From a virus: a DNA stretch of 64,000 nt. Position numbers and translations under genes: made by a program. Of the stretch, positions 1 to 64,000 are shown piece by piece; positions within the stretch are counted from its first letter, which is position 1; every line of letters starts with the position of its first letter. The stretch is taken from positions 32,001 to 96,000 of IMG/VR virus record IMGVR_UViG_3300033273_000392. One strand, written 5' to 3'. The notes beneath the pieces were generated by a model, which was not told the origin of the DNA, did no database searches, and was given only the letters and a program-made list of their open reading frames with translations.

Positions 1-882
1 TCTTGCAAGGTTAACTGAACTCAAGCAGCACACAAAAGAATGGGACTCATCTGTATGGAGTGTAATCTCAGAGCAGATGTTGGTCATATAGACCTTTAGC
101 CCATTCTTTTTATACGCGTCTGGGTTGACGTTATTAACGTTTCCTTTAAACATAATGTATGGTTCTCCAGTTGCTCTGCGCTTTCTTAGAACAGCAGCCC
201 AGCGCTTTCTGGATTCCTTATCACCCGCCTCAACTCTTTGCATGAAGCTATCAGAGACAACAACACATTGGTGCATATTTAGACATTGGCGGTTTACATC
301 ACCCTTAGGCTCTCTAATCTCAAGCCATTCCCAAAAGTCACCGTGCTCAATATCAATATTGACCGATGCTGCGCCACGACGAACCGCACCTTGGTTAGTA
401 GCCAAGATAGATGAATCATAGATTTTACAGAATGGGACAATACCATCTGAGGTTCCATTCTGTGAGATATTAGATCCAGCAGGTCTGATTTGGTTCACCC
501 CAATACCTACGCCGCCGCCATGCTTAGCAAGTAGCATCATCTCTAGGTTCTTGTTACCGATATCATGAATAGAATCAGCGACGTCGATACCAAAGCAAGA
601 GATAGGTAGACCTCGTTCTGTACCTGTATTAGAAAGAACAGGAGAAGCTAGGTTTAACCAACCTTTCCAAATGTAGTCGAAAAACTTTGACGCAAGTTCT
701 GGCTTTTGGAGTCTTTTAGCGATAGCAGTTGCCACGCGCCAATAAGCATCCTTTGGTGTCTCTCCTTCTAAGAGATAGCCACGGCTAATTGTCTTTACGT
801 AGATCTCGGTGTTACCCCAAGTAGGAAAGTCTACTCCAAGCTCCCAGCCCAATTCTTCGCCATAGTTCATTTCTTCTTCCAT
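1..882 (-). CDS. nrdA: Ribonucleotide reductase class Ia alpha subunit, N-terminal part (runs off window)
   Basis: Manual translation from ATG at 882: MEEEMNYGEELGW...ASPVLSN..GLPISCF..KHGGGVG..QGAVRRGA..TGEPY..TNICSEI..VCCLSS; next to nrdB. Confidence 0.95.
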   Translation of the reverse strand, partial: MEEEMNYGEELGWELGVDFPTWGNTEIYVKTISRGYLLEGETPKDAYWRVATAIAKRLQKPELASKFFDYIWKGWLNLASPVLSNTGTERGLPISCFGIDVADSIHDIGNKNLEMMLLAKHGGGVGIGVNQIRPAGSNISQNGTSDGIVPFCKIYDSSILATNQGAVRRGAASVNIDIEHGDFWEWLEIREPKGDVNRQCLNMHQCVVVSDSFMQRVEAGDKESRKRWAAVLRKRRATGEPYIMFKGNVNNVNPDAYKKNGLKVYMTNICSEITLHTDESHSFVCCLSSVNLAR

Positions 883-897
883 TTAATAACTGTCTTA

Positions 898-923
898 TTA
901 TACTATGCTAAATAGTTTTGTTT
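898..923 (-). promoter_or_regulatory. Putative middle-type promoter AAAC-N17-TATAA upstream of nrdA
   Basis: Minus strand AAAC aaaactatttagcatag TATAA; same spacing at four other replication-gene sites. Confidence 0.6.
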
Positions 924-1920
924 AAAAAATATCGTCCTCGTCCCAGTTCTCGTCTTCTCCAGCCTTAGAATAGTCTGTTGGTCTTACCGCAAAGAAATCT
1001 GTATGTGTATGTCCACCAGTAAGATGGTAGAACCAATCTAGCTGAGAAGCTGATTCATCATCATACTTCATTTTTGGCTCATAGCCAAGCTCTACAAGCT
1101 TCTCATTTGCTCTCTTGATAATAAAGTTCTTTAGGTCTATTGCCTTAAGATTCTCCAGATCTCCCATCTCAAACATCTTCTCAATAAACTTATGTTCCAT
1201 CTGAACCATAAGCTCTGCTGCATGTTCAACTTCTGGTCTCACAAGCTCCTTAAGCTCTGGGTATTCCTCACACATATGACAGAATAGCTGACATCCCATC
1301 TTAGAATGTAGTGACTCGTCTCTAACTGACCACTTCATTTGCTGTCCAATTCCTTTAAGCATGTTTCTCATCTGAAATGAGTACAATACTGCAAATGAAG
1401 AGTATAGTGAAACTCCTTCGGCAAACGCTGAGAAAATAGCTAGAGACCTTGCCACATCCTTACGTGCTCTTGCATCTTTAGATAAATCGTCGTGTGTATA
1501 GTCTGCTTCGGTTGAAGTTAGCATTTCAAACTTCTCTGCAACCGCAGGCTCATGTAAGAATGCTGAGAAATCTTCAAGTCCTAGTGTTTCGTTTAAATAT
1601 GAGTATGCTGTGGCGTGAATAGTCTCTTGAGAGCCAAACATCATAGCCATCTGCTTAATTTCGTGTTTTGGGAACCAGCGAGTAACCATAGTTGTCCAAT
1701 AATCGGAAACTGCACATTCGGTCTGTGCAAAACCCAATAGGATATTACCCACGATGTTCTTTTCATGTGGTAATAACGCCTCGTTCCAATCTTTTACATC
1801 ACCCTGCATTGAGATTTCGGTATGTAACCAAAATGCTTGGGCCTGTTTTAACCATCCTTCTAAGTAATATACGGGGTACTCAAAAGGCTTATATTCAATT
1901 CTTTCTTTAAAAAGTGACAT
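922..1920 (-). CDS. nrdB: Ribonucleotide reductase class Ia beta subunit
   Basis: YKPFEYP, AFWLHTEI, QETIHATAYS, FAEGVSLYSSF, VRDESLH di-iron motifs, DFFAVRPTDY; ATG at 1920 preferred over upstream TTG. Confidence 0.95.
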   Translation of the reverse strand: MSLFKERIEYKPFEYPVYYLEGWLKQAQAFWLHTEISMQGDVKDWNEALLPHEKNIVGNILLGFAQTECAVSDYWTTMVTRWFPKHEIKQMAMMFGSQETIHATAYSYLNETLGLEDFSAFLHEPAVAEKFEMLTSTEADYTHDDLSKDARARKDVARSLAIFSAFAEGVSLYSSFAVLYSFQMRNMLKGIGQQMKWSVRDESLHSKMGCQLFCHMCEEYPELKELVRPEVEHAAELMVQMEHKFIEKMFEMGDLENLKAIDLKNFIIKRANEKLVELGYEPKMKYDDESASQLDWFYHLTGGHTHTDFFAVRPTDYSKAGEDENWDEDDIF

Positions 1921-1945
1921 TTTGCTATTATTTTTTACATAAGTC

Positions 1946-1968
1946 GAAAAACGGCCTATCTCTAGGCC
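1946..1968 (-). terminator. Terminator-like hairpin between polB-N and nrdB
   Basis: Minus strand CGGCCTA-GAGA-TAGGCCG followed by TTTTT. Confidence 0.55.
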
Positions 1969-2048
1969 GACATCCAACTCATAATCTAAAAATACTAGCA
2001 GCGCTGCAAGTGATTTATATATTTGAAATGCTGCTTGTAATTTCCAAA

Positions 2049-3452
2049 TTAAGAGTTAAACTTTTTCTTCAATTCCCTAGCTTTTTCGTAAAAATCATAC
2101 GAAGTTTTCTTGTATTGTTTACGCTGGGCATATAGATCTGTTAGAATCTTTCTAAGGATAGAATCCTCTTTTTGATAAACGACACCGTTTTCGCATACTA
2201 TGACATCTTCATCTTTACGACGCGTATTTATCTGGTCCTGAGTTACCATTTCGACGTATGAGTCAGGTGAGATATTAAACTGACGCATGATAGAAGGGTA
2301 TAGGGATGCAAAGTCAAATGCGCTAACTCCGCTATAATATCCTGAGATGGGTTCCTTGACAAATGCACCGGCGTACTTGCCGTCTTTCTTACCATCTTCT
2401 TTATCATACTCAATGCCAACTCGCTTATTCTGTTCAACAAGCTTACGTGCAATGAGTGCTTCAGTAACCGCCACTGGAGATGCTGCCTTATACAATGGCA
2501 TCTTCGTAATAGTGGCTAGCGTAAGAAGAACCTCCATGCTTCTAAGCTTCTCGTCAATATAGTATACAAGAATAGAGTCAACTACGTTATAGAATACGTA
2601 TTTCTTAAAGTCATTCTCATAAAGATCTTGAAGCGATCCTTGATACTTAATCTTCTTTACATTAAGAACCTGACCAGAAACATAGTCGAGTGTATTAGAT
2701 TCCTTTACCTTAACAGAACGATCATACTTATCGTAAAGCTGCATGTAGTCCAAGATTCCCATATGCAATGGACGGCTATCATTACGGTCTAATTCACCGG
2801 TAATTGCCACTTCGCTAAGGTCGATCTGAAGTCTCTTACATCGGTTTACAATATATTGCCAGTCATAGTTAATAAAGTTCCATCCTGTCATCATAGGAAA
2901 CTTAGGAAGGAACTTATGCAAGAAAGTGTACAGCATATTGTACTCGTCCTTAAACTTGTAATAGCTAAACTCCCAGTCTTGATCGTATCCCTCGAAATGT
3001 GCGTTGGTATCTTCCTCGATCTTTTTGATTTGATCAGAAGAAAGATCGTCTAGACCAAGAACAATTGCCTTACGTTCTGGTGTAATAATAGAGAACGTAA
3101 GAATACGGGACTTAGCTTCCTCTGGTTTAGGAAAGCCATCTACGATCTCGGTCTCGATATCGACAAAATATGTTCTAGGGATATTGAACTCAAAGATCTC
3201 GTTACGGTCCTTTTCAGGAAGGCTGTCCATAAAATAGATCAATGAGAACTTATTAAATGCTCTTGATCGATTCTTCTTTACACAACGTCCATCCCAATTT
3301 AGAATTCCCTCTTGGCGATCTCGGTCTTCGTTATTAGTGACAACCCAGTTCTCAAATTGTGAGACTGGATATCTTTTAAAGCTTACCTTACCCTCCCTGT
3401 TATAGTAACTTACAATTACCTCGGAATCTCTCTGCTCAATATCAAGTAGCAT
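2049..3452 (-). CDS. gp43: Family B DNA polymerase, N-terminal subunit of a split gp43-like enzyme (3'-5' exonuclease + motif A)
   Basis: ExoI VDIETE, ExoII GWNFINYD, ExoIII YNVVD, motif A FDFASLYPSI; ends in fingers helix with no complete motif B or YGDTDS motif C. Confidence 0.88.
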   Translation of the reverse strand: MLLDIEQRDSEVIVSYYNREGKVSFKRYPVSQFENWVVTNNEDRDRQEGILNWDGRCVKKNRSRAFNKFSLIYFMDSLPEKDRNEIFEFNIPRTYFVDIETEIVDGFPKPEEAKSRILTFSIITPERKAIVLGLDDLSSDQIKKIEEDTNAHFEGYDQDWEFSYYKFKDEYNMLYTFLHKFLPKFPMMTGWNFINYDWQYIVNRCKRLQIDLSEVAITGELDRNDSRPLHMGILDYMQLYDKYDRSVKVKESNTLDYVSGQVLNVKKIKYQGSLQDLYENDFKKYVFYNVVDSILVYYIDEKLRSMEVLLTLATITKMPLYKAASPVAVTEALIARKLVEQNKRVGIEYDKEDGKKDGKYAGAFVKEPISGYYSGVSAFDFASLYPSIMRQFNISPDSYVEMVTQDQINTRRKDEDVIVCENGVVYQKEDSILRKILTDLYAQRKQYKKTSYDFYEKARELKKKFNS

Positions 3453-3916
3453 TAGTATCCGCGGTTTTGGCGATCGTGATTCTCTTCGTTTTTAGCCATA
3501 TATAGATTGACTACATCTTTTGCAGTCATTCCAATTGAAATGGCAAAGTTCATATAGAAATGAAGACCATCAATCCACTCGTAGTAAAGCTCGAGGCGAT
3601 CATCATCGGAAAGGTCTTCGATACGCATATCTTTTGCCTTAACGTTATCCTTTTTCCAGTATTTCCAAGCCGCTGATGCAATACCATCATTAACTCCTCC
3701 AAGTGCATCAAACATTTCATTAAGCTCATCACTCATTGCATGTTTGTTAACACACCAAAAGTCTGCGATTTCTTTAAGAGTCCATCCATCAAAGTTAAAT
3801 CCTAGGCGCTCTTGCAATTCTTTTTGCTTGTTGTAAACCATGCCTAGAGTATCATTTGACTCAGTATAGTAGTCCTTAACTTCTAGATCTGCACATTTAT
3901 TGTCTGCGTTAGCCAT
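3452..3916 (-). CDS. All-alpha dNTP pyrophosphohydrolase (T4 gp56 dCTPase/dimeric dUTPase-like)
   Basis: DELNEMFDAL, WKYWKK, EWIDGLHF, C-terminal YMAKNEENHDRQNRGY. Confidence 0.8.
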   Translation of the reverse strand: MANADNKCADLEVKDYYTESNDTLGMVYNKQKELQERLGFNFDGWTLKEIADFWCVNKHAMSDELNEMFDALGGVNDGIASAAWKYWKKDNVKAKDMRIEDLSDDDRLELYYEWIDGLHFYMNFAISIGMTAKDVVNLYMAKNEENHDRQNRGY

Positions 3917-3929
3917 GTGTTTTTGTTTT

Positions 3930-3955
3930 TTCTATTCGTATTTGTAATATTGTTT
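3930..3955 (-). promoter_or_regulatory. Putative middle-type promoter variant AAAC-N17-TAGAA upstream of dNTPase/polB-N
   Basis: Minus strand GAAAC aatattacaaatacgaa TAGAA. Confidence 0.45.
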
Positions 3956-4851
3956 CACTTATCAGTATCTCTAATCTCTCCCCATTCTCTTTGCGAGTCT
4001 ATTGTCTTTTTAGTCTTTTCAAAATCTGGTTTAGGATCGCCGCCTACATTCCAAAACCAAGCACCTGGAGATCCATGCTTTACCATAAATTCCCATGCCT
4101 TGGCGTCATAGTTAAGCGCAGATGGGAAAGGGGGGAAGAATTCTGAACTTACATTTTGGTTAAACGCTTTTGGGTGGCTCCACATAGTAGCGCGGCCTCT
4201 TTCTCCTTTCTGTATATTACGAGCAACCGCAACCGCATTAAACTTAGTATCTGGCCATGCAATCTGCAATGAGCGTTGCAAGACGCCTGTTGAAATAGCC
4301 GACCATGCCTCTTCAGGATATCCATGATTCTCTGCTAAGTCATAAGCAACCTTTACAGCAGCCGCAGTAACCCACTCGTGCTTAAGGCCGAGGGGGATAA
4401 AAAATGCATTGTTATCTTCTGCCCAATCTTTTGCTATCTTATTTAGGTTAGGCATAGCAGCGATTCTACGGAACTTCATTTCAGCACCACGCTCTACACA
4501 GATTGCCTGGTGATCTGAAATCTCTTTCTGGCTTGGGCTAAAGAGAACAAGCCTCTTATTATACTTCTTGGCTAAATATGCAAGAGAGATACCTGCGAAT
4601 CCATACCTAGGCTGAACATATACCAATGTATCTGACTCTGCCTTTTGTACTAGGATATCTCCGAATCTACACTTTGATCCAAAGCCCATCATATCTTCGC
4701 GCACTACTTTAAATCCATCATGCTCAACGATTTCAGGAGCATCGAATGGATCTTTCCAGTCCCCTGCTAGTTCTAGCCACGCGTCTCTATTAGGGTACAT
4801 AAGGTTTAAGTCCTGATTATACTCGCTTTCTGTATGTTTGTTATGAGCCAT
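3955..4851 (-). CDS. PLP-dependent enzyme (fold type II) of the kind found in phage DNA-hypermodification clusters
   Basis: VVREDMMGFGSKCR (PLP lysine), GFAGISLAYLAKKY, AISTGVL, NYDAKAW, FWNVGG; next to aGPT-Pplase-like gene. Confidence 0.75.
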   Translation of the reverse strand: MAHNKHTESEYNQDLNLMYPNRDAWLELAGDWKDPFDAPEIVEHDGFKVVREDMMGFGSKCRFGDILVQKAESDTLVYVQPRYGFAGISLAYLAKKYNKRLVLFSPSQKEISDHQAICVERGAEMKFRRIAAMPNLNKIAKDWAEDNNAFFIPLGLKHEWVTAAAVKVAYDLAENHGYPEEAWSAISTGVLQRSLQIAWPDTKFNAVAVARNIQKGERGRATMWSHPKAFNQNVSSEFFPPFPSALNYDAKAWEFMVKHGSPGAWFWNVGGDPKPDFEKTKKTIDSQREWGEIRDTDK

Positions 4852-6055
4852 ATAGTTCTGATACTTTTTGTTTGTATGATTCTACTGTGAGACCCGCTTC
4901 AGCAATAATCTTGTCATCGCTAGGGTGATGGGTCATACCGTTAAAGGTTTCTACTAGACCGAGATCTAGCATAGCCTTCTGTCTACCAAATGGATGGTCT
5001 TTGATAGTCGATGAGTTCCATAGGCTATCCATATCAATATGCTTATAGTCAGCGCCGGGTCTCATATAGTTTTCAATCCAACGGATAAAGTCACACGCAA
5101 CATCCTCTGCGTTATATGGAAGTGAACCAGTCTCTTCATATATCTTTGTCATCACGGCATCAAGGAATGGTTCTGACTTTTTGCCCTTTCCGCTAACCGG
5201 ATCAGCAAGATATCCAATACATTCCACTGCGTTTGTCCCATAGTAGAACATAGACTCGCGGTTCACATATTCAGGGAACCAATCAGCAATATCAGCTAAG
5301 ACAGCAGCATACTGGAACTTATAAGCTCTAAGGCCATTTTCTTTATTCCAATCAAACATCCATTGTCCGATGTCTCTGAGATTCTTTTTATCTCCCTCTT
5401 CAAGGTAGTTAGCCAAGTCACGAGCTAATCTAGGTGCAAATTCACAAAGGAAATAATCACCGCCTCTCTTATAACGATACTTAGGGCCTTCAAACCCTGC
5501 CATACCAACAAATAAATCTCCCTCTTCAACCGCCGGCGGCTTAGGGAACGCAGGGAACTGATATCCAACAGAAGTATAGAAAGACTTTGTAGCGCCTTTC
5601 ACCTGTTCACACATCTGTTCAATAGTATCGGATTGCCACAAGTCAAATAGGAGTGTGTTATGATATCCGCTAGGCTTAGTAGCATAGTTGATTGCCGATC
5701 CACAAACCCTGTGCAAGATAAACACATATAGCCATTCAGGAAGGCCAAATACATCCTGCTTTCCAGTCCAGTTTGTAGCTACATCTTTTCTTTGTGGCGT
5801 GATAAGACCCTCTTGCATGCGAGACCAATACGGATGGTCTTCTGTCCATCCGTAAAAACAGTCGTTTACAATCTGGCTAAATCCAGCAAACTTACGTTCA
5901 ACCACATCGTAGAGTTCGATATGTTCCATAAGAGGATCGTTCATATCAGATTCCTGATGCGGTATATGTCCTAGATTAGACTTCTTCTGCTGATCTAGAG
6001 CTAAGTTGTAATAACGGATAAACTCGTCATAGTATTTTGTAGTAGTAATATCCAT
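4841..6055 (-). CDS. Divergent aGPT-Pplase family (5-hmdU DNA kinase helical domain / amino acid:DNA transferase superfamily) DNA-modifying protein
   Basis: Ordered blocks DPLM..DVVER, LHRVCGS, FYTSVGY, FQYAAVLADI, YYGTNA, EDVACDFIRW resemble the family pattern DPIL..NVxRE / FRxFN / FxAYxxxxDL / GPGA / LCEFDKY (recalled). Confidence 0.6.
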   Translation of the reverse strand: MDITTTKYYDEFIRYYNLALDQQKKSNLGHIPHQESDMNDPLMEHIELYDVVERKFAGFSQIVNDCFYGWTEDHPYWSRMQEGLITPQRKDVATNWTGKQDVFGLPEWLYVFILHRVCGSAINYATKPSGYHNTLLFDLWQSDTIEQMCEQVKGATKSFYTSVGYQFPAFPKPPAVEEGDLFVGMAGFEGPKYRYKRGGDYFLCEFAPRLARDLANYLEEGDKKNLRDIGQWMFDWNKENGLRAYKFQYAAVLADIADWFPEYVNRESMFYYGTNAVECIGYLADPVSGKGKKSEPFLDAVMTKIYEETGSLPYNAEDVACDFIRWIENYMRPGADYKHIDMDSLWNSSTIKDHPFGRQKAMLDLGLVETFNGMTHHPSDDKIIAEAGLTVESYKQKVSELYGS

Positions 6056-7131
6056 TAAAAAAGAGCTGCTTGAATTTTTGTCTCGCCAAATTTTTTGTTT
6101 TCTTCGTCTTTAATTAAATCCCATCGATAGAACTCACGCGCAATATGTACCGACTTAGGCTTTTCCATAACATCAAATGTAAGTTCGCCTAGACTGTTTT
6201 TGTAACATGCTGGATGTTGCCATGTTTTCCATTCATTCCTAGCGCACATCGATACAACAAGTTCATTAAATTCTTTTACGAGATTAGTTCTTTCTTCCCA
6301 AGTTCCAAAGTAAGGCGTATCTTTATAGTAACCTGTCTTTGGTAGTTTTCTAGATACGTCTTCAATAGGCAAAGCTTGTACTACCTCAATGTCATTAATT
6401 CCTAAGTCTTGTAGCTGTAGCTCATATTCTAGCATCATGCTTTTAAGTGATGAATGTGGATCCTTCTGTCTCATTAGGTGGTGTCTTATATCTATATTAC
6501 CTAAATACACTCGAAGTGAATTAATTCCACTTGGAACATAAGTAGAAATACCACGCTTTAAGGTACCGAAGAGTGTCAATCCATCATTTCTATCACACAT
6601 AAAACCAGGAGTATACTGACTGAATGAATGAGAATCGCCAAAGCAAAGCTTATCTGTCTTTTCAATAAGGTCTACTCGCTTGATTTCTTTACAGATTTTC
6701 TTTGCTTCATCAATAGATGACTCAAGCGTCTTAAACAGATCCGAACCCGTCTTAAGCCTCTTTTCAATAAGAGTACCAACACATGGCATATCATGATGCA
6801 ATGAGTACATGCGAACCTTCTTAAAAAGCCGGTTGACCTGTCGGTACAAGTCATCATTGGCACCTCCAAAGATATTAAAGTTGCCCTTGAATTCCATACC
6901 ATGTTCTAGAAGGATAACGTCATAGTCTTCCCAATTTGTAGTATTATCATTGATAACACTCACACTAGGATAACCAGCATGCCACAATTGATTGCAAAGC
7001 ATATAAGCCCATCCCGCTTTATGCGAAGTGGGCTTAGAACTAAGCTTACCAACAATTGGGCATATACCAATCTTGATTCTAGTGTCAGGCTCGAGATCCG
7101 TAAAGTATACTTTATTGTTCGTATCCGGCAT
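6055..7131 (-). CDS. Fusion of T4 beta-glucosyltransferase-like N-terminal domain and SGNH-hydrolase-like C-terminal domain
   Basis: N-term IKIGI..EDYDVILL..NFNIFGG..YSLHHDMP parallels T4 BGT; C-term FGDSHS, GNIDIR, KSVHI. Confidence 0.5.
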   Translation of the reverse strand: MPDTNNKVYFTDLEPDTRIKIGICPIVGKLSSKPTSHKAGWAYMLCNQLWHAGYPSVSVINDNTTNWEDYDVILLEHGMEFKGNFNIFGGANDDLYRQVNRLFKKVRMYSLHHDMPCVGTLIEKRLKTGSDLFKTLESSIDEAKKICKEIKRVDLIEKTDKLCFGDSHSFSQYTPGFMCDRNDGLTLFGTLKRGISTYVPSGINSLRVYLGNIDIRHHLMRQKDPHSSLKSMMLEYELQLQDLGINDIEVVQALPIEDVSRKLPKTGYYKDTPYFGTWEERTNLVKEFNELVVSMCARNEWKTWQHPACYKNSLGELTFDVMEKPKSVHIAREFYRWDLIKDEENKKFGETKIQAALF

Positions 7132-7441
7132 CTGCGTCTGATAGATCTATTGGAGCTTCGTTATCCTTGTAACCGTACTTTTTGATATAGTTATCAAGGC
7201 CACCGATATATGCGACTGCGTCAAGCAAGTTATCTTGTTTGTAGTTATATGAATGTCGGCTAAGCTTAAGGGCAACAAGAGCTGCATACATGTCAGATCC
7301 TGTCCACTCTTTACCTGTCATACCTGAACAAATCATAGCTGCACGGCGCATACCTTCTTCAAAGGGGCCATACATTCTTTCTTTTTCTTCAGATCGATGA
7401 TTAATAATCTGATCAGCGTCTTTAAGAATGTTATTACTCAT
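7112..7441 (-). CDS. DUF6378-like small alpha-helical nucleotide-modification-associated protein
   Basis: ILKDADQII..RMYGPF..ALKLSR..DNLLDAVAY pattern. Confidence 0.65.
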   Translation of the reverse strand: MSNNILKDADQIINHRSEEKERMYGPFEEGMRRAAMICSGMTGKEWTGSDMYAALVALKLSRHSYNYKQDNLLDAVAYIGGLDNYIKKYGYKDNEAPIDLSDADAGYEQ

Positions 7442-7457
7442 GAGATACTTTTCTTTT

Positions 7458-7483
7458 TTATACTAAAAAGCCGCGAAATGTTT
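7458..7483 (-). promoter_or_regulatory. Putative middle-type promoter AAAC-N17-TATAA heading the modification/polymerase operon
   Basis: Minus strand GAAAC atttcgcggctttttag TATAA; overlaps terminator hairpin. Confidence 0.6.
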
Positions 7484-7493
7484 CACGGCTTTT
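7465..7493 (-). terminator. Rho-independent terminator (possibly bidirectional)
   Basis: AAAAGCCGTGAAA-CA-TTTCGCGGCTTTTT immediately after stop at 7497. Confidence 0.75.
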
Positions 7494-7496
7494 CTA

Positions 7497-7736
7497 TTAA
7501 ACCAACTCTTCTTTGTATAGCTTGGCAATATATTGTTCAAGCATAGCGGCATTGAATCCATCAAGGCTCGCATAGAAGCGCGTCATCGCGCCGTATGGAC
7601 CGGCTAGTTGATATGATTCCGACCACTTTTTAGATAGATGTTCGACCATCATAGGACCCAACTCGCCGTAACAATCCTCGATGAAGTTAGGGGGATAGTT
7701 CATAGCGAACATCACGAAGTCTTTGTATTTCTTCAT
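7497..7736 (-). CDS. Hypothetical protein (79 aa)
   Basis: ORF in compact three-gene cassette; ATGA overlap with upstream ORF. Confidence 0.7.
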   Translation of the reverse strand: MKKYKDFVMFAMNYPPNFIEDCYGELGPMMVEHLSKKWSESYQLAGPYGAMTRFYASLDGFNAAMLEQYIAKLYKEELV

Positions 7737-7870
7737 GCCTCCATTTCGATTCGTTCGAGTTCAGCTTCGATTTCAAGGGCCAAATTACGACGTTGGCTCT
7801 CTGTCATTGCCATGATTTCAACCATGGAATATCCTGCATCTTTCAGCAGTTCAATAGCGTAGTTATTCAT
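7733..7870 (-). CDS. Small hypothetical protein (45 aa, MNNYAIELLKDAGYS...), absent from ORF track
   Basis: Manual translation; A-rich leader, fills the gap, ATGA overlap with downstream gene. Confidence 0.65.
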   Translation of the reverse strand: MNNYAIELLKDAGYSMVEIMAMTESQRRNLALEIEAELERIEMEA

Positions 7871-7882
7871 TTTCTTTTTAGA

Positions 7883-8281
7883 TTAGTAGCGAAGACCTCC
7901 GATAACAGAAGCAGGGAATTTATAGACCTTTCCAGTGTTGACATTTTCAGCCAAGAGTGGGTACTTTCGAGATCGTGGCTTCAAACCAGTAATCTTGTAA
8001 GTTTCATAACGGAACTCAAAGGTATCGCCGAGCTTATAGCCGTTAATGCCAAAGCTAGACGCATAGCGGTTAAAGTCAGTTGCTTCTTTGGTCATCACAG
8101 TGCCATTCTTTGCAACCGTGGAGATGTTGATCTTAGTAGTGCAGTTTGTTGGTGAGAAACTAGAGTTTCCAACTTCAATCTTAACGCCGTAGCGCTTTGC
8201 GACTTTGGCCAACGCAATTTCGATGTCGTCGGCAATCTGGCGGACCGATGCACGGTCAAGGGAAGAAATAGCTTTACTCAT
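7883..8281 (-). CDS. Hypothetical phage protein (132 aa)
   Basis: Clean ORF, first gene of cassette; C-terminal beta-rich segment YKITGLKPRSRKYP. Confidence 0.75.
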   Translation of the reverse strand: MSKAISSLDRASVRQIADDIEIALAKVAKRYGVKIEVGNSSFSPTNCTTKINISTVAKNGTVMTKEATDFNRYASSFGINGYKLGDTFEFRYETYKITGLKPRSRKYPLLAENVNTGKVYKFPASVIGGLRY

Positions 8282-8317
8282 GAGAGAATTGATTTGTTTA
8301 ACTGATTAACTTTACAT

Positions 8318-8335
8318 ATGCAATATACAACAAAA
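8318..8335 (-). promoter_or_regulatory. Possible host-RNAP (early) promoter
   Basis: Minus strand TTTGTTGTATATTGCA loosely resembles Bacteroidota -7 element TAnnTTTG; about 40 nt upstream of ATG 8281. Confidence 0.35.
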
Positions 8336-8360
8336 AACCCAGACATAAAAATGCCTGGGC
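8332..8360 (-). terminator. Rho-independent terminator
   Basis: Minus strand GCCCAGGCAT-TTTT-ATGTCTGGGT-TTTTT after stop at 8388. Confidence 0.8.
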
Positions 8361-8387
8361 TATTAATTTTGTTAAAAATCGTTAAAA

Positions 8388-8765
8388 TTACTTTTCTAGC
8401 CTTTCATTAAGAAACGACTTAAAACTGTAAATGTATTTCATTTCAGAAGTCTCTTCTTCCTCTTCGTCTTCTTTTCTGCCAGCTGGAACATCTCCAGAAC
8501 CGACTTCGCCAGTGTCTGGATTTGGAAAGGCTACTGGACCCATGCCGCTTATCTGTGCTGGAGTTATACCTTCTCCGACCTTATCAGGGAGACCTTCGTG
8601 TTTAGTCTCGGCAAAATCTTTAAGCTGCTTTAAAGTCATATTATCTACAAGATCCTCTACATCATCCCTATAAGATGAATCGACGTCAGAAAGTTGCATA
8701 TCACCGTTTTTGACGGCGTATGCAACTCCCATTAGTCTCTGTTGTGATTTACTTGTACTAGGCAT
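8388..8765 (-). CDS. DUF3008-like protein, probably virion-associated
   Basis: MPSTSKSQQRLMG..LKDFAETKHEGLP; C-terminal YSFKSFLNE motif. Confidence 0.65.
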   Translation of the reverse strand: MPSTSKSQQRLMGVAYAVKNGDMQLSDVDSSYRDDVEDLVDNMTLKQLKDFAETKHEGLPDKVGEGITPAQISGMGPVAFPNPDTGEVGSGDVPAGRKEDEEEEETSEMKYIYSFKSFLNERLEK

Positions 8766-8768
8766 TAC

Positions 8769-10748
8769 TTATGCTGGCATGTAATTTCCTTTTACGTACT
8801 TATGAATATCATTTATTTTCTTAGCAGCGGCATCGGCCTCGTCCTTATAGTATGAGGTACCGTTAGCTGCTTTACCTCCGGTTTCAGCTTCCCACTCTGC
8901 GACTCTTCTATTGTAATCAATATATTTTCCATATAGATCCAACGCTCTTGACATAGAGTGTGATGCATCTCCAACACTGTGCTTAGTGCCAGGGATCGCA
9001 ATACTTCCCCATTGGCCAGATTCTCCTGCTGCAATACCAGCTGAAACTGCATTACTTATTAATTCAACAATTTCTTTAACTAATGCATCAATATCTGTTT
9101 CTGATGCTCTCTGCTTAAGAATAGCATAGTATCTTTGCTGATTTTCTTTTCTAAACTCTTTATCACTAGTAAATGCAAGTGCACCTTTCTTAGCATCTTG
9201 TCTTGCTGAAATCTTATCAGATGTACTATATTTGTCACGTAGAGCTTGAACGTTAAATACAAGGGCCCTATCAGCCATTTCAGCAATTCTCTTTACATTG
9301 TATAGTCCAGTAGCACCGTATCCTTTGTACTTTTTATCAATACCATAAGAACCTACACCACGGTAACCTTTACTTGATTTTGTCAGACTACTGCCGCGTT
9401 TCCAGCCGCCAATTCCCATAAAATCACCATTACCATTAGAAACAGCTAAGATAAATCCACCGCCCGGAATAGTGCCATATGCACCTCGATCGGTATACGG
9501 GTTTTCTTTTTCATTATCTGAGATATAGATGATATACGTATTGTAATTATATCCCTTTTTACCCTGTTCAAGCTTATATGCATCTTGTGGGTCCATAACA
9601 GAAATATCTTCATCCTGTACTTTGTCTAGTGCGATCTTTGTAGACTGATAAAAAGCATTAGATAGTCTAGCGTCAACCTTCTTTTCATTAGAATGTCTAC
9701 TAGTATTACTAAAGGCGTCTCTTAATAGATTAGAAGAGAACGCTTCATTTAGAATAGAATACTTATCTAATTGCTTTTCTTCTTTTAGTAGAGCAGAAAA
9801 GCTTTCAAAAGATTCAGAAACGATTTTTTCTTCAGATTCAAAGAAGCTATTAAATACGTCAACAACGCGCTGTGCTTCATTACCAAATCCAATAGACTCT
9901 AGGTAAAGAGCAGCTCCTTCAACTACACCAATACCAGCAAAACCTGCAGCAGAAGATGCTAGGCTGTAGTGCGATTCGATAAACTGCTTGACTTGTGCGT
10001 TTGTTAGAACAATCTCATGTCCACCTAGTTCAGCTAGTCTAATAGCCAATGGTCTGTATGCTCTTGGGGTTGCTTTAGGAAAAGCTTTTCCAACCGCTTC
10101 CATTTCTCTGTGGAAGTTTGCGTCTTCCATACCGTTCATTGTAACTTGCTTTAGAGCTAGAAGTAGGTTAGCCTTATCCTTTGCAAGACCCGATGCGGTA
10201 ACTTCAAAGAACTTCTTAAGAGCTGCAAATACTTTTTTAGCCTCTCTAGACTCAACTTTAATTGCTTCGTTCATTGTATTGTTTGTATTTTGTGTTTCTT
10301 CTTGTATTGATTCATCAGAATCTTCTTCCTCACTTACATCTTTAACAGTAACTGGGAAAGTTTTACCTTGGAACTCAAACTCCTTTAAGCCCTCGGCCTT
10401 TGCAGCTCTAGCCGCAGTAATAAATGCGTTTCTACCTTCATCGATCTCCTCTTCTTCGTTGACCGCTAGGGCTGAAAGTGCCCTTTGTCCAAACTTAGAA
10501 AGCTTAACACCATCTTCTGAAACGCTAAAGTACTTTGCGTTTCTTCTTAACCATCTTTTAGAATCGCCGCTAAGCTCAGAAACAAGAGCATTAAACTCTT
10601 CTTGTGTAATCTGGCCGTCTGCAATTTCAGATAGAACTTTATTTCTTATTTTAGCAGTAAAACCCGCCTCTAAAGCAGGGTGGTTTTCTGTGTATCTTCT
10701 CTTGAGAGTAATCTTCTTTCTCTCATTTAAATAATCATTAAAATTCAT
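8769..10748 (-). CDS. Putative head-internal multidomain protein (659 aa)
   Basis: N-terminal MNFNDYLNE signal-like motif, several hydrophobic-x-E sites, module shared with 13919..14566. Confidence 0.5.
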   Translation of the reverse strand: MNFNDYLNERKKITLKRRYTENHPALEAGFTAKIRNKVLSEIADGQITQEEFNALVSELSGDSKRWLRRNAKYFSVSEDGVKLSKFGQRALSALAVNEEEEIDEGRNAFITAARAAKAEGLKEFEFQGKTFPVTVKDVSEEEDSDESIQEETQNTNNTMNEAIKVESREAKKVFAALKKFFEVTASGLAKDKANLLLALKQVTMNGMEDANFHREMEAVGKAFPKATPRAYRPLAIRLAELGGHEIVLTNAQVKQFIESHYSLASSAAGFAGIGVVEGAALYLESIGFGNEAQRVVDVFNSFFESEEKIVSESFESFSALLKEEKQLDKYSILNEAFSSNLLRDAFSNTSRHSNEKKVDARLSNAFYQSTKIALDKVQDEDISVMDPQDAYKLEQGKKGYNYNTYIIYISDNEKENPYTDRGAYGTIPGGGFILAVSNGNGDFMGIGGWKRGSSLTKSSKGYRGVGSYGIDKKYKGYGATGLYNVKRIAEMADRALVFNVQALRDKYSTSDKISARQDAKKGALAFTSDKEFRKENQQRYYAILKQRASETDIDALVKEIVELISNAVSAGIAAGESGQWGSIAIPGTKHSVGDASHSMSRALDLYGKYIDYNRRVAEWEAETGGKAANGTSYYKDEADAAAKKINDIHKYVKGNYMPA

Positions 10749-10773
10749 GATAGAATCCTTGTTTTTGTATATA

Positions 10774-12630
10774 TTAGTCTGACATCTTTATAAATTCAGA
10801 AAAGGTTAGTAGATTTGACTCATAAACCTTAGATTCTGCAGCTGCCATAGACATTTCTAAAGTATCTTTAAGCTCTTTATACATTCCATGAATCTCCTTA
10901 GGAGTAAGCTTCTTAAATAAGCGCTCGTCTCCATCTAACATCGCGTTTCTAACTTGAGTAGCTGAAATGTTTTTACCTGTTCTAGGAATCTCAAATAGAC
11001 CAAAATCATCTCTAACACCCAGATCTTCTCTGTATTCTTCTTTATCTACCTGGTAACTATAAACCTTAAGTCTATCGCTACCAGTTCCCCATAATACTGG
11101 TTCATATTTAGGTCTCATCATATTGAACATCTTATCAATAGCAGCGGATGGAACAATAAACACCTCTTGAATAGGGTATTTTCTTTTTAGCATATTAAGC
11201 ATCTTAACCTGCATCTCTTCAGAGTAAGGTCTCTTAAATGCATCCTCAGCCTTTCTCGTTTTTGACTTAACTAGAAAAATAACTACAGGATATCCATTCT
11301 CTTTATGAATTGCATTTATAACTTTAGCGTGGCCTAGTGTAAACGGCTGGAATCTACCAACAAACATGTTTACTGGCATTTTACCTTGTTCTTTATACTT
11401 TACATCAAGTGCCTCCATAACCGGTGAATCCTGAGACTGTATCTTTTCAGCTTTTAAGAAAGTGTTATATGTCATAATGCTAGACTCTTCCTGCTTCATC
11501 ATGATTCTATCTTCTATTTTTTCGACAATATCATTCATCTGACTCATAAGATCTGCATTTATAATCTTTGTTTCCTTGGTTCTCTTTTTTCTAAATGAAC
11601 CTAGCATAATCTTAAATAGCTCTGAAAGATCCTCGTTAGAAACAAGTTCTATAGTTTTTTCGTTTGTTATAAACTCCCTATTTAGTTCAAATCCGGGCTT
11701 ACTAGCAAATCCAGCCGAATCAAAGTCAGCTCCGATATACTTAACCGCATTCTTAGAAATGTAATCATTGAATATGGTAGACATAATCTCAAGATATCTA
11801 AGATCTGTATCTTCTTCTAAAAGATCTAAGGAACCTATGTTGTAGTCCGAAAGGTATTCTACTAAGTCTAGTATTGAAATCTGATACATGTCAGACGCCT
11901 CTCTTTCCTCATCGACCTTTCTATCAAATCTAGAAAGCTTAAAGTTCTTTATCTTTTTGCCATCAGCAAATGAGACTATTAATGAATCTATATCAGCATC
12001 TAATCCCTCATGTAATGCTGTCTTAGAAAGCTGCTTATTAAATATACCATAAACGCTTCTGGTAAAAGAGTCATCCTTAAATCTGTTTTCAAAGGCTTCA
12101 TCGCTTAACTCTAAAAGAGAAATAAGGTCATCCTTTTGGTGTGATGCAAGTACACCCTCGAATATAACAGGAATGCTATTTACATCAAGAGTATTAGCCC
12201 ACTTTTCTAAGATTTTAGGGTCTCTGATAACCTTTTTAATCTGTGTTGGATCTGTTGGATTTAAAACCTGAATGTGCGTTAGTATAAGGTGGTTCTTAGG
12301 AAGATTATCATACTCAATGTCGACTGTTTTTCTATTAGTCATATAGTCAAAACCAAACTTCCAGTCAGATGGCATCTCAGCCTTAATCTCGTCCGAAATA
12401 GAATGAAAATGCCCTATTGCGTTTTCGTAGTATTTAACAATTGTTCTATCGACCCTTGTCATAGGATATTTAGATCCACTCTTGTAGAACTCATATCCTT
12501 CAGATGTTCTTCTAGCATGAAACGAAGATGCTTGTACCTTTTCTGTAACTATGCACTTGTTTTTCAACATGTCCATAAATTCATTTCTATTACAAGAATT
12601 AAAATATGTTCTTAAGTTTTCAAGTGCCAT
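10774..12630 (-). CDS. Degenerate RNA-ligase-fold domain fused to HxGH-type (NadM/cytidylyltransferase-like) nucleotidyltransferase
   Basis: N-term VTEKVQAS, IPVIFEG, IDSLIV, FKL; C-term FVGRFQPFTLGH, GTGSDR, ISATQVR. Confidence 0.7.
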   Translation of the reverse strand: MALENLRTYFNSCNRNEFMDMLKNKCIVTEKVQASSFHARRTSEGYEFYKSGSKYPMTRVDRTIVKYYENAIGHFHSISDEIKAEMPSDWKFGFDYMTNRKTVDIEYDNLPKNHLILTHIQVLNPTDPTQIKKVIRDPKILEKWANTLDVNSIPVIFEGVLASHQKDDLISLLELSDEAFENRFKDDSFTRSVYGIFNKQLSKTALHEGLDADIDSLIVSFADGKKIKNFKLSRFDRKVDEEREASDMYQISILDLVEYLSDYNIGSLDLLEEDTDLRYLEIMSTIFNDYISKNAVKYIGADFDSAGFASKPGFELNREFITNEKTIELVSNEDLSELFKIMLGSFRKKRTKETKIINADLMSQMNDIVEKIEDRIMMKQEESSIMTYNTFLKAEKIQSQDSPVMEALDVKYKEQGKMPVNMFVGRFQPFTLGHAKVINAIHKENGYPVVIFLVKSKTRKAEDAFKRPYSEEMQVKMLNMLKRKYPIQEVFIVPSAAIDKMFNMMRPKYEPVLWGTGSDRLKVYSYQVDKEEYREDLGVRDDFGLFEIPRTGKNISATQVRNAMLDGDERLFKKLTPKEIHGMYKELKDTLEMSMAAAESKVYESNLLTFSEFIKMSD

Positions 12631-13919
12631 TATCTTCCGTATTTAATGATTCCCATTAGCTGGTTTATAGCAGCAAATGTACCTGTTAGTTTGTAAGTAT
12701 GTCCCTTATATCTAAAAACAAGACCTTCGGTAGGTACAATTGATTCTATACCTCCAATTCTATCTAGTCTCTTTAGTTCGTCCTCTACCTTTTTAATTTG
12801 CTTTTCATCGCCTCCCTTTTTAATCTTATCTGCCTCCGTTCTTATTTCGTTATGCAATCTCTGCATTTCTTTATCAGGCGATACTGCCAAAAAGTTAGAT
12901 GCATTCTTTAATATGATAGAGCCTAACTCTAAGAAAAGATCTTCAAATGGCTCTATGTTTTCTTTATACTTTTTCTTTACATCCTCTTTATCAAACTTCT
13001 TAATAGATGCAAGTTGATTCTTGTCGACTGCCTTTGCTACAGCTCTCATATCAAGTGTCTTCTTATCACCATATGCCCATCTTAAAAGAAGACCCTCTTT
13101 AACTTCCTGAGGTAGGTCTGAGAAATTAGATTCTATCTGCTCTCTCCACCACATCTCGTGATATCTTGATACTTCATCTGAATCAGATAAACTGTATCTT
13201 TTCTTTAGAGATTCAACCTTAGCTAAAAATTTAGACTTATTTTTTTCAAAGTCTACATCCTTTCTAAGTTGTATAATTCTAGGTGGTATAATTTCAAAAG
13301 TATCACCTACCCTTGCGTTTACTTTATCTAATAATGATGTTATTTCTTTTGCTCCCTTTGGATTTTGTCCTATAATATTACCTTCGCCATCTGTTTCTAC
13401 GATACCGTGAAATTGTATAGCATCGACATCATAGTGTATTACATTAGGATTCTTAGAGTAGATAAGCTCCATGTTCATAAATGACTTTCCGTCATTAAAG
13501 TACTTATCTAAAACATCTTGCTTTATCTTAGGAAGATTAGTCGATAAATCCTTAGCTGCTAGTGTAAATGTATCTCTAACTAACTCGCTAGGATGATCGG
13601 CAAACATTGCCGTTATACCATCTAGATCCAGAGGAGCCATAAGTTGTGTCTTGTTTCTAGCAAATAGAACAACACCGCCTTTGACAGTAGCAAATACATT
13701 CTGGCCGTCTGTTTTTTCTGTAGGATCCTCTTCAAAGTTTAACTCGCCGCTAAGACCTGATTCTATAAGGTTTTTAAAGTCACCAAACGTAAGTGATTTG
13801 TTATCAAACGGGTGTGACATATGGCCGGCTGCACCGCCCTCCATAATAAGAGAATGGCCCGCTACTGCGGGCTTCTCCTTCTCAAATAAGAATTGCTTAT
13901 ATGTAAAAAATCTATTCAT
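12630..13919 (-). CDS. RNA-ligase-like nucleotidyltransferase (DUF6267-like)
   Basis: Motif I TEKTDGQN, ARNK, MELIY, QFHG, motif IV TEGLVF, motif V YKLTG. Confidence 0.65.
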   Translation of the reverse strand: MNRFFTYKQFLFEKEKPAVAGHSLIMEGGAAGHMSHPFDNKSLTFGDFKNLIESGLSGELNFEEDPTEKTDGQNVFATVKGGVVLFARNKTQLMAPLDLDGITAMFADHPSELVRDTFTLAAKDLSTNLPKIKQDVLDKYFNDGKSFMNMELIYSKNPNVIHYDVDAIQFHGIVETDGEGNIIGQNPKGAKEITSLLDKVNARVGDTFEIIPPRIIQLRKDVDFEKNKSKFLAKVESLKKRYSLSDSDEVSRYHEMWWREQIESNFSDLPQEVKEGLLLRWAYGDKKTLDMRAVAKAVDKNQLASIKKFDKEDVKKKYKENIEPFEDLFLELGSIILKNASNFLAVSPDKEMQRLHNEIRTEADKIKKGGDEKQIKKVEDELKRLDRIGGIESIVPTEGLVFRYKGHTYKLTGTFAAINQLMGIIKYGR

Positions 13920-14566
13920 TATCCTAGAGAGCTCTGTAGCATGCCTACTGCAGCGCCATAGTCTCCTTCTGCTTTTGAAAGTATTCCGTCAATTGTCTCT
14001 TGTGCCTTTGCTTCGTCAAAGTCATCACCGAATGCCTTTTGAAGAACTGCTTTAGCATACTCAGAAAACTCTTCGTCAGAATTAACTTCTGCTTCACTTA
14101 CTTCAGCTTCTTCAACCTCTTCGGTTTCAGTAACTTCTTCAGTTGCTTCTTCAGTTGCTTCTTCGTTAGCAGCGGCTTCCATTTCCTCAGCATTTTCTTT
14201 ATCGTCGGCATCGACGTCTTCTACTGGGTATGTTTCACCGTCAACTGTAAACTCTTTTTCGCCGTCTGCTATAGCCTTAGCTCTTGCAGCACCAAACGCA
14301 TTACCTTCTGAAACATAAGCCTCTTCTAATCTATCGATCATATAAGTTACGTCTTCAGAACTTGCGTTTTCTTTTAATCTATCAAAGAAAGATGCCTTGT
14401 CATCATCGTTTAACTCTGAAATTTCAGAAACGCCGTATTCAGACAACAGATCTTTAAAGCTCTGTGCACTAGACGCTCTTTTTGCTTCTCTTTCTTCTTC
14501 AAGTTTTGCAGTTTGTTGTTCCTTTCTAAACTGAGAGAAAGAGTTAAAGTCGTGTAGTTTTTCCAT
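13919..14566 (-). CDS. Acidic putative head-internal/scaffold-like protein (215 aa)
   Basis: Very Glu-rich; N-terminal FNSFSQF motif; module GNAFGAARAKA..EFTVDGETYPV. Confidence 0.5.
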   Translation of the reverse strand: MEKLHDFNSFSQFRKEQQTAKLEEEREAKRASSAQSFKDLLSEYGVSEISELNDDDKASFFDRLKENASSEDVTYMIDRLEEAYVSEGNAFGAARAKAIADGEKEFTVDGETYPVEDVDADDKENAEEMEAAANEEATEEATEEVTETEEVEEAEVSEAEVNSDEEFSEYAKAVLQKAFGDDFDEAKAQETIDGILSKAEGDYGAAVGMLQSSLG

Positions 14567-14598
14567 ATCTATATTATATTTTTTGGAATATCATATTC

Positions 14599-16107
14599 TT
14601 ATATATCCCCATCAAATTTGATCTTTTTAATAACGTATTCAAACTTTTGTTCTTTGTAGATTCTGCGGCGTTCTATAGCATGTCGCATTAGATAGTTTGT
14701 CCACTCATCAGAAGATAGGTCATCTACAAAATCAATGATAGTTACGCTATCTTTTGATTCATGTTGTCTTAGACCACGGCCTATAGACTGTCTAATGATA
14801 ACCTCTGATTTAAACGACTCTGTAAAGAATATATTGTGGATCTTCTTGATCGAAATACCAGTTGAAAATGTACCGTATGATGCCACAATCACTACTTCTT
14901 CACCAGCCTCCATCTTTTTTTTATACTCCTCTCTTATGTCTTTATCGGTTCCACCATCTACATAATAGACTATCTTATCACTATCAGATCTAAGCTTATC
15001 ATATAGCTTTTTACCATGTTCTATTCTATGGAACAAGACAAGTGAGTTGCCAGGAATCTTAGCTACAACAGAGTTTATAAAGCTAAGTCTTCCAGGGGAA
15101 TTTATAACATAATTCTGTTCGAACTTAAATACATCCTTACTCTCATACCTATTTATTGCCATCTCACTAAACGCCTTCTTAGTAGAGTCTGATGCATAGT
15201 CCATCTCTATAATCTTTACTTTACATCCTGCAATATGGCCTTCTTTCTGCAAGTAGTTCGCGCTAACCTCTGTAATAACAGGGCCAGTATATGCCATCAA
15301 GGTAAGCCTATCTAGCTTTCCTTTTTTAGGTATAGTTCCTGATAGACCGTATCTGTATTTTGCATTGATACACTTCTGTAAGATCGCCTTGATAGAAGTG
15401 GACTTTGCCTTGTGCGTTTCGTCAATAATTACCGCATCAAATTGTTGGAAGTAATCCTTTGGCTTTTTAACAAGTGACTGATATGTACCTATAACCACAT
15501 TTCTGCCTTGGCGTATCTTCTGTCCTGAATAGATCTGCTGAACCTTTATACTTACCCTATTCTCATAATTGTAATCAAGGAAATCCTCGCTTGCCTGAAC
15601 TACAAGAGATACGTTAGGTACTATAAATAGAATCTTATTAGCCTTCTTTTTTTCTAGCATGTATGCAACCGTAAGAAACGATATAAGAGTCTTACCTGCC
15701 GAAGTGGCAAGTTCAGCAAGGCACCTCCTAAACTTCAATATATTATAAGCTGCCTCTATCTGATAGTCCCTAGGAGTTATCTCGCTGTCCTTAAAGAACT
15801 CTAATGCCCATGCTTCGAATTCATCTTGCTTTATAGACTTATCAAATATCTCTGTAATACCATTAAGCTTAAGGTCAAACTTATAGTCCTTACATAAATC
15901 CATGATGTCTTTCCACAGACCTGATGGAATCCATTTATTATCCTTTATGTACGAGACATAACCATCCCACACACCTCGTTTAACCAAGGGGTTGAATCTC
16001 CAAGAATCAATCCTCTTAGTTAACGAGATGTTGAGCTGCTCTATCTCCAGCTCTGTCGCAGAATCTACTCTAAGAAACTGCTTATTTTCGGTTAAGCTAA
16101 GTTCCAA
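14599..16107 (-). CDS. uvsW: UvsW-like SF2 DNA helicase
   Basis: PRDYQ, LATSAGKT, IIDETH, GLSGT, SYGTFSTGI, QSIGRGLR; T4 UvsW size. Confidence 0.92.
   Translation of the reverse strand: MELSLTENKQFLRVDSATELEIEQLNISLTKRIDSWRFNPLVKRGVWDGYVSYIKDNKWIPSGLWKDIMDLCKDYKFDLKLNGITEIFDKSIKQDEFEAWALEFFKDSEITPRDYQIEAAYNILKFRRCLAELATSAGKTLISFLTVAYMLEKKKANKILFIVPNVSLVVQASEDFLDYNYENRVSIKVQQIYSGQKIRQGRNVVIGTYQSLVKKPKDYFQQFDAVIIDETHKAKSTSIKAILQKCINAKYRYGLSGTIPKKGKLDRLTLMAYTGPVITEVSANYLQKEGHIAGCKVKIIEMDYASDSTKKAFSEMAINRYESKDVFKFEQNYVINSPGRLSFINSVVAKIPGNSLVLFHRIEHGKKLYDKLRSDSDKIVYYVDGGTDKDIREEYKKKMEAGEEVVIVASYGTFSTGISIKKIHNIFFTESFKSEVIIRQSIGRGLRQHESKDSVTIIDFVDDLSSDEWTNYLMRHAIERRRIYKEQKFEYVIKKIKFDGDI
14600..14607 (-). 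promoter_or_regulatory. Putative late promoter GATATATA
   Basis: Recurrent octamer upstream of virion-type genes. Confidence 0.6.
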
Positions 16108-16131
16108 TACATAGAAATCTTTTTATTCTCC

Positions 16132-16554
16132 TTACAGATCTTTTAGTGCGAGTCTGTTTCGGATGGCAAATCCCATGTTGTCTAGGGTCTTCACCGACTC
16201 CTTTAGAAAGTCAAGCTGATTCTCTAAGTGAGCCAAAATTGTATAGTCGTCGGCGAGGTCTGCTTCCATAAACCTCTCCTTTTGTTTTTCTCCTAACTTA
16301 TAGTCATACTCATAATATCGTATATACGCTTCTCTGTGACGCACTGATAGTCTAGCCTTCTGGTCACGAATCTTCGTATTCATATATGCTATCTGATCTA
16401 TAAGCGATTGTCTAGACGAAAGCACCTTTGCAATCGTCTCTTCCATTCCATTAATATACTTTAAGCTATGTGCAAGTTCTTTAATCTTTGTAGACCACTC
16501 ACTTCTTTGCTTTCCGAGCTTTTCATCTAACTCTATTATCTTCTCTTTACTCAT
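16132..16554 (-). CDS. uvsY: UvsY-like recombination mediator
   Basis: 140-aa helical protein ending EAD..LDFLKESVKTLDNMGFAIRN; next to uvsW. Confidence 0.75.
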   Translation of the reverse strand: MSKEKIIELDEKLGKQRSEWSTKIKELAHSLKYINGMEETIAKVLSSRQSLIDQIAYMNTKIRDQKARLSVRHREAYIRYYEYDYKLGEKQKERFMEADLADDYTILAHLENQLDFLKESVKTLDNMGFAIRNRLALKDL

Positions 16555-16563
16555 CTAGTTTCT

Positions 16564-16785
16564 TTAAAAGAGGCTTTTGCGATCTCCTCTTGGTTTAACA
16601 AACTTACTAGCCTTTTGTTTCTTCTTAAACTTTGGTTTTATCTTTTCAGATTCAGGTTGGTCTACTTTATAATTAGATGCGTCGAAGTCAATGAACATCT
16701 TCATGCCCTTGAATCTTTCACGATCCTTGTAGAATCCATCTAAATCGTCTTCGACCATCCGTGTTATTTTATTTATACATACCAT
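16564..16785 (-). CDS. Hypothetical basic protein
   Basis: ORF filling the gap between primase and uvsY. Confidence 0.6.
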   Translation of the reverse strand: MVCINKITRMVEDDLDGFYKDRERFKGMKMFIDFDASNYKVDQPESEKIKPKFKKKQKASKFVKPRGDRKSLF

Positions 16786-17834
16786 AGATCTAGCTGACTT
16801 GTAGTGAAGTAATCATCTAACCGCTTATAAGCATCGAGCTTATTGTTATAGCAGACCTTAATCAAGTCATTTAGATCCTTTATATTGTATTTATCTAGCT
16901 TCATTTCGTCTATGAATTTAGACCACATAAATACAGGTCGACCCTTCTTAAGCTTTTCTGCCATCTTCTTTTTACCTGTCTCGTCGTTATCAAACATGTA
17001 ACGCACCGTCTCCATTTCATCGAACTCATCAGTAGATCTGCCAGCCGTTGCAAGCGCTATAGAATTCTGCATGAACTTGGCATCGAGTGGCCCTTCAAAT
17101 AGGGTAACTGTTCTTTGAAAGTTAACTTGCATAATTCCAAATAGAGTAGATAGCTTGCTTATCTTTAGCTTCTCATCCGGATCGATCTCTAATTCCTTTT
17201 CTAGTTCTTCATAAAGCTTAGGCAGGTCGTATGTGAGATACCTTGATCCTTTGCCTTTCATTCTACGACTTTGTACTGCAAGGATATTACCACTAGGAGT
17301 CCTATTGAGGATCCATAACTTATTATCCCTTTCAGAATATAAGAACTCATCGTACTTAGAATGTAAAAGTCTCTCCTTAAGCTTTAGCCATATCCATTCA
17401 CCAGGCTCTATCTCTCTAGCACCAAATCCATTCTTAAACTCTTGTAATGGAATCGCGAGTTCATCTGCTCTTGTAAATATGGCAGGCCTGACCGTATCGA
17501 CTCGTTTAACCTCACGCTCTTTGCTTTTAATATAGTCGATAACATCAAATGTATCTCCTGTATTTCGCATTCTAACATCAAAGTCCTTAAGCATAAGGTG
17601 GACGTTAGTATGCTTTGAGCAGTTATAGCAATGATACTGCAAAGTGTCCCAGTACAGATTACCTCTTTTCTTAGAGTCATCTGAGTGAGAATCACCACAA
17701 TAAGGACATGCCAGAACCAAACGGCCCGACATGTCCCTTACTTCTTGCTTTCTAGGAGAGTTATGCTCTTGGGCTGTAATCTCCTCTAATGCGATCCGTA
17801 TATTGTGCTTAAGATCGTTAGATATCGAGGTCAT
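16773..17834 (-). CDS. gp61: DNA primase (T4 gp61-like)
   Basis: Zn finger CPYCGDS..KKRG..HCYNC; TOPRIM FEGPLDA, FDNDETG, KDLND. Confidence 0.9.
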   Translation of the reverse strand: MTSISNDLKHNIRIALEEITAQEHNSPRKQEVRDMSGRLVLACPYCGDSHSDDSKKRGNLYWDTLQYHCYNCSKHTNVHLMLKDFDVRMRNTGDTFDVIDYIKSKEREVKRVDTVRPAIFTRADELAIPLQEFKNGFGAREIEPGEWIWLKLKERLLHSKYDEFLYSERDNKLWILNRTPSGNILAVQSRRMKGKGSRYLTYDLPKLYEELEKELEIDPDEKLKISKLSTLFGIMQVNFQRTVTLFEGPLDAKFMQNSIALATAGRSTDEFDEMETVRYMFDNDETGKKKMAEKLKKGRPVFMWSKFIDEMKLDKYNIKDLNDLIKVCYNNKLDAYKRLDDYFTTSQLDLWYV

Positions 17835-18717
17835 TCAAGAAAGAATCTAGGTCGTCATCAGTGCTAACTGAACTCTCAGCGGCAACTGCCTCTTTAACTT
17901 CCTCTTTCTTGGCCTCAGTCTTAGTCTTAGTAGGAGCGTCGTTGTTAACGACCTCTGCAATAGAGTCTCCTGGATTCAAGTACATGCGAAGAACTGAGTT
18001 AACGAATTCACGAGTTTCCTCGTCCCATACTTGGTAGTCGTAGTTAGAGAGGTCAGGTGCATTATTCAACTCCTCTTTAAGAGATTCCATAGTCTCCTTG
18101 CTACGCTCTGCTGGACTTCCATCCATAATGATAGCTGAGCGAGAGCTAGAGAACTTAGACTTGTCGTAGTTGTTGTAGTCACCCTGGCGGTTAATAATCA
18201 ACTCAAAGTTCTTACCTTCGAACAAGTCAAAAACCTGTGTTGGTTCACCAAAGTCTGGCTTCAACTCTGCATCGATCTTCTCCTTGATCTTGTAACCAAA
18301 CTTAAATACTTTATACTGTCCCTCAAACTCTGGGTTCTGTGGGTCCTTAATCACCTTAATCAAAGCGTAGTATTGTTGGCGACGCTTCAACTTGTCAGAT
18401 GACTTACGGTCAACTGCTGAGTCAGACTTGCGAAGCTTCCAGAATACGTCTGCGATTGGGCAATGCTCACCAATTGTTGATGGTGAATCGACGATCTTAC
18501 CGTCGCCGTTTGAGTTTACCAGCCAGTGAACGTACTTCTGAATAAGAGACTTACGTGGGTTAGCTGGATTTGGAACGAAGCGAATAAGTGCTTTATAAGT
18601 TCCGTCCTTACCGTCGTCTGCGGTAGGCTTGTAGACCTCATTAGCTGAGGTTGTTTGTTGTGGTGCGTGCGTTTCAACGTCTTCTACACCGAGATTGAAA
18701 ATATCAAAATCTGCCAT
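17818..18717 (-). CDS. gp32: Single-stranded DNA-binding protein (T4 gp32-like)
   Basis: ALIRFVP, CPI, FKFGYKIKEKI, FDLFEGKNF, NYDKSKF, acidic tail DDDLDSFLNDL. Confidence 0.92.
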   Translation of the reverse strand: MADFDIFNLGVEDVETHAPQQTTSANEVYKPTADDGKDGTYKALIRFVPNPANPRKSLIQKYVHWLVNSNGDGKIVDSPSTIGEHCPIADVFWKLRKSDSAVDRKSSDKLKRRQQYYALIKVIKDPQNPEFEGQYKVFKFGYKIKEKIDAELKPDFGEPTQVFDLFEGKNFELIINRQGDYNNYDKSKFSSSRSAIIMDGSPAERSKETMESLKEELNNAPDLSNYDYQVWDEETREFVNSVLRMYLNPGDSIAEVVNNDAPTKTKTEAKKEEVKEAVAAESSVSTDDDLDSFLNDLDI

Positions 18718-18770
18718 AATTAAACCTTTTAATTTGTTAATCCTTAAAAATCCTTTAAGTTACCTTTAAT
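18718..18770 (-). promoter_or_regulatory. AU-rich gp32 leader with four TTAA(A)GG repeats (candidate autoregulatory operator)
   Basis: Minus strand ttaaagg-taac-ttaaagg-attt-ttaagg-attaacaaa-ttaaaagg-tttaattATG. Confidence 0.5.
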
Positions 18771-18792
18771 ATACTATGATACGTAAAAGTTT
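18767..18792 (-). promoter_or_regulatory. Putative middle-type promoter variant AAAC-N17-TATTA upstream of gp32 operon
   Basis: Minus strand GAAAC ttttacgtatcatagta TATTA. Confidence 0.5.
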
Positions 18793-18992
18793 CAGTTGAA
18801 TGTCAAAATAGATCCATCTTCTTCAATCCACTCGGTCTCACTAAGCTTAAGCAGCCCTGCCTTGTTGAGTATGCGTTCTCTTTCCTCTTCGGAAATGCAT
18901 TTTAACTCTACCATTTTGGTGAGTACCCTGTTTAAGTGGATAAAGTCAGCTGTGACTATTTCCATACATTTATCTGTAAAATTCACGTTCAC
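18792..18992 (-). CDS. Small hypothetical protein
   Basis: ORF preceded by GATATATA at 18997-19004; start uncertain (GTG 18992 or ATG 18965). Confidence 0.55.
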   Translation of the reverse strand: MNVNFTDKCMEIVTADFIHLNRVLTKMVELKCISEEERERILNKAGLLKLSETEWIEEDGSILTFN

Positions 18993-19101
18993 AATTTATA
19001 TATCTACATTGCTATTTTGTTTATATGAAAAAAGTTCATCGATTCTGAAACAAAATCTTTGAACTAGCATACAACAATTGTCTTTAAGTCTGAGAGACAG
19101 A

Positions 19102-19767
19102 TTAGGTGGCCTGGTTTCTACTGGCTATAAGGCTTACGAGGAAGTAAGCGTCGATAAGGTCATCAAGGGGCTTCGGAATCTTTTTCCCCCTTGGGTCAAT
19201 CTCAGCCTCCGAGCAATGATGAAATAATTCCCCTTTAAGCAAAGGAAGATCTCCATTAACATTATTAAGGAAAGCCAAGCAGAGATCTTGTTTACTCATA
19301 TTACCTTTACCTGCATGTTTCTTAATTGTAGTAGGTGCGATAGTCTCGATATATTCTGGCTTCATAGTATTAAGCATCTTAAGTTTTAGAACTGCAGCAC
19401 CAGCCGCCATATCAATAATGTTATTTGTACCCATCTTAGATCCGTATGAGGATCCTTCAAATGCTATATGATAACCATCGTTTTCGTATGAGTGTTGGTG
19501 TATAATGTTAATTATATCACTAGCCATCTTATCATATCTTTTAATCTTGGCTAACTCTTGGCTAGAGTACTCGTTATCTTGTGTAAAATCCGGTTGATAG
19601 ACGACGGTAACGTCTTTAAGTTGTGATATCTCCTCTTGGAATCTTTGCTCAGCTTTAGTGCCAGTCTTTGGCTTAATATACGATATGAAATGATACTTTT
19701 TGCCCTTGTCATTGTAGATACAAATGCCAGGTGAGTTAAGCGAAAAGTCTATAGCTACGTAATTCAA
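19102..19767 (-). CDS. RuvC-like (RNase H fold) Holliday junction resolvase/nuclease
   Basis: YVAIDFSLNSPG, IAFEG, PTTIKK, DDLIDAYF. Confidence 0.78.
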   Translation of the reverse strand: MNYVAIDFSLNSPGICIYNDKGKKYHFISYIKPKTGTKAEQRFQEEISQLKDVTVVYQPDFTQDNEYSSQELAKIKRYDKMASDIINIIHQHSYENDGYHIAFEGSSYGSKMGTNNIIDMAAGAAVLKLKMLNTMKPEYIETIAPTTIKKHAGKGNMSKQDLCLAFLNNVNGDLPLLKGELFHHCSEAEIDPRGKKIPKPLDDLIDAYFLVSLIASRNQAT

Positions 19768-19768
19768 A

Positions 19769-20137
19769 TCAGAACTTTTTACCGATAGCAGCTCCTAGTG
19801 CAGCGCCAACGAGTCTAGAAGTTAAAAGATCGTAAAAGATACCCTTCTCAATACCTAGGACTCTTGCAATAATCTTACCGACAGACTTACCTAATGCAAA
19901 GCCAGTTAGTCCACCTAAGATACTTCCCAATAGGCCTTCATTTGTGATTTCAGAGTTAAAGCGATCCAGATCGTATGAACCATCCTCCAGCTTATACTCG
20001 CTCACGAATTCATCGATAGCCATATCTACTTTCTCTTCGAGCTCGTCAGACCACTCGGACTCTAAGCCCTCAACGATAATAGCCATATCATAATCTGATA
20101 TGTTCTGTTCTTCTAGGTATTCAAAAAAAGTTTTCAT
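19769..20137 (-). CDS. Small protein with capsid-targeting-like N-terminus and glycine-zipper C-terminus
   Basis: MKTFFEYLEE; GSILGGLTGFALG and GAALGAAIG; GATATATA at 20142-20149. Confidence 0.6.
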   Translation of the reverse strand: MKTFFEYLEEQNISDYDMAIIVEGLESEWSDELEEKVDMAIDEFVSEYKLEDGSYDLDRFNSEITNEGLLGSILGGLTGFALGKSVGKIIARVLGIEKGIFYDLLTSRLVGAALGAAIGKKF

Positions 20138-20147
20138 AGCATATATA

Positions 20148-20699
20148 TCAATCTATTTCTAGTTTAAGATTAAACTTGTTGTAGTAGAAGTTAACCTCAA
20201 ACGTACTGAAGTCGGCAACATTCTCAGAGAAGTTTAGGTTCAGCTCATTTATTGAGTTCATGATAGGCTTCTCAAATGCAACGGAGGCCATACCAATTCC
20301 ATCGGCATCCATAATTCTAAGTACTAGATCTTCTGTAAAAGGCTGCTTTGTGGTTCTCGCATAATAGTAAAGCAAAGTATCGAGCATTATCCAGTAGTTT
20401 ACATATCCATCTAACAACTGAAACGTTAAAGTAAACTGACGTTCAACTGTATTCTGTATAGGAATAGCTCCTCTATGGTACCTAGTTGTCCCATCATTAT
20501 CAGCTTGGGTAACTGGATCAAAAGAAAGACCAGGTAGATTAATACCCTGGATAGAATAGTTAACGTAATCTATTGGATCCTGCATAAGAGTGCCAGGAAT
20601 CCTGTTAAGATACTTAACGTATTTTTGAGATACCTCTTCCGGAATGAAGTTCCTAGGAAGCTTAAATGAAAATAAGTTATTTCTAGAGTTTAGAATCAT
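20148..20699 (-). CDS. Tail-tube-fold protein (T4 gp3-like tail terminator)
   Basis: YSIQGINLPGLS, FTLTFQLLDGYVNYW, FEVNFYY. Confidence 0.6.
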   Translation of the reverse strand: MILNSRNNLFSFKLPRNFIPEEVSQKYVKYLNRIPGTLMQDPIDYVNYSIQGINLPGLSFDPVTQADNDGTTRYHRGAIPIQNTVERQFTLTFQLLDGYVNYWIMLDTLLYYYARTTKQPFTEDLVLRIMDADGIGMASVAFEKPIMNSINELNLNFSENVADFSTFEVNFYYNKFNLKLEID

Positions 20700-22777
20700 T
20701 ACTCAATAGTGAAATTTCCGTATGTAATTACAGTGTTATCCGATCCGCTTTTAGAAGTTATGTAGAACTGCTTATTAGCCATACCTCTAATAGCACTAGC
20801 ATTAGCTTCATCTATTCTAAATAGAACCTCACCTTTACTAGGATCTATATCCCTGTTAGCCTGGTTATTAAATATCCTCTTGTTCTGTCCGTCACCAAAT
20901 GTTAAGACTATGTTATCAGCGCCTATCAAAGACACGTCAATAAGGTCATCGTTTTCCTGCTTAGCTATCTTAAACTTATAGTAAGCTGTAAACGGTGGAA
21001 CATATATGTCAACCTCTCCGTTCTTTTTAAACTCAGGATTTTCTAAGTCAGTTATCTCACTAGGAAGTTCATCAGCGTTTGAACTAGAGCCGACATTTAC
21101 AGATATAGCACCTGTTACGATATTATTAGCTTCTACAAATGTAGGAACATATCTAGTACTTGCAGGTAAAGAATTCTCTATAAGACCTCTTACCGATCTA
21201 TTAGCTGAAAGATTAGGTAGAGTATTAAAAACTTCTGTTAGCTTATTAGTAGAAGATATGTTTAGTCTTCTCATTTCTTTAGCATACTTAGCAGGTATAT
21301 CATATGTTAAGCTAGCGGTTTTTACGATTGAAGTATTATCAGTCTCATTTACGATACGCATAGTTACGTCTATCGAGAAACTAACGGCTACATTTCCATT
21401 AATGACAACTGGTCTATAAGTTATAGGACGATTAAAATCTTGAACTTGTGTAAACGTCATATCATATGTCTTTATGAAAGATGTTCCAATCTGTTCATAC
21501 ATCTCAACATCATACATGATGACTATATCATCACTTGAAGTGTTTATTCTATTAAAGACATATTCTTCTAATGCGTCTATACTTCCACTTCTTTCTCCAT
21601 ATATCTTAAAGTAATCTCCATCCTCGGCTTCTTCTACTACAACACTAAAATCAGAAAACTCATCTTCTTTACTTATAGTAAACGTATTTTCTTCAGTTGC
21701 GTAGAAGTAATCAAAGCCCCCTATGTTTTCTAATCTGTCAATAAGCTTAAAAGAAACTTCATAGTTAGAGCTTGGATCTAGATTTGAAGTTCCAGGCTGA
21801 CCTAAGTTACCATAAAAGTTATTGTCAAACTGTGGGTTCTGTGAAACAAGGGTAGGTATCTTTACTTCGACAAATTTAGTGAATAGAGTTTCACCTATTA
21901 CAAAGGGTTTTGGATTAGACCATTCGTAATTTGATTGATTTAGATAAACTAACTGTGTAAGAAAGTTTTTAACTCCGTTGTCTCTAGATGTTTTTACTTC
22001 AAACAGAAACCCTTCGTAATTTCTATTCGCAAATGAGTAACCACTTCTAAAGTGAAGCCTAACTTCATCATATCTTATGTAGTTAATAGTGCTCGTTAAA
22101 AGAGACTGAGATGCATTTAACTGCGCCTCATTTGTTCCAGACCAACCAGGATAATTATCAATATAGTTAAAAGGTTGATCGTATATTCCGGTGGAATCAT
22201 AACCTATTAGGGCATATTTTACTGGATCGTCCTCGTGCTTTACTGCATGGAACCTTCCTAAAATTTGATTTATATCGTTACCTGCATCCTCATCTGGTTT
22301 AGAGAATATAGGATTAGTCTTATTAGCTATGACTATTTTTCCGCCGATAAGACCTTCATATGAGTAATCCACTGTACCAGTAACTGTAGGAATAAACGTA
22401 CCTATTCCACCTGTGCTTAAAGAATAAGTACCTGCGTTACCATCAATTGTAAATAAGCTAGGAATAGGTAAAGCATTAAGGTTAAACTTGTAGGTTTTAC
22501 CTGCCTCAAGAAGTAGAGTTCTTCCAGCAAAGTTTTCAACTGACAAATAAGCTCCTGAAATAGTGACATCAAAATTAACGACAGCACTTCCAAGTTCACC
22601 TATTAAGTGTATCTCTCGGTCAGTATAGGCATCCCCTGGATTTACCGTAAGAAATTTAACCTCATAACCATTATCATCAACATCAATATCATGTTGTGTT
22701 GGATTACTTTGGTCATGATAAATGAACTCTAAGAGAACATCTTCATCTATTCTAAAATACCTAGAAGACTTTGCCAT
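20699..22777 (-). CDS. Putative virion structural protein (692 aa)
   Basis: Beta-rich ORF inside tail gene run. Confidence 0.55.
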   Translation of the reverse strand: MAKSSRYFRIDEDVLLEFIYHDQSNPTQHDIDVDDNGYEVKFLTVNPGDAYTDREIHLIGELGSAVVNFDVTISGAYLSVENFAGRTLLLEAGKTYKFNLNALPIPSLFTIDGNAGTYSLSTGGIGTFIPTVTGTVDYSYEGLIGGKIVIANKTNPIFSKPDEDAGNDINQILGRFHAVKHEDDPVKYALIGYDSTGIYDQPFNYIDNYPGWSGTNEAQLNASQSLLTSTINYIRYDEVRLHFRSGYSFANRNYEGFLFEVKTSRDNGVKNFLTQLVYLNQSNYEWSNPKPFVIGETLFTKFVEVKIPTLVSQNPQFDNNFYGNLGQPGTSNLDPSSNYEVSFKLIDRLENIGGFDYFYATEENTFTISKEDEFSDFSVVVEEAEDGDYFKIYGERSGSIDALEEYVFNRINTSSDDIVIMYDVEMYEQIGTSFIKTYDMTFTQVQDFNRPITYRPVVINGNVAVSFSIDVTMRIVNETDNTSIVKTASLTYDIPAKYAKEMRRLNISSTNKLTEVFNTLPNLSANRSVRGLIENSLPASTRYVPTFVEANNIVTGAISVNVGSSSNADELPSEITDLENPEFKKNGEVDIYVPPFTAYYKFKIAKQENDDLIDVSLIGADNIVLTFGDGQNKRIFNNQANRDIDPSKGEVLFRIDEANASAIRGMANKQFYITSKSGSDNTVITYGNFTIE

Positions 22778-22792
22778 TTCTTAATCTTATTA

Positions 22793-23590
22793 TTAGAACC
22801 TTAGCCATTTTGGAGACCAGAATAAACCAACTCCCATAGATGGGCCGTAGCTTATAACCTGGTTGTTATTAAGATTCACCCCGTAAGTGACTCCTAATCC
22901 AATAGACCAACCTGCTCTTTTTTCAATTTTTTTGTTTAACTCTCTATTGACTAAACTTATGTTTTCAATCTTATCGATCTTAACTCCAGGATATGAAGTA
23001 GCAACCTCTAAGTATTTAACGCCATTATTTTCTTTGATAGCCGCCAATAAACTAATTCTACTTAGAGAAACAATCTCTATAGGAGAAGACTCTATCTTAC
23101 CGTCTTTAATAGAAACCGAAAGTTTACCAGATATGGACCTCATATTGCCATCACCGTAATCATTTTCTTGTTCAAAAGTTAATTCACTATCGTCAATGTT
23201 TACAGGTAAAACGCTTGTATTTGCTATGATATCGTCTCTTATTTCTATTTCAGCAGTAAGTAGATTATTAACGTTCTTTAATTTTTTGTTTTCAGACAAA
23301 ACAAAATTATACTTAGAAACTAGCTGTCGGTTATCTTTAGTTAGATTGGTTATGTCAAACTCATAACTTCTAACTTTAGAAATTAAGACACCGTTATCGT
23401 TTCTAAGAGTTTCCATAGTTTGATTTGCCGCTATATAGTTAGAAAGATTTCTATCTGACTCAGCTTGCTGTATCCTTAGTTCCTCTTTAAACTTTGAGGT
23501 ACGGTTGCATTGTTGCAAGAATAGCATAAGAGATATTATCATTCCTGCAAAGATCCAACCTGATAAAGATATGTTTTGTTTTTGAGCCAT
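22793..23590 (-). CDS. Membrane-anchored coiled-coil protein, spanin-like
   Basis: N-terminal TM helix, coiled coil, C-terminal amphipathic Gly-rich beta-hairpin ending in F. Confidence 0.45.
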   Translation of the reverse strand: MAQKQNISLSGWIFAGMIISLMLFLQQCNRTSKFKEELRIQQAESDRNLSNYIAANQTMETLRNDNGVLISKVRSYEFDITNLTKDNRQLVSKYNFVLSENKKLKNVNNLLTAEIEIRDDIIANTSVLPVNIDDSELTFEQENDYGDGNMRSISGKLSVSIKDGKIESSPIEIVSLSRISLLAAIKENNGVKYLEVATSYPGVKIDKIENISLVNRELNKKIEKRAGWSIGLGVTYGVNLNNNQVISYGPSMGVGLFWSPKWLRF

Positions 23591-23618
23591 ATTTAACTAT
23601 TAGGGTTTGATCGTAATT

Positions 23619-25508
23619 TTATCCAGGACCTGAACCAGTACTACTGCCAACTGTTCCCGTGCTGTATACAGATCTATTAGTATACGCATTTGTGTCTGTA
23701 AAGTAAGTGAAATTCATTTGCATTGCCTGCGGTCTACCTGGAAGCTCACCTACAATTTCAAATAGTGGACTTTGAAGTTGTCCTATAGTCACAAACTCTT
23801 CAGGAACTCCTGAGATGCCCCCAAGTGCTTTTCTTGCAAGAAATCTTATATATGACTCTGTAGGATTCCATGATCCAGTAAATCCAACATACGATTGACC
23901 TGATAAAGGCTGGACTCCCATATCATAAATACGTATTTCAAATGAAACTACATTTTCAGTTGGAAATACATCTGTTAAACCAGGTAATTTAAATTCAAAT
24001 AAATCACTACTTGATGCAGCCCAAGTTGCATCGTTTCCTGTAACAGTACCAGTATTAAAGCCCTGAGTCCTAGTAGAAAAAATTATTGTAGCATGTGCAT
24101 GTACAATATTACCTATTTTAGTATATTGTATTCTACTATCAGTTCCTACCGTTGAAACAATATTAGTTGGATTAAGATTACTACTATCTCTTCCCCTAAA
24201 CACGCCATTAGTTATAATACAATTTTCTTTTGTATAACCATGGTTCCCGTAAAATTCAGTACTATTTCCAGTTGCATTAACTCCTGGAACATAAGAACTA
24301 GTTGCAAGATCTTGTTCAAAAAATCCAGGTGGTCTTTCAAAATAGTCACTAAGCGTTCTTCGCTGAAGTGAAGAACCTGCATTAGGTGCTGCAAGAACAA
24401 AATTACTTTCTTCATTTCCTACTGAAAATGATATTCCCTTATTTTTATTAAAGTGAACATTTTCCTGGCTAAATACATTATAGTTTGTAATAATAGGCTT
24501 TCTAAAGTCACCATTTCCTATGTCTTGTGTAGTACCGCCTAGTCTCATAGCAACATCATCTTTAGTGACTAGATCAATGGTGTCGTTATCATTAGTTAAT
24601 GAAATATCAACCCTAGTATCTTTATCAGCGTCCGTAAGCTCTCTTAAAGGTAACCATATAGAACCGGACGAAGTACCTTCAAAATATGCTTCTAACTTAT
24701 TAGTGCTCGTATTGTATCTAATAACACCGCCTTCAAGTTCGTTTGTGGCAATATCGTTTCTTTGTGAAGTAGTACCGCTTGAAACTTTAGTGAATCCATT
24801 TCCGGTTACAATAAGGTCTCCTGTAACGAATACTCTATCGTTAAACGTAGAAATTGTTCCTTGACTTACATTAAATCCAGAAACAGCGCTTAACTCAACT
24901 GTGTTACTAGAGCTTATTGAAAGTATTCCCAACAAACCATTTCCAGTAGTGTTAATAGAAACGTCATCAAACGCAATATCTAACTTTACTGGATTTGAAC
25001 CAGAAATTCCAAATCCCTTTTTAATAGAAAAGACATCTAATACTGTACCACCTGAATTAAAAAACTCACCCTTAATAGTCAAGCTATTATATAATCCCTT
25101 AAGCTCTAAATGATTATTGTAGATTTGTGGTCTATCTATAACAAGAACTGAATCTGTTGAAGTATTACCTAAACTAGACGCACTTTGTGTAGAATCCCCA
25201 AGGTATACACTATTCTGGTTATTTGTATTAAAAATCGGCTTTAAAATGTTTGCGTCTAGCGTAGTACCGGGGACACTTAACCAGTAAGTAAAACCGTCAG
25301 CCCCGTTTTCACCAGCAACACCAGTAGGGCCTATTTCACCTTTTTGCCCCTTTTCTCCTTCAGGGCCTATTGGACCAAAATCACCCTTCAATCCTTTAGG
25401 TCCAAGCTGACCACCCACACCGAGCATTTGGTCAAAGTTATAGTTAATCTTTTCTATTCTAATCTGATTAGTATCATAGATGAAAAGTTCCTTTAAGTTG
25501 ATAGGCAT
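23619..25508 (-). CDS. Tail fibre-like protein with collagen repeat
   Basis: EKINYNFDQ then about 13 G-X-Y triplets; GTTSQR..GGVIRYNT..LEAY and YTKIGNIV fibre-type segments. Confidence 0.7.
   Translation of the reverse strand: MPINLKELFIYDTNQIRIEKINYNFDQMLGVGGQLGPKGLKGDFGPIGPEGEKGQKGEIGPTGVAGENGADGFTYWLSVPGTTLDANILKPIFNTNNQNSVYLGDSTQSASSLGNTSTDSVLVIDRPQIYNNHLELKGLYNSLTIKGEFFNSGGTVLDVFSIKKGFGISGSNPVKLDIAFDDVSINTTGNGLLGILSISSSNTVELSAVSGFNVSQGTISTFNDRVFVTGDLIVTGNGFTKVSSGTTSQRNDIATNELEGGVIRYNTSTNKLEAYFEGTSSGSIWLPLRELTDADKDTRVDISLTNDNDTIDLVTKDDVAMRLGGTTQDIGNGDFRKPIITNYNVFSQENVHFNKNKGISFSVGNEESNFVLAAPNAGSSLQRRTLSDYFERPPGFFEQDLATSSYVPGVNATGNSTEFYGNHGYTKENCIITNGVFRGRDSSNLNPTNIVSTVGTDSRIQYTKIGNIVHAHATIIFSTRTQGFNTGTVTGNDATWAASSSDLFEFKLPGLTDVFPTENVVSFEIRIYDMGVQPLSGQSYVGFTGSWNPTESYIRFLARKALGGISGVPEEFVTIGQLQSPLFEIVGELPGRPQAMQMNFTYFTDTNAYTNRSVYSTGTVGSSTGSGPG
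25290..25412 (-). repeat. Collagen-like (Gly-X-Y)n repeat
   Basis: GQLGPKGLKGDFGPIGPEGEKGQKGEIGPTGVAGENGADG. Confidence 0.9.
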
Positions 25509-25509
25509 G

Positions 25510-28500
25510 TTACTTCTTTATTTTTATCAACGGTCTTATAATATAGGAATATCCTAGACTCTTATTATATATCAATCTAAAGTTGATTGCGCTATTTGCA
25601 TGTTTTGTAATTGAGAATTCATCATCCTTTATAAACCCTCCGTTATCTATTAAGTCAATGCTATCCACAGACTCTATAGAAGATGCTTGATTCTTTCTTT
25701 TAGAAACAAACAGTTCAATATCATCTATGCTAAATACGGAAATTAAATTATTGTTTACGTATCTTTCAACATCATCTTCAATTGTCGTCTTATCGTTTTC
25801 AGAGAACTCAGGTAAAACATACTTAGATATTTCATTAAGCACTCCTGTTTTAGAGAACTTATCTACAATAGAATCAGAAACATAAAAGTCTATCATAATT
25901 CTATCTTCAGTCTCAAGAAATACTACTGGACTTTCATTATTTCTATTCCTCAATATAGACTCAAGTTCACCCTGATCGCCTGCAGTTTGATACTCAAAGT
26001 CAAAAATAGAGTATGAGTCACTAAGCTTCATAATAGTGCTAGAAAGATAAGATCTTGTCTCTTTAGTAGATAAAGTACCTGGAACGCTAGTAGAATCACC
26101 TCCAGCTGCAGATCTAACATAGTAGTCATTTTCCCATGAAGATCTTAAAACATTAACGTCCTTCTTATCAATTGCGATTTCTCCAATCAAAGGATATACT
26201 GGTAAGAACTCACTAGACTCACTCAGTTTAGTTACACCAGTTGGGTTATCTTCATTTACCTTATGGTAAAAATGATTTTTAATTATAGCCCAGTTTAAAT
26301 CATGCTCTCCTGAGATAAAGCCTACATTAAATGCAATTCCAGCCCTATTATACTTTTTGTAATATGCGATCGCTCTATCAATTTCAGCTTGATCTGATAT
26401 AGAATGCTTATACAGTCTATTTTTTAGGTCATTTTCAAACAAAAGAGCAAGTTGATTTAGATAGTTTCTTTCAATTTTATGATGATTGTAAACATCAGTA
26501 AAAGTCAAAACTGGGTTCATAGAAACAGTATAGTTACCAGAATGCCTAATAAGGAAAGGATAGTACGGATTTCTTTCAGAAATATTATATCCAATAGTTC
26601 CATTAAATAGGCTGTACGTACTTGGCTTATTAGTATCTTGTACTGAAATTATAGAAGATTCTTTTACAATTTCTTTACCATCTTCAAACGCGATAACAAA
26701 CCCACTTTCAATCTGGTTTCCATTCTTGTCAATTGTAGTATAGTTTATAAGAGGGCTTTTATTATTTATAAGATCTGCGACTCTACCAGCGCTAAGAGCT
26801 TTTAAGAAATTAGAGTGAGCATTCTTACCACCTTGCTTATATGTGTACTTAGCAGAAAGCTGTGTTGAATATGGGATATACGTTGGATCTAATGCAACTC
26901 CATCTGCTGTTTTTGGTGCACCATCTATTACTAGAGTATCAAAAGTCTTTATGTTTTTTACAGTAACATAGTACGGTATAGGATTACCATCTTCGTCCTC
27001 AAACCCATAGTCTATTTCAATATCTCCATATAAATTATCATTTAAAACTGCTAGCTGTAAATCTAATGAAGGAACGCTTCCGTTAACATGCGTTACCGCT
27101 GGAATTTCGTAAGGACCTGGAGCATTAAAGTTAATTCCACTAAAAATAAGAGCCCCGGATATCTCAATATCATCATATCCAAATGAATCTCCATCTATGG
27201 CTAACTTATTTGTCAAAGTGTAAAGTAACCTTCTATTAATCTTACCGTCAACATATCTTTCATTCAAGTCAACTTCAATGAAAAGGATTACAAATTTAAA
27301 TACGTCATTCTTTATGACGTCATACCGAATAGTATTAGATTCTGCATTAGTATTAAACTTGACAACAGTAGAAAACCTGTACCCATTAGCAGAAGAGTCT
27401 TGTATAAACTCGGTAGGTATTTCGTTTATAGATTCTTTTCTATGTTTTAACACGACTTTAATTCCATTAAAGAACGTACTTGCAAACGCAGAGTCACTAC
27501 CTTTCTTGAAAATAGAGTATTTCTTATCTAGTTGTGTCTTGGCAAACAACTTAAAGTCATCAAAGTCCTCTTCTAACTCACCAACGGAATTTAAGTTGTA
27601 TCCTTCTCCAACTAGATATATGTTAAAATAGTCATGTTCAGTTGACATGAACAAATTCTTTTCTAGCTTAGTATCACCAATAAAGTTTACATAGCTGAAA
27701 GATTTATTTACATTAAGATATGTAAAGTAATCTGGTAAGTCGGAAATGTAGAACCATTCATGTGAAAATCCCTTTGGATCTCTTTCGCGTACTTCGAGAT
27801 CAGGTGCAAAATTAGTTCTACCAAACGCTTCGTTTACATTTAAGTAATATGGATTATTTCTAACCGTCTTCGCTCCTTCTAAAACAAACTTATTAATAGA
27901 AGGTACGACCCTAGAATTAGTAGTTAATTCATTTACAAAGTTTTCATTTAGCCTATCAAACTCTGATTTTATCATAGTAGCCTCTTGTGAATCGGGCGTT
28001 TCTTGATTTAATACAGGTAGCAGATTAGCAAATAATGCACTAGAGTCTTTGAAGTAATCTTCGTTTAACAACTCTGTTCCCAGTAAAGTTTCATCTCCAG
28101 CTGGGGCATATGCTGTGTTTTCAATAGTTTCTAAACTTAGTTCTTTTAAATCTGAATTTGATTCATCGTAAAAATCAAAGTCCATATCATAAAAGTCGTA
28201 GCATGAGAAAAGTCCCATTTCACATCTAAAGTTAGAGTACACCTTGTATACTCCTTCAGATATTTCTATGTTTCTATCGAAGATAACAATTTTATAGTCT
28301 CCGGTAAGGTCATTAATATCATCCACAATGTCTAAAACAGCAGCATATGTTTTACCTCCTTTAGCCTGTATTAAGTCACCGACGCCAATAGCACCTAAAG
28401 AGTCAATGCTAATTTTAGCAGATCTCATATTCCTATATCCACCCCTTAGCGTAAATACACCGTTTTCATATGCCTGTAAAGCTAAATCAGAAAGTTCAAG

Positions 28501-31500
28501 TTCGTTACTTGAATCTATACTAGAGTCTTCAATCGTAACAAAGCTAGCTGTATTATCTGACCTTAACAACACAGCTGAGTTCATAAGCTTATAACCAGGG
28601 AACTTTGAAATAACATATACTTCATTTCCATTCGTTATAGCTCTAAACTTATCAATGTTATTAATGCACGCAGCAATAGCTCCGGCGATTTGACCATTAG
28701 TTCCATTAGAAGAGAAATACGTACCGCTTATTCTACCAGCAGAGAGACTAGATGTTGCAACTAAAGTATCTTCTAAAATATTTACAGAACTGTAGATGTT
28801 TTCTACTTTAACAACACTAGAAGGATTGTTATTAGTAATAGTTACTAGTATATCAGATAAGCCTGCTTTCTTTTCTTTGATAACACATGTAGTAATAAAC
28901 TCTCCTTGCTCGTTTTTAATAATATCGATTTCAGCTTCTAAGAAATCACTAAATTGTTGATTTTGATTTAGACTATTAACTAGCTCTTCTAAACCAGATT
29001 CTACATCTGATGAAGAATCCCAAGATTGAGAAAATGGAGATTCAAGACCTACAAAATTTATAGTGTTTGCATTCTCGTTAGCAATATGGTTTATATAGCT
29101 TACCCTATGTGCAACTTTTTTAACTTCAGTAATTATAACCTGATCTGAGTCTCCTGGAGTTTCTTCAACTGTAAGTTTTAAGAAATCAAAGCCGTCTCCT
29201 ACATTAGTAGACAGCGCAACGCTTCTTCCTGTATCAGTAATACCCCTTAGGTCTTCAATCTGTATATGCGGATTGGCAATTTTAACATCAAATGCATTAG
29301 TATCATAGTATGCTCCGTTAGGTATGTTAATATAACCTTGTTTAGTAGTTACATATCCTAGTGCAGGTGCATTCTTAAACAACTTGTAGTCTGGTATTGC
29401 AAAGGTTTCATCGCTAGAATCCATGTATGACTCTAATTTAGAAAACTTAATTATACCTCTATTTACATTATCGACTTCACCCATACCAGAAGGTATAGCA
29501 TCTGCATAAATACCAATATAACGATTAACTGTAAACTCTTCAGCGCTAGAATCGTCAAACATAAATTCAAGATTCATTAAGTTTGCCGAAACAAGTCCGT
29601 TTCTTCTAAACCCGTCAGTAATAAAATCATTTGATTCTATTAGAGTCTTATCAGAATATACAAAGTCCTTATAGATGAACTCCCCCTTTCTAGCAAAGCC
29701 ACCTCTAGCTATATCGATACCATTGTAAAAAGTCTGTTCGTTTTTTTCAAAAGAAACAGATATACAATCGCTTGGGAAATTTGTATCGTTTACATGGCTT
29801 CTTATGTAGGAACCCAAGTTTGAGTTATCAGACAGGTCGAACGTCTTAATAAGGGTTGAATTCTTAAGAAGCAGATCTACTCTAGATAGTTTGTCTTCAT
29901 TAGAATCGGTAAGTTGAACCGAAGGTACGGGTCCATCTATTCTGTAAACCAGGAATAATTTAGGAACGTTAGTATCTAACCAAATAGGAGCAAACAACCT
30001 GAAGCTTTCATTATATCTCTTTGAAGAATTAATCTTAGCGCCATATTGATATTCATCCTCGAATTGCTTTGCATAATCACTTAACGCTGAGAAATCAGAT
30101 GAATCTCTTTTTACCGAGTAAGTCATCTCATACGGCGTCTTATTATCATTATAGAATCTAGAAATATCGTAAGAATAAGATCCGCTGGGGCTTACAGAAA
30201 AAGCTTTATATTTTGAATCTGCTAAATCTTTAGTAGCACTAATTGTTTCTAAGTAAATGTTATCACTAGAATCTACGACTAACTTTATGTTTGAAGATAG
30301 TTTAGGATTTGTTCTTAATAGGGGTTTAGATAAGTTTTCTAGTTTATAGTTCTTTTCTAAATCAAGTCTAGGCCTTAAAACATCTTCCTCTACGCCTACT
30401 TCTTCAAGAAAGTTAAATTCACGTAGTTCCTTAGGATCTGAATTAATTAACTCATAACATGGAAGAGTTCCCCATAACACAGTAGAAACACCAACTAGTC
30501 CTAAATCAGATGCTTCTGCAAATAGAATATCGTTATAATCGTATCCAACCTGAACAAGTAATTCTCTTGCAGAAGAAGGATTTGTCGCAACTAGTGTATG
30601 AATATATGTTTTTGCGCTATTAATAATCAGAGGTTCTGGTGACCACGGTTCAGAATCTACTGTATAAAAAGTAGATCCAATTCCTATTTCGGAAGTAAAT
30701 TCATATAGTTCTCCTCTGTCAGCTACTGGAGTTGAGCTAGTATGGTTTCCATAGACTATGTAAATTCTTTGACTGCCTGATATATCAGCACATGACATAA
30801 ACGCGTAAAACACTGCATTACCAGTACCATCTGCTAGAACAGGAGCATTGGACGTTGGAAGTTCGAAAACTTCATGAACAATAGGACCGGATACATTTTG
30901 ATCTGTAATATCTCCATCTGCATTTACGCCAATGTATACTGTTTCTTCTTCGCCGTAAGTTGCTATATAGTGAGTATCGTTATCTACGCCAATTGCTATA
31001 TTTTCAGTAATAGAAAATAATGCACTAGGAAGTACCGGGTGTGGATAATATATAGTAAGTCCATATTTTGCAATTTCGTCTAGTGTCCAGTTAGGTAAAC
31101 CCAAATGCTTCTGATATCTAAAAACCTGGACATCTTTATATCTAATTCGGTATTCATTAGCATCATCATATAAATCTTGTGGAAGTGTAGATACTTCAGG
31201 AGCAACTACCTTATATTGAACTTCAACAGTTCCATACCAACTTGCAGGAATAATGTAAACGTTTATCTCATAAGGATAGTTAAATTCTAAGCCTGCCTTT
31301 CTATCTCCTCTTGCTCTCCATGCTGCACCATCTTCTAAATAATCGGTATTAAACTCCCAGTATATACCTTCTCTATCAGTAAGAAATCCAGAAGCTAAAT
31401 CACTATTAATAGAGTACTCGGCGCCTACAGATGTAGTGTATATTGGTATTTGTCTTTGCGCAATTTCATAGATGGTAAGATCTTCGTCTACTTCATTTGC

Positions 31501-32892
31501 ATAAAATATAGTATAGCTAGGCGCTGGAGACCCTGGTGTAAAATAGAGCTGTATTTCAACATGATCTAGACCCCTGTAAAGGGTGTTTGACTTAATAAAC
31601 AAGCCGCTTTGTGAATCACAATTAAACGTGTTGTAAATTCCTTGTGAAAAAGAAGCCGTTTGAATATTTATAAGAAGATCTAAAATATTAGCAGTAGATC
31701 CAATAACTAAATCATAATTAGGATTTATACCTTTCCATAAAAAGCCCGGTGAATTTGTAGTAAAATCAAATATAAACTTTTGATATGGATTCGAACCATA
31801 CGCTGCATACTCAGCTCTAGTAAGCTCCCAATACTCTGGAATAACATTTGAAGGAAGGTCAATCTGACTAACAAATATTTCTTCCTGTGCAACAGCCAAT
31901 TCCTCAATAGACGTATATTCCCCAGACGATGGTATTATATAGTAAACTCTAATATTAGAATCGATATTTCCACAATACCCCTGTAATGTAGGCCCATCTT
32001 CAGAAAAATATACATCAAAAAAACCTACATCACCAGCGGGCGCTTCTATGATTGGACAAACATACTCTGTATTATCCCAACTAGAAGATGACGACAATGG
32101 ATTAGATAAAAGCCTATAAAAATCCAAAGAAGAAACGTCGCTAATATCGGAATATCTTTGTTCAGAAATATATGTACCGGAATAGGGATCAAACGGATCA
32201 AGCGGATTACTTGTTGAAACGGAATATAAAGGAAGCTGTAAGTTTACTATATCTTCTAGCGACGCGAAGGCTGACACTCCGTTTAAAAGTGGATATCTAA
32301 CACTAGTAAATGGAGCTTGAACCTTAGTAGGGTCACACAGGGTTGACGGATTTACATCGTCATCGTTAAAATACCAAAGAACATTGAATAAACCATACCC
32401 TACATTAGTACATGTCTTTTCAGCAGGACCATATATTGGTTCTTGTGTACTTAAACCTCCACCACTTCCCGGCTGAAAACCAATAATATCAAGCTCCCAT
32501 AAACCAGTGGCATAAATAGGATCAATACCCTCTGCTAGATCAGGCCTATAGCTATAAACAGTAGGAGATGAATTAGGATACGTATAATCAGCACTATTTC
32601 CAGGAGCAGGCGGAATAGCATACGGCAGTACTGGAAAACGACCCTCGGAATACCAGCCAGTCTCTAAAAGTGAACTTGAAGATGTAGATCCAGCATAAAG
32701 TGCAACATTATTATTTACAAGATATTCTAGTGTTGTAACACCATTAGGATTAGAGAAATCCGGATTATAATATGCAGTAACTTGGCCTGCGAGTGGGAAT
32801 GTGTTTAGAACCGATAGGCTCAACTCCCCGGGCAAAGTCCTAGGCTTAAACCAAAGCTGTATTGTAGCAACGTAGATTTGTAAATCTGCCAT
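25510..32892 (-). CDS. Giant virion (tail/baseplate-associated) protein, 2460 aa, with N-terminal repeat region
   Basis: Uninterrupted ORF in tail module; five divergent N-terminal repeats. Confidence 0.65.
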   Translation of the reverse strand: MADLQIYVATIQLWFKPRTLPGELSLSVLNTFPLAGQVTAYYNPDFSNPNGVTTLEYLVNNNVALYAGSTSSSSLLETGWYSEGRFPVLPYAIPPAPGNSADYTYPNSSPTVYSYRPDLAEGIDPIYATGLWELDIIGFQPGSGGGLSTQEPIYGPAEKTCTNVGYGLFNVLWYFNDDDVNPSTLCDPTKVQAPFTSVRYPLLNGVSAFASLEDIVNLQLPLYSVSTSNPLDPFDPYSGTYISEQRYSDISDVSSLDFYRLLSNPLSSSSSWDNTEYVCPIIEAPAGDVGFFDVYFSEDGPTLQGYCGNIDSNIRVYYIIPSSGEYTSIEELAVAQEEIFVSQIDLPSNVIPEYWELTRAEYAAYGSNPYQKFIFDFTTNSPGFLWKGINPNYDLVIGSTANILDLLINIQTASFSQGIYNTFNCDSQSGLFIKSNTLYRGLDHVEIQLYFTPGSPAPSYTIFYANEVDEDLTIYEIAQRQIPIYTTSVGAEYSINSDLASGFLTDREGIYWEFNTDYLEDGAAWRARGDRKAGLEFNYPYEINVYIIPASWYGTVEVQYKVVAPEVSTLPQDLYDDANEYRIRYKDVQVFRYQKHLGLPNWTLDEIAKYGLTIYYPHPVLPSALFSITENIAIGVDNDTHYIATYGEEETVYIGVNADGDITDQNVSGPIVHEVFELPTSNAPVLADGTGNAVFYAFMSCADISGSQRIYIVYGNHTSSTPVADRGELYEFTSEIGIGSTFYTVDSEPWSPEPLIINSAKTYIHTLVATNPSSARELLVQVGYDYNDILFAEASDLGLVGVSTVLWGTLPCYELINSDPKELREFNFLEEVGVEEDVLRPRLDLEKNYKLENLSKPLLRTNPKLSSNIKLVVDSSDNIYLETISATKDLADSKYKAFSVSPSGSYSYDISRFYNDNKTPYEMTYSVKRDSSDFSALSDYAKQFEDEYQYGAKINSSKRYNESFRLFAPIWLDTNVPKLFLVYRIDGPVPSVQLTDSNEDKLSRVDLLLKNSTLIKTFDLSDNSNLGSYIRSHVNDTNFPSDCISVSFEKNEQTFYNGIDIARGGFARKGEFIYKDFVYSDKTLIESNDFITDGFRRNGLVSANLMNLEFMFDDSSAEEFTVNRYIGIYADAIPSGMGEVDNVNRGIIKFSKLESYMDSSDETFAIPDYKLFKNAPALGYVTTKQGYINIPNGAYYDTNAFDVKIANPHIQIEDLRGITDTGRSVALSTNVGDGFDFLKLTVEETPGDSDQVIITEVKKVAHRVSYINHIANENANTINFVGLESPFSQSWDSSSDVESGLEELVNSLNQNQQFSDFLEAEIDIIKNEQGEFITTCVIKEKKAGLSDILVTITNNNPSSVVKVENIYSSVNILEDTLVATSSLSAGRISGTYFSSNGTNGQIAGAIAACINNIDKFRAITNGNEVYVISKFPGYKLMNSAVLLRSDNTASFVTIEDSSIDSSNELELSDLALQAYENGVFTLRGGYRNMRSAKISIDSLGAIGVGDLIQAKGGKTYAAVLDIVDDINDLTGDYKIVIFDRNIEISEGVYKVYSNFRCEMGLFSCYDFYDMDFDFYDESNSDLKELSLETIENTAYAPAGDETLLGTELLNEDYFKDSSALFANLLPVLNQETPDSQEATMIKSEFDRLNENFVNELTTNSRVVPSINKFVLEGAKTVRNNPYYLNVNEAFGRTNFAPDLEVRERDPKGFSHEWFYISDLPDYFTYLNVNKSFSYVNFIGDTKLEKNLFMSTEHDYFNIYLVGEGYNLNSVGELEEDFDDFKLFAKTQLDKKYSIFKKGSDSAFASTFFNGIKVVLKHRKESINEIPTEFIQDSSANGYRFSTVVKFNTNAESNTIRYDVIKNDVFKFVILFIEVDLNERYVDGKINRRLLYTLTNKLAIDGDSFGYDDIEISGALIFSGINFNAPGPYEIPAVTHVNGSVPSLDLQLAVLNDNLYGDIEIDYGFEDEDGNPIPYYVTVKNIKTFDTLVIDGAPKTADGVALDPTYIPYSTQLSAKYTYKQGGKNAHSNFLKALSAGRVADLINNKSPLINYTTIDKNGNQIESGFVIAFEDGKEIVKESSIISVQDTNKPSTYSLFNGTIGYNISERNPYYPFLIRHSGNYTVSMNPVLTFTDVYNHHKIERNYLNQLALLFENDLKNRLYKHSISDQAEIDRAIAYYKKYNRAGIAFNVGFISGEHDLNWAIIKNHFYHKVNEDNPTGVTKLSESSEFLPVYPLIGEIAIDKKDVNVLRSSWENDYYVRSAAGGDSTSVPGTLSTKETRSYLSSTIMKLSDSYSIFDFEYQTAGDQGELESILRNRNNESPVVFLETEDRIMIDFYVSDSIVDKFSKTGVLNEISKYVLPEFSENDKTTIEDDVERYVNNNLISVFSIDDIELFVSKRKNQASSIESVDSIDLIDNGGFIKDDEFSITKHANSAINFRLIYNKSLGYSYIIRPLIKIKK

Positions 32893-32927
32893 ATATTAAG
32901 AGGGTATTTTACTATACTTTATCTAAG

Positions 32928-32935
32928 TATATATC
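32928..32935 (-). promoter_or_regulatory. Putative late promoter GATATATA within a hairpin
   Basis: Octamer lies in 5' arm of AAGAGGG..TATACTT / AAGTATA..CCCTCTT hairpin upstream of ATG 32892. Confidence 0.6.
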
Positions 32936-32946
32936 CCTCTTGAATA

Positions 32947-35900
32947 TCACGAAGATAGCTGTGCAGCCCTAACAGAGCTTTGATTTGAACCTTCAGCTTT
33001 GTACTTTGCGAACACCTCAATGTCAAACGAGAATTGATCGTCAGAAGAATCAAAAATATCTATACCGATTCTTTTTGCGTATGTTAGGTTCGAAACATTT
33101 CTAGACATAATTCCAGCTACTCTTCCAATATCAGATGCCGGAGTATTTCCACTAAAGTCAGTCATTCTATACTGAAATACCACGTCAATTGAAACTGCAT
33201 TATTCTCTCCGTTATTAATAGACTTAACGCCAAACTTATTGTCTCCATTAACAGATAAGTAATCCGTTCTAGTTGGTGAAAGGAATAAGAATGATCCACA
33301 TGACTTACCACCTAATAGATATTGGTCATTAGCGTCAAACGACATTTTAATAGATCTTCCACCTAGTGAACTCTCAGATCTATATGCCATTTGCGTCTTT
33401 CCTCTATTTTCATTAGATTGTAGATTAGCAGTTACAGGCATGCTATAAATCATCTCATTTACTAGAGTTTGAACCTGTCCGCTCATATTAGATACTAAAA
33501 CATTATTAGTTCCTAAGTTTGAAACGTAAGAACTGTAAAGAGTACTCACATCCGGGTGATCTTTGTGTATGAACAAAGAAGTATCATATTCTTCAGCAGA
33601 AATAGCATTAGTAACATCAACAACTAAATCTGAATATGATTCACTTAAAACGTATTCACCTACAAAACCAGCAGGAAGCTGTCCGGCATCCGAAAGATCT
33701 ACAAATCTTTGTCTTCCAAACGTACCAGACCATATATATGATGACGTGCCAGCGTCTCCAGAAACAGTAAGCAAATCTGCGCTTGCTCCACCAAACGTAG
33801 AATATGATAGAGCGTGTTCGTAATCAGAGAAATCACCCGATGCTGCATCAGTATTAACCGCACTGGCATTGTATAAAGAATCTGTGTTAGATACATCCAT
33901 GAATCTAGAGTAAATAAACTGACCTCTTTTCTGAGCAGATTGATATGGAGCCTGTTGATTAAATTCTAAACTATCTTCTGAAGAAATAGTCTGATATTGT
34001 ATAGGCACTAAATCATATTTAGCCTCGGTTGTGTAATACGTGTCGTCTGCTATATTAATAGGAATAATTCCAGATGGATCAGCACCAAACCCATTAGAAT
34101 TTGAAGTAGACTTGTATGTCGGTAAGGTTCTATCTCCTGATATTCTAGCCTTTAACTCTAGTGTAGTTGCATTAGTATTTTCAAGCATTAGCTTAAACGT
34201 TTTAGTTACAATATGTCCCTTTTTAACGCTTAGCTCGGCAACCTCATCAACATAATATCCTGCAAATATTTGGTTATTGGTATTCTTGTTAATAGTGGTA
34301 AACGTACCATCTTCATTGACAAGCTTAACCATAAGCTCACCCTTAACATCATTAATCTTTTCTTGAAGAGATGCAATTTGATTTTGAAGGTCTGCTAGTT
34401 TATCAAACAATGAAATAGGATTTTGCTCAGGAGATAAGAATCCTGATGCAATAGAAGTTGCATTATGCGTATAGTACTTTTCATTAACCGTAAACGAGTC
34501 ATCAACATGAGTGTAAACGCCTCTAGAATCAAGTTCTTCTAGAAGCTCAACCTTGGCTAACTGATTTACATTAGCATCTAAAATAGAGCTTATGTCTACG
34601 GTATCTAGATCTCCGTCTGGGAAAGAAACTCTAATAACGCTTGACCAATCTGACATTTTAGGGTTTCCAGGCCACCCTGCTTCTGAAATAGATTTAACTC
34701 TAATTTCAACCATTTCACCCGACTGAATAGGAATCTCTAGTTGGTTAAAATTAACAACTTGGCCGTCTTCAACTGCAGTATCTGCCCAGAAAAACTTACC
34801 GGTACCTTTATCTCTAAGTCTAGATCTAACCGGTGTTTCTATTTGGTTCCAATTAGAAAATATACCAGTTTTTTCAGATCCGTTATCGTTAAAGTTAATC
34901 TGTGAAACTTGAGCTGCATCTCCAGCAGTAGACAAGTATCTATACTGAATGATGAACTTAATAACGTTTTGTGGAATAGTCTCCGCAACTAGTTTAGCTT
35001 CTGGAATAGACCAGAAACCCCTAATCCTATACTTAGGCGCAACTGCAACCGAGGCAGCATCTGAAGATATAGCAGAAATTTCGTTTACGATAGATGAGTA
35101 CAATTTAACCTCAGCTGCTCTTTCGTTAGAAAGCGAAGCTAATTCGTTTTTATCTCTATCTCTTTCAATTACAGACTTATACTTTTTACTCGCTAATACA
35201 GACCTCTTCTTAGATATAGTATCATCTAATTTCTTAATAGACTCTTGTGCAGATATCTTATCAGAATTCAGCTTCTTAACAGTAGACGTAGTAGAATTCT
35301 GTGTTAGATGTGTATTAATCTGAACAACCTGGAAGTTTTCTTCTAATAGAGTAGGTGCATCTGGAGCAACTCCGTAGACTGAAGGTGGAATGTTATCTTC
35401 CTTTAAAGACCTTATAAATTGTCCAAAGTCAGCTACGTTCTGCTTATAATAATCAGAAAGTCCTATTTTGTTTCCATCTTCATCAGTGTACGTAAGTTCA
35501 TTGCTGTAAATAGAAACACCAGGAGACCAGTTTTCTGCTAAAATCTTAGAATTAGGATCGATCGGCTTTAAGAAAACAACAAATCTTTCGTCAAATCCAA
35601 CATTAATTTCTACAGAAACTGAAGAATCGTTAGACTTGTAAATCGATAATGAATCAACCCCAATTTTTACAGACTCATATCCTTCTATTTTATCAAGTTC
35701 AACTTGTCTAGTTTCAGGATAGATGTTCTTAATCTTATACTTAGTGTTCTTAAGCTGGCTATTAATCATAAGCTCATCGCCAATCTTTAAGAACTCGGTC
35801 TCAGATAAATCGTTATCTGCGTTAGTATAAGTAAGCTTGTCTAATGTATATAGTTTTACGCTTTGTCTTGTGTTTTCACCTTCAACAACTACGTCTTTTT

Positions 35901-36564
35901 GTGCAGAAGTAATAGAAGTCACGTCAAATTTACCATAGTACTCGGTATTTCTATATGGCATATCGCGTACCTCTTCATCTAAAAAGAATGGTATGTTATT
36001 CACGGATAGATCCGCAACTAAGTCGTTATATGATATTGCGTCAACTCCTTTGTAGTTATCATCAAAATGTAATACAGCATTATCTACAGATCCGTCAAAT
36101 ATAATACGCTTAACAAGAACACGTTCGGTATCTGTAGGAATCTGTCCACTAACATCAAAGCTTACAGTAAGAAGTGGTGTTAGGAAGTCCTCGAAGAAGT
36201 AGTTAGGCTTTACATCAAACTCAACAGGCCTATTAACATTTGTTAAATCACTGGCTGGTGTTTTTAAGCTTGATTTTAGTATATTCTGAAAGGACCCATC
36301 TGCTAATCTAACTTTAGCAGTGCCTTTAGATAAACCTGCTAATGCCTTAAAGTTTGCATCTAACCTAGTTAACTCACGATTCATATACCCAAATGATGGG
36401 ATATAAACAGTCTTTGTATTTCCGCTTTCATCAATGATGTCTAGGGGTACAGTCTGTCTATCAGATGTGACAGCCTCATTAATGCGATCAAATGAATTGA
36501 GTGTGTTCGCATTAATCTCTAAAAACTGTTTTATGATCGTAGAAAATGAGTTATTAGTTTTCAT
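32947..36564 (-). CDS. Putative virion structural protein (1205 aa; coiled coil and FN3-like segment)
   Basis: In structural run; heptad region and VEIRVKSISEAGWP..SDWS FN3-like end. Confidence 0.6.
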   Translation of the reverse strand: MKTNNSFSTIIKQFLEINANTLNSFDRINEAVTSDRQTVPLDIIDESGNTKTVYIPSFGYMNRELTRLDANFKALAGLSKGTAKVRLADGSFQNILKSSLKTPASDLTNVNRPVEFDVKPNYFFEDFLTPLLTVSFDVSGQIPTDTERVLVKRIIFDGSVDNAVLHFDDNYKGVDAISYNDLVADLSVNNIPFFLDEEVRDMPYRNTEYYGKFDVTSITSAQKDVVVEGENTRQSVKLYTLDKLTYTNADNDLSETEFLKIGDELMINSQLKNTKYKIKNIYPETRQVELDKIEGYESVKIGVDSLSIYKSNDSSVSVEINVGFDERFVVFLKPIDPNSKILAENWSPGVSIYSNELTYTDEDGNKIGLSDYYKQNVADFGQFIRSLKEDNIPPSVYGVAPDAPTLLEENFQVVQINTHLTQNSTTSTVKKLNSDKISAQESIKKLDDTISKKRSVLASKKYKSVIERDRDKNELASLSNERAAEVKLYSSIVNEISAISSDAASVAVAPKYRIRGFWSIPEAKLVAETIPQNVIKFIIQYRYLSTAGDAAQVSQINFNDNGSEKTGIFSNWNQIETPVRSRLRDKGTGKFFWADTAVEDGQVVNFNQLEIPIQSGEMVEIRVKSISEAGWPGNPKMSDWSSVIRVSFPDGDLDTVDISSILDANVNQLAKVELLEELDSRGVYTHVDDSFTVNEKYYTHNATSIASGFLSPEQNPISLFDKLADLQNQIASLQEKINDVKGELMVKLVNEDGTFTTINKNTNNQIFAGYYVDEVAELSVKKGHIVTKTFKLMLENTNATTLELKARISGDRTLPTYKSTSNSNGFGADPSGIIPINIADDTYYTTEAKYDLVPIQYQTISSEDSLEFNQQAPYQSAQKRGQFIYSRFMDVSNTDSLYNASAVNTDAASGDFSDYEHALSYSTFGGASADLLTVSGDAGTSSYIWSGTFGRQRFVDLSDAGQLPAGFVGEYVLSESYSDLVVDVTNAISAEEYDTSLFIHKDHPDVSTLYSSYVSNLGTNNVLVSNMSGQVQTLVNEMIYSMPVTANLQSNENRGKTQMAYRSESSLGGRSIKMSFDANDQYLLGGKSCGSFLFLSPTRTDYLSVNGDNKFGVKSINNGENNAVSIDVVFQYRMTDFSGNTPASDIGRVAGIMSRNVSNLTYAKRIGIDIFDSSDDQFSFDIEVFAKYKAEGSNQSSVRAAQLSS

Positions 36565-36565
36565 G

Positions 36566-38515
36566 TTATCTTAAGATATCCACTTCAAAGGTATAATTAA
36601 TTGGGTCCATACATACTATTTCTAGGTATGGTCTAGTTGACAATAGTTCAGAAGGCGATAGTTCAGCTATAATTACATCAAAACCATTTTTAGCTCTAGT
36701 TCTTATGATGATATCATTGCCGTTCATATCTATAGTCTCAAATGAGATTTTTAGAACATGACCTTCTTTCCATTGGAATGAATTATCGTCAACATATATA
36801 TTTAGATCAGAATTAGGGTTACTTGTGAATAGATTCTGTAAACTCAGTCTATTTGTAAATGACTTTAATTGAGTCCATATACCATACTGAGTAGTTCCAG
36901 ATCCTGAGTTACCTGCATCAAATGGTTCAGACGCAGTTATCATAGAAGATCTAGAAGCATTATTAATATCCCATAGGTATGCGATATTCTTTGTGTAACC
37001 TAAAACTGAGTTGTTTACTTTAATCTTTCCAGGAACGCTCTTATCCACTTCAGTTCCCATTCCGTTGAATATAACATCAGTATTATACTGAAGCTCTACT
37101 GGAATTGTTCCATCAATAAGAGAGTTCATCTTATCATGTGCCTTTGTTATAAGCTTTAAAAGAGAATCAGAATCTTGTAACTGTATAGCTGCGTTTTCAA
37201 ACGATTGTTCTAAATCAGCAAGCCTTAATATAATTTCATCATATTCTTCACTTGCCAAAACTAATTTTTCAAGTTCCTCCATTCTGTCAGCAAGATCAGA
37301 ATATCTCTTATTAGCTCTTAAGAGCGTATCAGCCGCATTTTCTAGGATTGTACTAGTATCTAAGAACATATCCATAGAGAACGTGGTAAAGTCGTTTATA
37401 TTAGTTTCAACTCCAACATTATCTAAAGAAGTATTAAACTTTATGTTTAGCTTTAAAGAAAAAGCATTTCCGTTTAGTCCAGTTACTTCATTTGGCTTAA
37501 ACTTAATCTGTTCATGTATTCTAGATCCAGATCCAGTTGTTCCCTCGATATTATCGAGTATCATTATGCCATATAAATTAGTAGCTCTATTTTCCGGGTT
37601 TGATACACTAAATAAGTCATAGTATACTAACACTGCGTTAAATCTAAAATTGCTTCCCTTTTTTGAAAAGTCTACAAAATTAGAAACTTCTGAATCATTA
37701 ACGATTCCATGATATGACATTTCATTAAAGTCAATATGAACTGCTTCAGTATTGTTTTTATCTATATCGTAAAACGCACCACCGTCATTTCCATCTACAA
37801 GACTATTAAGATCTAAATTAGGATCTGGGTGTGTTTGTCCATCTCTTCCCTCTAGAAATTCGCCAGCATACATTCTGTTGGCGCTATTGTTATATGGCCT
37901 TTGCTTGAACAGTACGGTTGGTGTATTACCTACTGAAGAAGGTACGTTTATATAGACCTCGTGGTAAGTATTACCATTATATGCTATATCGTTCTCAGCG
38001 TCAATGCTACCTAAATATTTTACTACTCTTTCATAATTTTGCCCAGTCTGTGTAGAATCAACAGACTCTGTATAATGGTCAGCCGTTACTGATTCTGTTG
38101 AATCACTTGCTTTAAATCTAATAGCTCCTGTTTTTGCAAGCCACTTAAAAAATATCTTTTCAGCATCGCTTTGTAAAAGAACCGAATCGAAATCGTCATC
38201 TTGTAAAATTAGCTCTTCTAAGTTTAGCGCGTAGTTTTGAAGAGTCTTAGCAAACTGTACATTAGACTCTGTAATTGTAGGAGGATTGTATACTGCACCA
38301 GATGCCTCTAAAAAGTTTCCAGCAAAGTCAATCGTGTTTAATCCATTTAGAGTAGAGCTATCAGTAAAATCAGGCAAATCTAAAAGGGCATACTTAGTAA
38401 AGTCAAATTTTAAATCAGGATTATTAAAGGCACGGGTAATATCTCTTGCAGCAGATGCAAAAGCATACATAGTCCCGCCCCGAGCCTGAGGTATTCTTAT
38501 TAAAGATGTTGCCAT
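36566..38515 (-). CDS. Putative virion structural protein (649 aa)
   Basis: In structural run; central coiled coil. Confidence 0.55.
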   Translation of the reverse strand: MATSLIRIPQARGGTMYAFASAARDITRAFNNPDLKFDFTKYALLDLPDFTDSSTLNGLNTIDFAGNFLEASGAVYNPPTITESNVQFAKTLQNYALNLEELILQDDDFDSVLLQSDAEKIFFKWLAKTGAIRFKASDSTESVTADHYTESVDSTQTGQNYERVVKYLGSIDAENDIAYNGNTYHEVYINVPSSVGNTPTVLFKQRPYNNSANRMYAGEFLEGRDGQTHPDPNLDLNSLVDGNDGGAFYDIDKNNTEAVHIDFNEMSYHGIVNDSEVSNFVDFSKKGSNFRFNAVLVYYDLFSVSNPENRATNLYGIMILDNIEGTTGSGSRIHEQIKFKPNEVTGLNGNAFSLKLNIKFNTSLDNVGVETNINDFTTFSMDMFLDTSTILENAADTLLRANKRYSDLADRMEELEKLVLASEEYDEIILRLADLEQSFENAAIQLQDSDSLLKLITKAHDKMNSLIDGTIPVELQYNTDVIFNGMGTEVDKSVPGKIKVNNSVLGYTKNIAYLWDINNASRSSMITASEPFDAGNSGSGTTQYGIWTQLKSFTNRLSLQNLFTSNPNSDLNIYVDDNSFQWKEGHVLKISFETIDMNGNDIIIRTRAKNGFDVIIAELSPSELLSTRPYLEIVCMDPINYTFEVDILR

Positions 38516-38530
38516 TTAAGCCTAGTATGA

Positions 38531-39103
38531 TTACAGTGTTATATTAGCGCCAACATGCGCGACAATGTACCACTTAGATCCAAAGAATCTTAGAGTAATA
38601 TTAGAGTTTCTATTAGGAAGAGTTACAAGCTGCGCTCCGATGTTTCCTGTGTTAGTATTCAATGCGATCTGTGCCGCAGATTCACTAATAATAGTAACCT
38701 CTTGTCCGTCTAGTCCATTTGGTAAACTAAAGTCAGCATTGACAATATATGTTGCTGCCTCAATAGAAACGATTGCATTATTAAGTGTATTTAAAGGAGC
38801 TACTGCACTTCCAACAACGCCACTTTTTCTTATGGTAGATGCAAGTATAACACCGCTGTTAAAAACAGACTGTACACCAAAAGTAGCAGTAGTAGAATTT
38901 AGTGTTGCAATCTGAGTGCCTCCGGCAACTATACTAGCAGCTTCCGTTGTAATAGACGAAAGTCCAGTGATATTAGCAGCGATAGGATCTAAAATATCAA
39001 TAACGTTTGCCAAATCGTCGTTTAGTGCAGAAAAGTTATTGTTTATAGTGATCCTTGATGAAGACAAGGAATCTGTCCCTTGGATTTCTGTAATGTTAGC
39101 CAT
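38531..39103 (-). CDS. Small fibre/decoration-like structural protein
   Basis: DSLSSSRITINNNF N-terminus; LPNGLDGQEVTII..ITLRFFGSKWYIV beta domain. Confidence 0.55.
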   Translation of the reverse strand: MANITEIQGTDSLSSSRITINNNFSALNDDLANVIDILDPIAANITGLSSITTEAASIVAGGTQIATLNSTTATFGVQSVFNSGVILASTIRKSGVVGSAVAPLNTLNNAIVSIEAATYIVNADFSLPNGLDGQEVTIISESAAQIALNTNTGNIGAQLVTLPNRNSNITLRFFGSKWYIVAHVGANITL

Positions 39104-39112
39104 CTCTTGTTG

Positions 39113-42040
39113 TTATTTTACTTTTAACATGTTTCGTTCAATTGAGTTAGTGTTACCGTTTGTATCTTCGATATCCAAGCGTATTTTGTAGTTGCCTGCA
39201 TATTGAAAGATATAAGTTAACCACATATCATCATAGTATATATCATTTACTTCTGGGTTAACTTCATTGGTAATTGTCCATTTTGCATTCTTTGCTCCTG
39301 GCATTTTAGTAATATCAGTAGATATAGTAACGTGCGTTGATTTCTCAACTTCAGCAAAGCTTCTAAATACGTTTACATTATCATACGTTGGATTATAAGT
39401 TCTTTGATGTTGAATGCCATGAATAATATTGTCTAACTCATTACCATATTCGTCAACTACCCATACTTTTTCAAAGTCATAGTGCTTAGTGTAGTTCTTA
39501 CCGACAGCAATAATATTACCTCCAAGTATTTCTTGAATTGGAACATCGTCTGGATCGTCTGGTCCTGAATTTGGGGATCCCGCAACATATCCAAATCCAT
39601 CTGCAGGTAGGCCATCTCCGTCACTATCAACAGGAAGCCAGTCTCCACCTACATTTATAAAACCGTCTCCAGTAGTATCAATAAGTACTATATTATAGTT
39701 AAACTTACTGATAACCGGATCGGTCGATTGGTTTAAATTAATAGCTAAATTTACCCAAGCTGGTAACCCTGATCCTATTGGCTCTTGTAAAAAATAATTT
39801 GAAGATATCAGATGTTGACCTTCTATTACTTCACCAGTTACAGGGTCTCTAAATCTTATTTTTAGTGTAGTAGAAGGGGGAATCAACGATGATATTCTAA
39901 AACTAGCAGCAACATCCATACCAACCCTAGTATTATCCCACCAGTTGTGTTGTCCATCAATCCACCCAAACTTACAGTTATCCCATTGATAGGGTCCTGC
40001 TGTTTCTGAATATCCGCTATATGAATAAATATCTAAGTACCTTCTAACCATAGAGGTATTTACGCTATGATTTTCATCATGCAAATAGTTTGCTCTATCT
40101 AGTGTAAGATAAAAAGTAGCTACCGCTTCATCTACTATATGTGATTTTGCATTTGGAAGATTCCAGTAACCTCCAGTAGTTGACCATGAAGACTTAGAAT
40201 CTCTCCATAATACATTATCAGTCCATGTGTACATACCATAGAGCTCTAAATCTTTTAACTTAACCTCGATTAGATCTGGTTTCTTATCATATGAACGGTG
40301 CCCAAATAGGTCATACGTTCTCATTTCTACAGAGTACATTCCATCATACGGAAGTGCAACTGGAAAAACTGCAAAGTCTTGGGTAGGTCCTCTAAATGAC
40401 TCTTCGTATCCCCTAGGCCCTGTGATAAGCCATTCTATTTCATAAACAGATCTCATCCACCAATTGTTCCACGTGACTAATAAGGCATCGTTTGCGTCAA
40501 CTGCATCATTCCAAACAAAGTCAGCATCTTCCCATGTAACACCAAATGTTTCTGTACCGTCTAGAATTATAGGGCATCCAACAGGTATATCTTTGTTAAA
40601 AGTATCTAACGGCTGGTTATAGTAGCTATTATAAAATTGTTGATACGCATCTACTAAAATGGTTCTATCTCCTATTGAAGTAACATTTCCATTAGCGTCT
40701 AATGTGTCTCCTGTTAATTCATCGTAATCGCTGAAACTAACGTTAAGCAGCCTATTATAAGTATCAGCAAGAGTAATATCTGTATCGTCGTATAAGTCTC
40801 TTAAGACGACTGCAAAGTCTTCTATAAATAAGTCTCTTCCCTCAGGGACAACCTTAAACTTTATGTCTATGCCTTCTGAAAAATATCCTATGGCATTTTG
40901 ATTGTTCCAGATATTTAGATTTTTTTGAGTAAAGTAATCTCCTTCACCGACAATATCTACGATTTTTGCACTTAACGGAAGATATTCCCTCTGAAGCTTT
41001 TCTTTTAAGCCATATAGTTTTATAAGAACTTCTTCTGGAGTAAACTCTAAAACTTCATCTACTTGTGGAATGTCCCAATAATCAAACTCACCGTTTGGTA
41101 CATTAATCTTGTAGACTAGGCTAAATCTGCTTGTCTTTTTTAACGTAGAAGAAGGAAGCTCGATCATCATTCCCTTTCTTTGGAGCTCGCCGTACTTTGA
41201 TGAGTTAGGAACTGGAATCGCTTTTAACTTACCAAAGGAAGTAGCTGATTCATCTATATTCAACCAATACTCTTTTAGGGTTATATTATTATACCCAAAA
41301 AAGTCAATTGCATTTAAAATAGCCTTATAGGTTCCTACAAATGGCTTTATCTCGTGTAGATTAAGAAGTAACTCTTTTCTTTTTTGATTCAAAAGAACAT
41401 AGTCTGGCGCCATCTCAGTAATATCATGCTCCTTAAACAGGATAAAGTCATTATCATCTAATGTAGCTCCTAGGTTTTCAAGAAGACTTCTTAGTCTTTC
41501 ATCTTCACCTTCGACTTCGCCATAAAACTTAATGCGAGCAACTAAGGTTTCAACATCACCTGTAAATTCGTAGATTTCAAGGTTTCTATGGTGCCTTCCT
41601 TCATCGTGTGAACTTATAGCTATATTAACCTGAAGGGCAGCATTGTTTATCTGACCAGGTCTTATAGCTTTACGGATTTCAGAATTAACTGCACCAAAAA
41701 CTTGATCAGTTTCAAAATCCATAGATGGCTTTACATCAATATGATATTTGTCATCTTTAAATGTAGTACCATAAATGAAAATATCATCTGAGGTATCAAA
41801 CGCATCGTTCCATCTAAAACTTAGAGTAGTTCCAGAAGAAGAATTTGCTAAAGGATAGTTTAAGAATGTTTCAGAGCCTTGTAGATTTGTAACCTCTTCC
41901 ATTATGAAAAGGTTTACTGTCTCATATAGTCCAGTAGAAACAGGATCAAAGTGTACTGTGCCAGTAAATACGCCATCGTCTCCTTGAACAAGGTTTAAAT
42001 CGCATTCGGTACCTCTAAAGAATTTTAGAAAGTTGTACAT
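39113..42040 (-). CDS. Baseplate wedge-like protein (975 aa)
   Basis: Downstream of gp6-like gene; FVGTYKAILNAIDFFGY wedge-type motif, PKD-like ends, Trp repeats. Confidence 0.55.
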   Translation of the reverse strand: MYNFLKFFRGTECDLNLVQGDDGVFTGTVHFDPVSTGLYETVNLFIMEEVTNLQGSETFLNYPLANSSSGTTLSFRWNDAFDTSDDIFIYGTTFKDDKYHIDVKPSMDFETDQVFGAVNSEIRKAIRPGQINNAALQVNIAISSHDEGRHHRNLEIYEFTGDVETLVARIKFYGEVEGEDERLRSLLENLGATLDDNDFILFKEHDITEMAPDYVLLNQKRKELLLNLHEIKPFVGTYKAILNAIDFFGYNNITLKEYWLNIDESATSFGKLKAIPVPNSSKYGELQRKGMMIELPSSTLKKTSRFSLVYKINVPNGEFDYWDIPQVDEVLEFTPEEVLIKLYGLKEKLQREYLPLSAKIVDIVGEGDYFTQKNLNIWNNQNAIGYFSEGIDIKFKVVPEGRDLFIEDFAVVLRDLYDDTDITLADTYNRLLNVSFSDYDELTGDTLDANGNVTSIGDRTILVDAYQQFYNSYYNQPLDTFNKDIPVGCPIILDGTETFGVTWEDADFVWNDAVDANDALLVTWNNWWMRSVYEIEWLITGPRGYEESFRGPTQDFAVFPVALPYDGMYSVEMRTYDLFGHRSYDKKPDLIEVKLKDLELYGMYTWTDNVLWRDSKSSWSTTGGYWNLPNAKSHIVDEAVATFYLTLDRANYLHDENHSVNTSMVRRYLDIYSYSGYSETAGPYQWDNCKFGWIDGQHNWWDNTRVGMDVAASFRISSLIPPSTTLKIRFRDPVTGEVIEGQHLISSNYFLQEPIGSGLPAWVNLAINLNQSTDPVISKFNYNIVLIDTTGDGFINVGGDWLPVDSDGDGLPADGFGYVAGSPNSGPDDPDDVPIQEILGGNIIAVGKNYTKHYDFEKVWVVDEYGNELDNIIHGIQHQRTYNPTYDNVNVFRSFAEVEKSTHVTISTDITKMPGAKNAKWTITNEVNPEVNDIYYDDMWLTYIFQYAGNYKIRLDIEDTNGNTNSIERNMLKVK

Positions 42041-42309
42041 TATCTTATTCTCTTATCGTCTTTTTTAACTGTAAAGTTCTTATATACCTTTAGATACCTA
42101 ACAGCGCTTATTGTATTGTACAAATAGTCGTTTATAAAAGAAAGAAAAGTAAACATAGTATCATTTCTCTGGATATGACTTGATACGTTATCGTTTATTA
42201 ACGTGTCTTTATAGTCATGGCCTAGATTTAGCCTATTGTCCTTTCTCGCTTTCTTTATGTCATATAACTTAACGAGCTTGTATTTTAATAAGTCCTGAAA
42301 TAGATTCAT
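42040..42309 (-). CDS. Small baseplate-region hypothetical protein
   Basis: Tightly packed between baseplate genes. Confidence 0.55.
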   Translation of the reverse strand: MNLFQDLLKYKLVKLYDIKKARKDNRLNLGHDYKDTLINDNVSSHIQRNDTMFTFLSFINDYLYNTISAVRYLKVYKNFTVKKDDKRIR

Positions 42310-42310
42310 A

Positions 42311-44146
42311 TTATCTTCTTATAATTGATCTTCTGTCTCCAGCCTGAAGCCTAGTGTATATTGTTCTAGGAACAGGAGTCTCGTCAAATGTTACGGTCAG
42401 AGACGCATCAGCATTAATCGACGGTTCATCTAATACCGTGTTTCCGTCTCTATCAAGCCAGCCTCCTCTAAACACTGCAATCTCTTCTTTTTCTAAAATA
42501 ATATCACCATACTGGTCTAATCCAGCGATATCGTATGGGATCGGATCAGTTGGACCTATATTTACAATAGATGTAGTTCTAATCTTCTTAAAGAAAATAT
42601 ACTTTTGCTTACCATTACCAATGTCTTCTAGTGCTATTGGTTGCTGAGGTACTATGGTTGTAGTAACTGACTCGTAGTAACCAAGTCTTCTAGCTGTCTC
42701 TTCTGTCTCTGATATGAATCTAACGTTTACAGCATCTACGCCTTCTACCTCTTCTAGTATGTAGACGATATCACTCTTAGGCAACTTATCACGTCTAGTA
42801 ACATTTAAAAGGTAATTAGAGACAACCGCTCTGATCTCATTAAATATGTCTTGCTTTCTAAATCCTTCGAAGTATCTAATAGAAATGTCCATGCTATACT
42901 TTCTAACGATAGGTTCTACAAACTTAACTTCAGTAGTTACCATTTGCTGACCAGACTCCTGTAGTACACTATGCATGGCAGTATATTCATTCTGATCGAA
43001 GAACATTTCGTTTTCAGGAACTGAGAAGTAGTCTTGGTTTTTTGCTAGCTTTCTTTTAAGATCCGGAATTGCAAATATGTAAATTACATTATCGTCATCA
43101 ATATACTGGTCATCGGTTGTGTTATATGCATCAATATATGAGAATATACCGTATCTGCTTAAGAAGTATTCGTAGTTATCAGGTGTTGCTAAAACGAAAC
43201 TCTTAGACGATCTAGGAGCCATAACCTTAGTAAAGTCAGTTGATTCTTTATCAGCTCCCATTTTAGGAGAAGCTGTAACTTCAGCCTGTAAAAACTCATT
43301 AAGGTCATAGAGATTTCCTGATGCATCAGTTCCCTCTCCAACCCACTTAAAGGTTAGATCGAATGCATCTTCTAGATTTCCTTTTGCGCCGTCATGTTTT
43401 ATATAATCAATAGTAATCTCTGAACCAGAAGCTGGAATCATACCGAAGTTTCCAGTTCCAAAATATATGTCCAGTCCACCTGCGATGCCTGTCTTAATCA
43501 TATAACCTTCATCGCTAGGAAGCATATCATACATAGAATCAAACTTAGTCCAAGGCTTACCATTAACAGAAACTGTAACCAAATTATGGTCGGTAAGTCC
43601 GCCAGTCTGTACATTAAAGGACTGTAGCTTTTCTCCAGTTCCAGTTACTGTTTGTATTTCAGCAGATCCTTGAATAATTGCAGCGGTAAAGAAATTACCG
43701 TTACTCTTTTCAATTCTAAACTGATCTTTATTTGTTCTAACAAGATATGAAAGTCCATTAGAATCAAACTTTATCTGAGTATTAGCGGGTACATTAAGGG
43801 CATCTCCTACTATTTTAGACATGTCGACGCCGGCAGCCCATGCAAACCTAATCTCGCCTACCGCAGCAAAACCTCTAGTTGGATCATGGCCAACCAATCT
43901 AGAAAGCCCGTAAATAGACTCAGGATGCTGAGCGGTATAAATATTTTGCTCTACAGTTGCGTTTTCAACGTAGTACATGATAAACTCAGACATTTCAGAT
44001 AGAACCTCTAATATCTGTGAAAATGGTGACGCTGTAGTGAGCAAAGTACCTGCGCGCTTGTAGACCCTGCCGATATAGGTCTTTGCATCGGCTATGATAT
44101 TTGCAGCGGTAGCTCTTGTAACGTCTAAGAATTTGAAACTGGCCAT
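42311..44146 (-). CDS. gp6: Baseplate wedge subunit (T4 gp6 / baseplate J-like)
   Basis: EQNIYTAQHPESIYGLSRLVGH, IYFGTGNFGMIP, GADKES, LATPDNYE; follows gp25. Confidence 0.8.
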   Translation of the reverse strand: MASFKFLDVTRATAANIIADAKTYIGRVYKRAGTLLTTASPFSQILEVLSEMSEFIMYYVENATVEQNIYTAQHPESIYGLSRLVGHDPTRGFAAVGEIRFAWAAGVDMSKIVGDALNVPANTQIKFDSNGLSYLVRTNKDQFRIEKSNGNFFTAAIIQGSAEIQTVTGTGEKLQSFNVQTGGLTDHNLVTVSVNGKPWTKFDSMYDMLPSDEGYMIKTGIAGGLDIYFGTGNFGMIPASGSEITIDYIKHDGAKGNLEDAFDLTFKWVGEGTDASGNLYDLNEFLQAEVTASPKMGADKESTDFTKVMAPRSSKSFVLATPDNYEYFLSRYGIFSYIDAYNTTDDQYIDDDNVIYIFAIPDLKRKLAKNQDYFSVPENEMFFDQNEYTAMHSVLQESGQQMVTTEVKFVEPIVRKYSMDISIRYFEGFRKQDIFNEIRAVVSNYLLNVTRRDKLPKSDIVYILEEVEGVDAVNVRFISETEETARRLGYYESVTTTIVPQQPIALEDIGNGKQKYIFFKKIRTTSIVNIGPTDPIPYDIAGLDQYGDIILEKEEIAVFRGGWLDRDGNTVLDEPSINADASLTVTFDETPVPRTIYTRLQAGDRRSIIRR

Positions 44147-44157
44147 TTAAGTATTCT

Positions 44158-44514
44158 TTAATTAACGGTTACGCGGACTAGGTATTGAGAGTCGATCGTT
44201 ATATCGACATACGCAATATCTCTAACAGTCCCCTTTACGAAGGACACATTAGCCGCTACCTTATATTTTGCAGCAAGAGGGCAGTATGTGTTTAACTGCG
44301 ACTCTATGCTAGATTTAATCTGAAAGTTGTTATAGTTAAGCGAATATACGAGATCTTCTAGGCTACAACCAAAGTCTGGTCTGCCTAGAACCTCACCCTT
44401 ATTAGTAAAAAGTACGGTCTCGATCTGAGTAATTAGCTGAGCTATTTCACTCTGAGAGTGTACCTTCGTTGGGTTGAAGTTTGGATCTCCTATGGTCTTA
44501 ATATATAACTCCAT
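44158..44514 (-). CDS. gp25: Baseplate wedge subunit gp25-like
   Basis: LFTNKGEVLGRPDFGCSLEDLV. Confidence 0.88.
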   Translation of the reverse strand: MELYIKTIGDPNFNPTKVHSQSEIAQLITQIETVLFTNKGEVLGRPDFGCSLEDLVYSLNYNNFQIKSSIESQLNTYCPLAAKYKVAANVSFVKGTVRDIAYVDITIDSQYLVRVTVN

Positions 44515-44533
44515 TTATTATCTATCAAACTTA

Positions 44534-45379
44534 TTATGAGTGCATCATCCAATCGACGCCTTCATCACCTTTGATTTCTTCTATTATTGATGAAAGTTCA
44601 TCATCGCCCATTGACTTAATGGCATCATAATCAAATTCAACGTTTCCTGGAAGAGCAAACTTGAATATGCCTAACTTAGCCCCAAGAGACTGCTTTATCT
44701 TTGCTGAACAATATCTAAAGAAGATCTCATCTTCATATAATGCACAGTTATGTAGTGTCTCATAAACCTCTAGGATAACATCACCCTTTGGGGTGTCCCC
44801 CATAAACTTTAGCTCTCCAGTTAGTGAGCTAAAGTGAAATGATATAGGGTTATCAGTTATCTGCCTAGAAAGGTCTACAAGAGATTGATTAACAACATAG
44901 TATTGTAATTCTTCGGCTCCGTTGGCTGCAGAAGATCCATCATATACATTTCTAAAAAGCATTTTCTCTAACGCAAAATCAGATCCACTGTCAAATCTAA
45001 CGTCTAGGCCGCTTCCAGAAGTATTCCATCCACTAGCAAGGTCGTAAAGTCCGTAAACAGAAAATACCATACCCGATCCATCAGCCGCAGCATCTGGTAA
45101 ATGAAGTGCTCTGTGTGATTTAAAGTAGTCTGTCTCAAATACTGCATGTGGGATGTGATAGAAGTTCTCTTTAACAGAGTACTCATAGTTCTTATAGAAC
45201 CACTTTCTAGCCCTTTTAATAATGCTCTGAACCTCCTTTTTAGGAAGGTTAATAGGAATTAGACATGCTCCTGTAAGGTCGTCGGCTAACTCATTTAGAA
45301 ATGCATTTGTGCACGCATCATCGTCAAACGATCTAGGTGTTGTTAAATCTCCTTGGCTACCACTTCTTATTTCGCTCAT
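44534..45379 (-). CDS. Neck protein (T4 gp13-like)
   Basis: FRYCSAKIKQSLGAKLGIFKFALPGNVEFDYDAI resembles gp13 C-terminal LPGG segment. Confidence 0.65.
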   Translation of the reverse strand: MSEIRSGSQGDLTTPRSFDDDACTNAFLNELADDLTGACLIPINLPKKEVQSIIKRARKWFYKNYEYSVKENFYHIPHAVFETDYFKSHRALHLPDAAADGSGMVFSVYGLYDLASGWNTSGSGLDVRFDSGSDFALEKMLFRNVYDGSSAANGAEELQYYVVNQSLVDLSRQITDNPISFHFSSLTGELKFMGDTPKGDVILEVYETLHNCALYEDEIFFRYCSAKIKQSLGAKLGIFKFALPGNVEFDYDAIKSMGDDELSSIIEEIKGDEGVDWMMHS

Positions 45380-45394
45380 ATCACGATTTTATTT

Positions 45395-45538
45395 TTACGT
45401 ATAGAGTGTAGGTCTAGGTATACCTTCTAAGACCTTATTTCTATTTTTTTTCCATTTGTTTATAAAGTCAGGGTCGTTTACGTATTGTTTCCACACATAA
45501 AAGTCCTTTAAATCCTCTAATAGTTGTTGAATATCCAT
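45395..45538 (-). CDS. Small hypothetical protein (47 aa, MDIQQLLEDLKDFYVWK...), absent from ORF track
   Basis: Manual translation; TAATG coupling to amidoligase stop, fills the gap. Confidence 0.55.
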   Translation of the reverse strand: MDIQQLLEDLKDFYVWKQYVNDPDFINKWKKNRNKVLEGIPRPTLYT

Positions 45539-46848
45539 TATGACTTTATCTTTTTGCTTACTATAACTTCAGTATCTTCAAATCTAGCATGGTCAGAAAT
45601 CATACCCTCTCTAAAAATACCGCCGATCATCTTGCCTTTAAATATGCCGTCTCTTCCAAAAACATATGAGTTAGTAATCGTGCAGCTCCCATGGACAAAG
45701 CACGATTCTACCTTACTTTCTTTAATCTCAGTTCCCTGGAAGATATTACACCTTTTAAGAGAAGAGTCGTCTACCTTACATGCAAATAGGTCACACTCTT
45801 CTATGACCCCGTTTATCTCGCAGTCCACAAAGTCATAGCCTCTTAGATCGAAGCATGCTGGAAACTTACCATCCTTAACTTGAACTCGGCCTATATCACT
45901 ATCATAGTTTATGATTCCCTCTTGCATGCCACCCTCAGCCAGCAGCTTAACTATTTGCTCTTTTATAGAAGCCCAGTGTAAGTCTACTATAGGTTCAGCG
46001 TCTTGTAAGTCTACGAGTACGGCAATGTTCTTAAAGTTATTCTTAATTGTCTTAAAGTCTCTAAGAGCTTCTACGAACCTTATATTCTTATTTAGTATCG
46101 ACTTTAACTCTAGCTTGTTCTCTTCGGTAAATCTACTGTTATTACACGACTTCCATATCTGGTAGACAAAGCTATCCCATAAGTAGAATATAGCATCTTG
46201 CTTATCCTCATAGTTTTTGCCACCTAAATATCTGAACTCTAAATAGTTTTTGATCTTCTTTTCAAAGTTAATCCCAAAGTATTTAGTGCTAGGGAAATTG
46301 TAGTTATGAACTGACGTGTTATTCTCGTCGAAGTAGAAGGATTCCCTTTTTGGCATTACCCATTTAATCGATCTAGCGTACACTGATCCTTTTCTATGCG
46401 GGAAAAGCTTATAGACCTGCTTTTCATTAAACTCTAGAATGAACTTAAGAGTATTCATTCTAGAAATCATATTAGGATCCTCTAGATATTCTTTATCAAA
46501 GGAAAGGTTTAGGTGGATCCCGGATCTATCAGTCGTATAGCCATTCTCTCTGATCCACTTTAAAACCTTAACCATAAGCATTCTAGCATTTCTGTATGGC
46601 ATAGCACCAGTCACAAGCTCCATGAGTCCCTTTCCACCTGACATATCAGGCTCAATTTTAAACTCTTTGTCGCTAGGCTGGAAATCAGAATGCGCTTTAT
46701 CTTCTATCCTAATTGGACGACCTAGAAGAGAACTAAGTTGATTCTTAGTCTCTTCTAGGCCCAATTTTGAATAGAACTCAAACTCTACACCACATAGAGA
46801 TGCGTTAAGGATCTGATCGCGGGTTGAGTCTTTAGTAAGTTTAGCCAT
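45538..46848 (-). CDS. Putative amidoligase (COOH-NH2 ligase, Amidoligase_2-like) with C-terminal beta-solenoid repeats
   Basis: GVEFEF, IEPDMS, ELVT, SGIHLNLS, KYFGIN, LEFR; C-terminal pentapeptide-like repeats. Confidence 0.75.
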   Translation of the reverse strand: MAKLTKDSTRDQILNASLCGVEFEFYSKLGLEETKNQLSSLLGRPIRIEDKAHSDFQPSDKEFKIEPDMSGGKGLMELVTGAMPYRNARMLMVKVLKWIRENGYTTDRSGIHLNLSFDKEYLEDPNMISRMNTLKFILEFNEKQVYKLFPHRKGSVYARSIKWVMPKRESFYFDENNTSVHNYNFPSTKYFGINFEKKIKNYLEFRYLGGKNYEDKQDAIFYLWDSFVYQIWKSCNNSRFTEENKLELKSILNKNIRFVEALRDFKTIKNNFKNIAVLVDLQDAEPIVDLHWASIKEQIVKLLAEGGMQEGIINYDSDIGRVQVKDGKFPACFDLRGYDFVDCEINGVIEECDLFACKVDDSSLKRCNIFQGTEIKESKVESCFVHGSCTITNSYVFGRDGIFKGKMIGGIFREGMISDHARFEDTEVIVSKKIKS

Positions 46849-46876
46849 GCTACTATGATAATACCTTTTCTTTTGG

Positions 46877-46884
46877 TATATATC
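46877..46884 (-). promoter_or_regulatory. Putative late promoter GATATATA
   Basis: Octamer upstream of amidoligase. Confidence 0.55.
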
Positions 46885-46904
46885 TAGCTAGCTATATAAA
46901 CATA

Positions 46905-48224
46905 TTAACTTGGTAGCTTCAAAAAGACTCGCTTCATCTCCTGATCAATCCTAGTGATATCAACAGTTATCTTATCACCAGGACCAAAGCTCTTTATAAG
47001 GTCCTCACCTATCTCACTGACGTGGAGCAAGCCAACTACTCCTTCCTCAATAGAGATGAATAGGCCATAGTCTTTTGCGGTCTTAACAGTAGCCTCGACA
47101 GTAGAAGGGATCTTATACCTAGAGTTTATAGTCAACCATGGATTTACCTTATCTTCGTCCTTCTGAGTTAGAGTAATCTTCTTATTTGATATAATATCTT
47201 TTATCTTAAACGTTATAGAATCACCTGGCTTTATACTCTGTGACTTATGAGCTGCGGATGTTTCTTTGTCTAAATCGTTTACGTGAATCATACCGGTTAA
47301 GCACTGGTTAAACTCACAGAATACTCCGTACCTTGCAGTACCAGTAACAAAGCCGGTAATAGACTGATCTATATTCTCTCGAAGATTTTCGATCGCATCA
47401 GGTATTAGAGCCTGCAAATACTTTCTATGTGACACGACGATAGTACCTCTATCGTTTGAGAAAGAAACAGGAACGACATACATATCAGCCCCAACAATAG
47501 ACTCAAAGTCATGTAGCTTGTTTATACCCGCAAGAGAACCTGGCATAAAGCATGGAATTCCCTGCACGTCTACAATATAGCCTCCATTAGAAATCATCTC
47601 TTTAACAGTTCCCATCCATGCGGTATCTTTAGAGTCAATACCCTTTCTAAGTTCAGAAAATACTTTCTGCATCATGCCTGCAGTTATGCTCCCTTGGATA
47701 TGACCAACACCTTCATCAGTCTGGCATTCTGTAATTAGAACTGAGACTTCTTCGCCAACTCTGATATCTTGATACTGTGGATCCTCCTTAGAGATTTTGA
47801 TATAGACTAATTGTCTGTAATCAATGTCCACCGTAGCCCAGCCCTGTCCAATGTTGTAGACCTTACCGTCGTATATCGCACCTAGCGTCAGCTCATCGAT
47901 AAGGTTGTTCATGTTCTGACAGTTACTAAGTCTGTCATAGTATTCTTGAGCATATGGCTCAAACGAGAATACCTTCTCGTTATTCTGTGTCTTAACTCTA
48001 GGGTTTCCTTTCTTAAAAGATGAGAAACAAGTAGACTCGTATCCCTCCCAATTAAACTCCCCATTATCAAGTGTCCACTTAAGCCTTTCCTCATCAACAT
48101 AATCCTCTTTCTCAACTGGAGATTCAACCATGTTAAATCCCTTAAACTCGTTAAGTACGTTTAGGCTTTTCTCATTTGAGGATGTCTCTTCAGGCTTGAT
48201 CCTCGGTCTTTTTTTAGATTCCAT
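46905..48224 (-). CDS. rpsA: Phage-encoded ribosomal protein bS1 homolog (four S1 domains)
   Basis: GGYIVDVQGIPCFMPGSL..IVVSHR (domain 2), YGVFCEF..GMIHVNDL (domain 3), NPW..DYGLFISIEEGVVGLLHVSEI (domain 4). Confidence 0.85.
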   Translation of the reverse strand: MESKKRPRIKPEETSSNEKSLNVLNEFKGFNMVESPVEKEDYVDEERLKWTLDNGEFNWEGYESTCFSSFKKGNPRVKTQNNEKVFSFEPYAQEYYDRLSNCQNMNNLIDELTLGAIYDGKVYNIGQGWATVDIDYRQLVYIKISKEDPQYQDIRVGEEVSVLITECQTDEGVGHIQGSITAGMMQKVFSELRKGIDSKDTAWMGTVKEMISNGGYIVDVQGIPCFMPGSLAGINKLHDFESIVGADMYVVPVSFSNDRGTIVVSHRKYLQALIPDAIENLRENIDQSITGFVTGTARYGVFCEFNQCLTGMIHVNDLDKETSAAHKSQSIKPGDSITFKIKDIISNKKITLTQKDEDKVNPWLTINSRYKIPSTVEATVKTAKDYGLFISIEEGVVGLLHVSEIGEDLIKSFGPGDKITVDITRIDQEMKRVFLKLPS

Positions 48225-48251
48225 TATTTTTTATTTAGAAGTGTAATAAGC

Positions 48252-48259
48252 TATATATC
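48252..48259 (-). promoter_or_regulatory. Putative late promoter GATATATA upstream of S1 gene
   Basis: Octamer 28 nt upstream of ATG. Confidence 0.55.
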
Positions 48260-48261
48260 AA

Positions 48262-48975
48262 TCACACCGTGATGCCTTTCCATGGTTTTACTAAAGGCAC
48301 CGGTGGGGTGGTAGATGAAATTCCAAAATAAATGCCACTCACTGAATCTAAGTGCTGTTTAAATCCATCAATAATATCATCAAGCATCTTAGAAACAGCT
48401 ACAGTGTATTCTTTTTCTTCATTGTACTTAGAAAACGCATTTATAAAACCCTTTGCTATAGGTCTTGGATTTCCTGGAAATAGTATTGTAACTCCAACGA
48501 GCGGGGATGAAAATCCAGCTGGAGGGGGAAGCGGAGAAAACGAGCTGGGAACCATGGCTACTGCCCAATATGCAACCACAGCAAGACCAATCGGAAGCAT
48601 AAGTAACATAGACGGTTTATCTCCTTTTTGTTGGCTTCTTTTCAAGGCTAGTTTAATTGCTAATGCGATAGGTAATTTTAGAGGCTGCATAGTTCCGGAA
48701 TGAAATCCAGATATGATAGGTCTGCTTCCTTCTCTTGCTGACGCAATTGCCAAGTGATACTCTTCGGCAAACTTCATAGCCAACTTATTTAGCTCGAAGT
48801 CTTCTCCTTCGTCTCCAGGCGCAAACTCTTCTCCTATTTGATTTCCTTCTTCATCAAAGACAGGAACCATAAATGGAGCAGGCATGTCTTCAGGACTTTT
48901 GTTACCTGCACCAGATGCATTAGTCTCATTCAGAAGAAAGTCTGTCATATTAGATTTAAACGTAGGCCAACTCAT
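48262..48975 (-). CDS. Hypothetical Pro-rich baseplate-region protein
   Basis: ORF downstream of spike gene. Confidence 0.55.
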   Translation of the reverse strand: MSWPTFKSNMTDFLLNETNASGAGNKSPEDMPAPFMVPVFDEEGNQIGEEFAPGDEGEDFELNKLAMKFAEEYHLAIASAREGSRPIISGFHSGTMQPLKLPIALAIKLALKRSQQKGDKPSMLLMLPIGLAVVAYWAVAMVPSSFSPLPPPAGFSSPLVGVTILFPGNPRPIAKGFINAFSKYNEEKEYTVAVSKMLDDIIDGFKQHLDSVSGIYFGISSTTPPVPLVKPWKGITV

Positions 48976-48976
48976 A

Positions 48977-49861
48977 TTATTCGGTATCGTTATCTTCTTC
49001 AGCGTCTTCTATAGGATCGTTTAATCGACTACTATCGATGTCTTCAACTGAATATTCTTTATTAAAGTCTTCTAACTTTTTTGAAAATGTCTTTATAATA
49101 GTTTTTGAACTACCCTCGTTGATAGTATAATCAACAATATCTCCATCCTGCTTAAGTTTTTCTAAATCAACTATCATATTATCTATCATAGTTTTTCTTT
49201 CATTGATATCTTTAGGTAAATCCCCAGACTTTTCTACGTCAAATGTGATTCCGTTTTCAGTTAATGTTTCCATAACCACATTTCCATGGACCAAAATATC
49301 AACATCTTCAATTAAGCCGACTTCCTTTTGACCTTGAACCGTAACCTTTACTCTTTTCATGAATTGTTTAATTTCATCTCTAATAAGCTTATAATAAAGT
49401 CTAATCCTAGTTCTAGTGTAATCACGACCAATCGGCCTAACAAGTTCGAATCCAGAAAAGCTCATATATGATTGAACATCGGTAAGTCTTCTATAGATTG
49501 AAGTATCTTGCCCGTCTTTTGAAGTTCCTTTTTGGTATAATATGTTTACCCCGGGGACGTTAACAGAATAAGTATAGTAGTTTTTCATAGCAAATTCACT
49601 ACTAAAAAAGTAATTAATATGTGAAGCAATGTCAAATGGCTTTAATTCATCCATAGACTTCTTTATCTTATTTTTAAGACCTTCGGTTTCTATAGTTTCT
49701 CCAGACCACATCGCATTAAAATTATGGTTCTTAAGTTTAAGATCTGCCATAACAAACTTAAGTACGGCCTGCGACAAAAGATCAGCAATTTCTTCATGCT
49801 CATCTTCGTTTAAGATATGCTCTTCGCCATATTCTTCAATAAGGTAGTAGAATCCCTTCAT
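48977..49861 (-). CDS. Hypothetical protein (294 aa)
   Basis: Tightly packed ORF. Confidence 0.6.
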   Translation of the reverse strand: MKGFYYLIEEYGEEHILNEDEHEEIADLLSQAVLKFVMADLKLKNHNFNAMWSGETIETEGLKNKIKKSMDELKPFDIASHINYFFSSEFAMKNYYTYSVNVPGVNILYQKGTSKDGQDTSIYRRLTDVQSYMSFSGFELVRPIGRDYTRTRIRLYYKLIRDEIKQFMKRVKVTVQGQKEVGLIEDVDILVHGNVVMETLTENGITFDVEKSGDLPKDINERKTMIDNMIVDLEKLKQDGDIVDYTINEGSSKTIIKTFSKKLEDFNKEYSVEDIDSSRLNDPIEDAEEDNDTE

Positions 49862-49866
49862 TTAAA

Positions 49867-50562
49867 TCACTTTTGCTGAATAAAACCTTCACCTGAATTA
49901 CTGTCTATTTTAGTCTGAAGGCTAATCATAGTAGGCAATTGTGGTGGCAGGGGTGGACCTGAAGGACCTACACCCGTCGGATGTGTATGTGCGTTAAACT
50001 GAGTTATTATTTCAGATAGAAGATCTGCTAAGGTTTGTCCTTTAACAGCGGGTTCGGCCGTATCTCCTGGATCTGTAGCAATATAAATCTTATCTGAGTT
50101 TATAAATATTTCGCCATCCGGTGAAAATCTAATCATAGGTTGCGCCTCATTAGACTCACCAGTCGTCATAACTAATCCATCTTCTGGTGAAAAGTATAGC
50201 CTAAAGTTTCTTTCGGCATCATATGCCAAAGAAATTACGTTATGTGGTTCTTCTGAGTTATCAAGTATATCTGTTTGTAAGTCCTCGTTCTGGTCTACTT
50301 GGAACCAATACTCAGGGTGATATAGGTCACCATTATCAAATCTTACAGCAATAATGTCACCTACTCTAGGAACCATATGAGAACCTGGAGTAACTCTATT
50401 CATAGGCGATGCCCATGGTATTGCTTCATTAGGCAACTTATCAAACTTACCAAAAACCTTTACGCGACAACGCCCCTTTGCTAGTGGATCGGCATTATCA
50501 ACAACCTCTCCTATCCAATGGGTATCTCTTAAGTTATCATGTATAAGCTCTCTTTGCTTCAT
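49867..50562 (-). CDS. Baseplate central spike (gp5 OB-fold / GpV-like)
   Basis: WIGEVVDNADPLAKGRCRVKVFG, VPRVGD..F..GD..P, C-terminal HTH (HxH) metal tip. Confidence 0.82.
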   Translation of the reverse strand: MKQRELIHDNLRDTHWIGEVVDNADPLAKGRCRVKVFGKFDKLPNEAIPWASPMNRVTPGSHMVPRVGDIIAVRFDNGDLYHPEYWFQVDQNEDLQTDILDNSEEPHNVISLAYDAERNFRLYFSPEDGLVMTTGESNEAQPMIRFSPDGEIFINSDKIYIATDPGDTAEPAVKGQTLADLLSEIITQFNAHTHPTGVGPSGPPLPPQLPTMISLQTKIDSNSGEGFIQQK

Positions 50563-51518
50563 CGTATAATATTACCAAGGCCGTTTACGCTACCTGCTCT
50601 TACGGCGTCTTGTATATCGGATATAGTATTAGCCTCATATACATTACCTAAGAAGATAGCTCCTTTGATATTATCTATCGCTCTATCTACGAGACCGCCT
50701 CCAATCTGTTGTATCTTATCTAGACCAGCTTGTGCCAAGTCTTTAGCTATTCCATTTTCTTGTTGGTAAATAATAGAGTTAGCATACATTTGATCAGCGT
50801 CGTGTGTTGTTTCGTATTGTATCTTTATCTTAGCGGCAGCCGCTTCTCCTGGAGACTTACTTAACTCAGCAAGTGCATCTGTTCCTGAGTCTATATCAAA
50901 ATGACAATGTCCTAAATTTATCTTAAAGAAAGGCTTAGAGACGCGTATATCCGCTTTTTCTTTATCAGTCATAACTGCAGTATTAAACTGATCACCGCCA
51001 TTTAATCTATAATCTAGCTCCTGTGTTAGTTTTCTTTTAAACGGTCTAACTTCAGTTACATAGATATACATAGAAAATCTTCTTAAATTCATAGGTAAAA
51101 CTTCAACATATCTTTCAAAATCATATGTTGCTCTTCTATAAAGATCCATCATACCCATTGTCGTTAATTCAACGGTTTCTAAACAACTTATTTCTACGAC
51201 ATTATCATCTTTACCCCTAAATGGATCTTCCATTTTTCCATATTTCTTAGAAACGTCAAGTCCAGAAATAGACTGCCAGAACCAAGGCATTTCTTCATTA
51301 ACAGCTTTAAGTATCTTTATAAAATTATCTAAATGCTGAACTCTTTCCTGATCGCCAATTACGTTCTCTAGGTAGTGTCTAGCTTCACCGTTAAATAGAG
51401 GGGAATGATGCGTAATATAGTCGAACATTATAAAAAAGCTTAGATACGTTGGGTCTTCATGAGTACCTCTAAATATCCTTCCCTTTCTAAAGTCCTTTGT
51501 TGTCTTAAAGTCTGCCAT
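50559..51518 (-). CDS. Putative tail tube/baseplate junction protein
   Basis: PWFWQSISGLD, VEISCLETV; between hub and spike genes. Confidence 0.5.
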   Translation of the reverse strand: MADFKTTKDFRKGRIFRGTHEDPTYLSFFIMFDYITHHSPLFNGEARHYLENVIGDQERVQHLDNFIKILKAVNEEMPWFWQSISGLDVSKKYGKMEDPFRGKDDNVVEISCLETVELTTMGMMDLYRRATYDFERYVEVLPMNLRRFSMYIYVTEVRPFKRKLTQELDYRLNGGDQFNTAVMTDKEKADIRVSKPFFKINLGHCHFDIDSGTDALAELSKSPGEAAAAKIKIQYETTHDADQMYANSIIYQQENGIAKDLAQAGLDKIQQIGGGLVDRAIDNIKGAIFLGNVYEANTISDIQDAVRAGSVNGLGNIIR

Positions 51519-51531
51519 GGTCTATATATTT

Positions 51532-53010
51532 TTAAAGATTGCCCATGCTTACTGGCCATTCTCTTCTAAGCAATGTAACGTCTTGCATTAGTCCATCCTC
51601 ATCATATCTATAGTTAATGTTTGAGATAACATAGTTTCCACTCATAAAGGTATCTAGTGTCATCTTTGGAGTCTCACCGCCTTCATCATTATTAAATTCA
51701 AATGACTGATCTTCGAATCCCATATCACTAGCCTTTTCATTCTTATCTAATTCGGATTTGACTTTAACTTCATCGTAGTGGTAAATTATTACAGGCACTT
51801 TTTGATACTTGTAAATAGAAGGATTAAAACTTTGTAGAGTTACCTTTAAAACCATTTTAGAAGATTCTACTATATTACGCATATTGTGCAACTTACAATA
51901 AACGTGATTCTGGTGAACATTACCTAGACCATCTTCACCAACATCTTGTCTTCCTGAGTATTTATGCTTTAGCTGATTCAAATAACGATCCTCATCTCGG
52001 CGTCCTCTAAGAGGTTCTTCAGAGTCAAGCATGCTATTTGAAGTTAGAGGATCTAATCTAAATTCCTGTAGTTTCGTATCTGTTCCATTATTATCGTAGA
52101 TCTGAACGTCTCTAAAATGACCATGCGCAGCTACTACTGCACTAGAGTTATTTTCTAATGTCCAAGACGATATAAAGTTATTGTTTTGCTTTAGGTCAAA
52201 ATGATTAGTTAAAAGAACCTTTGCTTTTATGTTATCATTTTCAACTGGGCGATCTGAATCTTCTGCTAAACTAAAAGTAGAAGACATAACAGTATCCTCC
52301 ATGTCGTTAAGAGACATATTCTTTGAATTAAATACACGATTAATGTCTACGAAGTTGAGGTAGTAGTATTGGTCTATAAATGATGTTTGAAATGATTCTT
52401 CAGACACGTATGACGATGTTACTATCTCATTTATGAATTTAGCATGAGTTGAATACGCCTGTATTCTTATTTGTGGATCTCCAGCAGCATCTATATTTGT
52501 AGCAAGTCCAAGACCAAGATACTTAGCCTCTTCTTCAAGATGTTCTAGGGAAGTACCTACCTCAAAATGGCGACACTCTTCAGTATCTAGTAGTGGAATC
52601 TTTGCCTTTCCGGTAAATGTATATTCGGTATTATTACTATCATCTTCAATACTGTTAACGCTAGTAATATCAAAGTCCATGTGTATTGACTTAAACGTAG
52701 ATTCATTCTTAGAGTTCAGTAAAAAAGTAATCACATCACCGTCTCTTGGAAAGGAGTCTATTGAAAAGTTATTCCTAGAGTCAATTATACTTATCTTTAA
52801 CTCAGGCACCTGTCCTGAAAGATTTAGTGTAAAAGAATCAACATCCTTTCTAGCAAATGAATATCCGTTTATAGTAACATACGGAGAAGCGATAGCAAAA
52901 GATTTACTTTGTCTATATGCATCATCTTCTTCGCCTACAGACTCTAACTCTATATCAGTAGGCATAATAGCAGGTTCGACGACTGCTAATATGTGTCTAT
53001 CTAAATCCAT
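51532..53010 (-). CDS. Baseplate hub protein (gp27/GpD-like)
   Basis: FIDQYYYLNFVD; C-terminal MSGNYVISNINY..QDVTLLRREWP; position. Confidence 0.65.
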   Translation of the reverse strand: MDLDRHILAVVEPAIMPTDIELESVGEEDDAYRQSKSFAIASPYVTINGYSFARKDVDSFTLNLSGQVPELKISIIDSRNNFSIDSFPRDGDVITFLLNSKNESTFKSIHMDFDITSVNSIEDDSNNTEYTFTGKAKIPLLDTEECRHFEVGTSLEHLEEEAKYLGLGLATNIDAAGDPQIRIQAYSTHAKFINEIVTSSYVSEESFQTSFIDQYYYLNFVDINRVFNSKNMSLNDMEDTVMSSTFSLAEDSDRPVENDNIKAKVLLTNHFDLKQNNNFISSWTLENNSSAVVAAHGHFRDVQIYDNNGTDTKLQEFRLDPLTSNSMLDSEEPLRGRRDEDRYLNQLKHKYSGRQDVGEDGLGNVHQNHVYCKLHNMRNIVESSKMVLKVTLQSFNPSIYKYQKVPVIIYHYDEVKVKSELDKNEKASDMGFEDQSFEFNNDEGGETPKMTLDTFMSGNYVISNINYRYDEDGLMQDVTLLRREWPVSMGNL

Positions 53011-53013
53011 ACT

Positions 53014-53601
53014 TTACCTTCTAGCGTTTTTTCTAACAACTTTATCAGAAAACTTTTCGGTTTTAGACTGCTTATTTAATATAGCATCTACAACCGGATC
53101 TGCTTGCGCCTTAGCGCCAAAAGAAACTTTACCGCCTCCTTTAAACATAAAGGTTCTTTTACCTACTGGAACAACATTAGGCGGTAGAAGAACATCTTTA
53201 TCATACTTTGCTTTTAATGCCTCAATTCTATTCTGATCTTTCTTACTAAGTCTTTTAGTATCTACGAACTGTTGCTTAACTACGTTTTCTTCAACAGTTT
53301 GTAATCTTTCTAGTCTCTTATAAGGAAATGTGTACACTGGTATCTTTAAAACCTCACCTTCTGCAATAGAAAATGGGTCAGATATGTTATTAAACTTCAA
53401 TATAAGATCAGATCTACTAGCATCCCCATAGTATGTAAGAGCTATTAAATCTATACGACCCCTTTCTAAAGGACTGACTCTATGTTCAGTATACTGGTCT
53501 TCTGTGACTTCTTCAATCTTGTTGATAAAGTACATAGTAGGCTGAACTATAAGTAAGTTTACGCCCTCGATTATCTTATCTTTAATTGTAGCTAAATTCA
53601 T
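53014..53601 (-). CDS. Baseplate wedge gp53-like LysM-fold protein
   Basis: GRIDLIALTYYGD..LILKFNNISDPFSI..GEVLKIP. Confidence 0.8.
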   Translation of the reverse strand: MNLATIKDKIIEGVNLLIVQPTMYFINKIEEVTEDQYTEHRVSPLERGRIDLIALTYYGDASRSDLILKFNNISDPFSIAEGEVLKIPVYTFPYKRLERLQTVEENVVKQQFVDTKRLSKKDQNRIEALKAKYDKDVLLPPNVVPVGKRTFMFKGGGKVSFGAKAQADPVVDAILNKQSKTEKFSDKVVRKNARR

Positions 53602-55277
53602 TATCCTTGTGCCATATCAGATATATTTCTTGCGAGGTTCTGAGATAATCTACCTTTGGCTCTACCATATTGATCCACGTTAACAGTACCAACATCGTCA
53701 AATCCTTCTGGTTGTAAGTATATTCTATTCTTACCCGCGTTAAACATGCTTTCAATTTCAGATTTATCTCTAGGTCTACCTGGCTTTAAAGTAATTGTTA
53801 GCTTAAGCTTAGAAGGAAAGTCTTCATATCCTAAAGGACCTTCAAACTCAAACTTTGCATCTTGCATACATAGATTACCTATCACCATAACCGGGTTCAT
53901 AGGGTTTCCAACTGTAAGGTGCCATTGCCCGGTCGGATCTCCTGTTAAGAAAGCCTGAATTACTGCACCGCCCTGAGGGCTTCCAAATAGTTCCATAAGG
54001 CCGCCTCCTATAACTTGATCTAGAACTTTAGAATCACCTAACCCCTTTTTTAGGTCATCGAATAAGTTTGATGCACTTGAAGTAAACTGATCTATGATGC
54101 TACCTAAAAATCCCTTATAATCTCCGCTTTTAAGCTTACTAAAATCACCGAATGGTTTCTTACCAGTTCCGCCATAGTATCTTGCAGCACCTCCCCAGAA
54201 AGGAGCATTATTGTATGTAAGTACAAGTAGGTTTGCTAGCGTATCCATAAATGCTACTCTAGGACTTGTATTACCATATGCTTTAAGATCGTAATGGAAT
54301 GTCAAAGTAAACTCTTGTGTAAACTTTAAACCCCTGTCTCTAACTAAAATCTGATCAATAACATTATAAGGTCCATATACATGATTCGGATACGTAGCAC
54401 TTAGCGGATCATGCCCAGGTCCTAACTGCTTTTTTCTTTCTGTTTGGGCCGCTGTTCTTCCGGCAAGACCCTCTTCAATCGCAGAAAGAAGAGGTGACGA
54501 GCTAATTTTGCCACCTACTTTACCGCGATTATCGCCACTTGGATTCTGTATTTCTTGAACCTTAGACTTTTCTTCCTTCCAGTTAAATCCAACATCAAAC
54601 TTAATAATGTCTGCTAGCGTATTTCCTAAAGTAGGACTTATCCAGGTTACGGCCCTAGCGATATCTGGCTGTTGTGATTCTACCACGTCTCCGTTTTCAG
54701 CAAAATCTTTTGGGCTAAGTATATCATCCTTACATGGATATGGAAACCTTCTTAGGGTAAGCATATAGTTATTAGGAACAGTTCCATAATATTCACACTG
54801 TATAAAGTCTTCTAATCTATAGCTGTATGCAAGAGAGTCATTATCCTGCGACCACTCCACTATTGTCTTAGCTGTTGGATTAATAGAAGGTGAATCGGGT
54901 GTAATAATTGACTTTTCATAGTCAGCTACATTAACCGGGGCCGAATCATCTAGGTTGTTTAAAGCGATAGACTTATACCTTAATAAATTCCAGGTATTAA
55001 ATCTACTTCTAGGAGAGTCTCCGCTTTTTGCAGTGTATTCCTCAGAAGTACCTTCATTAACAACATATGACCTGGTGGGTAAAGTTTCATCATATAGACG
55101 ATCCTTGCGTTGTTCTCCGTTTTGAAACGCAGTATGGCCTTCTATACTAATCTCACCCGGCTCTACCGGATTCCCTAATGCAGTATTTATAATGTCTAAA
55201 CTGCTTTGTAAATCGCCAGTCTCAGTGTCTCTATAAAGATTAACTGCATCCTGTACTCCTTGGAAAGTTAGAGGCAT
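53601..55277 (-). CDS. Putative baseplate/tail-tube initiator (gp48/gp54-like)
   Basis: C-terminal WHLTVGNP..IGNLCM..FP..LKLTITLK tube-fold pattern; upstream of gp53-like. Confidence 0.5.
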   Translation of the reverse strand: MPLTFQGVQDAVNLYRDTETGDLQSSLDIINTALGNPVEPGEISIEGHTAFQNGEQRKDRLYDETLPTRSYVVNEGTSEEYTAKSGDSPRSRFNTWNLLRYKSIALNNLDDSAPVNVADYEKSIITPDSPSINPTAKTIVEWSQDNDSLAYSYRLEDFIQCEYYGTVPNNYMLTLRRFPYPCKDDILSPKDFAENGDVVESQQPDIARAVTWISPTLGNTLADIIKFDVGFNWKEEKSKVQEIQNPSGDNRGKVGGKISSSPLLSAIEEGLAGRTAAQTERKKQLGPGHDPLSATYPNHVYGPYNVIDQILVRDRGLKFTQEFTLTFHYDLKAYGNTSPRVAFMDTLANLLVLTYNNAPFWGGAARYYGGTGKKPFGDFSKLKSGDYKGFLGSIIDQFTSSASNLFDDLKKGLGDSKVLDQVIGGGLMELFGSPQGGAVIQAFLTGDPTGQWHLTVGNPMNPVMVIGNLCMQDAKFEFEGPLGYEDFPSKLKLTITLKPGRPRDKSEIESMFNAGKNRIYLQPEGFDDVGTVNVDQYGRAKGRLSQNLARNISDMAQG

Positions 55278-55298
55278 ACTTAGTTGATTCTTTTTTTG

Positions 55299-55306
55299 TA
55301 TATATC
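55299..55306 (-). promoter_or_regulatory. Putative late promoter GATATATA heading the baseplate operon
   Basis: Octamer 22 nt upstream of ATG 55277. Confidence 0.6.
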
Positions 55307-55337
55307 TAACTTCTTTTCTGTATAATAAGTTATTATG

Positions 55338-55946
55338 TTAGGAGCTTCCCCATTCTGCTGAATCTAGCTCATCAGTATCAGGTCTATATAGAAGATCTTC
55401 TATCCATCCATCATCCTTTGGATATCTGTCACCTAGGAATCTCTGTAGAGACTTTTCATATATTCCTTTAGTTTGCCAATAAAACTGTCCTTTAGAGTAT
55501 GCGTTCCTATTAGCTAATTCAAATATCTCTCTTAGCTTTATCTGTATAAAGAAGGTCTGCAGATTATTAAACAGTTCAACCTGTTCAGCTCTAGTCTTTG
55601 TGCAAAACACAGAATCAACGACAACTAGATATTTCTTCCATTTCTCCCCATCGAATACTCTTTTAGTTAAGTCATCTACTGCCCTAAATTCTTTTCTTTG
55701 CAGATTAATCCTAGTTTTTTCACCAGTCTTAAATCCACGTTGGAACATACCTCCAAAGAAATATTTCTTTAAAAAGTATATGTTATCGTAGAACTTAACA
55801 ATCTTAAGTTGATACCTAGGATTAATCTCGTCAAACTTGACGTCATAGATTAAAGCTCTTACTGGGAACAATATATTCGGGCGAGCGTCGCAAGATATTA
55901 AAGCATGTACGTATTCACCCTTTGAATACAATTTATGCTTAATCAT
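55338..55946 (-). CDS. Hypothetical protein (202 aa)
   Basis: Overlap-coupled ORF. Confidence 0.65.
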   Translation of the reverse strand: MIKHKLYSKGEYVHALISCDARPNILFPVRALIYDVKFDEINPRYQLKIVKFYDNIYFLKKYFFGGMFQRGFKTGEKTRINLQRKEFRAVDDLTKRVFDGEKWKKYLVVVDSVFCTKTRAEQVELFNNLQTFFIQIKLREIFELANRNAYSKGQFYWQTKGIYEKSLQRFLGDRYPKDDGWIEDLLYRPDTDELDSAEWGSS

Positions 55947-56337
55947 TGTCTATGAATCTTACGTTATCAAACTTGCTTAGGACTCCTTTTTTAGGATAGT
56001 CGCATCTATTGATGATCGTAAGGCCGACCTCATATGACTCGTCAGTCATGCTAGACACAAATTCCTTAAAGTTAGATATAGTCTCTTGGTCTAGGTTTTT
56101 AAGAAGATAAACAAGCCTATGCTCATCGCAACACTGTTCGTTTTCAAATAGTGTTCTAAGCATCTTCTCAATATAAAGAGATATGATTACATCGGATGGC
56201 TCGTTACCATAAGGATCGCTTTTAAGCAATCTTCCGTATATGTCAGAATAAGATATCACCAAGTCGTAATTTTCAGACTTGACGTATCGATCAAACTCAG
56301 AACGAGTCTTACACCATATGCAATCAATCTTCATCAT
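55939..56337 (-). CDS. Hypothetical protein (132 aa)
   Basis: Overlap-coupled ORF. Confidence 0.65.
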   Translation of the reverse strand: MMKIDCIWCKTRSEFDRYVKSENYDLVISYSDIYGRLLKSDPYGNEPSDVIISLYIEKMLRTLFENEQCCDEHRLVYLLKNLDQETISNFKEFVSSMTDESYEVGLTIINRCDYPKKGVLSKFDNVRFIDND

Positions 56338-56660
56338 TTCTTCTTTAAAAACTTTTCTAGTCTCTGTATTTCTCTTCCAAGTTGAGAGATCTGTTCCTGT
56401 GCCATTTCGGAAGTAGGAGAATATGACTTACCCATAGATCTGCGAATCTCAATCTTTTCGCGATCCATGTCAGTACCTAGATCTATTCCAAGATCTAAGG
56501 CTATATCATTGATGAACTTAATCTTATTAATAGTGGCGGTAGGAGAGTCAAAGTCATAAACAACTCTAGACTCATATTCCTCACCAGCACCATTAACATT
56601 GTCATCATGAAGTATCTTAATTACTCCATTGTCGGCAAGTTCTAGTGTAAGTGTAACCAT
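56334..56660 (-). CDS. Hypothetical protein (108 aa)
   Basis: Overlap-coupled ORF. Confidence 0.65.
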   Translation of the reverse strand: MVTLTLELADNGVIKILHDDNVNGAGEEYESRVVYDFDSPTATINKIKFINDIALDLGIDLGTDMDREKIEIRRSMGKSYSPTSEMAQEQISQLGREIQRLEKFLKKK

Positions 56661-57076
56661 TAGGCATTTCTTTTTTGCTTGGACTCGTTAGCCTCCTTAA
56701 GCAATTGTCTAATTATCTTCTTATCTTGTTTCCTAGTCTCCTTATTGTTAACGAAGTCAAGCGAGTATGCTTCTTCTAACATTTCAATCTCTTCTTCATT
56801 ATAACCCATAGCAGCCCAGTTAATCTTCATACTTTCAATCTTTTCCTCTAGCTGGATAGCCATGGCTCTTTCCCTTTCATCTAGGTTGGCTTCGTGGATC
56901 TTTCTTCCGTTTTCACGCTGAGCTTCTCTTATATCAGCGCTATCCTTAAAGCTCATGTTTTTCTTAGCTTTAAAGTAACCGCTTTGCTTCATCATTGCCC
57001 GTCTTTGTTTATGATTGGGCATGGTAAACTTAACGTTACTCTCCGGAGTCTGATTTGCTTGATCGTTTTCTGTCAT
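56660..57076 (-). CDS. Hypothetical helical protein
   Basis: ORF; start set at ATG 57076 to reduce overlap. Confidence 0.6.
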   Translation of the reverse strand: MTENDQANQTPESNVKFTMPNHKQRRAMMKQSGYFKAKKNMSFKDSADIREAQRENGRKIHEANLDERERAMAIQLEEKIESMKINWAAMGYNEEEIEMLEEAYSLDFVNNKETRKQDKKIIRQLLKEANESKQKRNA

Positions 57077-57608
57077 TGTAATAGTTATTAGTGAATGATT
57101 CAATCTGACCTTTTAATTGGTCTCTTAAATTATCTATCTGGCTCTCAATAAGAGCTATAATATAGTTATTTAACTCAGAAGCGTCTACATCCATTTCATC
57201 TATAAGCATGCCGTGCATCGCCTTAGATGGTAGGTTAACGGTAACTGGCATTTTAGCAGTATTCTTTTTGCTAACCTTTTTAAGCATACCCATCATAACG
57301 CTATTGTCGTCCATTTCTGTAGGAGCAGGCGCTTTAGATTCTGACTTAGGTTTAACCTCCTCTACCTTAGGAGATTCGACTTGTGTTTCAACAGGATTAA
57401 AGCTCTTAGATATTCTTTGAGCATCTTCTTCATTTCCCGTCTCCATAAGGAACTCACCGATAAGATCTTTGGCAATACGAGTACCGTCAGTAAAGTAAAG
57501 CCATTTCTTGTCATCCTTATTTACATCTATTTTAACTATATCGCCAGATCGTTCACTCTTGATCCAGACATATAACTTTTCTTCCATATTTTCCTTTGTT
57601 TCTACCAT
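57036..57608 (-). CDS. Hypothetical protein
   Basis: ORF; start set at ATG 57608. Confidence 0.6.
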   Translation of the reverse strand: MVETKENMEEKLYVWIKSERSGDIVKIDVNKDDKKWLYFTDGTRIAKDLIGEFLMETGNEEDAQRISKSFNPVETQVESPKVEEVKPKSESKAPAPTEMDDNSVMMGMLKKVSKKNTAKMPVTVNLPSKAMHGMLIDEMDVDASELNNYIIALIESQIDNLRDQLKGQIESFTNNYYNDRKRSSKSDSGE

Positions 57609-57621
57609 TCCAAAAATTCGT

Positions 57622-57825
57622 TTAATTAGTAGCTTCAGTAGTAATATCATCGCCCTCGTGTATTAAGAACTGTTTGATAAAATTTAAGGACTCTTCAGAA
57701 CCCATGACCGCATCGGCTTTTACGTATCGCCTAGACCAATCTTTGTAGAATCTTTGATTTCCCTTTTCTAAAAGCTCTTCTTGTAGAGTCTTAATATCAG
57801 GTATGTAAAGTTTAGTAAACCCCAT
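57622..57825 (-). CDS. Small hypothetical protein (67 aa)
   Basis: TAATG-coupled to helicase stop. Confidence 0.6.
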   Translation of the reverse strand: MGFTKLYIPDIKTLQEELLEKGNQRFYKDWSRRYVKADAVMGSEESLNFIKQFLIHEGDDITTEATN

Positions 57826-59558
57826 TATTTTATAATTTTAACACGTTCTGTAAAGCTGTCAGGGAAAAAGCCCTTTTTATTTATCAGGCTATTAAAGCAA
57901 GCATCTAGGATATATGTAACCGCCCAGTCATCCTCATTTCGGACGCTACGGCCAACTCCTTGCATAATAGATACGCCGGTCTTCCAGTCATACCAATCTA
58001 CATACTTGCCCATCTTAGCCTTAACAAGCGGATCACCTAATGATGGATATGGAACCTTAAAGAATATCTGGAATCGACTATTATCGTCTTTTAAATCTAA
58101 TCCTTCAATAAGAGATGGACCCATCAGTATTGACCCTTCTTTATACTTAAAGATATCTAATTGTTCTGCCTTTTCTTTAGATCCGCTATAGTCCATAATC
58201 CTCCATCCATGTTGGCTATGCTGCTTAATGTATTCTGTAAAGGCATAACTCCCTGTATGAATAATGCCACGTTGCCCTTTATGCTTATCAAGAATCTTAT
58301 CAAGGACCTCTACCACCTTAGGTAAGTTACGCTCACGTTCCCTGTAAGAAAGCTTGTGTCGGTTCACAAAGATAACAGGAGACTTATCATAGTTGAATTG
58401 ATTACCTAGGCGAATCACCTTAGCAGACTGGATTCCCATGTGCTTAGCAAAACTTCTAATATCACCTAAGGTAGCCGACATAAAAATCTTGAAGCCAGCC
58501 TTCTCAAGAAGAAATTGCTTGACCATATTAGATTCTTCGACACACATAAACTTAGTCTCTTTATCATCGCGATCAATAACCATAGAGTCAACGCCATGTT
58601 CTTTGATGATATCATGGTAGTCATCAAACTTACACCATATATCTTTCATCTTATCCATGATAACAAAGAATGTGGCCCAATCCTTAGGAACCGCAGAATC
58701 ACCAGGGAAAGCCTTCTTACAACGAACACGCCCGGCTTGATGAACCTTACGGTAAACCGTGGCTAACCATCTCATATCAGCAATGGCCTTCATAAGTTCA
58801 TTAGGATCCTCTTCATGCATAAGGTCATAGATAATAGTCTTGATTCGACTTTCACTAACCGTGCTTTGACCCAATCCATTTCTCATAGAGAACTTATTAG
58901 CTGATCTAAACAGATTTATCATGTCCTCATCAACCCTAGGAGCAAAATGATTTTGCACGATACTATCGATCTTATGTGCCTCATCAAAGAATACAAAGTC
59001 GCGCTTCTTAAATGGAACCTCTTTATTGTCTTGCAGCAACTTATCTTCTACATAGTTACGTTGAATAAGCCAATAGTTATAGTTCAATAGGCTTACTGGC
59101 TGTTCTATAGCCCTCTTTCTGCTCTGAAGATATCCACAATGCTTGAAACATTTTAGCTGCTTCTCAGCCGCCTCGTATCCCATTCCCTTAAACTTGCATA
59201 CACCTAGGCTAAAGGTGTTTCCATTAACATGGCATTCATAGTTGTCGACTCCACGAACAGAAGGCCATTTGAGCTTCAACCTTGAAAAATCATTTTCATA
59301 TTGGTCCTGCAACATAAGATCAGAAGTCACAAGGTATCCCTGGTTTCCCATCTCTTTAAAGATGTATGAACACCACATAGCGATAATAGACTTACCTGTT
59401 CCAGTAGGTGCGTCTAAAATAACTGTAGATTCGGGATCCTCTAGATAAGCTTCACAGATCTGTACGATCGTCTCTCGTTGATTTAGCCTAAATGTAAAGT
59501 TAGGGCCGAATACACCTGCCTTAAGGGCAGAATCTATAATCTTATTTATATTGTTCAT
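57825..59558 (-). CDS. dinG: DinG/XPD-family SF2 helicase with probable Fe-S cluster
   Basis: DAPTGTGKS, four Cys after RGVDNYEC, FDEAH, MSATL, EGLDL, KVPYP, QGVGRSVR. Confidence 0.88.
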   Translation of the reverse strand: MNNINKIIDSALKAGVFGPNFTFRLNQRETIVQICEAYLEDPESTVILDAPTGTGKSIIAMWCSYIFKEMGNQGYLVTSDLMLQDQYENDFSRLKLKWPSVRGVDNYECHVNGNTFSLGVCKFKGMGYEAAEKQLKCFKHCGYLQSRKRAIEQPVSLLNYNYWLIQRNYVEDKLLQDNKEVPFKKRDFVFFDEAHKIDSIVQNHFAPRVDEDMINLFRSANKFSMRNGLGQSTVSESRIKTIIYDLMHEEDPNELMKAIADMRWLATVYRKVHQAGRVRCKKAFPGDSAVPKDWATFFVIMDKMKDIWCKFDDYHDIIKEHGVDSMVIDRDDKETKFMCVEESNMVKQFLLEKAGFKIFMSATLGDIRSFAKHMGIQSAKVIRLGNQFNYDKSPVIFVNRHKLSYRERERNLPKVVEVLDKILDKHKGQRGIIHTGSYAFTEYIKQHSQHGWRIMDYSGSKEKAEQLDIFKYKEGSILMGPSLIEGLDLKDDNSRFQIFFKVPYPSLGDPLVKAKMGKYVDWYDWKTGVSIMQGVGRSVRNEDDWAVTYILDACFNSLINKKGFFPDSFTERVKIIK

Positions 59559-59977
59559 TGGTCATTCCAACAGATAACCTCTTCAACGCTGATTCCAGCT
59601 TCTTTTAATAGCTCAACTCCGGACATATCTCTATATGATTCAGAGTAGTAAACTTCTTCGATGCCCGCTTGAATAATAAGCTTAGCGCAATCAAAACATG
59701 GCGCAGTTGTAGTATAAAGCGTAGCTCCGTTAGATGACATGGTTGACTTAGCAATCTTAGTAATCGCATTAGATTCAGCATGCAAAACCGAAGGAAGAGT
59801 ACAGTCATTCTCTTCACAGCAATTATCAAATCCCTTTGGAGTTCCATTATATCCAAATGAAACGATTTGCTCATCCTTAATGATGATACATCCAACCTTT
59901 CTACGTTCAGCATAACTCAACTTTGCAGTCTGATATGCTATCTGCATGTAGATCTTATCAATTGGTATTCTTGGCAT
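59555..59977 (-). CDS. cd: dCMP deaminase
   Basis: KVGC, GYNG, HAESNAI, PCFDC. Confidence 0.92.
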   Translation of the reverse strand: MPRIPIDKIYMQIAYQTAKLSYAERRKVGCIIIKDEQIVSFGYNGTPKGFDNCCEENDCTLPSVLHAESNAITKIAKSTMSSNGATLYTTTAPCFDCAKLIIQAGIEEVYYSESYRDMSGVELLKEAGISVEEVICWNDQ

Positions 59978-59980
59978 AAT

Positions 59981-60011
59981 AAAAAAGGTCTACATTTTAT
60001 ATGCAGACCTT
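59981..60011 (-). terminator. Rho-independent terminator overlapping a middle-type promoter
   Basis: Minus strand AGGTCTGCAT-ATAAA-ATGTAGACCT-TTTTT. Confidence 0.7.
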
Positions 60012-60022
60012 CCTTAAAGTTT
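59997..60022 (-). promoter_or_regulatory. Putative middle-type promoter AAAC-N17-TATAA upstream of dCMP deaminase/DinG
   Basis: Minus strand TAAAC tttaaggaaggtctgca TATAA. Confidence 0.6.
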
Positions 60023-60031
60023 ACTTATCTA

Positions 60032-60718
60032 TTATTCCCCGCTCCAAGCTTCTTTCATTTCTTCAATCTTCTTTGCGTAAGCATCTTTCATCTCATTGCA
60101 ATTAGCCTCAAAGGTTTCGGCAGTCATATCACCCTCCTTAACCTGCTTCCACGCCTCTTGCATTGCATCCGCTGCTAGATTAGCAGCAAGCGCAGCGTTT
60201 TCTTTCATGTAGCCTTCTAAAGTGTGGTCTGGGTAATCATCTTGCTCATAAGCAACTGCCTCTGCGACACACTTATCGTATGCTTCTTTCATCATTTCAG
60301 AAACTACGATCTCTTCTGATTCTTCTGCAGGCTCTTCAGCGTCTACGTCAGTAGGCTCCTCAGCTGGTTCTTCTTCTGCAGGTTCCTCAGCTGGTTCTTC
60401 TTCTGCAGGTTCTTCAGCTGGCTCCTCTTCTGCAGGTTCCTCAGCTGGCTCCTCTTCAGCTTCTTCAGCTTCAGCTTCTTCTTCAGATTCTTCCTCCCCT
60501 GCTTCTTCAGCGTCTTCCTCTTCGGCTTCTTCTTCAGCCTCTTCCTCCGCAGCATCACCCTCTTCTTCAGACTCCTCTTCAGCTTCCTCAGGAGCGTCTA
60601 CCTCCTCTTCTTCAATTTCTTCAGCGCCAGCTTCCTCGTCTTCTAGGTCCTCTTCGCTTACTTTAGGCATGTTCTTATTAGAGAAATACTCTTCAAAGGT
60701 TAATATCTTTCTGCTCAT
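60032..60718 (-). CDS. Extremely acidic low-complexity protein, probably head-internal
   Basis: ILTFEEYF N-terminal motif, E/A/P tract, GATATATA at 60740-60747. Confidence 0.6.
   Translation of the reverse strand: MSRKILTFEEYFSNKNMPKVSEEDLEDEEAGAEEIEEEEVDAPEEAEEESEEEGDAAEEEAEEEAEEEDAEEAGEEESEEEAEAEEAEEEPAEEPAEEEPAEEPAEEEPAEEPAEEEPAEEPTDVDAEEPAEESEEIVVSEMMKEAYDKCVAEAVAYEQDDYPDHTLEGYMKENAALAANLAADAMQEAWKQVKEGDMTAETFEANCNEMKDAYAKKIEEMKEAWSGE
60352..60456. repeat. 27-bp tandem repeat (about 4 copies) encoding EEEPAEEPA
   Basis: cagctggttcttcttctgcaggttcct unit at 60361, 60388, 60415, partial 60442. Confidence 0.85.
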
Positions 60719-60753
60719 TTTTAAGTTATTTTGTTTTTTTATATATCAGTCTA

Positions 60754-63090
60754 TTATATAAGTCTTTTCTCAAGGTCTCTTCTCATCTTAACAAGCTTAG
60801 TAATACTAGCTTCCACGCTATCTAATCTACTTCCGTATTCATCAGATATTGGTCCACCTTCCATCTCAGCTTCTTGTTCCATATCAAATAAAAGCCGTTG
60901 TCTGTCAAGGTATAGTCCATTTAACTCTTTATTGAGCTTTTCAAGTTTAGCATAAACTTTCTTTATGTCCCTTTCTGCCATTTGTCTTTCTACATTAGCT
61001 CTTTTATCTAACTCAGCTCTTTTTGCTCTCATAGCCATAAGTACTGGGTCATTAATGTCCATTGCCTCATTTACAAATTCAGAGTACTTCTTGACAATAC
61101 CCTTATTTTCTTCTAGGTTGTTAAACTGTTCCATGTTGTTATATATCTGTTCTTTCATGGCATCTATCTCTTTTGACTTATCGATGGCCCAATCAACTCC
61201 TTCATCTCCTCCCCAAATCAACCAAGCAACATATCCTTTATCCTTCCACGGCGTATCTTTGTGCTCGGCAGAAATCTTTGAGTTCTTTCTATGTCTGTTA
61301 AACGCAGCCATACGCTTTACCGTTTCAGCAGATAGGTTTTCACCGTTAGCAAGCTGATTTGCTCTAGCCCATCCAACTGGAGTACCGGCATCAACCTCAT
61401 CTCTACCGTACTTGTCTCTCCACTCCAACGCCTTCTTTGCATTAGCCTTTGCTGCTGCAGGATAATCGTTATATGATTCTTCATTTAACGATGCCTCGGT
61501 AGTATAGACTACATTAGATCCAGACCACACATTTTGAGAAACCTCATAGTATGTCTGTCCTTCATACCTTCTTTTTATAACGCTCCAGTCTCCAGGAAGA
61601 GTCTTAAGAGATTTCTTTATGTATGCCATGTAGAATCTCCCTCTCTTAGAATCAATCTCACTCTTACCATCAGGTGAATCACCCTTAGGTGGAATGTACA
61701 ATGATTCTACTTTAAAGCCCGAATCCAATATATCTACGATAGCTTCTTTCATGATAGCCACGACCGTTGATAGAACTCTAAACTGTTCATGCATATTAGT
61801 CTGGCTTTCATCACCCTTATCTCTATCTGCAAGATTAAACGAAGCGGTTAGTACAACGTATCTTTTGTATTTAGGCTCCTTTTTAGGTTCACCTCCAAAT
61901 GAAAGTTGAAGGACGCCTTCTTTGTGCAGTCCGCCATTTAGCTTACAAATATACTTAACCCCGTCATCATTTATAAACTCCCATGTAAATTCAGCGTCCA
62001 TTCCGCCGTTACCTTTAGAGTTTGTTTTAACCTTAGAATCAAATGAGCCAAGTACCTTTTTAATAGTATCGCCGACTGGCTTATACCTAAACACCTTAGC
62101 AGAAGCGTCTCCGATCTCATTTAGCATGTAGGCCTCAAACGTATATGCCGGGTTACTAGAAATAAAGTCCTTTTTTCTCATAATAGTTTTAGCTATGATT
62201 TGGTTCACCCGCTTTACAAAAGGAATGTTTAGGTCGGTTCTTTTATCCTTAACGATAAACTCATCATATTGCTTCATAAACTTATCAAACTGCTTCTTTT
62301 TCTTGGCGAGCCTCTTAAAGAATCCAATAAGTTCAGCATCGGTAATGTCTTTATCATGTTCGACTCTAGTAAGTCTGTCGAAAAAGTGTTTTGTAAATTC
62401 TACGTCAGTCGGATCTAGAATGTCATCAGCATAATCTTCGATTCTATCCATATTAACCTTTTCCGATACAAAGCCATGTGCGTATCTTTCTCCGTTTCTT
62501 AACAATGCAGAAACTCTTGAGTAACCGTCAATCAACTCTCCATCTATAACGACAATTTCAAAGTCTAAGTCGTATTCACTTACATCATCGGAATGATATC
62601 GTTGTTCACCGCTCTTATAATACGCAGCTAAGTCAGAATCGGTTTTAAGCAATTTCTTAAGATCGATTTTTGTCATCTTAAAGTCTTTAGAAGTTACATC
62701 GTCTTCGAATCCCCATGGAATATCATCCTCTTCTGGAGTAATGCTAACTATATGGTCCCATACTTCTTCGCCAGACCATTTTCTTTCAACAATAAGAGAT
62801 TCATCCATCTTATCTAAAAGATCCTGTCGATCGAGCTGCTTATAAACCTCCCTTCTAGTCTTCTCCATTTTTTCAGCATACTTAGGATCGTCATTTCTGT
62901 TAAAGACAATCTGCTGAGTAAGAGAACCGCTAATCTTCTTAACGTCACCCTTTCTAGTCTTTATAAGCCATGCAGCAAGGTCCTTAATAGAAAGATCTTT
63001 AAATCTGCCTTCTGCATCAGGTGCATCTGAGTGATGAAAGTCAGGTGCTCCCTTAGGCTTCTTTTCATATAGAGGCTTTACGTATTTCAT
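60754..63090 (-). CDS. Multidomain (polyvalent) putative head-internal protein
   Basis: Several distinct modules separated by hydrophobic-x-E sites; start MKYVKPLYE just after GATATATA at 63096-63103. Confidence 0.6.
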   Translation of the reverse strand: MKYVKPLYEKKPKGAPDFHHSDAPDAEGRFKDLSIKDLAAWLIKTRKGDVKKISGSLTQQIVFNRNDDPKYAEKMEKTRREVYKQLDRQDLLDKMDESLIVERKWSGEEVWDHIVSITPEEDDIPWGFEDDVTSKDFKMTKIDLKKLLKTDSDLAAYYKSGEQRYHSDDVSEYDLDFEIVVIDGELIDGYSRVSALLRNGERYAHGFVSEKVNMDRIEDYADDILDPTDVEFTKHFFDRLTRVEHDKDITDAELIGFFKRLAKKKKQFDKFMKQYDEFIVKDKRTDLNIPFVKRVNQIIAKTIMRKKDFISSNPAYTFEAYMLNEIGDASAKVFRYKPVGDTIKKVLGSFDSKVKTNSKGNGGMDAEFTWEFINDDGVKYICKLNGGLHKEGVLQLSFGGEPKKEPKYKRYVVLTASFNLADRDKGDESQTNMHEQFRVLSTVVAIMKEAIVDILDSGFKVESLYIPPKGDSPDGKSEIDSKRGRFYMAYIKKSLKTLPGDWSVIKRRYEGQTYYEVSQNVWSGSNVVYTTEASLNEESYNDYPAAAKANAKKALEWRDKYGRDEVDAGTPVGWARANQLANGENLSAETVKRMAAFNRHRKNSKISAEHKDTPWKDKGYVAWLIWGGDEGVDWAIDKSKEIDAMKEQIYNNMEQFNNLEENKGIVKKYSEFVNEAMDINDPVLMAMRAKRAELDKRANVERQMAERDIKKVYAKLEKLNKELNGLYLDRQRLLFDMEQEAEMEGGPISDEYGSRLDSVEASITKLVKMRRDLEKRLI

Positions 63091-63106
63091 TATGCTATAT
63101 ATCAAT

Positions 63107-63134
63107 AAAAAAAGGGGGACCGAATGGTCCCCCT
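63107..63134 (-). terminator. Rho-independent terminator
   Basis: Minus strand GGGGGACC-ATTC-GGTCCCCC-TTTTTTT. Confidence 0.85.
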
Positions 63135-63175
63135 ACTAGCCCCCTAAGTTATTAATTTTATACGGCACTTAAAAA

Positions 63176-63418
63176 TTAGCCATTTACTGACTCTGATCCA
63201 ACAACTTCTTGCATTAGGTTATCTATGAGGGTCAGGCGCTCACTAGCGTCTGCGATCTTCCCTACCTGTTTGTCCATCTCATCAATAATTTGAGGATGTT
63301 CACCTATACCTACTGAGTTGTTCGCGTAAATCATTAGAGTCGCGACGGCTTCTAACTTTTGGGCTTTGTACTTAGCTTTTAAAGCTTCAAATTTCATTTT
63401 AGTTATTTCGATATTCAT
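63176..63418 (-). CDS. Small helical phage protein (VGIGEHP motif)
   Basis: Motif recalled from T4-like marine phages; ATGA overlap with upstream gene. Confidence 0.65.
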   Translation of the reverse strand: MNIEITKMKFEALKAKYKAQKLEAVATLMIYANNSVGIGEHPQIIDEMDKQVGKIADASERLTLIDNLMQEVVGSESVNG

Positions 63419-63612
63419 ACTCTGCATTTGCATTTTGTTTTACCGTTGTTAATAACTTCCTGCAAACCTGAAAAGATAATCGCAAATCCCATGAGATCCC
63501 AGAATCGATCTTCTCCTAAATGTAGGAATGATATTAAAACGAACATTATACTACATGTGTAAAAATATGTTTCACCAAGAGACTTAAAAAGTCTAATAAA
63601 CCAATTTTTCAT
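63415..63612 (-). CDS. Small membrane protein (two hydrophobic segments)
   Basis: YTCSIMFVLISFLHL and LMGFAIIFSGL. Confidence 0.55.
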   Translation of the reverse strand: MKNWFIRLFKSLGETYFYTCSIMFVLISFLHLGEDRFWDLMGFAIIFSGLQEVINNGKTKCKCRV

Positions 63613-63643
63613 TTTTTCAATAATTTATATAACCAAGTGTTAA

Positions 63644-64000
63644 TTACAAATTTGACAACGTATTGACATATTTGAGAACTGCGAGGTCCTTGGCCTTAGC
63701 CTCGAGCTCAATATCAAGTTCCAATCCATATGGATCGATGTAGTCATAGATATAGTCTGCATGCGCACGATCCATGACAGATTCATCCTCGTAAACTGAC
63801 TTAGCACTAGAGTAGTGACATAGCTGACGAATGTCCTTTGGCCACGTCATAGCAGCTAGATTAATAGCTTGTTCTTGCGTCAATTTACCAGGATGGCACC
63901 AGTGGTGGTGGTAGTCAAATGTAATAGGAATACCCCGCTCAATGTAAAGAGCATGTAGATCTTCAACTGCATATTGAGCAGGCTTATCATCGTTCTCTAC
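63644..64000 (-). CDS. uvsE: UV-damage endonuclease (UvsE/UvdE), C-terminal part (starts beyond window)
   Basis: Manual translation VENDDK..IPITFDYHHH..TW..HYSS..RAHADY..IELEAKAKDLA. Confidence 0.9.
   Translation of the reverse strand, partial: VENDDKPAQYAVEDLHALYIERGIPITFDYHHHWCHPGKLTQEQAINLAAMTWPKDIRQLCHYSSAKSVYEDESVMDRAHADYIYDYIDPYGLELDIELEAKAKDLAVLKYVNTLSNL

What the first reader, a model, noticed from the sequence alone, without database searches (positions are those of the whole stretch)
2049..7483. Candidate new DNA base-hypermodification operon co-transcribed with a dNTPase and the polymerase N-subunit
Seen: six tightly packed minus-strand genes behind one AAAC-N17-TATAA site, namely DUF6378-like, BGT-N/SGNH fusion, divergent aGPT-Pplase-family protein, fold-II PLP enzyme, gp56-like dNTP pyrophosphatase and PolB-N. 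A dCMP deaminase under the same promoter class lies at 59555. Established: in phages ViI, M6 and PhiW-14, 5-hmdU in DNA is phosphorylated by 5-hmdU DNA kinase and substituted by an amino acid:DNA transferase, and a PLP enzyme can decarboxylate the adduct. Inference: this cluster has only one, atypical aGPT-Pplase-family gene and adds a glucosyltransferase-like/SGNH fusion I do not know from those pathways. It may therefore make a different hypermodified pyrimidine, with the dNTPase removing the competing canonical nucleotide.
Basis: partly seen in the sequence, partly recalled or inferred. Interest (0 to 1): 0.88.

Follow-up and report, generated by a model that had tools for sequence, protein, structure and literature searches.

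The report
Phage hydroxymethylcytosine hypermodification gene cassette
An uncultured marine giant phage related to T4 carries a four-gene cassette that most likely attaches an amino-acid-derived group to the hydroxymethylcytosine in its DNA. It does this with relatives of the enzymes that decorate thymine in other phages, but an esterase-fold protein stands where the usual DNA kinase would be.

Summary
All six minus-strand genes exist at the stated coordinates, and five of the six family calls were confirmed. The exception is the BGT-like N-domain of the 358-aa protein, which stays unproven.

Main results:
- The 404-aa protein has no Pfam hit. Its confident model is closest to the solved 5-PmdU glycinyltransferase (AADT) of phage PaMx11, and it keeps that enzyme's E-x-x-x-C and D-P motifs.
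- The PLP enzyme belongs to the same PHROG as M6 gp52, the proven decarboxylase of DNA-linked amino acids, and keeps its Schiff-base lysine.
- The 154-aa protein is a T4 gp56 homologue.
- Outside the window, the contig encodes a T4 gp42-like dCMP hydroxymethylase (Cys and Asp kept) and a canonical ThyA. The base being modified is therefore probably 5-hmC, not 5-hmU.
- DUF6378, the SGNH protein, the AADT-like protein and the PLP enzyme form a cassette conserved in over 100 metagenomic loci. It often lies beside the gp42-like gene, and the SGNH and AADT-like parts are sometimes fused.
- A variant cassette swaps the AADT-like and PLP genes for HMUDK_hel, inositol-1-phosphate synthase and a methyltransferase.
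- Aeromonas phages 44RR, 31 and 25 have genes 42 and 56 but no glucosyltransferase. 44RR carries an SGNH + HMUDK_hel fusion; 25 has the SGNH protein alone.

No P-loop kinase was found, so I infer that the SGNH protein is the activating step. I found no publication describing this. It is a new variant of a known kind. The chemistry is untested.

The parts
7458..7483 (-). Promoter-like site AAAC-N17-TATAA, 17 nt upstream of the DUF6378 start codon
   Evidence: The same motif class precedes the RNR large subunit, dCMP deaminase and gp42-like genes. Contig-wide, 10 of 15 matches are non-coding (p 2e-10).
7465..7490 (-). Hairpin (AGCCG / CGGCT, 12-nt loop) followed by T5. Likely terminator of the upstream unit. 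It overlaps the -35-like box.
   Evidence: Read from the sequence. The consensus scan did not list it because its loop exceeds 8 nt.
7112..7441 (-). DUF6378 protein, 109 aa. Constant upstream partner of the SGNH protein. Function unknown.
   Evidence: Pfam PF19905, E 2.6e-9. Atlas clusters are 100% DUF6378. It lies immediately upstream of the SGNH gene in 114 of 135 loci.
6055..7131 (-). 358-aa two-domain protein: Rossmann-like N-domain (about 1-150) plus SGNH/GDSL-fold domain (157-345). Invariant motifs GDSHS (165-169), GNID (211-214) and S327-x-H329. Proposed activating enzyme or acyltransferase acting on the 5-hydroxymethyl group.
   Evidence: AF2 pLDDT 89.8. Foldseek and VIA matches are SGNH esterases and O-acetyltransferases, Z up to 13.3. 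Invariant residues. Found fused to the AADT-like domain in 7 representative proteins.
4841..6055 (-). 404-aa helical protein of the aGPT-Pplase / amino acid:DNA transferase superfamily (HhH-GPD-like fold). Proposed base-flipping transferase acting on C5-methylene of the modified pyrimidine.
   Evidence: AF2 pLDDT 94.6. VIA-wide top hit is 8z2m, PaMx11 gp46, Z 9.7 over 209 aa. BFVD top hits are 'Amino acid:DNA transferase domain-containing' and HMUDK_hel proteins. E317-D318-x-x-C321 and D40-P-L match PUGT E243-T244-x-x-C247 and D24-P-I.
3955..4851 (-). 298-aa fold-type II PLP enzyme of the M6 gp52 / ViI gp226 family. Proposed decarboxylase of a DNA-linked amino acid. Lys60 is the predicted Schiff-base lysine.
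   Evidence: phrog_7093 E 6.2e-37. M6 gp52 is in the same PHROG, E 2e-159. K60 aligns with gp52 K36 and is at least 95% conserved in 77 sequences. PLP298 follows AADT404 in 88 of 89 loci.
3452..3916 (-). 154-aa homologue of the T4 gp56 dCTPase/dUTPase (all-alpha NTP pyrophosphatase)
   Evidence: BLASTP against T4 gp56: 32% identity over the full length, E 7e-26. Pfam dUTPase_2 and phrog_173.
2049..3452 (-). N-terminal part (exonuclease domain plus start of the polymerase domain) of a split family-B DNA polymerase, 467 aa
   Evidence: Pfam DNA_pol_B_exo1 and DNA_pol_B; phrog_2062 E 7e-82. Nearest relatives are huge phages.
1946..2005 (-). Two hairpin plus T-run terminator-like sites after PolB-N. 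They close the six-gene unit.
   Evidence: The RNR small-subunit gene probably starts at the ATG at 1919, not the TTG at 1977.
59555..59977 (-). dCMP deaminase (T4 cd-like), behind an AAAC-N17-TATAA site at 59997-60022
   Evidence: NCBIfam ComEB E 1.9e-28. Motif.

Best explanation
The cassette is a post-replicative DNA hypermodification system that most likely works on 5-hydroxymethylcytosine.

Step 1 (shown by homology). The phage has the T4 set of enzymes for replacing dC with 5-hmdC in new DNA. These are a gp42-like dCMP hydroxymethylase at contig 128116-128979, outside the window; the gp56-like dCTPase inside the operon; a dCMP deaminase; and a canonical ThyA.

Step 2 (inferred). The Rossmann + SGNH protein, with its constant partner DUF6378, converts the 5-hydroxymethyl group into a better leaving group. 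The most likely route is O-acylation through Ser167/His329. It would thus take the place of the P-loop 5-hmdU DNA kinase of the thymidine pathways.

Step 3 (supported by fold and motifs; activity inferred). The 404-aa AADT-like protein flips the base out and substitutes the activated C5-methylene with a free amino acid. The attachment would have to leave the alpha-amine free, as O-serine does in phage ViI.

Step 4 (supported by family; activity inferred). The gp52-type PLP enzyme decarboxylates the adduct. The product would be an aminoalkyl-substituted cytosine such as 5-(2-aminoethoxy)methylcytosine.

The gp56-like and PolB-N genes are co-transcribed neighbours in this lineage, not cassette members.
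For: Substrate:
- The 287-aa TS homologue matches T4 dCMP hydroxymethylase best (E 2.7e-20, against 6e-8 for ThyA). The Cys148 and Asp179 equivalents are kept.
- The 353-aa TS is a canonical ThyA (E 2e-72) and is not like the PaMx11 dUMP hydroxymethylase.
- The 154-aa protein is a gp56 homologue.
- The gp42-like gene lies within 5 kb of the SGNH gene in 19 fetched loci, in several different arrangements. These include directly before and directly after the cassette.
- The gp42-like gene has the same promoter motif as the cassette.

Transferase: fold and motif matches to PUGT. Two relatives give weak hits to Pfam ADDT and HMUDK_hel.

Decarboxylase: same PHROG as M6 gp52, with the lysine conserved (PMC8989533).

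Linkage:
- SGNH and AADT-like proteins occur fused.
- DUF6378 precedes SGNH in 114 of 135 loci.
- AADT is next to or fused with SGNH in 112 of 134 loci.
- PLP follows AADT in 88 of 89 loci.
- One lineage has the order AADT - X - PLP - SGNH, which is shuffled but still linked.

Modularity: 12 loci keep DUF6378 + SGNH but replace AADT + PLP with a HMUDK_hel protein (Pfam 47.8 bits, above the cut-off), inositol-1-phosphate synthase and an FkbM methyltransferase.

Phyletic link: Aeromonas phages 44RR, 31 and 25 have genes 42 and 56 but no glucosyltransferase (PMC2993671). 44RR carries an SGNH + HMUDK_hel fusion, and 25 carries the SGNH protein.

No 5-HMUDK homologue was found in the contig.
Against: - No chemistry was measured.
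- All characterised AADTs act on 5-PmdU, not on a cytosine derivative.
- The window's 404-aa protein gives no Pfam ADDT hit even at E 10. The family profile finds no PDB sequence. hhalign against the single gp46 sequence finds nothing. Membership therefore rests on fold, two short motifs and a UniProt label on a 59%-identical protein.
- VIA Z 9.7 is in the range where helical proteins can match by general arrangement.
- The contig is only about 43% complete, so a P-loop kinase could lie in the unseen part.
- The SGNH role as activator is pure inference. No acyl donor is identified, and the acid of the catalytic triad is unclear.
- Tenacibaculum phage PTm5 has an SGNH358 homologue but no detectable gp42-like gene or helical partner.
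- The fetched loci are related to one another, so the linkage counts are not independent events.
Confidence: 0.55

Rival explanations
1. The pathway is the same, but the SGNH protein is not the activating enzyme. A P-loop base kinase encoded in the unsequenced 57% of the genome phosphorylates the hydroxymethyl group. The SGNH + DUF6378 pair would then do a tailoring step. Examples are removing or adding an acyl group on the appended moiety, or acylating the free amine as the PaMx11 acetyltransferase does.
For: All known AADTs use a phosphorylated base (PMC8989533). The contig is 43% complete. SGNH enzymes are mostly esterases. In PUGT the leaving-phosphate pocket includes residues aligned with the nearly invariant H115/R116 of the 404 family. 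That pocket would also suit a phosphate.
Against: No 5-HMUDK or HMUDK_hel match was found in 149 kb. In none of the loci examined in detail is a P-loop kinase part of the cassette. SGNH is fused directly to the helical base-flipping domain, with the same architecture as kinase + helical domain in 5-HMUDK. It is also the constant element when the downstream genes change.
Confidence: 0.25
2. The cassette modifies 5-hydroxymethyluracil (or thymine oxidised in situ), as in ViI and M6. The gp42-like enzyme would be unrelated to it.
For: Every characterised aGPT-Pplase-family enzyme and gp52-type decarboxylase works on 5-hmdU derivatives. PTm5 has the SGNH protein without a gp42-like gene.
Against: No dUMP hydroxymethylase or TET/JBP was seen. 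The only uracil-type TS is a canonical ThyA. The cassette is repeatedly adjacent to the gp42-like gene, which carries the cytosine-specifying Asp. A gp56 dCTPase sits in the operon.
Confidence: 0.12
3. The genes do not modify DNA. The 404-aa protein would be a HhH-GPD-like glycosylase or a QNG1-like nucleoside salvage enzyme, and the SGNH and PLP proteins would serve metabolite salvage.
For: VIA hits with Z 8.6-6.5 to the queuine salvage enzyme DUF2419, to AGOG and to other DNA glycosylases.
Against: The top structural hit and the BFVD hits are AADT and HMUDK_hel. The PUGT active-site motifs are kept. The PLP partner is in the gp52 family. Context is with DNA-precursor and replication genes throughout.
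Confidence: 0.06

Closest known systems
Thymidine hypermodification pathway of Salmonella phage ViI: 5-HMUDK gp67/gp243, serine:DNA transferase gp247, PLP decarboxylase gp226. Product is 5-NeOmdU.
   Same: It has an AADT-superfamily transferase plus a fold-II PLP decarboxylase of the same family. No radical-SAM isomerase is present, so an adduct with a free alpha-amine is expected. A hydroxymethylpyrimidine made at the nucleotide level by a TS homologue is the starting point (PMC8989533).
   Different: Here the hydroxymethylase is of the dCMP type, with a gp56 dCTPase. No P-loop kinase was found. A Rossmann + SGNH protein and DUF6378 are the constant partners. The transferase is too divergent to hit the Pfam ADDT model.
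PaMx11 gp46 (PUGT, PDB 8Z2M/8Z2N), 5-PmdU glycinyltransferase
   Same: It is the best structural match to the 404-aa protein (Z 9.7, 209 aligned residues). The E-x-x-x-C (metal ligand and base clamp) and D-P-[IL] (amino-acid binding Asp) motifs lie at collinear positions.
   Different: Only 7% identity. The 404-aa protein is about 110 residues longer. D318 stands where PUGT has T244, and His/Arg stand where PUGT has Tyr in the leaving-group pocket. The partner genes differ (FAD lyase and acetyltransferase in PaMx11).
T4 hmC system: gp42, gp56, and the alpha- and beta-glucosyltransferases
   Same: gp42-like, gp56-like, dCMP deaminase and ThyA homologues are all present. The modification is expected on the 5-hydroxymethyl group of cytosine after replication.
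   Different: No glucosyltransferase homologue was seen in the cassette. The decorating enzymes come from the thymidine-hypermodification toolkit plus an SGNH protein. Similarity of the SGNH protein's N-domain to BGT is unproven.
5-hmdU DNA kinase (P-loop kinase fused to the helical HMUDK_hel domain; M6 gp54, SP10 gp186)
   Same: The architecture is a catalytic domain plus an aGPT-Pplase-superfamily helical domain. It recurs here as SGNH + AADT-like and SGNH + HMUDK_hel, either fused or adjacent.
   Different: The catalytic domain has an SGNH/GDSL fold with a Ser-His motif, not a P-loop kinase. The implied chemistry is acyl transfer or hydrolysis, not phosphorylation.

Membership tests
Amino acid:DNA transferase / aGPT-Pplase superfamily (Pfam PF18724 ADDT, PF18723 HMUDK_hel) | Match to the Pfam family HMM above the gathering score | tested here: not met
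   No Pfam hit for the 404-aa protein even at E 10. Of 68 relatives, one hits ADDT at 1e-3 and one hits HMUDK_hel at 1e-2, both below the cut-off. A 59%-identical BFVD protein carries the UniProt name 'Amino acid:DNA transferase domain-containing'.
Amino acid:DNA transferase / aGPT-Pplase superfamily | All-helical HhH-GPD-like fold as in PUGT (PDB 8Z2M) | tested here: met
   AF2 pLDDT 94.6. 8z2m_A is the top hit of 48,161 chains: Z 9.7, rmsd 4.0, 209 aligned residues. It is followed only by HhH-GPD-type enzymes. BFVD hits are ADDT and HMUDK_hel proteins. Caveat: Z below 13 can arise by chance for helical proteins.
Amino acid:DNA transferase / aGPT-Pplase superfamily | PUGT active-site residues: Glu243/Thr244 metal ligands, Cys247 base clamp, Asp24 amino-acid ligand | tested here: met
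   E317, C321 and D40 are at least 90% conserved in the family. They lie at positions collinear with PUGT E243, C247 and D24. The offset of 74 residues agrees with the VIA ranges. This is a motif comparison only; there was no residue-level superposition. Equivalents of Trp146 and Lys150 were not identified.
Amino acid:DNA transferase / aGPT-Pplase superfamily | Works with a P-loop 5-hydroxymethylpyrimidine DNA kinase | tested here: inconclusive
   No match to M6 gp54 or to HMUDK_hel in the 149-kb contig. The contig is about 43% complete.
M6 gp52 / ViI gp226 PLP-dependent DNA-adduct decarboxylases (phrog_7093; fold type II) | Family HMM match over the full length and a conserved Schiff-base lysine | tested here: met
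   Window protein against phrog_7093: E 6.2e-37, profile positions 15-278 of 279. M6 gp52 against the same PHROG: E 2.2e-159. K60 aligns with gp52 K36. The C-terminal PFP..YD.KAW..FWN motif is shared. Pfam PALP scores only 20.6 bits, below the cut-off of 35.
SGNH/GDSL hydrolase superfamily | Three-layer alpha/beta fold with block I GDS(x) Ser, block III Asn and block V His | tested here: met
   VIA Z 13.3-9.4 to about 50 SGNH esterases and O-acetyltransferases over residues 157-345. Foldseek probability 1.0. Invariant GDSHS 165-169, GNID 211-214 and S327-x-H329. No Pfam Lipase_GDSL hit. The acidic member of the triad was not identified.
T4 beta-glucosyltransferase N-terminal (acceptor) domain | Detectable sequence or fold similarity of residues 1-150 to BGT | tested here: inconclusive
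   hhalign of A2 against T4 BGT: one 46-column stretch (query 66-115, BGT 55-101), probability 3.8%, E 0.011. Structure-search lists were filled by the SGNH domain, so the N-domain was not tested alone. The residue aligned with BGT Asp100 is not conserved in the fused forms.
T4 gp56 dCTPase/dUTPase | Full-length homology to T4 gp56 | tested here: met
   32% identity, E 7e-26, residues 6-154 against 5-171. It is the only match in the contig.
T4 gp42 dCMP hydroxymethylase (gene outside the window, contig 128116-128979) | Closer to gp42 than to ThyA; catalytic Cys148 and cytosine-specifying Asp179 | tested here: met
   PDB 1B5E family E 2.7e-20, against best ThyA 6e-8. 'DFVCT' aligns with 'DFMCT', and the Asp in 'LTFDAPF' aligns with that in 'FRNDYAW'.
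Pfam DUF6378 | HMM match above the gathering score | tested here: met
   37.7 bits against a cut-off of 27.1.

The most novel reading that the evidence does not exclude
A previously undescribed class of cytosine hypermodification, in which an amino-acid-derived aminoalkyl group is attached to 5-hmC. The hydroxymethyl group would be activated by a new DNA-base O-acyltransferase-type enzyme (Rossmann + SGNH with DUF6378) rather than by a kinase. This same core module, paired with different helical transferases, would make other adducts. An inositol- or polyol-derived adduct is one candidate. It would also explain the unknown hmC decoration of Aeromonas phages 44RR, 31 and 25.
Probability: 0.3. 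Interest if true: 0.9.

Novelty: new variant of a known kind. Interest (0 to 1): 0.78.

Why it matters
Known amino-acid-derived DNA hypermodifications all sit on thymine and start with a base kinase. Known hmC decorations are sugars.

If this cassette works as proposed, it extends the AADT + PLP chemistry to cytosine. It also adds a new kind of activating enzyme for DNA bases.

It offers an answer to a question left open in 2010: what do T4 relatives with genes 42 and 56 but no glucosyltransferase (44RR, 31, 25) do with their hmC? These phages are cultured, so the idea can be tested directly.

The cassette family is very abundant in marine viromes, with over 900 homologues of the 404-aa protein and over 588 IMG/VR loci. 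A large share of ocean giant-phage DNA may therefore carry the modification. That would affect restriction, sequencing and enzyme-tool discovery.

Tried and rejected
- Nucleotide (megablast) search of the operon, and tblastn of the 404-aa protein, against 50,697 phage records: no match.
- Pfam at E 10, NCBIfam, PHROGs and PDB sequence searches for the 404-aa protein: nothing usable. The family profile against PDB sequences also found nothing.
- hhalign of the family alignment against the single sequences of PaMx11 gp46, 44RR ORF233c and the L152 392-aa protein: no significant alignment. The L152 protein turned out to be an inositol-1-phosphate synthase.
- Foldseek of the 404-aa model against PDB: only E about 0.5-1 hits. 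VIA-wide was needed.
- Single-protein scans of IMG/VR with distant members P0184 and P0127 found nothing.
Contexts came from the search for related loci instead.
- ESM Atlas gave no lead for the SGNH protein's N-domain, and only DUF6378 clusters for the 109-aa protein.
- PDB sequence search for DUF6378 gave nothing.
- Rejected: the 353-aa TS as a dUMP hydroxymethylase. It is a canonical ThyA.
- Rejected: gp56-like and PolB-N as cassette members. They are absent next to the cassette in several lineages.
- Rejected: the promoter motif as chance. The window-level test was not significant, but the contig-level test is.

Full report
**Where the window lies.** The window is bases 32001-96000 of a 149,352-bp IMG/VR viral contig that CheckV rates about 43% complete. 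Nearly all genes are on the minus strand (145 of 153 ORFs). The PolB N-part is closest to uncultured huge phages (47% to LR756500) and to Lak phages.

**The observation.** The six ORFs are at the stated coordinates.
- The 109-aa protein is DUF6378, above the Pfam cut-off.
- The 467-aa protein is the exonuclease domain plus the start of the polymerase domain of a family-B polymerase.
- The 154-aa protein hits dUTPase_2 and phrog_173.
- The 298-aa protein hits PALP weakly but phrog_7093 strongly.
- The 358- and 404-aa proteins have no Pfam family.

The genes overlap or are at most 38 nt apart. A hairpin plus T5 run precedes the unit, overlapping the AAAC box. Two hairpin plus T-run sites follow PolB-N. 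A single transcription unit is therefore plausible.

The AAAC-N17-TATAA motif is not enriched at window level: 4 matches against 1.8 expected, and 11 of 100 shuffles reach 4. Over the contig there are 15 matches on the gene strand and 1 on the other. Ten of the 15 lie in the 5% of the contig that is non-coding, mostly 16-42 nt before a start codon (p 2e-10). The motif precedes this unit, the RNR large subunit gene, the dCMP deaminase gene and the gp42-like gene. A second motif, GATATATA, precedes many structural genes.

**The 404-aa protein.** There are 143 representatives at the 50% clustering level.

An AlphaFold model built on 68 sequences is confident: pLDDT 94.6, pTM 0.92. Foldseek against the PDB gave only weak hits. 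An exhaustive VIA-align search put the 5-PmdU glycinyltransferase gp46 (PUGT) of phage PaMx11 first, with Z 9.7, rmsd 4.0 and 209 aligned residues. It was followed by QNG1, AGOG and other HhH-GPD enzymes. The PUGT authors themselves report that its nearest folds are glycosidases and DNA lyases at Z about 6 (PMC11472151).

Against predicted viral structures, the top hit is 59% identical and named 'Amino acid:DNA transferase domain-containing protein'. Further hits are HMUDK_hel and Pplase1 proteins of PhiW-14, SP10 and phiRSL1.

The PUGT active site uses Glu243 and Thr244 (metal), Cys247 (base clamp) and Asp24 (amino-acid ligand). The 404 family has nearly invariant E317, C321, D322 and D40. 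Their local sequence contexts, E-D-V-A-C against E-T-I-L-C and D-P-L against D-P-I, are collinear. I conclude that the protein belongs to the aGPT-Pplase/AADT superfamily as a divergent branch. It does not meet the Pfam model.

**The 358-aa protein.** The model has pLDDT 89.8. Residues 157-345 are an SGNH/GDSL domain. Foldseek gives probability 1.0 and VIA gives Z up to 13.3. The hits include the SGNH-fold O-acetyltransferases OatA and PatB. GDSHS, GNID and S-x-H are invariant, including in the fused forms.

Residues 1-150 form a Rossmann-like beta-alpha-beta domain with invariant S36-H37 and the N-x-x-G-G motif (N86, G89, G90). Its similarity to the T4 BGT acceptor domain is a weak hint only (hhalign probability 3.8%).

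**Rosetta-stone fusions.** Seven representative proteins of 639-790 aa have a 358-like N-half and a 404-like C-half. One of them lies on a 287-kb contig.

**The PLP enzyme.** M6 gp52 has been shown experimentally to decarboxylate a DNA-linked amino acid, and was modelled on a fold-II template (PMC8989533). It is a full-length member of phrog_7093 (E 2e-159). The window's protein matches the same PHROG at E 6e-37. Lys60 aligns with gp52 Lys36, and the C-terminal motif is shared. Both are at least 95% conserved in 77 sequences.

A homologous PLP domain is fused to an N6/N4 DNA methyltransferase domain in gp1 of Erythrobacter phage R6L.

**Which base.** The contig has two TS-family genes.
- The 287-aa one matches T4 dCMP hydroxymethylase best (E 2.7e-20) and CMP hydroxymethylase next. 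It keeps the catalytic Cys and the Asp that specifies cytosine.
- The 353-aa one is a canonical ThyA.

The 154-aa operon protein is 32% identical to T4 gp56 over its whole length, and a dCMP deaminase is present. This is the T4 enzyme set for hmC DNA. No ADDT, HMUDK_hel or M6 gp54-like kinase match exists in the contig.

**Context in other genomes.** I fetched 160 loci from IMG/VR and JGI metagenomes. Their ORFs were compared with the contig's proteins.
- DUF6378 lies just upstream of the SGNH gene in 114 of 135 loci.
- The AADT-like gene follows the SGNH gene, or is fused to it, in 112 of 134.
- The PLP gene lies within 2.2 kb of the AADT-like gene in 88 of 89.

The cassette occurs in at least four settings:
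- before gp56-like and PolB-N, as here;
- two genes after the gp42-like gene (L102, L104);
- directly before the gp42-like gene (L137, L154, L158);
- in the shuffled order AADT - X - PLP - SGNH, 4.3-4.6 kb from a gp42-like gene (L036, L051, L064, L068; also L057).

The gp42-like gene is within 5 kb of the SGNH gene in 19 loci. These loci are related, so the counts overstate independent support.

About 46 loci have an extra 325-379-aa gene between AADT404 and the PLP gene. It is a distant paralogue of the 404 family. The window's phage lacks it.

**Variant cassette.** Twelve loci keep DUF6378 and SGNH but carry different downstream genes. These are a myo-inositol-1-phosphate synthase, a 136-aa protein, an FkbM-type methyltransferase and a protein that meets the Pfam HMUDK_hel model (47.8 bits). 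The gp56-like and PolB-N genes then follow.

**Cultured relatives.** An HMM built from the HMUDK_hel-like proteins of the variant cassette matches residues 376-779 of Aeromonas phage 44RR2.8t ORF233c at E 5e-80. The N-half of ORF233c is the SGNH protein. That gene lies next to a sodium:solute symporter.

A 2010 review records that 44RR, 31 and 25 have genes 42 and 56 but no glucosyltransferase, and that the fate of their hmC is unknown (PMC2993671). I confirmed gene 42 in 44RR and 25.

A counter-example is Tenacibaculum phage PTm5. It has the SGNH protein (E 1.5e-52) but no detectable gp42-like gene or helical partner.

**Mechanism.**
- Shown by homology: the phage has the enzymes to make hmC DNA, and the cassette contains an AADT-superfamily protein and a gp52-family PLP enzyme.
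- Inferred: the AADT-like protein substitutes an activated 5-methylene of cytosine with an amino acid attached so that its alpha-amine stays free. No radical-SAM isomerase is present, and gp52-type enzymes need a free amine. The PLP enzyme then decarboxylates the adduct.
- Inferred more weakly: the SGNH protein supplies the activation. The reasons are as follows. It is the constant element of the cassette. It is fused to the helical base-flipping domain exactly as the P-loop kinase is in 5-HMUDK. Its fold performs acyl transfer. An ester at the C5-methylene would be a workable leaving group for the exocyclic-methylene mechanism described for AADTs.
- The role of DUF6378 is unknown.

**Novelty.** Full-text searches for cytosine hypermodification, hmC DNA kinase, DUF6378, aGPT-Pplase and Aeromonas phage modification found no description of this system. 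The library lacks most subscription journals, so this is not proof of absence.

I class the finding as a new variant of a known kind. It has the thymidine-hypermodification toolkit, apparently moved onto hmC, with a new partner enzyme.

Noticed in passing
L152:9374-14407 (also L163, L168, L097, L151, L150, L162, L164): Variant cassette: DUF6378, sometimes a trimeric dUTPase, the SGNH protein, myo-inositol-1-phosphate synthase, a 136-aa protein, an FkbM methyltransferase and a HMUDK_hel protein. It may attach a polyol-derived group to DNA.
   Followed up: partly
L004:3396-7376 (Aeromonas phage 44RR2.8t ORF234c-ORF233c): The SGNH + HMUDK_hel fusion gene lies directly after a sodium:solute symporter gene (Pfam SSF, E 6e-53). 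A phage-encoded importer might supply the group that is attached to DNA.
   Followed up: partly
L106:12381-13520, L107:12361-13467, L036:3861-4838 and about 43 more loci: A second, distant paralogue of the 404-aa family (325-379 aa, no Pfam) sits between AADT404 and the PLP gene in many relatives. The window's phage lacks it.
   Followed up: partly
L026:9206-9877 (also L027, L028, L147): In some relatives a LOG/'Lysine_decarbox' SLOG-family gene (Pfam E 3.7e-32) occupies the slot between AADT404 and the PLP gene.
   Followed up: no
contig G000:131521-132717 (outside the window; L173:5522-6718): A GT2 glycosyltransferase lies between ThyA and an RNaseH-like gene. Its homologue sits directly after the PLP gene in L067, L070, L071 and L073, so it may be a further tailoring enzyme.
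   Followed up: no
L003:4885-7314 (Erythrobacter phage vB_EliS_R6L gp1): A large protein fuses an N6/N4 DNA methyltransferase domain to a PLP domain 34% identical to the window's PLP enzyme. A PAPS-reductase-like gene lies about 1.4 kb upstream (gp7, five small genes away). This may be another DNA modification system.
   Followed up: partly
contig G000:127144-131011 (outside the window): A ClpB/ClpC-like AAA+ ATPase (668 aa) and a ClpP protease (225 aa) flank the gp42-like gene. In L102 and L104 this group is contiguous with the cassette.
   Followed up: no
window 1919-1977: The RNR small-subunit ORF as listed starts at a TTG at 1977 and would run through a terminator hairpin. The ATG at 1919 is the more likely start.
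   Followed up: partly
whole contig, for example window 25510-32892 and 45538-46848 upstream regions: A second upstream motif, GATATATA(A/C/G), precedes many structural and large genes. It is probably this phage's late promoter.
   Followed up: no
L174:5611-6600 (Tenacibaculum phage PTm5 ORF-050): A cultured marine jumbo phage has a full-length SGNH358 homologue between RNR genes. No gp42-like gene and no aGPT-Pplase-family partner were detected.
   Followed up: partly
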